From NCBI GenBank assembly GCA_002269645.1, contig NIVC01000152.1, positions 62,001 to 126,000 of the forward strand: a stretch of DNA of 64,000 nt. The letters run 5' to 3'. The stretch's first letter is position 1. Every line of letters begins with the position of its first letter. Both the position numbers and the translations under genes were made by a program. The notes beneath the pieces were generated by a model that searched no databases, had not been told where the DNA came from, and saw only the letters and a program-made list of their open reading frames with translations. Shown piece by piece: positions 1-64,000 of this stretch. This DNA is from Macrostomum lignano (lineage: Eukaryota).

Positions 1-2
1 AC

Positions 3-47
3 GAGCAGCTAAAGCGCTTGCTGGAACAGCGTCTTGGCAATGCTTGA
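3..47 (+). CDS. Possible C-terminal end of an upstream gene (EQLKRLLEQRLGNA*)
   Basis: Frame 3 reads as coiled-coil-like codons ending in TGA at 45-47, followed by AT-rich UTR-like sequence. Too short to identify. Confidence 0.25.
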   Translation, partial: EQLKRLLEQRLGNA

Positions 48-586
48 CTTCAGGTCTTGTTGATACTCGTATAGAAGCAACTCAAAAATCGTATTTATAC
101 ACCTTTCTATCATATTGGAAAGCTGTCTGGTACAGCTGTAATTATCATTCCAGCTCAAAGTTCGGTCCGGCCAGTTACTGAACAGATTTCTTATCGAATT
201 TCACAACATATAGCTTTCCAAATAAATATGTTTCAGGTTAAAAATTTGTTAGAAGTGTCGCATACTGCATATAGAAATGAGAAAAGTAAGTGAACCAGAG
301 CTGGCTATATACGTGGATTATTTATCAAATCGTGTCCTTGTTTATTATTTGAAAATCAACAAATACATGACATTTCATGACATTGTTAGCAACTAGGAGG
401 CTAAAGATCAAGCAAATGATAAGCATACCGGTTTCATGTTATACATACAACCACTCCTGCAATTGTTTATTGGCTAGTTAAGTCAAAGATTACGGTACTT
501 AATTATCTCTTCTAGCAACTGGGCTAAATAATGTTTTATTTTGGGGGGAAACATGTAAGTGTTGCTTGCTGTCCATAATTGAATCG

Positions 587-922
587 TTAGCAGCTGCTGT
601 CAGGTAAAGGGCAGCAATAATTACCAGATTCTCTCAGGTAGAGAGCGCGGCGATTGCTTGGCTGACAATGGTTGTTGATCTGGACAGTCACAGAATTGCC
701 GTTGCCGCAAATATTAACCAGAGAGCCGTACTGACTGATACTACTGGCAATAGTAGAATCTCTACTAATACCATTAGTACGGCGGGCTTCGGTTCGAGAC
801 TCTCTGACACTGCTGTTCGTGATGTTGTCTGACGTCTGTCTGGCGAGCTGTTTCCGACCGGCCTGACTTCGCATGGCCACATTCTGACTGTCGCTCTCGA
901 TTGGCTTTGTTGAGGTCTCCAT
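587..922 (-). CDS. Hypothetical 111-aa ORF or exon, Ser/Arg-rich, with a beta-arch/RHIM-like segment (VNICGNGNSVTVQINNH)
   Basis: Non-repetitive ORF with an ATG, relatively GC-rich against AT-rich flanks. No family recognised. Confidence 0.25.
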   Translation of the reverse strand: METSTKPIESDSQNVAMRSQAGRKQLARQTSDNITNSSVRESRTEARRTNGISRDSTIASSISQYGSLVNICGNGNSVTVQINNHCQPSNRRALYLRESGNYCCPLPDSSC

Positions 923-1339
923 TAGGTTTGGCTTTCTTTAGAGTAATTGCGACGCAGTTGCCGCAAATGTCGTGTTTATAGCAATTAAAGTGCCTAGTTA
1001 ATTTACACTTATTTCAGCTATTTGCTACACTAGCTCTGAGTTGAGAAACGAGGTCCTAAGAGCGTATATTGTGCTTTGAAAAGTTTGAGTCATCTTTAAA
1101 ATTGTACTAGCAAGAATTGCACCCGATGGCTTTGCCAGTACGTCAATTATGTCTTGAGCAGAAAGAATAAAAGTTTCTAATGAAGAATAATGGGTTTGTG
1201 CAATTTCTATTTTTACCCAAGCTTCTCAAGCTAGCTTCAATAGAACTCTTCACATTTGGTGTCGAATCACTATTTCATACTTACGTTGATGAAACCTGAT
1301 TAAATTTTAGTGCTTAAAACTAAGAATTTCTTGCCTCGC

Positions 1340-1590
1340 TTCGCACTCTTCTCCCTCCTCTCTCATTTCTCTCCCTCTCCTCTCATTCGATCCTCTCCCT
1401 CCTCCCCCATTCCTATCTCTCCCTCTCATTCCTCTCCCTCCCCTATCCTTCCTCTCCCTCCCTCTCATTCCTCTCCCTCCCCTATCCTTCCTCTCCCTCC
1501 CTCTCATTCCTCTCCCTCCCCTATCCTTCCTCTCCCTCCCTCTCATTCCTCTCCCACTCCAATCTTACTGTATACCTCTTCCTCCTGTTG
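1340..1590. repeat. CT-rich ~39-bp minisatellite
   Basis: Tandem unit gives a 13-aa periodicity (GGRGMRGRERKDR) in the ORF track. Confidence 0.85.
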
Positions 1591-2346
1591 AATCCCTCTC
1601 CCCTCTTATTCCGATCTTCTATTTATTGTACTACATGTAGATATACATTAGCCGAGAAATATTCAAGATACATGTAAAGTAAATGGAATATGGAAGCTAG
1701 GTTTTGTTAATATAATCAGAGGTTTCATTAAGGTTTCGCTTTCAGTATTTTTTTTTCATTGAAATTACGAGCATACAATTTTCATTAAATTCCTAAAACA
1801 TGAATTGATTTCGAACGAGGATCCAAAAGTCCCGAAGCTATTTAGCTTTTTGCTTCGGTTGCCTACAATCTTCCTGTCAATTACAGCTCTGCATCTCTTC
1901 CATTTTTTAATTGAATATCTCATTTTAGCATAAAAATGAAAGCTTTACTTCAAAACCCTAATTTTTATTTCGGTCAATTTTGCAGTGTTTGTGTTGGCAA
2001 ATAGGATCTCGAACAAAACAAGCTTCGGCTTTATCAACGCGGATGCAATAAAACAATTTTTTTTAAAGAATATTACTTATTCGCCTTTATTGTTAATATT
2101 TAACCCGAAAATTCAATTTTAAACAATAGTATTAACGTTGTTTCCTTTTTATTTATCCAATACATTTGGGTTTGTGCATCGTCTGCATCATTTTAGTTTC
2201 AGATTTCATGACTATTTTCAATTGTCCAAAGCAAAATTCTTATCTACCTTGATTTCCTGTTTAAGACAGATTTGTAAGGAATACTATTGTAGTAGTTCAT
2301 GTTCGTAGACTTTTACTGTACTTAAAGTATACAATTTTTTTAAAAA

Positions 2347-4544
2347 ATGAGCAAAAAGTTGCTTACAGAGCAAAACACCCTGCCTGATATATGTGTGCAT
2401 TTAAATGGAGTTGCTCCTGCTCCACGCAGAGACTTTTTCGACTTGAAGGTGTCATTGAAGCAGAAAAAGGTTTGTTGTATTTAGTACTTTTTCATTCTTG
2501 CCATAGGAACGCTAAAATTCTTAATAGAATAAATTCTTTGAATATGCTAGCTGCTATGGTATTTTTGCTTCACATTATCATTGACAATAATTTAGCAATT
2601 TTGGCAGTTAACAGTAATAAATCACAAATTATTATTAATAAATGAATATTTTTAGCTCTGTTTATTAGCAAAGTAAACAGAGTACATTGTTTCGTGTTGT
2701 GGGTCTTTGTTAGTATTTAGAGTTTCTTATTTAATTTCATATGTAAAACTCTACTATGAATTTCGCTGAAAAATTGTTTTAAAATGTTCAATTAAAATTG
2801 AAAACTAAGGTATTTTAATATCTGATTTGTCTTAAATTTTATTATTACTGTATTTTGCCTAGTTGAAAGCATTTTATATGTTATTAGCTTGCTAAATATT
2901 TATGTTTTATTGTATTCGGACAAAAAAACAAAAATTTGGTTTTTCCTATTGCAAGACATTTAAGGAAACTCATTTGTTTCATTTAGGTTATTTATTGAAG
3001 ACAGATATCCACCCATCCATTATTCACATGTATTATTTTAAATACAAAAACTTCTACTCTATATATACAATGCATTAGGCTTCAGTCAATCGTCTCCGAA
3101 CAGAAGCTTTAAAATGAATAAAACATTATTAGCTTGAACTATCATCTAATTTCACTAGGGCAGAATTCATACAATTACCTTCAAATCCAATGTGTTGGGC
3201 ATCGTGTAAGCAGCCTGTTCTACATGATTTATAAACTGAAAAAACGTCTGCACATTGCGCCTTGCCGCAAGTGAAAGCAAAGGGCAGTCACCCCTGAGCA
3301 CACAAACAGATACGTACCCAGGCACCCGCTTCTACAGGGTGTATAACAGTCCTGGCAACAATAAAATCAATAAAAAGACCATGGGTATATTCCGTCTGTA
3401 AAAAGACTTGTGATTGCACCGAAACGTTAGTGAACTACTAGATGTCAAACTCGCTAATGTACTTTATATTTTGTCTTCACCCACCCCGCAGGTGAGCCTG
3501 ATCAAGTGGATTATCACTTCTCGCCAGGAGGAGGGCAAACTGCGTCCCGCCGAAGTTACCGACAAGTTCGAAGATTTCCCTAGCGAAATGATGAACCGTA
3601 AGTTGCAACCAACTGTTTTTAATTCAATGATTTTTTCCTAACTAATTACCCTTCCCCCGGCTCCAGGCTACATACCTTACGTGTTCGGCAAAGACATTGT
3701 GCGGTACATCGAAGGCCTGATTGAAGGCAATTATGATTGGCTGGTCCGCCTACCTGACGATCTGCTTGTCTACCTGTTGACCTTTCTCAATCTGGAGGAC
3801 ATTGAACGATTGTCGCATGTTAGCACGCGATTGAAAATTGTGAGTTGGCTAATGTCTAAAAAAGCTACTTAGTAATCTTAGAAATCTTAACGATAGATTC
3901 ATAAATTAAAAACCAGGACCTCAGCTCCGGACAGCAGCACACTTTCGAACTTTCTAACTAGCAGTTGTGCGCAAGTTATAATAGATTCTTTCATAACCTC
4001 GAATGCTTCCCTGCAGATCTGCACTTCTGACGCGCTGTGGAAGAAGCTGTTCTATCTGCACATGCCGTCCCTGGTCAGCCCAGAGGTTGACTCTCTGGCC
4101 GATGAGAACGGTTGGAAGAGCGTCTTCTATTCGCGTATATTTGAGCGCAAAGTGAGCACAATCTGCCCTTCCTATTGCTGTTCAGGCTCATAGATCTTTG
4201 AAGACAGAGAGTTGCGCAATCGCTTGCACAATTTTATTTATTTCCAGCTCCGCGCCAAGCACCTGCTGCAGTCCCAAAGCAGCGAGGCATCGACGCCTCG
4301 GCTTACATCGGCGTCGACAATTTCTCGCGACTCGCCGACACCGTCGCGTTCGGTCAGCGCCGTGGCCGCAGCTGCCGACGGTCGGAGACGTCGTGGCGAT
4401 GATCAAATGGATGACGAAGATGAGGATATTGGCAGCGAAGGCATGGACGATGAGTCGCTGATGTCCTGGCGGTTGACGAGGACGCCGGCAGAGGAGAGAG
4501 AGCTGGGTCAGCAGGAGCTGGAGCTGGAGAGCGTTGTGGAATAA
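2347..4544 (+). CDS. FBXO36: F-box protein, FBXO36-like, 277 aa; join(2347..2469,3492..3597,3667..3839,4017..4151,4248..4544)
   Basis: All junctions are GT-AG and in phase (834 nt). N-terminal LNGVAPAPRRDFFDLKV resembles FBXO36 GQGPPPSKDYYQLLV. F-box: RLPDDLLVYLLTFLNLEDIERLSHVSTRLKIICTSDALWK. DSLADENGWKSVFY resembles RALAEDTGWRQLFF. Confidence 0.85.
3245..3360 (-). mobile_element. Diverged copy of dispersed repeat family A (TACACCCTGT core)
   Basis: The reverse complement carries tacaccctgt..gaagcg..gtgcctg.gtac..tgtgctcagg, as in the copy at 28720. Lies in FBXO36 intron 1. Confidence 0.5.
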
Positions 4545-4649
4545 ATTTCTGCAATTCTGATGAGCATATTTTTGACTCTTGCGAATTTTTACGATGAATT
4601 GAAAAACAGTCGGATAGGGAACATAGTGCGGGATTTGATGCAACTGCTG

Positions 4650-4915
4650 TGCAATTTAATGCAACTAGTTCAGAATTTGATGCAACTGGACTGAAGTTTG
4701 ATGCAACCGGTGTGCAATTTGATGCAACTGGAGTGAAGTTTGATGCAACTGCTGTGCAATTTGATGCAACTGGAGTGAAGTTTGATGCAACTGGTGTGCA
4801 ATTTGATGCAACTAGTGCAGAATTTGATGCAACTAGTGCGGAGTTTGCTGCAACTGGTGTGAAATTTGATGCAACTAGTGCGGAGTTTGATACAACTGGT
4901 GCAGAACTTGATGCA
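4650..4915. repeat. 21-bp minisatellite (tttgatgcaactggtgtgcaa) downstream of the FBXO36 stop
   Basis: About 12 tandem units, open on both strands (FDATGVK / CIKLHSS). Confidence 0.9.
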
Positions 4916-5432
4916 GCTTCTTCTGATGTTCCCAGCAAAGTGTACCAACTTTTTTACTTGCAACTCTTAGAGGTTAAAAGCAAGCAACCAAAAAATTTTA
5001 CTGGGTGCTTCTTGCGTTGGCTTTAGTCATCCTCATTCCCATATCCTTGCTACCTGTGCCTCTGTACTTCTCCGTCCACTAACGGATTTTTGATCTTTTG
5101 TAATCAATGTTTTCATTCTTTTGATCGATTTCTTTTGCGCGCGTTATGCAACAATACTAGAAACTTTCTACTGTAAGTACTATTTAATGCTTAAAACTAC
5201 TTGCGTTTCTCCTTTTATTTATTGAATTTTTTTCTTAGCTGTTGACGCAAAAAAATACACTGTGCTGTCACAGTGGCCCGGATAATTCGAATTATTAATT
5301 CCACGCTTTGCTGTTTTTATATTTAAACTTTGGAATAGACTTTTAGGTTTCGTGATTTTGTGATAATAAAGTGAGTCCACCTACCCAACCCGCTTCTTTG
5401 CAGCGGACGGGCCACCTTCCGGCGCCACAGCC

Positions 5433-7796
5433 ATGGACCATTTCGACATATCAAGCGGTGCTCCTGCCCTGCAGTGCTTCTCCAACCTTGAGGCCGGGCC
5501 GCCGCCCTTCGCCATGCTCAACATGATGGTTGACGAGCAAATCAGCAGCCGGCCCGAGGCTGGGCGGGAGTCCGCCTCATCGGAGACTGGAAGTTCAACA
5601 TCGGATGCGGAGTCTGAGAAATCGGTGGAGGAGCAGCAGCAGCAGCAGCAAGCACCTCCGGTGCAGCAGCAACTGTTGAGCAATCGCAGCGGCATCATCA
5701 GACCGCCCAGACCGGGAATTTCTCGTTTGCTTGAACAAAACGAAGAAGAGCAGCAGCAGCAGCAGGAGCAACAAATGCCAGAGGAGCAACAAATTTCCAG
5801 CATACCGAAGCCTAGAAATATTCGTCCGCCAGGGCAGAATCTGGAACAACGGCCGCAGCAGCAGCAGCAGGCAATTCAGGTGCAGCGACCACTGTTTGGC
5901 AAACACGGTGACATCGTCAAACCTCCCAGAGCGGCAATTTCTCGTCCTATTGAACAAAAGAAAGAAGAGCAACAGCAGCAGCAGCAAGTTCAACAGGCCC
6001 CTCCGCGTCCAAAACCATCCAGCATTTTATCTCCGGTGTCTGAGCGAAAACTGCAGCCACTGCGCCCGGCCTCTAAAGGGTCTCCCCCGGTCCCGGCTGA
6101 GCAGCAGCAGCAGGAGGTGCAGCTACTGGAGCAACAGCCGCAGAAGAAGACTTCACAAAACGATGACGTCTCGCTTGAAGAACAAAGACTCGAGCATCAA
6201 ACGAAGAAACAAGCCCCCGCTTCTTCTAGTAGCAGCGCTAGCAATGTTGCACCAGCAACAGCGGCAAATCAAACCAGCCTGTTTAATTCTGCCAGGGGCT
6301 CGACAGCGACCGCCGCCCCAACTACGAGCAGACAGGATACTCGATTCGACACTTCGAAACCGTCGCAAAGAAGCAACCTGTTTGGCAGCTTTGGCAGGAA
6401 CCAAGACTATTCCAATACAGGCTTCGGCAGGAACCAAGACTATTCCAATACAGGCTTCGGCAGGAACCAAGACTATTCCAATACAGGCTTCGGCAGGAAC
6501 CAAGACTATTCCAATACAGGCTTCGGCAGGAACCAAGACTATTCCAATACAGGCTTCGGCAGGAACCAAGACTATTCCAATGCAGGCTTCGGCAGGAAAC
6601 AAGACGACCATTCCAATACAGGCTTTAGCATTACGGCTCACAATGCCAATACGAATAGAGGCGGTGGCTTATTCGGCTCAGGTGACAACTCAAACACGGG
6701 TGTGTTCGGCTCAGGTGACAACTCAAACACGGGTGTGTTCGGCTCAGGTGACAACTCAAACACGGGTGTGTTCGGCTCAGGTGACAACTCAAACACGGGT
6801 GTGTTCGGCTCAGGTGACAACTCAAACACGGGTGTGTTCGGCTCGGGCAGTCCTGCCAGTTTCCGTCTCGGATTTGCCGAATCTTCATCTCGGATGCCGC
6901 CTGAGAAGCCGCCGCATTTCTGCTCCTGTTGCGCTGCCCATCGCGCTCAAGAAGAGCAGCAGCAGCTGCTGCAGCCGCAAGAGACGCTCCTGCTGCGCCA
7001 GTCGCTGCGCCAGGCAAGCGAGCTGTCCGCCCGCCTCACCGAGTCTCTCGAGCGCATCGAACGGCTGGCCTCAAGCACCACCGCCGCTGGTGCTGCCGCT
7101 TTGCCGCGCTCCCGTTGTCAGCCACCGTCGATTCCAGCGATGTCAATGACGGCTGCTCCGCCGCCGCCGTCCGCCTCGGTTGAATTCGGCGACATCAGCG
7201 ACGCCGAGGCCAGCGAGGAGCGCCGCGCCGATGCGCTGCGCCGCAACCTGCGCCCGGTGTTCACCGGCGCCGCGGCTTGTTCGAACGGCTCGTTGCTGGG
7301 CTCGAGTCCGACTGGCGACCTCCTGCCGCTGCAGTCGCCGGACGGTCGCTGGACGCCCGACAGTCTGCGCGGCCTGATGGACGTCGGCGCGCTGCGTCAA
7401 CTGCTGCGCGAACTCGGCGCCGCGTCTCTGGGCGCCTCGGTGTTCGCGGATCTGGAGTCGGCCATCTCAACGGCTGCCGTGCTGCTCGCCGTGGCCGTCC
7501 AGCTGCGCCTGTGGCCGCCGAAGCCGGAGGCCGAGGCGGAGGCCGGGCTCCAATCGACTGTCGAACGCAGTGCCGAACTCAATCCACATTTGAAGGCCGG
7601 AATGAAGCGAGCCTGCGAATGGATGCACAAGTTTGAGACTACTCAGCCGGATCTGCTGCAGCGGCTGGAGCTGGCCAGGTCTCAGGCTGAGCTCATGAGC
7701 GCCCTGGTGCACTGCCTGCGCCTGCAGGAGCAGCAGGCGCCGGGGAAGCAGCAGACAGGCGCCAAGTTGCCGGCTTTTGCTCCAAGGAAGAAGTAG
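5433..7796 (+). CDS. 787-aa intronless protein: polyQ and FG-repeat disordered region, a short coiled coil, and a C-terminal PARP4-like MVP-interaction (MINT/INT) domain
   Basis: Long ORF with in-frame stops upstream (5361-5369). The C-terminus aligns by eye with the PARP4 C-terminal domain: DLLPLQSPDGRW vs ELLSLQTEDGFW; LRQLLRELGAASLG vs LHSFLKQKGIQSLG; AISTAAVL vs LIATMLVL; MKRACEWMHKFETTQPDLLQRLEL vs IKQASEWVRRTEGQYPSICPRLEL. Confidence 0.8.
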   Translation: MDHFDISSGAPALQCFSNLEAGPPPFAMLNMMVDEQISSRPEAGRESASSETGSSTSDAESEKSVEEQQQQQQAPPVQQQLLSNRSGIIRPPRPGISRLLEQNEEEQQQQQEQQMPEEQQISSIPKPRNIRPPGQNLEQRPQQQQQAIQVQRPLFGKHGDIVKPPRAAISRPIEQKKEEQQQQQQVQQAPPRPKPSSILSPVSERKLQPLRPASKGSPPVPAEQQQQEVQLLEQQPQKKTSQNDDVSLEEQRLEHQTKKQAPASSSSSASNVAPATAANQTSLFNSARGSTATAAPTTSRQDTRFDTSKPSQRSNLFGSFGRNQDYSNTGFGRNQDYSNTGFGRNQDYSNTGFGRNQDYSNTGFGRNQDYSNTGFGRNQDYSNAGFGRKQDDHSNTGFSITAHNANTNRGGGLFGSGDNSNTGVFGSGDNSNTGVFGSGDNSNTGVFGSGDNSNTGVFGSGDNSNTGVFGSGSPASFRLGFAESSSRMPPEKPPHFCSCCAAHRAQEEQQQLLQPQETLLLRQSLRQASELSARLTESLERIERLASSTTAAGAAALPRSRCQPPSIPAMSMTAAPPPPSASVEFGDISDAEASEERRADALRRNLRPVFTGAAACSNGSLLGSSPTGDLLPLQSPDGRWTPDSLRGLMDVGALRQLLRELGAASLGASVFADLESAISTAAVLLAVAVQLRLWPPKPEAEAEAGLQSTVERSAELNPHLKAGMKRACEWMHKFETTQPDLLQRLELARSQAELMSALVHCLRLQEQQAPGKQQTGAKLPAFAPRKK
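6383..6848 (+). repeat. Two coding 33-bp tandem arrays: (FGRNQDYSNTG)x~7 and (FGSGDNSNTGV)x~5
   Basis: Near-perfect nucleotide repeats, in frame within the 787-aa ORF. Confidence 0.95.
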
Positions 7797-7904
7797 AGCG
7801 TTGGACTGCGCGAATCGCTGCTTTTTGTGTCTTTTTTATTGCTTTTTGCGTGCTTCTGTCGAACAATATAAGCGAATCAGACTTGATTTTTCTATTTAAT
7901 TCTC

Positions 7905-10120
7905 ATTTGAACTGAGTAGTATAGATGTCTACCAGTCTAGTATAGATATCTACCAGTCTAGAATAGATATCTACCAGTATAGTATAGATTTCTACCAGTC
8001 TAGTATAAATATCTACCAGTCTAGTATAGATATCTGCCATTCTAGTATAGATATCTGCCAGTCTAGTATAGATATCTGCCATTCTAGTATAGATATCTAC
8101 CAGCCTAGTGTAGATATCTGCCATTCTAGTATAGATATCTACCAGCCTAGTATAGATATCTACCAAACTCAATACAGATATCTACCAGTCTAGTATAAAT
8201 ATCTACCAGTCTAGTATAGATATCTACCAGTCTAGTATAGATATCTACCAGTCTAGTATAGATATCTACCAGTCTAGAATAGATATCTACCAGTCTAGTA
8301 TAGATATCTGCCATTCTAGTATAGATATCTACCAGTCTAGTATAGATATCCACCAGTCTAGTATAGATATCTGCCATTCTAGTATAGATATCTACCAGTC
8401 TAGTATAGATATCTACCAGCCTAGCATAGATATCTGCCTTTCTAGTATAGATATCTACCAGCCTAGCATAGATATCTGCCATTCTAGTATAGATATCTAC
8501 CAGCCTAGTATAGATATCTGCCATTCTAGTATAGATATCTGCCAGTCTAGTATAGATATCTGCCATTCTAGTATAGATATCTACCAGCCTAGTATAGATA
8601 TCTGCCATTCTAGTATAGATATCTACCAGCCTAGTATAGATATCTGCCATTCTAGTATAGATATCTACCAGCCTAGTATAGATATCTACCAAACTCAATA
8701 CAGATATCTACCAGTCTAGTATAGATATCTACCAGCCTAGCATAGATATCTGCCATTCTAGTATAGATATCTACCAGCCTAGCATAGATATCTGCCATTC
8801 TAGTATAGATATCTGCCATTCTAGTATAGATATCTGCAATTCTAGTATAGATATCTGCCATTCTAGTATAGATATCTGCCAGTCTAGTATAGATATCTGC
8901 CATTCTAGTATAGATATCTACCAGCCTAGTATAGATATCTGCCATTCTAGTATAGATATCTGCCAGTCTAGTATAGATATCTGCCATTCTAGTATAGATA
9001 TCTACCAGCCTAGTATAGATATCTACCAAACTCAATACAGATATCTACCAGTCTAGTATAGATATCTACCAGCCTAGCATAGATATCTGCCATTCTAGTA
9101 TAGATATCTACCAGCCTAGCATAGATATCTGCCATTCTAGTATAGATATCTGCCATTCTAGTATAGATATCTGCAATTCTAGTATAGATATCTGCCATTC
9201 TAGTATAGATATCTGCCAGTCTAGTATAGATATCTGCCATTCTAGTATAGATATCTACCAGCCTAGTATAGATATCTGCCATTCTAGTATAGATATCTAC
9301 CAGCCTAGTATAGATATCTACCAAACTCAATACAGATATCTACCAGTCTAGTATAGATATCTAACAGTCTAGTATAGATATCTAACAGCCTAGTATAGAT
9401 ATCTACCAGCCTAGTATAGATATCTACCAGCCTAGCATAGATATCTGCCATTCTAGTATAGATATCTACCAGCCTAGCATAGATATCTGCCATTCTAGTA
9501 TAGATATCTGCCATTCTAGTATAGATATCTGCAATTCTAGTATAGATATCTGCCATTCTAGTATAGATATCTGCCAGTCTAGTATAGATATCTGCCATTC
9601 TAGTATAGATATCTACCAGCCTAGTATAGATATCTGCCATTCTAGTATAAATATCTGCCAGTCTAGTATAGATATCTGCCATTCTAGTATAGATATCTAC
9701 CAGCCTAGTATAGATATCTACCAAACTCAATACAGATATCTACCAGTCTAGTATAGATATCTACCAGCCTAGCATAGATATCTGCCATTCTAGTATAGAT
9801 ATCTACCAGCCTAGCATAGATATCTGCCATTCTAGTATAGATATCTGCCATTCTAGTATAGATATCTGCAATTCTAGTATAGATATCTGCCATTCTAGTA
9901 TAGATATCTGCCAGTCTAGTATAGATATCTGCCATTCTAGTATAGATATCTACCAGCCTAGTATAGATATCTGCCATTCTAGTATAGATATCTACCAGCC
10001 TAGTATAGATATCTACCAAACTCAATACAGATATCTACCAGTCTAGTATAGATATCTAACAGTCTAGTATAGATTTCTAACAGCCTAGTATAGATATCTA
10101 CCAGCCTAGTATAGATATAT
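7905..10120. repeat. 21-bp satellite (agtatagatatctaccagtct and variants) with higher-order structure
   Basis: About 100 units. The marker ccaaactcaatacag recurs at spacings of 526, 337, 295, 400 and 295 bp. Confidence 0.95.
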
Positions 10121-10878
10121 AAGGCACAGTCAATGCATTGATGGTAAATATTCTCCAGCCATTATTTAAACAGCTTAATATTACTATTGAAGCGATATTT
10201 CGACTATCTCTGTTTTACCCCACAATAACAGCCATTACATTAACCAAATTGTAAGCTTGTGAGTGTCATATTTTTATATTATTTATTCAGCACAGAATAG
10301 AACCATTTTAATTTTTTTGATTTTTTTTATAAACTTGTTTGACCTTTGAATATGATTGCCAGTTGTTTTTTTATTTAAACACATTCAGAATATGTTATCC
10401 ATTACACAGATTTTTGTGTGCCGTGTGTGAACAGTCATGTTGAACACTAATAGCACAAACATACGTCTCACCTGACTGGCTTGTGGATTATTTGATCGGG
10501 TCTTGCCCTAGAATCGTTTTATTCTCGAACTTCTTTATTTTTATCCACTTTATTGTATGTTTATTATTATTACCGAAAGTACAGCTTTCCAAGACACAAA
10601 TATATAGAACATTTTGTGTGCACTGCACTTTTAACCGTCGTTAAAACGTATTTACAACTGTATATGCATGGATGCTGTGTCAACATAGGTTTTTCAATTG
10701 TACTTTTAGTTACCGTATAAGTATTATAGTTAGTCATTCGTCAGTAGCAACAAAAAAGGCAAAGAGGATTAATTTCTTATCAAGGTTCAAAAGTTGGGAA
10801 ATATGGTGTTCCTTGTATATTTCACTGTTCGAAAATTGTTGTTGGGAAAAGTTTCTTAAAGCAAAGATATCGATTTGT

Positions 10879-12207
10879 TCAGGTGAAGAAGTTTTCGCCG
10901 CTTCGCTTTCCGAACCTGCGGATTGATTGAAGCAAAGGGTTGAGCAGTTGAGCGTTTTAGTAAACTGCAATTTAATAACTGGCTTGTGAATAATTTGTAT
11001 CTATTTGCTTAGCTCCATGACATGGCCAGACAATCACCGCGTCGTTTGGATCTAGCCTGATACATTGGTTAAATTATGTCACTATCTTGCTGTTGCTATT
11101 TTTAGCTCATATACATGACGCTGAGCCAGCCAATCGCAGCACGATTTGGATAGAGAATTTAAGTAACTATCGTACTGAGGCTATTTTTAGCTCATATCGT
11201 CCAGCCTAGAGCCAGCCAATGGCGGCACAGCTTGGATAGAGAGGTTTATTCCGTCACTATCTGGCTGTTGTTATTTTTAGATCGTTGTAAAAAAAGGTTT
11301 TCGTATCGGCAATTCGTTTCATTTATTTTTTGTTCTGTCTTTAGATTCACTTCCGGAATCGTGACCTGCTTCCGGTGCTTTCAGATAGCTTTTGAGTTTC
11401 TCAGGCTGAATTTTTAGAAAAATTCCGTCGGACTTGAGAGGATCCATTAATCCAGTTAACTGGATTATAAATTAACATTAATACAGCTCCTCCATTTACC
11501 CATGAGCTTACCTGGGACGCAGCACCAGCTCCATGTAACTGCGCAGGTTTTTCATGTAGAAGCGCAGGCGCTCCGAGTCCTCCTGCTGGGTGCCGGGCGG
11601 TGTCGCCGACATGGCCAGCAACTCCTTCATTACCTGGAGCTCCGCAGCTTCGTCAGGATAGCCCTGCGGCTGACGATGGGGCATTGGACTGACTGACTGA
11701 CTGACTGACTGACTGACTGACTGACTGACTGACTGACTGACTGACTGACTGACTGACTGACTGACTGACTGACTGACTGACTGACTGACTGACTGACTGA
11801 CTGACTGACTGACTGACTGACTGACTGACTGACTTGAGTGGGTGGGTGACTGACTGACTGACTGACTGACTTGAGTGGGTGGGTGACTGACTGACTGACT
11901 GACTGACTTGAGTGGGTGGGTGACTGACTGACTGACTGACTTGAGTGGGTGGGTGACTGACTGACTGACTGACTGACTTGAGTGGGTGGGTGACTGACTG
12001 ACTGACTGACTCGAGTGAGACTGACTGACAAACTGACCCAAACTGACCTGACCTGACCTGACCTGACCTGACCTGACCTGACGTGATCTGACCTGACCTG
12101 ACCTGACCTGCCCCTGACCTTACCTGGAGTGGCAAGGCTCGGCAGCAGCAGTTGATGAAGCAGATACCCAGAATGCTCACAAGCAGTAGTGCTCTGCTGT
12201 CTACCAT
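10879..12207 (-). CDS. npf: Neuropeptide F/Y precursor, ~92 aa; complement(join(10879..10915,11512..11669,12124..12207)); exon-2 acceptor uncertain
   Basis: Signal peptide MVDSRALLLVSILGICFINCCCRA. Mature end LRFYMKNLRSYMELVLRPR|F-GKR, with Gly amidation donor and dibasic site. A phase-2 intron lies in the Arg codon before F, the position conserved in NPY/NPF genes. Confidence 0.9.
11688..12120. repeat. (TCAG)n and (GTCAG)n microsatellites filling NPF intron 1
   Basis: Pure GACT tract 11688-11832, then a mixed tract, then a (GACCT)n tract next to the donor. Confidence 0.95.
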
Positions 12208-13014
12208 GATTATTGCTTTGAGTTTGCCTCGCAAAATTTTTTTTACAAAAAAACAGTTTTTTCTTTGGTGAAGGATTTTCGGTGTCTTACGGGTGAAATC
12301 GAAAAATTCACAGATCTGTTCGCCTTTTATGGCCACCCGCTCGCCCCCCTCTTTTAATCCGCTTCCCAATCTCCCCAAAGTGGGCGGTGCAACTCCTTTT
12401 TTAAAGATTTACCGCTTGGCAAAGTTGCAATTAAAAAATTGAAAGGTTTTTTGAGCAGAAGAAATACAGTTTTTTCTATAATCCTGTTGTTTGTTTTTTG
12501 CAAATCCTACAAATTTTCAGCCTAAAAAGACAAAAAAAGCAGTGTCTGCCAACCAGCTAGACTACTTGGTAATACATGCATGAGTAGTCAGTAGCACATA
12601 TTTTCTTCAAAAATAACGGCAAAGGCAGAAGAGAATGCAATATTTATTAACTAGATTTCAAAAGAATATATAAGCCTAAAGCGACAAAGTTTTATTGCGC
12701 ATCAAAGTTGCATATTAATATTAATGACGGGGCTATTTAATACCTATAATGAAGCTACTCGTAAATTGTAAAACCGAAGACACCCTGAGACTGTTGGGGG
12801 GTCTGGCGACTATTGACTGCACTGCTACAAATTTATTTAGCGTATCTACAGAACACAAAGTTTATATTTAGTAAACTCCCGTGACAGCCCCTGTCGCTCA
12901 AAATCCTCTTTCACAATCCGTGTTGGACAGGCTGACTGGCTGACTCCTAGGATTCAGAGCTGACCTGCGAGACAGTCATTCAGATCTGACACCGACGACC
13001 TGAGGGTAGTGAGT

Positions 13015-13462
13015 TAATGAGTGAGATCATGAGTGCGTTCATGAGTGAGATCATGCTTGAGATCATGCGTGAGTTTATGAGTGAGATCATGAGTGAGATC
13101 ATGAGTGAGATCATGAGTGAGATCATGAGTGAGATCATGAGTGAGATCATGAGTGAGATCATGACTGAGATCATGACTGAGATCATGACTGAGATCATGA
13201 GTGAGATCATGAGTGAGATCATGAGTGAGATCATGAATGAGATCATGAGTGAGTGAGATCATGAGTGAGATCATGAGTGAGATCATGAGTGAGATCATGA
13301 GTGAGATCATGAGTGAGATCATGAGTGAGATCATTAGTGAGATCATTAGTGAGATCATGAGTGAGATCATGAGTGAGATCATTAGTGAGATCATTAGTGA
13401 GATCATGAATGAGATGATGAGTGAGATGGTGAGTGAGATCATGAGTGAGATCATGAGTGAGT
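13015..13462. repeat. 12-bp minisatellite (gagtgagatcat) just 3' of the RhoGEF stop
   Basis: About 36 units, each with a TCATGA palindrome. Produces the SEIM/ISLM ORF artefacts. Confidence 0.95.
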
Positions 13463-13488
13463 TATAAGCGAGTGGCGATCCCACCAGC

Positions 13489-21149
<7,661 letters not shown>

Positions 21150-21960
21150 TTTGTTTTGAAGCAGAAAAAGCACACAGGGCAAAGCGCAGGATTTCTACAG
21201 TCCGGAGATGCGGTGGCGGGAGGCTAAAGCTTATGGATAGGGGGACGCAAGGGTTGCGGGTTAAAAAAGGAGAAGCAACTGCAGTCTTCTCGGCCTCTGA
21301 TTGGCTGTCTCTCCCGTTATCTACGGTCACGCGCTGAGCCAAGGCGTTCTAAAGCTGGCATCTGGAATGCTGACTCTACTGCAGCCAAAAACCCGATTGA
21401 GGCTGACGCTGTCCTGTCTATCTCCCTTTGTCAATCGCTAGCAACAGTGGGATTTCATGTTTTCAACGTCAGCCTCAATTAGATCGAAAATGAGTTGGTA
21501 ACTCCAGGTTGCGGTTTTAGAATTCCTTGGCTACGCTTGTGCCGTGCCTCGTCGCCTCTCTCTCTAAACCAACGTCAACCTCTGGTGTGTGAGAAATCCA
21601 GGATCTGAACTGCGATTTCAAGCCTCTGCCCGACTCTCCCAGATCCTCCCTGATTCTCCCTACCTACCCCCCCCCCCTAGTTCTTTCTCTCTCCCACCGC
21701 GTAGCTCTACCCCTGCTCACCTGACAGGCAAGTGATCAATCATCGCCACCCCCTGATAAGGCGCGCACGGTTTGGAGCCGGTCTGCTTAAAGCTGGCGGA
21801 ATATTTTAGTAATAAAAGGAATCTCAACTTCTCCACTTTTATCAGAGTTGGCTATCAGGGTGGGCGCTCTCTGGGCAGAGTGCAGCTGTGTTGAGCTGTG
21901 TTGAGAGGGCACGCAGCTCTGCTAATCTTATACCTGCGATTGGACTGTCCAATGCTGTTC

Positions 21961-23056
<1,096 letters not shown>

Positions 23057-23419
23057 CTAGCCCGCTTTCTTTAGCAGAATCTTAACGCCTGGTCCAGTCT
23101 AGGTAATAGATCGAAAATCGATAAATCACTGTTTATTCTTACTGGTTTTCCTATATTTCAATTTGACATTTGAATGACTTAGTACTTTTCAATAGTACTT
23201 TGTTAAGTGAAAAATGTCATATGATTGCCTTGAGTAGAAATTCAAATCGATCGACCGGTCAGACTGTCATGAATGAGAGCCAGCTTGACCGCTGTCTGGC
23301 GTTCTCGCTTGGTCGTCATGGAAACTATAAAATTGGCCAATGTGAGTGGGTAAATTTTGAATAATGAGATTTTGAATCTGCTATTTTTGGAGAGGAAGCT
23401 AAGATTCGCGTCATGCAGG

Positions 23420-23790
23420 AAGGAGAGAGATTCGCACTGGAAGGAGAGAGATTCGCACTGGAAGGAGAGAGATTCGCACTGGAAGGAGAGAGATTTGCAC
23501 TGGAAGGAGAGAGATTCGCACTGGAAGGAGAGAGATTCGCACTGGAAGGAGAGAGATTCGCACTGGAAGGAGAGAGATTCGCGTCATACAGGAAGGAGAG
23601 AGATTCGCACTGGAAGGAGAGAGATTTGCACTGGAAGGAGAGAGATTCGCACTGGAAGGAGAGAGATTCGCACTGGAAGGAGAGAGATTCGCACTGGAAG
23701 GAGAGAGATTTGCACTGGAAGGAGAGAGATTCGCACTGGAAGGAGAGAGATTCGCACTGGAAGGAGAGAGATTCGCACTGGAAGGAGAGA
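23420..23790. repeat. 21-bp purine-rich minisatellite (ggaaggagagagattcgcact)
   Basis: About 17 units. Confidence 0.95.
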
Positions 23791-23894
23791 GCTATCCCTA
23801 CGCTCGTAACCTCTGATGAACCCGCGGAGTGCATGGGAGAGTGAGACATGAGAGACAGCTAGGCGACCTCCCCCGGGTTGCCCAGGAGCCTCAC

Positions 23895-24410
23895 ACTGTC
23901 TCACACTCATCTCACACTCTCCCTCTCACTCCCATCTCACACTTTCCCTCTCACTCCCATCTCACACTGTCCCTCTCACTCTCATCTCACACTCTCCCTC
24001 TCACTCCTATCTCACACTCTCCCTCTCACTCTCATCTCACACTCTCCCTCTCACTCTCATCTCACACTTTCCCTCTCACTCCCATCTCACACTGTCCCTC
24101 TCACTCTCATCTCACACTCTCCCTCTCACACTCATCTCACACTCTCCCTCTCACTCCCATCTCACACTTTCCCTCTCACTCCCATCTCACACTGTCCCTC
24201 TCACTCTCATCTCACACTCTCCCTCTCACTCCTATCTCACACTCTCCCTCTCACTCTCATCTCACACTCTCCCTCTCACTCTCATCTCACACTCTCCCTC
24301 TCACTCCCATCTCACACTGTCCCTCTCACTCTCATCTCACACTCTCCCTCTCACTCCCATCTTACACTGTCCCTCTCAATCCCATCCCACACTCTCCCTC
24401 TGGCTCCCCA
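23895..24410. repeat. CT/CA-rich minisatellite (ctcacactctccctctcactcccat and variants)
   Basis: Tandem ~25-bp units. Confidence 0.9.
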
Positions 24411-24984
24411 TCTCACTTACTTTTTTCTCTCTACTCCCCAACCCTCAATCTTCTATGTAAGTACAATTAATAGTTATATAAACCAGTCTTAGAAAAGCTT
24501 AACAAAGAAGTGCAGCATAAAAGGAAAAAAGTCTACAAAAGCCGAGAGAGCTGAAAAAACTTAAGCAGACAATGCAGCTCAAACTAACTTTACGCGTGCT
24601 GGAATTCTTTTTTCTTCAACAGTAAGGCAAACTTTGGAGAAAAGAGGAACACTTGGTTCAACCGCACGTAATATCCCAGAGATTGGTGTCTAATTCTAGT
24701 TGATTATTGGCGATGCAGTCAAGGACTGCTTAAGTGGCTATCTGCTAGCTACTATAGGGAAAATTGTCAGTTGAGGTCAAATGAGGTCAAATTGGGCTCG
24801 TTAATTCATCAAGCATTGATTCTATGCTTTGGAGAGTTCCTATTCTAGCAGCACAGTAATATGGCACAAATTACCATGAATTTAATAATAATGGAGAGGC
24901 TAACTTACTCCAGTTGCTTATGGATGTCCGTGAACTGGATTTGAAAACGTCTTCAGTTGATCAACGCTACTAGGGTTCCTAATG

Positions 24985-27410
24985 ATCTAGGGTGTCTGTG
25001 ATCTAGTGTGACTGTGATCTAGGGTGACTGTGATCTAGTGTGACTGTGATCTAGTGTGACTGTGATCTAGGGTGTCTGTGATCTAGGGTGTCTGTGATCT
25101 AGGGTGACTGTGATCTAGGGTGACTGTGATCTAGGGTGACTGTGATCTAGGGTGTCTGTGATCTAGTGTGTCAATGATCTAGGGTGACTGTGATCTAGGG
25201 TGTCTGTGATCTAGGGTGACTGTGATCTAGGGTGACTGTGATCTAGGGTGTCTGTGATCTAGTGTGTCAATGATCTAGGGTGACTGTGATCTAGGGTGTC
25301 TGTGATCTAGGGTGTCTGTGATCTAGTGTGACTGTGATCTAGTGTGACTGTGATCTAGTGTGTCTATGATCTAGTGTGACTGTGATCTAGTGTGACTGTG
25401 ATCTAGTGTGACTGTGGTCTAGTGTGACTGTGATCTAGTGTGACTGTGATCTAGTGTGACTGTGATCTAGTGTGACTGTGGTCTAGTGTGACTGTGATCT
25501 AGGGTGTCTGTGATCTAGTGTGACTGTGATCTAGGGTGTCTGTGATCTAGTGTGACTGTGGTCTAGTGTGACTGTGATCTAGGGTGTCTGTGATCTAGGG
25601 TGTCTGTGATCTAGGGTGTCTGTGATCTAGGGTGTCTGTGATCTAGGGTGTCTGTGATCTAGTGTGACTGTGATCTAGTGTGACTGTGATCTAGTGTGTC
25701 TATGATCTAGTGTGACTGTGATCTAGTGTGACTGTGATCTAGTGTGACTGTGGTCTAGTGTGACTGTGATCTAGTGTGACTGTGATCTAGTGTGACTGTG
25801 ATCTAGTGTGACTGTGGTCTAGTGTGACTGTGATCTAGGGTGTCTGTGATCTAGGGTGACTGTGATCTAGGGTGTCTGTGATCTAGTGTGACTGTGGTCT
25901 AGTGTGACTGTGATCTAGGGTGTCTGTGATCTAGGGTGTCTGTGATCTAGGGTGACTGTGATCTAGTGTGACTGTGATCTAGTGTGACTGTGATCTAGGG
26001 TGACTGTGATCTAAGGTGTCTGTGATCTAGTGTGACTGTGATCTAGGGTGTCTGTGATCTAGGGTGTCTGTGATCTAGTGTGACTGTGATCTAGGGTGAC
26101 TGTGATCTAGGGTGACTGTGATCTAGTGTGACTGTGATCTAGTGTGACTGTGATCTAGGGTGACTGTGATCTAGTGTGACTGTGATCTAGTGTGACTGTG
26201 ATCTAGGGTGACTGTGATCTAGTGTGACTGTGATCTAGGGTGACAGTGATCTAGGGTGTCTGTGATCTAGGGTGTCTGTGATCTAGGGTGTCTGTGATCT
26301 AGTGTGACTGTGATCTAGGGTGACTGTGATCTAGTGTGTCTATGATCTAGTGTGACTGTGATCTAGGGTGACTGATCTAGGGTGTCTGTGATCTAGTGTG
26401 TCTATGATCTAGTGTGACTGTGATCTAGGGTGACTGATCTAGGGTGTCTGTGATCTAGTGTGTCTATGATCTAGTGTGACTGTGATCTAGGGTGTCTGTG
26501 ATCTAGGGTGACTGTGATCTAGGGTGTCTGTGATCTAAGGTGTCTGTGATCTAGGGTGTCTGTGATCTAGGGTGTCTGTGATCTAGGGTGACTGTGATCT
26601 AGGGTGTCTGTGATCTAGGGTGACTGTGATCTAGTGTGTCTATGATCTAGTGTGACTGTGATCTAGGGTGACTGTGATCTAGGGTGTCTGTGATCTAGGG
26701 TGACTGTGATCTAGTGTGTCAATGATCTAGGGTGACTGTGATCTAGGGTGACTGTGATCTAGGGTGTCTGTGATCTAGGGTGTCTGTGATCTAGGGTGTC
26801 TGTGATCTAGTGTGTCGATGATCTAGGGTGACTGTGATCTAGGGTGTCTGTGATCTAGGGTGTCTGTGATCTAGGGTGACTGTGATCTAGTGTGTCAATG
26901 ATCTAGGGTGACTGTGATCTAGTGTGACTGTGATCTAGGGTGTCTGTGATCTAGGGTGTCTGTGATCTAGGGTGTCTGTGATCTAGGGTGTCTGTGATCT
27001 AGTGTGACTGTGATCTAGGGTGTCTGTGATCTAGGGTGTCTGTGATCTAGGGTGTCTGTGATCTAGAGTGACTGTGATCTAGGGTGTCTGGGATCTACAG
27101 TGTCTGTGATCTAGGGTGTCTGTGATCTAGGTTGTCTGTGATCTAGGGTGTCTGTGATCTAGTGTGTCTGTGATCTAGGGTGACTGTGATCTAGGGTGTC
27201 TGTGATCTAGTGTGACTGTGATCTAGTGTGACTGTGATCTAGGGTGTCTGTGATCTACAGTGTCTGTGATCTAGAGTGGCTGTGATCTAGTGTGACTGTG
27301 ATCTAGGGTGTCTGTGATCTACAGTGTCTGTGATCTAGAGTGGCTGTGATCTAGGGTGTCGGTGATCTAGGGTGTCGGTGATCTAGGGTGCCTGTGATCT
27401 AGGATGTCTT
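24985..27410. repeat. 16-bp satellite (ctagggtgtctgtgat / ctagtgtgactgtgat), 2.4 kb
   Basis: About 150 units in a few variant types. Confidence 0.97.
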
Positions 27411-28194
27411 CAATTCTGATGCAGGGTGTCTTAAAGCCTGATCGAGGATGTCTGATTTTTGATAGGGTATCATTACATTAAGCTTTTCCTAAAGATATCT
27501 TCGGACACTGATCTCTGGTGTTGCAGTCGGGTGTCCGTTAGGCGCTCACTCTGTGCTGTCCAGTAGCCTAGCAGAGCCTACAGAAGTATTATGATATCCT
27601 ATAAATAATATTAATAAACCTATAGCTTGCGGTTTAACCCGGGGTAGAAAAACAACAGAGCCACACAGGGAGAGCATAAATTAATTTGGCATTGCTACAG
27701 GCAGGCAGAAGGCCAGTCACGAATGCCGCTCCAAAAACGACTACGCATAGCTGTTCACACTAGTGAGAAAAAACCAGTTTCAGCAGTCACTGCATGGCCG
27801 CCCAGCTGTTGCTCCTGTTGAGGCAAACTTCTGAGCGATCAAATTCAATTCAACTTACGCATAGCAAGTATGCTTGGTATTGTTGGTACGCAATAAATCC
27901 AGTTAGAGAAAACTCTCAGTGAGTAACTATAATTCCTACGAGTACTTACATACCTGTGTAACAACTAAAATTACATTAGAAAGCAATTGCAAACCGGCTT
28001 CTCTTTCTCTGAGTCTGCTTCTTTTGCGAAAGCAATAGTTATTTAATTAGCCTCGTAAAAAGCACTTCAATCCAGGGAGCAACAGAACATCTGACAGTTT
28101 TTCTCTTAGCCTAGTTACTTTAAGTAGAATTGCGTGACAATAAATAGCTAAAAAAAGTTTGCATCTATGAAATTAACTTGTTTCAGGTCGTTGA

Positions 28195-28612
28195 TTCAGG
28201 GTGTCTTTGGGCTTTGATTTAGGGTGTCTTTGGGCTTTAATTTAGGGTGTCTTTGGGCTTTGATTCAGGGTGTCTTTGGGCTTTGATTTAGGGTGTCTTT
28301 GGGCTTTAATTTAGGGTGTCTTTGGGCTTTGCTCTAGGGTGTCTTTGGGCTTTGCTCTAGGGTGTCTTTGGGCTTTGCTCTAGGGTGTCTTTGGGCTTTG
28401 CTCTAGGGTGTCTTTGGGCTTTGCTCTAGGGTGTCTTTGGGCTTTGCTCTAGGGTGTCTTTGGGCTTTGCTCTAAGGTGTCTTTGGGCTTTGCTCTAGGG
28501 TGTCTTTGGGCTTTGAGCTAGGGTGTCTTTGGGTTTTGAGCTAGGGTGTCTTTGGGATTTGCTCTAGGGTGTCTTTGGGCTTTGAGCTAGGGTGTTTTAG
28601 TTTTAATTTAGG
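28195..28612. repeat. 23-bp minisatellite (ctagggtgtctttgggctttgct)
   Basis: About 17 units. Shares ctagggtgtct with the 16-bp satellite. Confidence 0.95.
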
Positions 28613-28659
28613 GTGGAACGATAAGCACGTCCGACTTTCACTACGACCTCCAGTTTGAT

Positions 28660-28870
28660 TTCGTGCAAGGTCAGATTAATTTGGGGCCATGCCTGATGAT
28701 TAGAAAGTCAACAAAGGGCCGCTGTACACCCTGTGAGAGCGCGTGTGTGAGTGCTGTGCCTGCGTACAGTATTGGCGCGCTTGCATGTGCTCAGGAGCCA
28801 GCGGAATGGGCAGAATTGCCGTCAGCGCTGGTTGTGAGACGATGTCGCCGTTGCGCCAGGGTGCTCACAG
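28660..28870 (+). mobile_element. Dispersed repeat family A copy (SINE-like, structured)
   Basis: tgatgattagaaagtca..ccgctgtacaccctgtg..gtacagtattgg..cagcggaatgggcagaattg..gtcagcgctggttgtg is shared with 33440-33600. Confidence 0.7.
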
Positions 28871-29487
28871 ACTTCCTTATAAGTACAAAGTCGTGTTAGT
28901 ATAAATCTAAAGTGTCTTACTTGAACTTGTTATAAGAGACCTTTTAGCCAGATCTATGTTTTGCTAATCCTAGTTGCTAGTTACGGTTCTCAATATCCTA
29001 GCCATTAACGGTGGACTCTGCAGCAGGCAGTAACAGAAGCGGTTGTTTAATGGTTGATATAGATAGACATAGGCATCAGTTCTGTCTAAGGACTCAAGAA
29101 ACTCCACCCTGCAACTGAGCTGATCCGATACTCTCCTGCTCAAAATATATTGTCCAGGCTTTTGAGACTAAAATTTTCTAAACTGGAATTTTCCGACTGT
29201 CTGTGTGAATTTTAGTGACGAATAGATGCACAGGTTACATGTTAAATTGGCAGCTACATGTTAAATCCAGAAAGATTTTTCTCCTTCGTGTTGAGAAAAA
29301 AAGCAAATCATAGCAAAATGCGTTTAGAGAACACGGGTCGTAAATAATATGATGACATTTTCTAAGCCAGTTAACCCCCAGCCAGCAATTGAATTGAGTC
29401 TTGAGGACACTCAAGCTATTGAAGACTTGCTTTTCACTGTCTATGGCCCAAAAGGGTCTGTGAAGCAGTTTGAGAATGGAGAGATGA

Positions 29488-30500
29488 CGCACGGCTAAAG
29501 AGTGCAGCAACGACCAAGACACGAGTGGGCTGAGCGAAGCGCACGAACGTCTATGGTCTTTGCTGCACTCAAAAGCCGTGCGTCGACATCATTTGCAGGA
29601 CAAATTTCTGTTTTATGTCCTTTATTGCTTGGGCGAAAGAGGCCAAGAGCACCTGCAGCATCTGACACGACGAGATGCATTGGAGCTGCACACCGACTCT
29701 GATGGTAAGGAGTTCTACTGTCTCCCGCCTCTTCCGTCTAAGAATAAGTCCGCGGATCCAGTGAGAAGTAAAGCAAAACCCGACAACAAGCAGGCAAGGA
29801 TTTACGATACTGAAAATGTACGACGGTATCTAGACCTTCTACCAGTTGAAACCAAGGATAACCACCTATTTCCACGGCCACTGGCAAACTCTGCGAACGG
29901 AAGTCCTACGTATTCAACGAAGCAGAATCGCGGTGTCAACTATCTTGTTCGATTCATGCATAACTTGAGCAAGAAGGCTGGGCTATCAAAAATGTATTCC
30001 AACCATTGCACCAGGTAGTACGACTAATGTTTTTGATCTCGAAAATAACAGATCTTAGATCTTTAATTTATCTGAGAGAAAACATTGTAAACTACATGCA
30101 TTAGTAATGTAATCATCATTGATCATATTTTCTTAGGGTCACCAGGATTACGGATCTAGAGGCCGCGGGACATAGCATGGCCGACATTATGTCCATCACC
30201 GGCCAGACATCTGAACGAACGGCACGCAGGTACCTTACAAAACGTTTGCAAGCGAGCAGCAAGCGAGCATCTCTGCAAGCGAGCAGCTATGCTGTGACGT
30301 CGGCATTGGCACTGCAAACTAAAGAAGAAGAAGTTAAAGGTGACCAGGCCGGACACGTAGGACCAAGCGATTCTGGGGCCAGTGAGCTGGATGTCAATGT
30401 GGTGTCAAACATGCAAATCACCGGCGTTAATCAGGAACATCTGGCGATGGCGAAGTTTAGCTTTAACAACTGCACCTTCTCCGAATGCAAATTCGTTTGA
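29488..30500 (+). mobile_element. Crypton-type (DUF3504-like) tyrosine recombinase; join(<29488..30014,30137..30500); 5' part unresolved or degraded
   Basis: LQDKFLFYVLYCLGERGQEHL (catalytic R box), LFPRP, and NYLVRFMHNLSKKAGLSKMYSNHCTR|VTRITDLEAAGHSMADIMSITGQTSERTARRY (HxxR...Y). The tail FSFNNCTF is typical of this family. The GT-AG intron 30015-30136 restores the frame. Confidence 0.85.
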
Positions 30501-31155
30501 TAAATAAGACAGCTAATGAAATGAAGCTTAATATGACTTGATAGGACTTTACCATAATTAATTTAAAATAAATTGTTGCTTCCTTTGTTTGGTTTGCCCT
30601 TTAAATTAAAATTTCCGTTTTGTGACATTTCGATCAATGAAAAGCCAGTCTTTAATGGCTTGATTCTCCCGCTAGCCATTGAATTGCTGGTTCCTGGGCT
30701 TTGTTGTTTAAAAATGTTGTTCATATTGTTTGCAAACTATTATATACTCGTAGATCAACTTGTAGTTCAACCACGGACTAAAAACAAACGCTTGCTGGAT
30801 TTGCAAGATTTGCTTGCTCATGATAATACCTTGCCGGGGTTGAATAACAAGCACTCACCTGACTAAGCAAGGTTTATCATTGGACAATGAGGCAAGAGCT
30901 TAGATCCCCTCTTAATCCCTGACCAATGCCACTTAACTGCTCAGAGACTTCCAGCACAATTCGCTCTGATCAAGTTGCTTATCTGCTCCTTTTATCCGAC
31001 AACAAAAAAGAAATTCTTCAGCAATTCGACAACAATGCCAGTCGATATGCCATCGACTGCAGGTCTCAAGTGACAAACCTTTTCTTTCGGAAGATAAATA
31101 CCCTGTCTGATTGTCCATGCTGGCTAGCAGGCTGCTCAAACTTTGTCGAATAATC

Positions 31156-34100
31156 ATGAAGTTATGCTTGTCAGGGACAAGTCGACCACTCGACTGGTTG
31201 TTGCTTTCGGTGCTGCTCTGCCTGGCGCCGAGACTGAGCTTTGGCGCGGACTATCGGGTGCTGGTGGCTGTGGAAGATCCTTGGACTGGGAGCGACACCT
31301 TCGTGCGCGATGTTTTTCATCGGCGGATTGCAATGAACTGGCGATTAAACATGGGGTCGAACACTGTGACTCCGCTAGTGCTCCGAACTGCCGGCCCAAG
31401 GCAGGTCACGGAAATTGAGCGGCAGGGTGAGTGACGGCATTTCATTGACACTTCGTCAAAGTTGGTAGCTGTGCAACTAAACTAACTACATGTACTTAGC
31501 ATGCGCGCTGCACTTTTTACAGTCTGCGATGCCGCGTCCTCCGGTGCCGCTGGCCTGCTGGCAGTTGGCAACTGTCCTTTCCTGACTGACTTGAGCATCT
31601 TGGCCAACAGCCTGCAGCTGCCGTTTATCGGGGCTCCGACTGCGCTGTGCCGAATGAAGTTCAACAATGGTAGGAGCTGAAAGACCCCGTCCAATCTTCC
31701 AACCATTTGCTGCAACAATAACTGAAGACCCGTTCTATCTTCCAACCATTTGCCGCAAAAGTGTCTGAAGACCCCGTTCCATCCTCCAACCATTTGCTGC
31801 AACAGTGTCTGAAGACCCGTTCCATCCTCCAACCATTTGCTGCAACAGTGTCTGAAGACCCCGTTCCATCTTCCAACCATTTGCTGCAACAATAACTGAA
31901 GACCCGTTCTATCTTCCAGCCATTTGCTGCAACAATAACTGAAGACCCGTTCCATCTTCCAACCATTTGCCGCAAAAGTGTCTGAAGACCCGTTCCATCC
32001 TCCAACCATTTGCTGCAACAATAACTGAAGACCCGTTCCATCCTCCAACCATTTGCTGCAACAGTGTCTGAAGACCCGTTCCATCCTCCAACCATTTGCT
32101 GCAACAATGTCTGAAGACCCCGTTCCATCCTCCAACCATTTGCTGCAACAGTGTCTGAAGACCCCGTTTTATCTTCCAACCATTTGCTGCAACAATAACT
32201 GAAGACCCGTTCCATTTTCCAACCATTTGCTGCAACAATAACTGAAGACCCGTTCCATCCTCCAATCGTTTTCTGCAACAATGTCTGAAGACCCGTTCCA
32301 TCTTCCAACCATTTGCTGCAACAATAACTGAAGACCCGTTCCATCTTCCAACCATTTGCTGCAACAATAACTGAAGACCCGTTCTATCTTCCAACCATTT
32401 GCTGCAACAATAACTGAAGACCCGTTCCATCTTCCAACCATTTGCTGCAACAATAACTGAAGACCCGTTCCATCCTCCAATCGTTTTCTGCAACAGTGTC
32501 TGAAGACCCCGTTTCATCTTCCAATCGTTTTCTGCAACAGTGTCTGAAGACCCCGTTTCATCTTCCAATTATTTGCTGCATCTTTCAATTAGTGTCAAAT
32601 CTACTGCAATACGGTCAACCCAGAGTACCTGGGAACAAACCATATAAACACTCGAACCGTTGCCAGACTTTGGATTCACCTCGGGTCACGACCCCAGCAA
32701 CCTGATTGACGCGGCGGTGAGCGTGCTGCAAAGCAGAGCGCCCGATTCTGTTGTCCTCTACTACGACTCAAATCAGGGTGAGTGTGACAGTCAAACAAAC
32801 CGCAAGCATAATTGATGAATGATCAATAAAAGTGAGGCATTGTTGGATTTCAGACAGCACCATTGTGGAGGAAGCGCAGACCAAGCTAGCAGCCAACGGA
32901 ATTGGCTCGCTGACATTCTCTGTAGATCATCTGAACTCGTCAGCGCTGGTTGAACAGATGCAGAAATTTGTGAAGAACAAAATTCGGCACTTTCTAGTGA
33001 TTGCTGCAGAGTCAACTGTTGGAACAATCTTGCGCAGCGCCGCGGACACCAAAGTAATGCAGCAGAACTACTTCTGGACGGTTTTAGACACGGGCCTATC
33101 CGAGGCGACGCTGCTGCCTTACGCTATACCGAATTCAAACATTGCGCTAGTGAGAGGCGGCGCATTCGGATTGGACAAGTCGGGCTCGTGTCCCTCCGCT
33201 GTGGTGGAGGTGTTTCCGGCCTGCAATGCCACTGCTGTGAAGGTAAATAGCTCGTAGTGTGCATGGCAACTAAAGTAATTTTGGTATACGAAGGGGCAGA
33301 GCTGCTCAGAGGTGCCAAGACCCCCGTTTCGGCCACATAATTTGGGGCTTGTGCGCTCGAAAATTGGCCGGGAGTTGTCGTGGGTGTTCACACATACAGT
33401 ATGAGGGCCAACCCCCAAGGTACAGAGAGTGTACATGCCTGACGATTAGAAGGTCAGGACCGGCTGGACCGCTGTACACCCTGTGGAGCGTGTGCATGAG
33501 TGCGCGCCTGTGTACAGTATTGGCCTACTTGTACATGTATGTGAGGAGTCAGCGGAATGGGCAGAATTGTTTGTTGTCAGCGCTGGTTGTGGGACGATGT
33601 TGCGCCAAGGGTGCCCGCTGCCCTTCTGAAAAAATTATTTACTATTACTATTATTGTGCAAGCTTTTGCCGATACTCCCGTAACCAGACTTCAGAGGTGC
33701 GATTCGCCGACGCAGTGGAGGCGCTGGCGAAGGCGCTCAACGACTCCTTGTCGACTCACTCCATCACGCCGAGCAATGTCAGCTGCTCCGCCAAACAGAA
33801 CTGGACGTGGGGCCGCACTCTGAACGACGCAATCGCGTCGGTGAGTTGATCTCTCAATCAGCTGTTTATCTCTGCTGAGTTAGCGTGTCCAGCTGCTCAA
33901 GCATCTCAGTTCTGCATCTCTATTTCAGATTTCAAACTACGATACATTCCGTGGCGTTATTGGTTTCAACTCGACCAGCCGGTACTTCATCGGCCAGGAT
34001 GCCGAAGTGTTTGGCACCTGGAATGAGAGAAGCTCCGGCTGGCCAGTAATGCAGCTGTCGGCCAGATTCCGCTTAGCAACTCGCCACCTGACTGTGCTGG

Positions 34101-37100
34101 CTCAAGTTCGCGGCTCTAGCGTCGCTTTTCCGAACACTTTTTTGGGATTTAAAAACGAGACAATCGTTATCTGTTCGCCGTTTGTAAGCCTTTTATGAGA
34201 TTATAAAGCTCAATTACATCTGCCAGACTTGTCATAACAGTCTCCACTTTTAGTTCAGTAGCTAGGAAGCATATGTAAGCTATTATATAAAAAGAAAAGC
34301 AGCTGGACTGACTTGCTATTGGCGCAGCCGTTGATGTACATTAGCCAGCGCCGCTGAGAATGTACATGGATTGGCAGGCAGATTTGTACAAAGTCCGAGG
34401 AAGGCAATAAAAATGGGGTGGCGGGGCCGGGGTAGAAGAGGTTTGGTGGGGAAAGAAGCGCAGCGGCCAGGGGGGGGGGGCTAGGAGGGGTTAAGAGAGC
34501 CAATAAACGAGTCCTGTCATAAAATACATTAAAATGCTTTTTATTCAACTTACTACTGAACTGAAAGTAGCTTACACGCAAATAAATAATCCGTGTATTT
34601 ACCAATCACTTCTTGCCGCTTTCGCAGGCTCCTCCGTACACTTACCATGAGGAGTCATATCCCAACGGGACAGTAGTTCTTGGCGGCATGGTGCGAGCCC
34701 TGATCGACAGGCTGGCCGAGAGAATGGAGTTCCGGTAGGGGATTTTTATTACTTAAAGCGTAGGATTCAACTTTGAGCGTTTTTTACCTTTGCAATGCAA
34801 CAATATTTTCGACACTGCCTGTCAGGTACATCGCCCAGAACTCGGCGGATCGAACATTCGGAATTGTTCCTCCTGGTAGCAGCTATGCCACCGGTTGCGT
34901 TGGCGAAGTCCAGAATGGGGTGAGTCATCCATTCAACAGGCGAGCTAAATAAAATACTTTCTAAAGTATTATAGAAACTAGTTCTTGGTAAACGCCCTCT
35001 GCGTCTTGACAGTCGATAGCAGCAACGCTCTAGCAACCAGGTGTGATGCATGTAACTGCATACCTTTGATGATATCTGAAATGAGTGTCTATAGGGCGTC
35101 ACTTCATCTGGCTGGGGTGCCATTTAACTCGACTGGACACAAGCACCAGGGGCTTTAATTAGCACCAGGGGCTTTAATTAGTACCAGGGGTGTTAGCACC
35201 AGGGGGTTTAGCACCAGGGGTGTTAGCACCAGGGGTGTTAGCACCAGGGGGTTTAGCACCAGGGGCTTTAGCACCAGGGGTGTTAGCACCAGGGGTGTTA
35301 GCACCAGGGGTGTTAGCACCAGGGGGTTTAGCACCAGGGGCTTTAGCACCAGGGGTGTTAGCACCAGGGGTGTTAGCACCAGGGGTGTTAGCACCAGGGG
35401 GTTTAGCACCAGGGGCTTTAGCACCAGGGGTGTTAGCACCAGGGGTGTTAGCACCAGGCGTGTTAGCACCAGGCGTGTTAGCACCAGGGGTGTTAGCACC
35501 AGGGGTGTTAGCACCAGGGGTGTTAGCACCAGGGGTGTTAGCACCAGGGGTGTTAGCACCAGGGGCTTTAGCACCAGGGGTGTTAGTACCAGGGGTGTTA
35601 GCACCAGGGGTGTTAGCACCAGGGGCTTTAGCACCAGGGGCACTTTAGCGTTAGGACACTCCAACGCATCCGACGTTCCACAGACGGTAACCCTGGGCGG
35701 TGGCCCGTTCGGCAAGAGCGTCAACCGGGCATCCGTGGTGGAATACTCGGCCGCATTTTTCGAGGAGTCGATGGCCCTGTTGGTGCACCGTCCGCCGCCG
35801 GAGTCCAAGCTGTGGAACCTGCTCAGACCGCTCCAACTGTACGTTTGGATTACTCTGGGAGCCACCGTGATACTCGCCTCGCTAATCATGTGGGCCCTGG
35901 CTTACTTTTCACCTTTCTCAGCCTGGAATTTGGGCCTAGATTACGCCTGCGCTGATGAGGTGTGGCTGCAAGAGTACGTCTGGATCAGCATCGGCAGCTT
36001 CTTACAGCAGGGCCAGGACTTCAATCCGTTTGCTATGTCGCCGAGAACTGTGCTGGCCTTCTGGTGGATGTTCGCACTCATCATACTGGCTGTGTACACT
36101 GGTGAGTGCGGGCTGCCTGCACAGCTGAAGTAGCGGGATGCTACGCTCGGTTTTCTTAGAAACGACCCGAAGGGCGGTCAGTGCATTCAGTATAGGCTCT
36201 GGAGAAATCGAATTTGTCTATGGCTAAACCCCATTCAGCGCTATGCGTTCTTCAGAGCATACCCAAGAACTGTCCAGATAACGATTTAAAGTCCTTTCAT
36301 TCTTTAAAATAAAATATTAAAGAACTTGTACACCTTCAATAATGATCACCAGGTGACCTGGCCTCCGATCTGGTTGTGTCAAACGAGGTTCTGTCTATCA
36401 AGACGCTGCAAGACCTGGCTGACAGCGACGTTGTGACACCGGCCGTTGGCGAGGGATCCTTCACGTGGGGCCTGATCCAGGCTGGCGGCCGGCCGGAATT
36501 TGAGAAGCTGTCAAAGCGCCTCGTCACCTTTCAGGGCCCCCGCGGCTGCAGGGAGATGGTGAGACGCAGGGACTAGCTTGGAGTGAGGTGGGTGGCGGAT
36601 TGAGGTGGGTGGCGGAGTGAGGTGGGTGGCGGAGTGAGGTGGGTGGCGGAGTGAGGTGGGTGGCGGAGTGAGGTGGGTGGCGGAGTGAGGTGGGTGGCGG
36701 AGTGAGGTGGGTGGCGGAGTGAGGTGGGTGGCGGAGTGAGGTGGGTGGCGGAGTGAGGTGGGTGGCGGAGTGAGGTGGGTGGCGGAGTGAGATGGGTGGC
36801 GGAGTGAGGTGGGTGGCGGAGTGAGGTGGGTGGCGGAGTGAGGTGGGTGGCGGAGTGAGATGGGTGGCGGAGTGAGGTGGGTGGCGGAGTGAGGTGGGTG
36901 TGGGAGTGAGGTGGGTGTGGGAGTGAGGTGGGTGTGGGAGTGAGGTGGGTATGGGAGTGATGTGGGTGTCGGAGTGAGGTGGTTGTCCGACTGAAGTAGG
37001 TGGCGGAGTGAGGTGGGTGCCAGAGAGCATCCAGATTGTCTTCTTCCTGTACGACCCTAGGTGCTGAGCAGCAACATCGCGTGCATGATCGACTTCACCT

Positions 37101-37538
37101 TCGCAACCCTGGTGTACAACCAGTTCTGCGACAAGGTGTACCTTGGCGAAGAGAAATTCTACACCATAACTGTCGGCTTCATCTGGCCACCGGACTCCTA
37201 CTTTGCCGATCTGTTCAATTTTTAGTGAGTCAGGAAGTAAATCTTCTTATCAATTTAATGAAGCAGAACTTTTATTAATATTGCTCGCCTTGTTCAGCAT
37301 CCAACGCCTGTACGAGTCCGGCTACATCTGGCGGTCATTTGAGAAGAGCGCGAACAGTTCGTTTGGATGCTCTGCCTTAAACAGCGTACCACCTGGCCAG
37401 TCCATCACCCTGGAGGGCTCCGGCGCCTGCTTCATCCTGCTGGCCGGCTGCTTTGCGGTCGGCCTGATCCTGCTGCTGATGGAGCTGGCATGGGTGCGCC
37501 TGTGCGGCAAGAGTCCGCTGGACTCGTTTATCTTCTAG
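31156..37538 (+). CDS. Divergent ionotropic glutamate receptor with ATD, ~825 aa; join(31156..31426,31523..31669,32667..32777,32854..33242,33688..33840,33929..34105,34628..34734,34826..34919,35684..36101,36353..36558,37061..37224,37298..37538)
   Basis: 12 in-phase exons (2478 nt). Signal peptide; ATD-like VVLYYDSNQ and NYFWTV; S1 [12 protein letters not shown]; M1; pore IGSFLQQG; M3 [18 protein letters not shown]; S2 with a Cys pair; M4 [14 protein letters not shown]. The exon-6 donor is weak. Confidence 0.85.
31680..32575. repeat. ~44-bp minisatellite in iGluR intron 2
   Basis: About 20 units of ctgaagacccgttccatcctccaaccatttgctgcaacaataa. Confidence 0.95.
33300..33655 (+). mobile_element. 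Longest copy of dispersed repeat family A, with a (TAT/TAC)n tail, in iGluR intron 4
   Basis: Shares ggccaacccccaagg.acagagag with 59740 and its body with 28720. Ends ttatttactattactattatt. Confidence 0.7.
35145..35645. repeat. 15-bp minisatellite (agcaccaggggtgtt) in iGluR intron 8
   Basis: About 33 units, reading LAPGV or PLVLT. Confidence 0.95.
36580..37020. repeat. 17-bp G-rich minisatellite (ggcggagtgaggtgggt) in iGluR intron 10
   Basis: About 25 units filling almost the whole intron. Confidence 0.95.
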
Positions 37539-37629
37539 AAGAAGATGATTGATGAGGGGCGCCTGGTGCGCGTGTGCGAAAAGATAATTTGCTTTTTAAC
37601 GCAATGGGAAGCCAGTGAGTTTGTGAAAT

Positions 37630-37820
37630 CATGAGTTCTTGAGTTCTTGAGTTCGTGAGTTCTTGAGTTCTCAAGTCCGTGAGTTCATGAGTTCTTGAGT
37701 TCATGAGTTCTTGAGTTCGTGAGTTCTTGAGTTCATGAGTTCTTGAGTTCGTGAGTTCTTGAGTTCTTGAGTTCGTGAGTTCGTGAGTTCTTGAGTTCTT
37801 GAGTTCTTGAGTTCGTGAGT
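37630..37820. repeat. 8-bp repeat (gagttctt/gagttcgt) 3' of the iGluR gene
   Basis: Tandem octamers. Confidence 0.9.
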
Positions 37821-38279
37821 GATTTTAAGAGTTCCTATATGAGTGGCTTTAACGATTTCACATGCGAAATTATGGAACAAAATTATAATATTTTTTCCGG
37901 GATTGAGGATCAGGAAAATAAATTTGAAAGCAGCTATTATAGTCGGATTTCTTGCATTGAAATTGGCACGAAAATTGACTTGATTATTTTTTGTGCAAAT
38001 CAACGATGAAAAGCAGTGAATTTTATGAAGGGTGTGCCAGTCAGAGCTGTCTTGGAGATTGGAGCAATGCTTGGAGCATTTTCTTTGTATGGTAATACTG
38101 TCAAATCAAAATCCTACGAATTTGGGATAAATCATGCGCAACACGGATTAGCGGCTTCATCAGCTGCTATTTAATAGCCAAGGATCTCACTAAACCGCTG
38201 CTGCTGATGCGCCGGGTAGAAACTAGAAGCATAGCAACTACCATATCGCATAGCAACAAGCCAGAAACAACTTATCAAC

Positions 38280-38503
38280 AGCCTATCAACAGCCTAGCAA
38301 CAGCCTAGCAACAGCCTAGCAACAGCCTAGCAACAACTTAGCAACAGCCTAGCAACAGCCTAACAACAGCCTAGCAACAGCCTAGCAACAGCCTAACAAC
38401 AGTCTAGCAACAGCCTTGAAACAGCCTAGCAACAGCCTAACAACAGCCTAACAACAGCCTAACAACAGCCTAACAACAGCCTAACAACAGCCTAGCAACA
38501 GCC
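38280..38503. repeat. 11-bp minisatellite (cctagcaacag) running up to the methyltransferase ATG
   Basis: About 20 units; the last reads aacagccATG. Confidence 0.9.
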
Positions 38504-40231
38504 ATGGCCGATCTCGAAGAAGCTGAACGAATCGCTCTGAAGAACCGGGAACGATTCAAAAACGATCTGATTAAGCCGAAACTCAATCCCGATCAGGTGA
38601 TGCGCTACTATGACGACTGGAGCAGCACCTACGACGACACTATGTACACCGGCGAGCTCGGCTACTCGAACTTCACCGGCCTGTGCGAAGTCCTGACCGA
38701 GCTGCTGCCGAAAGACGCTGACAGGTCGAAACTGCGAGCCCTGGACCTCGGCTGCGGCACCGGCATCATCGGCAAGCAGCTTCGGGAGCTGCTCGGCTTC
38801 CGGCTGGTTGACGGAGTCGACGGCAGTCCCGGGATGATCGCCCAGGCCGAGAAGCTGGGCATCATCTGCCGCGGCTACGTTGAGATCGTTGAGAACCGCA
38901 GCCTGACTCAGGTGCCACATGGAGTCTACGATGTGGTGGTCAGCAAGGGCGCCTACGTGCCCAACCATGTGAAGCCGAACTCGCTGCCCTTCGTTGGCGA
39001 GCTGCTGAAGCCGGGTGCGATTTATTGATTGATATATTGATAGAAAGACTGATTGATTGGTTAATTGGTTAATTGATTGATTGATTGATTGACTGATGAT
39101 TGATGGTATGATTGATAGATGGAATGATTGATTGATTGATTGATTGATGGTATGATTGATAAATGGAAAATTGATTGATTGATTGATTGACTGATGATTG
39201 ATGGTATGATTGATAGATGGAATGATTGATTGATTGATTGATTGATGGTATGATTGATAAATGGAAAATTGATTGATTGATTGATTGACTGATGATTGAT
39301 GGTATGATTGATAAATGGAAAATTGATTGATTGATTGATTGATGGTATGATTGATAGATGGAATGACTGATTGATTGATTGATTGATTGATTGATGGTAT
39401 GGTTGATAGATGGAATGATTGATTGATTGATTGATTGATGGTATGATTGATAGATGGAATGATTGATTGACTGATTGACTGATTGATTGATTGGTGATTG
39501 ATTGATTGACTGATTGACTGATTGATTGATTGGTGATTGATTGATTGACTGATTGACTGATGATTGATTGATTGACTGATTGACTGATTGATTGATTGAT
39601 TGATTGATTGATGGTATGATTGATAGATGGAATGACTGATTGATTGATTGATTGATTGATTGATGGTATGGTTGATAGATGGAATGATTGATTGACTGAT
39701 TGACTGATTGATTGATGGTATGATTGATAGATGGAATGATTGATTGACTGATTGACTGATTGATTGATGGTATGATTGATAGATGGAATGATTGATTGAC
39801 TGATTGACTGATTGATTGATTGGTGATTGATTGATTGACTGATTGACTGATTGATTGATTGGTGATTGATTGATTGACTGATGATTGATTGACTGATTAA
39901 TTGATTGGTGATTGATTGATTGACTGATTGACTGATGATTGATTGATTGACTGGCTGGCTGGCTGATTACTGTTTAACTTATTGATTTATTTACTTACTA
40001 GTTAAATTAGTGTATGTCTCCCACTCTTGCCTCCCAAATCACCGCTCTGAAGGCGGGCTGCTGTGCACAGAGATCCGTCGCTCCGTAATTGAGGAGACGG
40101 ACATCGGCGAGATCGAGCCCGAGGCCAAGAAGATGGAGGCCTCCGGAGGCTGGAAAATACTCAAATGGCGTCACGAGTCGGTCTATAATCTCAACGTCCC
40201 AGGCTTCATCTACGTGCTCCAGAAGCTGTGA
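38504..40231 (+). CDS. METTL27: Class I SAM-dependent methyltransferase, METTL27/WBSCR27-like, 229 aa; join(38504..39014,40053..40231)
   Basis: YYDDWSSTYD, motif I LDLGCGTG, DGVDGSPGM, YDVVVSKGAYVPNHV and LLKPG|GLLC. In-phase intron (690 nt). Confidence 0.8.
39030..39965. repeat. (GATT)n-based compound microsatellite filling the methyltransferase intron
   Basis: GATT/GACT tetramers with recurrent ggtatgattgatagatggaat units. Confidence 0.95.
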
Positions 40232-40611
40232 TGCTGAGCTGTGGGAAAACCGCTCCATCTGGGTGAAGGATAAAACTTGCTGACAATCGCTTGAGTCGCT
40301 TGAGTCACTTGATATCGCTTTGCCATCGGGCTGTTGAGTTCTTGACGATCAGATCAGGCAGTGACAGATCAGGATGCAGGACTATCAAATATTATTGATG
40401 CAGGCCTGCTTGTCCATTGCGTGACAGGAAAACATGATTGGCTTTTTGTGTTTTGTTTGCAAAAGCAGAAGTTTCCGTTGCTGTTGTTTCAAATTTAGCA
40501 AGATTACTCATTCACTACCGCAGAAGTAGGCAGTTATCAGACGAATAGATTTTCTAACCTATTCTATGGATCAAAAGAATGGATTGCTAGTCTATAGCCA
40601 TCTTGGATGAA

Positions 40612-40810
40612 GGAATAGAATGGATTGCTAATCTATACCAAGTCATCGGGGTGTAGGAATAGAATGGATTGCTAATCTATACCAAGTCATCGGGGTGTAG
40701 GAATAGAATGGATTGCTAATCTATACCAAGTCATCGGGGTGTAGGAATAGAATGGATTGCTAATCTATACCAAGTCATCGGGATGTAGGAATAGAATGGA
40801 TTGCTAATCT
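40612..40810. repeat. 44-bp tandem repeat, ~4.5 copies
   Basis: ggaatagaatggattgctaatctataccaagtcatcggggtgta. Confidence 0.9.
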
Positions 40811-41285
40811 TCGACAATGAAGAAAAAGATGATTATTTTGGAAGTCAAACTTTGAATTGAAGAAATTGGACACCAAAAAGTGTTCGCCCATGAAGTGCAC
40901 GCATTTACAACCTTAACTGTGGCTCGCAATGACCGATTGAAGTAAACGCTTCCAACCACTAACTAGACGCTACGCTAACTTGTTTTGCCAAAATGTAGGC
41001 CCAGTATTACTATCAGATAGTATAGGCTACGCAATGTCTGACCCAGACCAGTTTACTGCCTTGCACGCTGCGTTACTTTGAAAAGGCATTGGCGCCAAGA
41101 ATCTGAGGCACTGCATCAAGGACCGCCCCGCCCTTTCTTTGCTTGTTTTCCAATGCGATTCTTTTCTCACTTTTCCTGCTGTCCGGTGCGCCCTCTCACT
41201 GTCACTAGACTATGAAAAATCTCACCAGACTAAGAAAAATAATACTTAAAAGACCAACTTGAATTGCATGACACACAGATTTTTT

Positions 41286-41323
41286 GGCCTGACGAAGAGC
41301 CCAGAGGCTCGAAACCGGTAGCC
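41286..41323 (+). ncRNA. Minimal type I hammerhead ribozyme of the Penelope-like-element kind
   Basis: GGC-CUGACGA-A-GAGCC(caga)GGCUC-GAAAC-CG-GUA-GCC. It has the core CUGANGA/GAAA, a 5-bp stem II, palindromic ACCGGT at stem III, a 3-bp stem I and a GUA cleavage triplet. ATTAAA lies just downstream. Confidence 0.8.
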
Positions 41324-41379
41324 CATATTAAATTTATTAGTCTTTTGATTTTTTTAAACACGCCGTGACCTCTCTTCTC

Positions 41380-42470
41380 TCTCTCTCTCTACCTCTCACT
41401 TTCACTCTCACTGTCACTCTCACTGTCACTCTCACTCTCACTTTCACTCTCACTGTCACTCTCACTGTCACTGTCACTCTCACTCTCACTCTCACTCCCA
41501 CTCTCACTCTCACCCTCACTCTCACTCCCACTCTCACTCTCACCCTCACTCTCCCTCTAACTCCAGTCAGTCAGTCAGTCAGTCAGTCAGTCAGTCAGTC
41601 AGTCAGTCAGTCAGTCAGTCAGTCAGTCAGTCAGTCAGTCAGTCAGTCAGTCAGTCAGTCAGTCAGTCAGTCAGTCAGTCAGTCAGTCAGTCAGTCAGTC
41701 AGTCAGTCAGTCAGTCAGTCAGTCAGTCAGTCAGTCAGTCAGTCAGTCAGTCAGTCAGTCAGTCAGTCAGTCAGTCAGTCAGTCAGTCAGTCAGTCAGTC
41801 AGTCAGTCAGTCAGTCAGTCAGTCACTCAGTCAGTCAGTCAGTCAGTCAGTCAGTCAGTCAGTCAGTCAGTCAGTCAGTCAGTCAGTCAGTCAGTCAGTC
41901 AGTCAGTCAGTCAGTCAGTCAGTCAGTCAGTCAGTCAGTCAGTCAGTCAGTCAGTCAGTCAGTCAGTCAGTCAGTCAGTCAGTCAGTCAGTCAGTCAGTC
42001 AGTCAGTCAGTCAGTCCCCACCCACTCAAGTCAGTCAGTCAGTCAGTCAGTCAGTCAGTCAGTCAGTCAGTCAGTCAGTCAGTCAGTCAGTCAGTCAGTC
42101 AGTCAGTCAGTCAGTCAGTCTAGTCAGTCAGTCAGTCAGTCAGTCAGTCAGTCAGTCAGTCAGTCAGTCAGTCAGTCAGTCAGTCAGTCAGTCAGTCAGT
42201 CAGTCAGTCAGTCAGTCAGTCAGTCAGTCAGTCAGTCAGTCAGTCAGTCAGTCAGTCAGTCAGTCAGTCAGTCAGTCAGTCAGTCAGTCAGTCAGTCAGT
42301 CAGTCAGTCAGTCAGTCAGTCAGTCAGTCAGTCAGTCAGTCAGTCAGTCAGTCAGTCAGTCAGTCAGTCAGTCAGTCAGTCAGTCAGTCAGTCAGTCAGT
42401 CAGTCAGTCAGTCAGTCAGTCAGTCAGTCAGTCAGGCAGTCAGTCAGTCAGTCAGTCAGTCAGGCAGTCA
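41380..42470. repeat. (CTCACT)n followed by ~900 bp of (CAGT)n
   Basis: Direct inspection. Confidence 0.97.
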
Positions 42471-42827
42471 GACCTGAGCAAAAAGTCTGAGGAGAATGTA
42501 GCCACAGAGTCTAAGCAAGATAACACCTTACAAACTAGAGGGAGAGAGGGGGCGAAGAGGTGCCTGTCTTGATTTCTACAATTTAACGGCTACGAACCTC
42601 TTCAACCCTATCGCTTGGTCGCTGGGCGGTTCTCGCGATAGTGCACCTCTGCCCGTCCCTCACCCCTCAACCCCCATGGTACGCTAACGCTTTTAAAAGC
42701 AGCAACGCAAAAGCAAAAGCAGTTCGCAAGTGCAAGCAAAGCACAGTTTGGAACTTTTTTTCATATTTTGCAGAAATTTCTGCGCATTTTTGTCGGCAAA
42801 TTTTCTGTTGTCGCATTCGCTTTGCAG

Positions 42828-55714
<12,887 letters not shown>

Positions 55715-56504
55715 TGCAGGTGTGAGGCTGCCTGCTCATGCTGCAGGACAGGCGGGCCTGATGCAGGTGTGAGGCTGCCTGCTCATGCTGCAGGACAGGC
55801 GGGCCTGATGCAGGTGTGAGGCTACCTGCTCATGCTGCAGGACAGGCGGGCCTGATGCAGGTGTGAGGCTGCCTGCTCATGCTGCAGGACAGGCGGGCCT
55901 GATGCAGGTGTGAGGCTGCCTGCTCATGCTGCAGGACAGGCGGGCCTGATGCAGGTGTGAGGCTGCCTGCTGCCTGATGCAGGTGTGAGGCTGCCTGCTG
56001 CCAGATGCAGGTGTGTGGCTGTAAGAAGAAGTCCTTTGTAATAATTTTACTTTCTAAGAATACATACAATAAAACAAAATGAATATGTATCGAATCTGCA
56101 TTTCAAAGAATACGCTTCTATCAACTGTGCTCTGTTTTCTTCACAAAACAATCAAACATTCTGTCATTCCAAATTTGTATTTGCTTACGCAGAAGAAGCT
56201 TGCAGCAGAAATAAAATATTTCAGTTATAAATTATGTATATCGTTGATTGAGTTTCAAATTTTCTCCAATTTCAAGTCATCCAGGATATAAGTCATCGTG
56301 ATTGGCTAATTAATTTTTTTCTCAGAACTGCTCATTTGAGCAGAAAGGCAGGGATGGTATATACCAGATTGCACACCACTGGCTCATTCAGAGACTGTAA
56401 GCTTAAAAACATTACTGAAATTTCAACAACCTGGACATCGAGATCAAGCCAGCTACTTGCTATTATTGTCAGTAAGTTTTGCTTAATCATTAACCACCTC
56501 CTTG

Positions 56505-58075
56505 ACTATCTGACTGACACAGACTCTCTGTCTGACTGACATAGCCTCACTGTCTGACTGACACAGCTCACTGTCTGACTGACACAGCTCACTGTCTGAC
56601 TGACACAGACTCTCTGTCTGACTGACATAGCCTCACTGTCTGACTGACACAGCTCACTGTCTGACTGACACAGCTCACTGTCTAACTGACACAGCCTCAC
56701 TGTCTGACTGACACAGCTCACTGTCTGGCTGACACAGCTCACTATCTGACTGACACAGCTCACTGTCTGGCTGACACAGCTCACTATCTGACTGACACAG
56801 CCACAATATCTGACCCACAGCAGCCAAAATACTGACCCACCGCAGCCACAATGCCTGACCCACAGCAGCCACAATGCTGACCCACAGCAGCCACAATGCT
56901 GACCCACAGAAGCCACACTGCTGACCCACCGCAGCCACAATGCTGACCCACCGCAGCCACAATGCTGATCCACAGCAGCCAAAATGCCTGACCCACAGCA
57001 GCCACAATGCTGACCCACAGCAGCCACAATGCTGACCCACCGCAGCCACAATGCTGACCCACAGCAGCCACAATGCTGACCCACAGCAGCCACAATGCTG
57101 ACCCACAGCAGCCACAATGCTGACCCACAGCAGCCACAATGCTGACCCACAGCAGCCACAATGCTGACCCACAGCAGCCACAATGCTGACCCACAGCAGC
57201 CACAATGCTGACCCACAGCAGCCACAATGCTGACCCACAGAAGCCACACTGCTGACCCACAGCAGCCACAATGCTGACCCACAGAAGCCACAATGCTGAC
57301 CCACAGAAGCCACACTGCTGACCCACCGCAGCCACAATGCTGACCCACAGCAGCCACAATGCTGAACCACAGCAGCCACAATGCTGATCCACAGCAGCCA
57401 AAATGCCTGACCCACAGCAGCCACAATGCTGACCCACAGCAGCCACAATGCTGACCCACAGCAGCCACAATGCTGACCCACAGCAGCCACAATGCTGACC
57501 CACAGCAGCCACAATGCTGACCCACCGCAGCCACAATGCTGACCCACAGCAGCCACAATGCTGACCCACAGAAGCCACACTGCTGACCCACCGCAGCCAC
57601 AATGCTGACCCACAGCAGCCACAATGCTGACCCACAGAAGCCACAATGCTGATCCACAGCAGCCAAAATGCCTGACCCACAGCAGCCACAATGCTGACCC
57701 ACAGCAGCCACAATGCTGACCCACAGCAGCCACAATGCTGACCCACAGCAGCCACAATGCTGACCCACAGCAGCCACAATGCTGACCCACAGAAGCCACA
57801 ATGCTGACCCACAGCAGCCACAATGCTGACCCACAGCAGCCACAATGCTGACCCACAGCAGCCACAATGCTGACCCACAGCAGCCACAATGCTGACCCAC
57901 AGCAGCCACAATGCTGACCCACAGCAGCCACAATGCTGACCCACCGCAGCCACAATGCTGACCCACAGCAGCCACAATGCTGACCCACAGAAGCCACAAT
58001 GCTGACCCACAGCAGCCACAATGCTGACCCACAGCAGCCACAATGCTGACCCACAGAAGCCACAATGCTGACCCA
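56505..58075. repeat. 21-bp array (ctgactgacacagctcactgt) followed by a 22-bp array (cacaatgctgacccacagcagc)
   Basis: About 55 units of the 22-mer end at the DEG/ENaC ATG. Confidence 0.95.
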
Positions 58076-61000
58076 CACCGCAAAGCGCCAGCGTCGCCGA
58101 CGCCGACTTCGCGACTTCCTTCGCGCCCACCTGGCCGGCAGCAGCCTGCACGCCGTCGCGCATGTCGCCGACTCCGAGCGGAGCCCGGCCCGCCGAGCCC
58201 TCTGGACCCTCCTGCTGGCCGCCGCCGCTGCCGGCCTCGCCCTGACCGTGGCGCCGCTGGCAGTCAGATTCGGCGCCAATCGCCTGGCCGAGAAGTACCA
58301 ATCGGACATTTCTGACGCCGATTTCGAATTCCCCGACGTGTACCTGTGCCCCGACTACCCCTACTCGGGCAGCATACCGTACACTCTTGGCCAGGCCGAA
58401 GCCGGACTGCTCAATGCCGAGATCGATCGGGCCGGCTCAGTGCTGGACGCCTGGGAGGCAGCGGCCGCGAGCTCGGGAGCGCTGGACCCGGTGCAGTGGG
58501 AACGGCAGGCCCTGGCGGCCAGGGTGGCCTTCACCCGGGCCACAGTCAGGCTGGACCTGCTGAACCGCTACCTGCTGCAGACAGCCGCCCAGTCGGTGCC
58601 GCTCAGCTGGCTGTCTATCGGCGACGGCGGAAGCGACGACGACGGAGACGGCGATGGAGGCGCCGACGGTGCCGTGAAGCTGCCGGTCCGAGTGGAGTCG
58701 TTTGCCGCCTCCTTTAACCAGAAGGTCAGAAGGGTGGCGCTGCGGGGTTGACCCGGTTGTTTGTTTGTTTATTTGTTTACTTAACTGCCTACTTGCCGCA
58801 TAGCAAGCGAGTAGTGAGAAGAGGAAGTTAGCCGCTCTTGTCAAAAGTGCCAGAGTATCTGAAACTCAAGATCAAATGTGTCAACATGGCAGCCAGTCCT
58901 TATCTATGTTCCTATCCTTATCCTTATCTACACCTGACCAGTGTCATTATCTCTAGATGAGTGTCATTATCTCTAGATGAGTGTCATTATCTCTAGATGA
59001 GTGTCATTATCTCTAGATGAGTGTCATTATCTCTAGATGAGTGTCATTATCTCTAGATGAGTGTCATTATCTCTAGATGAGTGTCATTATCTTTAGATGA
59101 GTGTCATTATCTCTAGATAAGTGTCATTATCTCTAGATGAATGTATTTATCTCAAGATGAGTGTCATTATCTCTAGATGAGTGTCATTGTCTCTAGATGA
59201 GTGTCATTATCTCTAGATGAGTGTCATTATCTCTAGATGAGTGTCATTATCTCTAGATAAGTGTCATTATCTCTAGGTGAGTGCCACTATCTCCAGATGA
59301 GTGTCATTATCTCCAGATGAGTGCAATTATCTCTAGATAGGTGTCATCTGGATAGATGAATCTTAAAGTCTCTAGGTGAATCTTGAAGTCTCTAGGTGAA
59401 TCTTGAAGTCTCTAGGTGAATCTTGAAGTCTCTAGGTGAATTTCAGAGTCTCTAGACTGATCCCAGAGTCTAGATGGATCCTCAAGTCTCTAGATGTATC
59501 ACTCATCTCTAGATGAGTTTCATTAAATCTCTAGATGTGCGCCAGCGTCATAGATAGATGCCCAATATCTACAAATGAGTTCCAGAATTCCAAGTTAAGT
59601 CTCAGAATTCCAAGGAGCTGCTCAGCAGTAAACGCGTCTCTGACTCTCGCGCCACAACCCCGTGCGCGGCCGCATTCATTTGGGCACGAAAATATGGTAT
59701 TAGCTGACGGCTTTTCGTGCGATTCACACCCACGAAGGCCAACCCCCAAGGCACAGAGAGTCGATTAGAAAGTCAGGGCCGCTGTACACCCTGTGGGGAG
59801 CTCGGAGACCATACCCTCCTCAATTCCGCAGATCTGCTTCAAGCCGGACCTGACCCCGGCAGCCCGCCTGACCTCCCAGCGCCAGCCCGGACTCCGCCTG
59901 CGCCTCATACTGCTGACCGATCCCTACTTCGCCGATTTCAAATACTCCGGCACTCCGATAAAGTACATCACCATCAAAGCCAAATCCAGCGTCCGCCAGC
60001 CGCCCAGCCGGCCCCTGGAGGAGCGGGAGCGCCAGTTCCTTCGCTCCAACGCTTTCACCCTGGTGCTGGTGCCACCTGGCGCATACCCGTCCATGGAGCA
60101 CGAGGAGACCATGCAGCTATCGCCCGGCAACCACTACAGGGTCAATCTGCATATGGAGCGCCGTCAGCTGGCGCCGCCGCACTGTCAGGCCGGCGACTTG
60201 TTGGCGCCGGAGGTGCGCCGGGACCCGGTGAGCGGCGCGGCGCACCACTACCGGCGCAGCCTGGCGGCCTGTCTGGACCGGCGCGCGGCCGAAAATGCCA
60301 TACGAAGGCGCGGCTGCCAGCCGTCAAATCTGCCGCTACTTTGGCGGCACCGCCGGCTGCCCAGGTGCGGCAACCTGTCGGAGATGCCGCCAGCCGAGGC
60401 CTACAAAGACTTCCTGAGTCGCAGAGCCAATCGGGCGAATCTCAGCTTGGCTGTTGAGCTGCTCAGAGAACAAGGCGAAGCCCTGGTTGCCTGCCAGCTG
60501 GAGCAGCCGTGCGACTCAGTGCACTACAGGGTGCAGTATTCGTTCGGCCAGTGGCCCAGCGTGGCCACCTCAGCGGTGGCTCATTTCGCTAACTGGAATC
60601 GCCGGAGTGCGGGCAACTTCAGCCTGGAGGCCACGCCAGCCCTGAAACAGCTGCAGGAGCTGGCGAGGAGAATTGATTCGGGTAGGCCGGGGCTGGTTCT
60701 GAGGCTCCGGGGTCCATCTAGAGACTCTGGGATCCATCTAGAGACTGTGATTCATCTAAAGACTTTAGGATCCATCTTGACTCTTGACTTCAGCTGGAGA
60801 CTCTGAGATTCATATTGAGAGTCTGGGATTCTTCTAGAGACTCCGGAATCCATCCAGAGAGTCTGGGATCCATCGAGAGAGTCTGGGATCCATCTAGAGA
60901 CTCTGAGATCCATCTAGAGACTCTGGGATCCATCTAGAGACTCTGGGATCCATCCAGAGAGTCTGGGATCCATCGAGAGAGTCTGGGATCCATCTAGAGA

Positions 61001-62277
61001 CTCTGATATCCATCTAGAGACTCCGGAATCCATCCAGAGAGTCTGGGATCCATCCAGAGAGTCTGGGATCCATTTAAAGAGTCTGGGATCCATCTAAAGA
61101 CTCTGAGATCCATCTAGAGACTCTGAGATCCATCTAGAGACTCTGGGATCCATCCAGAGAGTCTGGGATCCATCGAGAGAGTCTGGGATCCATCTAAAGA
61201 CTCTGGGATCCATCTAGAGAGTCTGGGATCCATCGCGAGACTCTGAGATCCATCTAGAGACTCTGGGATCCATCGAGGGAGTCTGGGATCCATCTAAAGA
61301 CTCTGAGATCCATCTAGAGAGTCTGGGATCCATCTAGAGAGTCTGGGATCCATCTAGAGAGTCTGGGATCCATCGCAAGACTCTGGGAACCATCGAGGGA
61401 GTCTGGGATCCATCTAGAGACTCTGAGATCCATCTAGAGACTCTGGGATCCATCTAGAGAGTCTGGGATCCATTGCGAGACTCTGGGATTCATCTAGAGA
61501 GTCTGGAATCCATCTAGAGACTCTGGGATCTATCTAGAGAGTCTGGGATCCATCTAGAGACTCTGAGATTCATCTAGAGTCTGGGATTCAGCAAGAGAGC
61601 CTGGGATTCATTTTGAGACTTTGGGATCTATATAGAGAGTCTTCTGGGATCCATCTAGAGTGTTTGGGATCCATCGAGAGACTCTTGGATCCAGCTGGAG
61701 ACTCTGGAATATGATTTAACACATGTAAATGCCAAATTTATGTTCATTAAACAGACGGAAAGTACATCTTAAGCATGAGCTCTTGAGCAAGCACGCACAC
61801 ACATCTCTTGCTCTTTTCTCTCTCCCTCACAAAAACACCGCAGTCTATCATTCCGCTCACGATGAGGCGGTGTTCCGCGCGTTCACCCGCGACAGCCTGA
61901 TCATGCTGGACATTGGGCCGGCCGGTAGCGGCTCCGGTCTGGTGACTCTCGACTGGGACTACCCGGCTGCCTCGTTTCTAGCCGACCTTGGCGGATTGCT
62001 CGGCCTGTGGCTCGGGTGCAGCCTGCTGACCATCTTCGAGGCCGTCGACTTGCTGATGGCGCTGTGCGCGGCCAGCCGGCCGGTCCGCTGGAGCGAACAG
62101 CAGCCGGCCGCTGCGCCCGCCATCACGGCCGCCGTACACGCTCCTGCCGGTCCCAACGGCGCTGGCAATGACACGGCTGTCATCATCGGGCTTGGAGAGC
62201 AGGCCCGGGGGAACAGGTCACATCGGCCAGGGGAGCGGCGATGGACCAGACAGCAACTTAACGGCTCGGGACGATAA
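58065..62277 (+). CDS. DEG/ENaC (amiloride-sensitive) channel subunit, ~647 aa; join(58065..58724,59832..60681,61844..62277)
   Basis: Pre-M1 SSLHAVAHV; TM1 RRALWTLLL; FPDVYLC; K|ICFK; GLRL; thumb Cys; QPCDSVHY..WP; TM2 FLADLGGLLGLWLGCSLLTIFE. In-phase junctions (1944 nt). Confidence 0.88.
58940..59520. repeat. 20-bp minisatellite (gtgtcattatctctagatga) and a derived tail in DEG/ENaC intron 1
   Basis: About 20 units with a TCTAGA core. Confidence 0.95.
59690..59800 (+). mobile_element. Truncated copy of dispersed repeat family A
   Basis: ggccaacccccaaggcacagagagtcgattagaaagtcagggccgctgtacaccctgtgg. Confidence 0.65.
60715..61705. repeat. 20-bp minisatellite (ctctgggatccatctagaga) in DEG/ENaC intron 2
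   Basis: About 48 units with GGATCC and TCTAGA palindromes. Confidence 0.95.
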
Positions 62278-62284
62278 CTGTTTT

Positions 62285-62730
62285 GAGGGCCTTAGCAACT
62301 CAGTGTGATTGATTAGCTTGAATACGGACTTTAGCAACTCCGCGTGATTGATTATAATAACCTTGGATACGGACCTTAGCAACTCTGTGTGATTGATTAT
62401 AATTACATTGGATACGGACCTTAGCAACTCCGTGTGATGGATTCTACTCGTAATTACAATGAATACGGACCTTAGCAACTCCGTGTGATCGATTACCTTG
62501 GATACGGACCTTAGCAACTCCGTGTGATTGATTAGCTTGAATACGGACTTTAGCAACTCCGCGTGATTGATTATAATAACCTTGGATACGGACCTTAGCA
62601 ACTCTGTGTGATTGATTATAATTACATTGGATACGGACCTTAGCAACTCCGTGTGATGGATTCTACTCGTAATTACAATGAATACGGACCTCAGCAACTC
62701 CGTGTGATCGATTACCTTGGATACGGACCA
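62285..62730. repeat. ~43-bp subunits in a 219-bp higher-order duplication, 3' of DEG/ENaC
   Basis: 73-aa periodicity in the minus-strand ORF; ggaccttagcaactcc core. Confidence 0.9.
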
Positions 62731-63564
62731 AGCGTCGAACATTCGGTTGCACATAAGCATATGAAATTGGCCTTCATTATTTGTTATGCTAGCTGCTAGC
62801 TACGACTAAAAATTTAAAGGCCGGTACTCGCAACCATTTTTACTCTAACGAATCTCATGGGTTGAGATTTAGATTTCTGTAGCCAAACCCTTTTTGTCAT
62901 TGTAAATTTATAATACAAAATATTATCAAAGTTTTTAAAAAGAAGAATTTTAGTTTGTAAGTCTGCTAATCAATCATATATTTGGATATTCAAGGATATT
63001 CCCTGTACAGACACGGTGGCAGAGCAATATGAAAACACGTTTTATTTAGAAAAATATACAAATAAAATATTAATTGGAAGTGGCACAAATATCGCTTATG
63101 TACACGGGGCCGACTAATAAAGTTAATAATACGAAACTGGCTGAGAGAATTTGGATTTTAATCAATTTCTATCTCTCATTAGCGCGCATACTGAGTCAAT
63201 TAGGTAAATCATATTGGCCAGGCAAATTAGACATTACTCATAGTTGCAAATTGACACAGGAACGAATGAAAACACAATGCCACGATTCTGCATTTACATG
63301 CTAATATAGGCTTATAAGCATTATTGAAGTTTCTTAGCTTTAATCAATACAATACTACTATCTAATTGCCTTATGACGGTACTAGCAGTAGAATGTGTGG
63401 ATTAGACACGATTTTATGCTGTCAATTTACTGAAAAATCGTATTATGTCGCTGGCCTTATACTGACCTTAGGAAGATAAGTTGTACTGGACTAAAAACTA
63501 TACTGCGGCTATATACTCGCATGCAGGTGTAAATCTATTGCTTAAATTCAAGTGTTCTATTCAC

Positions 63565-63960
63565 TGAAACAGGTGGGATATCGGCAAAACACATTGGAGA
63601 GACATAGGGATATCGAAAACCCGCACTGAGACTGGGAGGATATCGGCAACCCACACTGAGACAGGGGGCATCGGCAACCCACAGCGAGACTGTAGGAATA
63701 TCGGCAAAACACATTGGAGAGACATAGGGATATCGAAAACCCGCACTGAGACAGGTGGGATATCGGCAACCCACATTGGAGACATAGGGATATCGAAAAC
63801 CCGCACTGAGACAGGTGGGATATCGGCAACCCACATTGGAGACATAGGGATATCGAAAACCCGCACTGAGACAGGTGGGATATCGGCAACCCTCACTGAG
63901 ACAGGTGGGCTATCGGCAACCCTCACTGAGACAGGTGGGATATCAGCAACCCACAGTCGG
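63565..63960. repeat. 60-bp (2 x ~30) tandem repeat
   Basis: Sequence lines 63721 and 63781 are identical. Confidence 0.9.
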
Positions 63961-64000
63961 TCACAGACAGGCTACTTAGCGGGACCGGATGCATTGGAGT

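Follow-up and report, generated by a model that had tools for sequence, protein, structure and literature searches.

What vaults do has remained a puzzle for some 40 years. To our knowledge, PARP4 and TEP1 are the only proteins known inside vaults, and the MINT domain, which we know only within PARP4 and as an engineering tag, is the sole defined vault-targeting module. Major vault protein (MVP) binding, as far as we know, is also the only function characterised for this domain. In human PARP4 (vPARP), MINT is preceded by a repetitive and disordered stretch, and the domain itself (also called INT) spans residues 1562-1724 (PDB 9bw6, 9bw7 and 11jf; PF26156). It contacts MVP through S1614, K1618, Q1682 and R1689 together with a basic patch of helices 4-5 (PMC12280208). 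K1618 is the salt-bridge partner of MVP D214, the side chains of S1614 and R1689 bond the MVP backbone, and the helix 7-8 segment was also reported in contact with MVP (PMC12280208). According to Lodwick et al., the PARP4-contacting residues of MVP occur in vertebrates only (PMC12280208).

Here, we analyzed a gene of the flatworm Macrostomum lignano that encodes a MINT-like domain in a different setting. The window, which is the whole stretch of 64,000 nucleotides analyzed, is identical to M. lignano contig NIVC01000152.1. Exactly as the original prediction had it, the + strand carries an uninterrupted ORF of 787 codons at 5433..7796, which starts with an ATG in a good context (GCCATGG) and ends with a TAG stop at 7794-7796. 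The ORF forms one coding exon, inside which no GT[AG]AG donor-like site was found. It corresponds to GenBank PAA89344.1 ("hypothetical protein"; locus tag BOX15_Mlig000001g6, assembly GCA_002269645.1), whose model is transcript-based and whose CDS carries a 5′-partial flag with an annotated start at 5406, such that the annotated N-terminus, DGPPSGATAMDHF, is encoded from nt 5406 onward. GC3 was 0.66 for the ORF as a whole and 0.81 for its C-terminal domain, resembling the other exons of the window. The 787-aa ORF is an independent, transcribed M. lignano gene with a single coding exon. An exhaustive HMMER search of 1.84 billion representative proteins returned the protein itself as the sole match, a word-indexed homologue search using the C-terminus gave no relatives, and the protein is a singleton in 90% clustering. 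As judged from these searches, the gene is fast-evolving or lineage-restricted, with orthologues undetectable among the representative proteins.

The transcript model begins exactly at a splice acceptor, TTGCAG (5398..5403, +), in front of which the outron or intron contains the in-frame stops TGA TAA TAA (5361..5369, +); both the stops before the ATG and the acceptor ending at 5403 had been claimed beforehand and were read directly in the sequence, the stops also in the frame translation. The acceptor motif of spliced-leader (SL) trans-splicing in M. lignano is [T/C]TNCAG (PMC8629364), and gene boundaries (TBONE) in this species were placed at SL sites with the help of SL reads and poly(A) data (PMC5730564, PMC8629364). 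TTGCAG matches the motif, and a spliced leader, which the original prediction had offered as an alternative explanation of this acceptor, is the better fit. Judged from the annotated start and the motif, the 5′ end of the mRNA most likely arises from SL trans-splicing at 5398-5403. Translation would then start at the ATG at 5433; the SL itself ends in an AUG, which is out of frame.

Upstream on the same strand, the GCA_002269645.1 annotation contains a gene (2347..4544, +) with a 277-aa product and its own stop at 4542-4544, in which Pfam detected F-box-like (E=7e-5) and F-box (E=4e-4) domains. Its stop lies 889 bp from the ATG at 5433 and 860 bp from the acceptor. It had been predicted that an FBXO36 gene ends about 890 bp away on the same strand; the distance and the strand proved correct, and the identity of the neighbour stands at the level of the F-box. 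A 21-bp minisatellite of 13.5 copies (4633..4915; TRF) occupies part of the 860-bp spacer, which measures ~577 bp without it. M. lignano operons have been defined by a repeat-adjusted spacing of <1 kb (PMC8629364). The gene starts at a [T/C]TNCAG acceptor and lies within <1 kb, repeat-adjusted, of its same-strand neighbour, and it therefore shows both features of an operon gene. The F-box gene and the ORF gene probably constitute an operon-like unit with the latter as the downstream member. Apart from the F-box gene, the annotation contains no called genes within 10 kb on either side.

Conversely, annotation or assembly could be at fault, and the ORF could be the terminal exon of a complete PARP4-like gene with catalytic, VIT and vWA exons farther upstream, as the 5′-partial flag of the GenBank CDS and a GTAAG donor-like site at 5173 might suggest. 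However, the stretch before this donor lacks an ATG and is interrupted in frame by a stop at 5091-5093, such that it could represent 5′ UTR only. Moreover, the complete, separate F-box gene with its own stop intervenes at 2347-4544, no genes are called for ~7 kb farther upstream of it, and the transcript model begins exactly at the SL-type acceptor. Pfam signals of PARP, VIT, vWA and BRCT were absent from the selected + strand open stretches of nt 1-5432 and 7797-12500. We consider such an artefact very improbable, and the idea that the ORF is merely the 3′-most exon of PARP4 was rejected on account of the intervening F-box gene, the SL-type acceptor start and the lack of a PARP, VIT, vWA or BRCT signal in the selected flanks. 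A stand-alone architecture, namely a MINT-like domain without ADP-ribosyltransferase, BRCT, VIT or vWA domains, is supported by the model that starts at the acceptor, by the separate upstream gene and by the lack of these domains in the selected flanks. The absence of BRCT, PARP, VIT and vWA, as had been claimed, was found in the product as well as in the selected + strand flanks, and in this respect the flatworm protein differs from PARP4. It instead resembles engineered INT-tagged vault cargo, in which an unrelated polypeptide is joined to a C-terminal MINT-type domain with no other part of PARP4. Unlike such cargo, the flatworm protein is the product of a natural gene, the part in the position of the cargo is disordered and Q/FG-rich, and its packaging is putative.

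The MINT-like domain comprises aa 626-770 (7308..7742, +), is predicted to be all-helical, and aligns with PARP4 ~1572-1715. Its conserved blocks are LLxLQxxDGxW, G..SLG, I.T..VL and N...K.A.EW....E...P....RLEL, within which the motifs LLxLQxxDGxW, SLG, I.T..VL, K.A.EW and E...P....RLEL are common to the flatworm and PARP4 domains; identity to PARP4 MINT was ~30-34% over 116-127 colinear residues. When the last 229 aa were compared by phmmer with 177,635 PDB sequences, the sole match was human PARP4 1572-1695 (E=0.037, 17.4 bits), which falls within MINT 1562-1724. The Smith-Waterman score was 100, as against 27.9±4.5 (maximum 53) in 5000 shuffles, none of which reached the observed score (z=16); z was still 10.3 once the generic LQxxDGxW motif had been removed. 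In composition-adjusted BLASTP, a C-terminal fragment of PARP4 from a second vertebrate source matched at E=4e-7 with 30% identity over 124 aa, and when the six-frame translation of the window was searched by tblastn with human MINT, 7308-7676 was the only match (E=2e-7). In hhalign, the probability was 93.2% with E=2.8e-7 over 116 columns. The predicted match to the PARP4 C-terminus was thus borne out by phmmer, Smith-Waterman, BLASTP, tblastn and hhalign. Relative to the human domain, the flatworm loops are longer by 5-7 residues (WPPKPEA) at one point and shorter by 3 residues at another, and these indels adjoin human loops 1587-1593 and 1646-1661, which are flexible or deleted in the cryo-EM model (PMC12280208).

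That two helical segments rich in Leu and Ala match by chance or through their composition would be compatible with the modest HMMER score (17.4 bits, E=0.037) and with the structure predictions. AF2 gave ~8 helices at low confidence for the domain (pLDDT 43.7 from the single sequence and 52.1 from a 3-row alignment), and Foldseek of both low-confidence models against the PDB gave no match at E<0.9. Against this, the shuffles preserved composition, the BLASTP value was adjusted for it, hhalign gave E=2.8e-7, and the similarity consists of three independent colinear segments, each significant alone. The match in the unbiased PDB scan was also unique and lay exactly on the MINT domain. We regard a chance similarity as extremely improbable and rejected it on the values of z=16, BLASTP E=4e-7 and hhalign E=2.8e-7. 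By these sequence comparisons, aa ~626-770 is a real, although remote and divergent, homologue of the PARP4 MINT domain.

Family models and wider searches place the protein at a distance from curated relatives. Neither the full protein, at E≤10, nor three of its C-terminal sub-fragments matched any Pfam domain, which is uninformative on MINT since the library was without PF26156 and a vertebrate PARP4 fragment likewise scored nothing. In precomputed Pfam assignments, PF26156 was present on two vertebrate PARP4 fragments and absent from PAA89344.1, indicating that the flatworm protein, unlike PARP4 MINT, lies outside the curated family boundary. Searching for homologues of the human MINT fragment gave two Logan fragments only, in a database that includes vertebrate proteomes; a metagenome scan with the MINT alignment gave 207 pattern matches, of which 0 were confirmed, and a literature search for PF26156 found no described relative.

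Next, the MVP-contacting residues were compared. In the alignment, two of the four were kept (S1614 as S665 and R1689 as R744), and the other two were lost, K1618 being replaced by Ser and Q1682 by Thr. Only one of the four basic residues of the helix 4-5 patch was retained (K1608, as Arg), and the domain has a net charge of -4. The strongest conservation, K.A.EW...E...P....RLEL, coincided with the helix 7-8 segment. The flatworm host also differs from that of PARP4 MINT, whose structurally defined MVP interface was reported as vertebrate-specific (PMC12280208). Concerning vaults in flatworms, vault RNA (vtRNA) was reported in M. lignano (PMC8824774), and MVP and PARP4 were reported in other flatworms (PMC10993521, PMC3762200). 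A homologue search with MVP gave at least 120 matches, and all those listed were vertebrate. Rfam detected neither a vault RNA nor any other family in the window, and a literature search on M. lignano MVP and Macrostomum vaults found nothing relevant besides PMC8824774.

These residues bear on whether the domain has a partner other than MVP. The MINT-like fold may have been kept as a general helical interaction module, which PARP4 recruited for MVP only in the vertebrate lineage, and the Q/FG-rich part may be a scaffold unrelated to vaults, for example in a condensate or at the nuclear pore. The loss of K1618, Q1682 and the basic patch, the reported restriction of the PARP4-contacting MVP residues to vertebrates (PMC12280208), and FG repeats that resemble the GLFG repeats of Nup98 at the low-complexity level are all consistent with such a role. 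Nevertheless, conservation peaks in helix 7-8, the segment that contacts MVP, and S1614 and R1689 are kept. No known nucleoporin domain or other domain was detected, and we know of no function other than MVP binding characterised for this domain anywhere. On balance, a partner other than MVP seems possible but rather doubtful. The flatworm protein may instead travel in vaults as a naturally occurring passenger that has no enzymatic activity.

The remainder of the protein is of low complexity, as claimed in the original prediction. It comprises ~580 residues with a Q/E/P-rich part, an S/T/A-rich part and then ~14 FG repeats, followed by a linker; the whole protein contains 16 FG dipeptides. The Q/E/P-rich region (aa 66-250; 5628..6182, +) is 25% Q with five Q4-6 runs, and a module, I(I/V)(R/K)PPR..ISR..EQ..EEQQQQQ, occurs in it three times. 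The FG-repeat region (aa 317-472; 6381..6848, +) has 14 FG and holds two in-frame 33-bp arrays detected by TRF. The first, GFGRNQDYSNT x7 (6388-6625), has units that are 96% identical, and the second is G(V/L)FGSGDNSNT x5-6 (6672-6844; 100% identity). The annotated product is one repeat unit shorter, indicating that the copy number of the FG array is polymorphic. The S/A/P-rich linker (aa 471-625; 6843..7307, +) has a probable helix at aa ~505-550 (EEQQQLLQPQETLLLRQSLRQASELSARLTESLERIERL), as predicted from sequence. After the MINT-like domain, a basic C-terminal tail (aa 771-787; 7743..7793, +) with a net charge of +5 ends in ...PAFAPRKK. A 21-bp minisatellite of ~105 copies (7917..10118; TRF) starts 120 bp past the stop codon and bounds or invades the 3′ UTR.

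The FG-repeat region showed a low-complexity resemblance to the GLFG repeats of Nup98 (E=2.4e-4). Similar to GLFG-type FG-nucleoporins, it has charge-poor N/S/T/G-rich spacers and regular FG motifs including GLFG and GVFG. Unlike them, the FG part is only ~150 residues long and is built from two tandem arrays of 11-residue units that are very young, and Pfam and PDB searches detected neither a GLEBS nor an autoproteolytic, a coiled-coil or any other nucleoporin domain, such that the match is one of low complexity only.

The repeats also raise the possibility that the gene is a young or decaying by-product, in which a C-terminal piece duplicated from an ancestral PARP4-like gene and joined to expanding coding minisatellites is transcribed as an operon passenger with little or no selected function. 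In this case, one would expect what is seen in the FG arrays, which are very young minisatellite expansions, 96-100% identical and polymorphic in copy number, in a genome saturated with minisatellites (TRF). The lack of an orthologue among the 1.84 billion representatives and the singleton 90% cluster point the same way, and the stretch before MINT in human PARP4 is likewise repetitive and disordered. However, the 2.36-kb ORF is still open with a good ATG context, and both array periods (33 bp) are multiples of three, unlike those of most other arrays in the window (TRF). Furthermore, the GC3 of 0.81 in the domain is like that of bona fide exons, and conservation is concentrated in discrete motifs over ~600 My of divergence. 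We therefore consider a functionless by-product quite unlikely. The resemblance to PARP4 extends to the arrangement, in which an all-helical domain (~8 helices in the low-confidence prediction here) stands at the C-terminus after a long disordered repetitive region.

The reading that we tentatively favor, at somewhat less than an even chance, is that this independent, probably SL trans-spliced gene encodes a protein whose C-terminal MINT-like domain docks a Q/FG-rich polypeptide in the vault lumen. The domain would dock inside the vault barrel, against its wall at MVP repeats R3-R5, as PARP4 MINT does, and would thereby tether the disordered polypeptide in the lumen, where it would be a minor vault component that is not an enzyme. 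The tethered polypeptide could serve as a cohesive matrix or a cargo adaptor, or could occupy the sites of a PARP4 orthologue. A further proposal, which is speculative and on present evidence unlikely, is that vault targeting by MINT is ancient and modular, older than the vertebrates, and that the flatworm protein, as the first natural client other than PARP4, fills the lumen with a disordered, cohesive phase rich in Q and FG. Transport receptors that bind FG could be captured there, as could RNA-binding proteins or other cargo.

If the flatworm domain binds MVP, vault targeting would be modular in nature, and the origin of MINT would be pushed back to at least the bilaterian ancestor, which would contradict the suggested late vertebrate innovation of the PARP4-vault association (PMC12280208). 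It would also provide a defined polypeptide, endogenous to the vault lumen, in an animal amenable to genetics, as transgenesis and knock-down are routine in M. lignano (PMC5730564). If MVP is not bound, the MINT fold still has a life outside PARP4. Were MINT indeed an ancient vault signal, the protein would offer a molecular handle on vault contents, and the old link between vaults and nuclear-pore transport would be revived.

The predicted ORF of 787 codons was found at 5433–7796 (+) in the ORF listing of the window, running from ATG to TAG. Its ATG lies in a GCCATGG context, 29 nt downstream of an AG acceptor (TTGCAG, 5398–5403, +), and three in-frame stops (TGA TAA TAA, 5361–5369, +), likewise anticipated in the original prediction, were seen in the sequence and its frame translation upstream of the acceptor. 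Donor-like sites (GT[AG]AG) were absent within the ORF. GC3 was 0.66 over the ORF and 0.81 in its C-terminal domain, in keeping with the 0.77–0.82 of the window's other recognisable exons (RhoGEF, methyltransferase and ASC channel). The acceptor fits the M. lignano spliced leader (SL) acceptor consensus, [T/C]TNCAG (PMC8629364). The 35-nt SL ends in AUG; if joined at 5404, this AUG would be out of frame with the ORF and would open a 41-codon uORF (5404–5530, +) overlapping the main start. Thus, the ATG at 5433 is the likely start. A donor-like GTAAG is located at 5173; were it used in cis instead, the stretch upstream of it, which contains an in-frame stop (5091–5093) and no ATG, would be 5′ UTR at most.

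With the last 202 residues as query, an exhaustive HMMER search across 1.84 billion representative proteins retrieved one protein, P0001, which is the GenBank product of this gene, PAA89344.1, and a singleton in 90% clustering. The contig (NIVC01000152.1, GCA_002269645.1) and the window were base-for-base identical across the 17,796 nt compared, which places the first base of the window near contig position 62,001. The annotated CDS corresponds to 5406–7796; since it begins two bases past the acceptor, it is flagged 5′-partial (DGPPSGATA-MDHF...). This CDS has 2391 nt, enough for 796 aa, yet the protein is 785 aa long: one repeat unit, 33 nt, is left out of the transcript mapping. PAA89344.1 lacks one 11-residue repeat (YSNAGFGRKQD) that is present in the genome array at 6388–6625 and was modelled as a 33-nt gap, indicating a copy-number polymorphism of the repeat between the assembly and the source of the transcriptome. 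RNA-seq underlies the gene models of M. lignano, whose boundaries were cut at experimentally mapped SL and poly(A) sites (PMC5730564).

The C-terminal match to the MVP-interacting (MINT) domain of PARP4, the core of the original prediction, was borne out by several comparisons. When the last 229 residues were compared by phmmer with every PDB sequence, the sole match was human PARP4 1572–1695 (E=0.037), which falls inside MINT (1562–1724). The Smith-Waterman score against this segment was 100, compared with 27.9±4.5 for shuffles (n=5000, maximum 53; z=16). Composition-adjusted BLASTP against P0002, an independent vertebrate PARP4 C-terminal fragment carrying Pfam PF26156, gave 33.9 bits (E=4e-7, 30% identity across 124 aa). 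The profile comparison proposed earlier, performed by hhalign with a small PARP4 profile, agreed (probability 93.2%, E=2.8e-7, 116 columns). The similarity persisted after removal of the generic LQxxDGxW motif (z=10.3), and in part-by-part shuffling the middle and C-terminal parts each scored alone (z=4.6 and 8.8). Furthermore, 7308–7676 was the only tblastn match of human MINT in the whole window. In the human MINT cryo-EM structure, loops 1587–1593 and 1646–1661 were too flexible for modelling (PMC12280208), and both alignment indels adjoin them. Judged from these alignments, aa ~626–770 (nt 7308–7742) very probably represent a genuine, though remote, MINT homologue. Among precomputed Pfam matches, PF26156 was present on P0002 and on P0003, another vertebrate PARP4 fragment, and absent from PAA89344.1. 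Evidently, the curated model falls short of this product, and the domain is a divergent MINT relative rather than a curated family member. Structure prediction of the domain gave ~8 helices in models whose confidence (pLDDT 43.7 and 52.1) was too low to judge the fold, and with which Foldseek returned no matches. A word-indexed protein search with the 124-aa human PARP4 query retrieved only two short Logan fragments, despite vertebrate proteomes in the database, so a lack of matches in this kind of search is weak evidence.

The rest of the protein was of low complexity, as had been claimed: by composition it comprises an acidic, S-rich part (aa 1–75), a Q/E/P-rich part (Q 25%) with a module repeated three times (aa 66–250), an S/T/A-rich part (aa 251–320), and an FG part (aa 317–472) holding 14 of the 16 FG dipeptides and two 11-residue tandem arrays. 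A Pfam scan of this portion found no domain, and PDB resemblance outside the MINT-like domain was confined to Nup98 GLFG repeats at low-complexity level. The FG arrays are encoded by 33-bp minisatellites (unit identity 96% and 100% by TRF). The period of both is divisible by three, unlike that of most other arrays in this minisatellite-rich window.

Upstream lies a separately annotated 277-aa F-box gene (2347–4544, +; Pfam F-box E=7e-5 and 4e-4). Its stop and the acceptor are 860 bp apart, and a 21-bp minisatellite (4633–4915, TRF) takes up 283 bp of this spacer. Operons have been defined by a repeat-adjusted spacing below 1 kb and an SL-spliced downstream gene (PMC8629364), and the spacing of this pair falls within that limit. 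No further called gene was present within 10 kb on either side in the GCA_002269645.1 annotation. Pfam scanning of selected + strand open stretches (nt 1–5432 and 7797–12500) found no PARP, VIT, vWA, or BRCT similarity, in line with the absence of such exons in the original prediction. The transcript-based annotation and the sequence therefore support a stand-alone architecture, of which we are confident. As to a PARP4 orthologue, the flatworm product has none of the PARP4 N-terminal domains and so does not qualify as one.

Micro- and minisatellite arrays occur at extreme density throughout the window, for example at 1350–1555, 4633–4915, 11687–12126, 13008–13461, 15336–17380, 18185–18764, 19382–19838, 21888–23085, 44056–45595, 52260–53178, 53836–55159, and 56506–58309. 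A 21-bp minisatellite (7917–10118, ~105 copies, 88% matches) starts 120 bp past the ORF stop and yields long spurious minus-strand ORFs (LVDIYTR...); neither AATAAA nor ATTAAA occurs within 500 nt downstream of that stop. Because most long listed ORFs stem from satellite arrays, ORF length alone is no evidence of a gene here. Other coding features were a RhoGEF (DH) open stretch of 311 aa followed by Q-rich low complexity (13489–14424, −; Pfam E=2.5e-20), absent from the genes called in the public record of the overlapping locus; a 174-aa class I SAM-dependent methyltransferase ORF (38504–39028, +; Methyltransf_25 E=3.6e-9); and three exons of an ASC/DEG-ENaC amiloride-sensitive sodium channel family gene (58065–58751, 59793–60806, and 61729–62277, +), which span the N-terminal, middle, and C-terminal portions of the Pfam model. 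A 152-aa ORF (29560–30018, +) ending ...GLSKMYSNHCTR had no Pfam match; it may resemble tyrosine-recombinase-derived domains of the Crypton/DUF3504 type in their C-terminal portion.

To our knowledge, MINT has been described solely as the PARP4 C-terminus and as the INT tag that loads engineered vaults. A limited literature search found no natural protein joining an unrelated polypeptide to MINT, and the PAA89344.1 record is an unannotated hypothetical protein. The best-conserved block (K.A.EW...E...P....RLEL) maps to the helix 7–8 segment, which contacts MVP in human MINT. Side chains of human S1614 and R1689 bond the MVP backbone (PMC12280208), and both are kept in the alignment as S665 and R744. 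Vault RNA has been reported from M. lignano (PMC8824774), and MVP and PARP4 from other flatworms (PMC10993521, PMC3762200). On the other side, human K1618, the salt-bridge partner of MVP D214 (PMC12280208), is replaced by Ser and Q1682 by Thr; the helix 4–5 patch retains just one of its four basic residues, and the net charge of the domain is −4. The PARP4-contacting MVP residues were reported as confined to vertebrates (PMC12280208). Among the matches listed in an MVP homologue search, all were vertebrate MVPs. Speculatively, kept backbone-directed contacts together with co-evolved side-chain pairs would reconcile these points for and against. Residence of the product in vaults is a possibility to which we give slightly less than an even chance.
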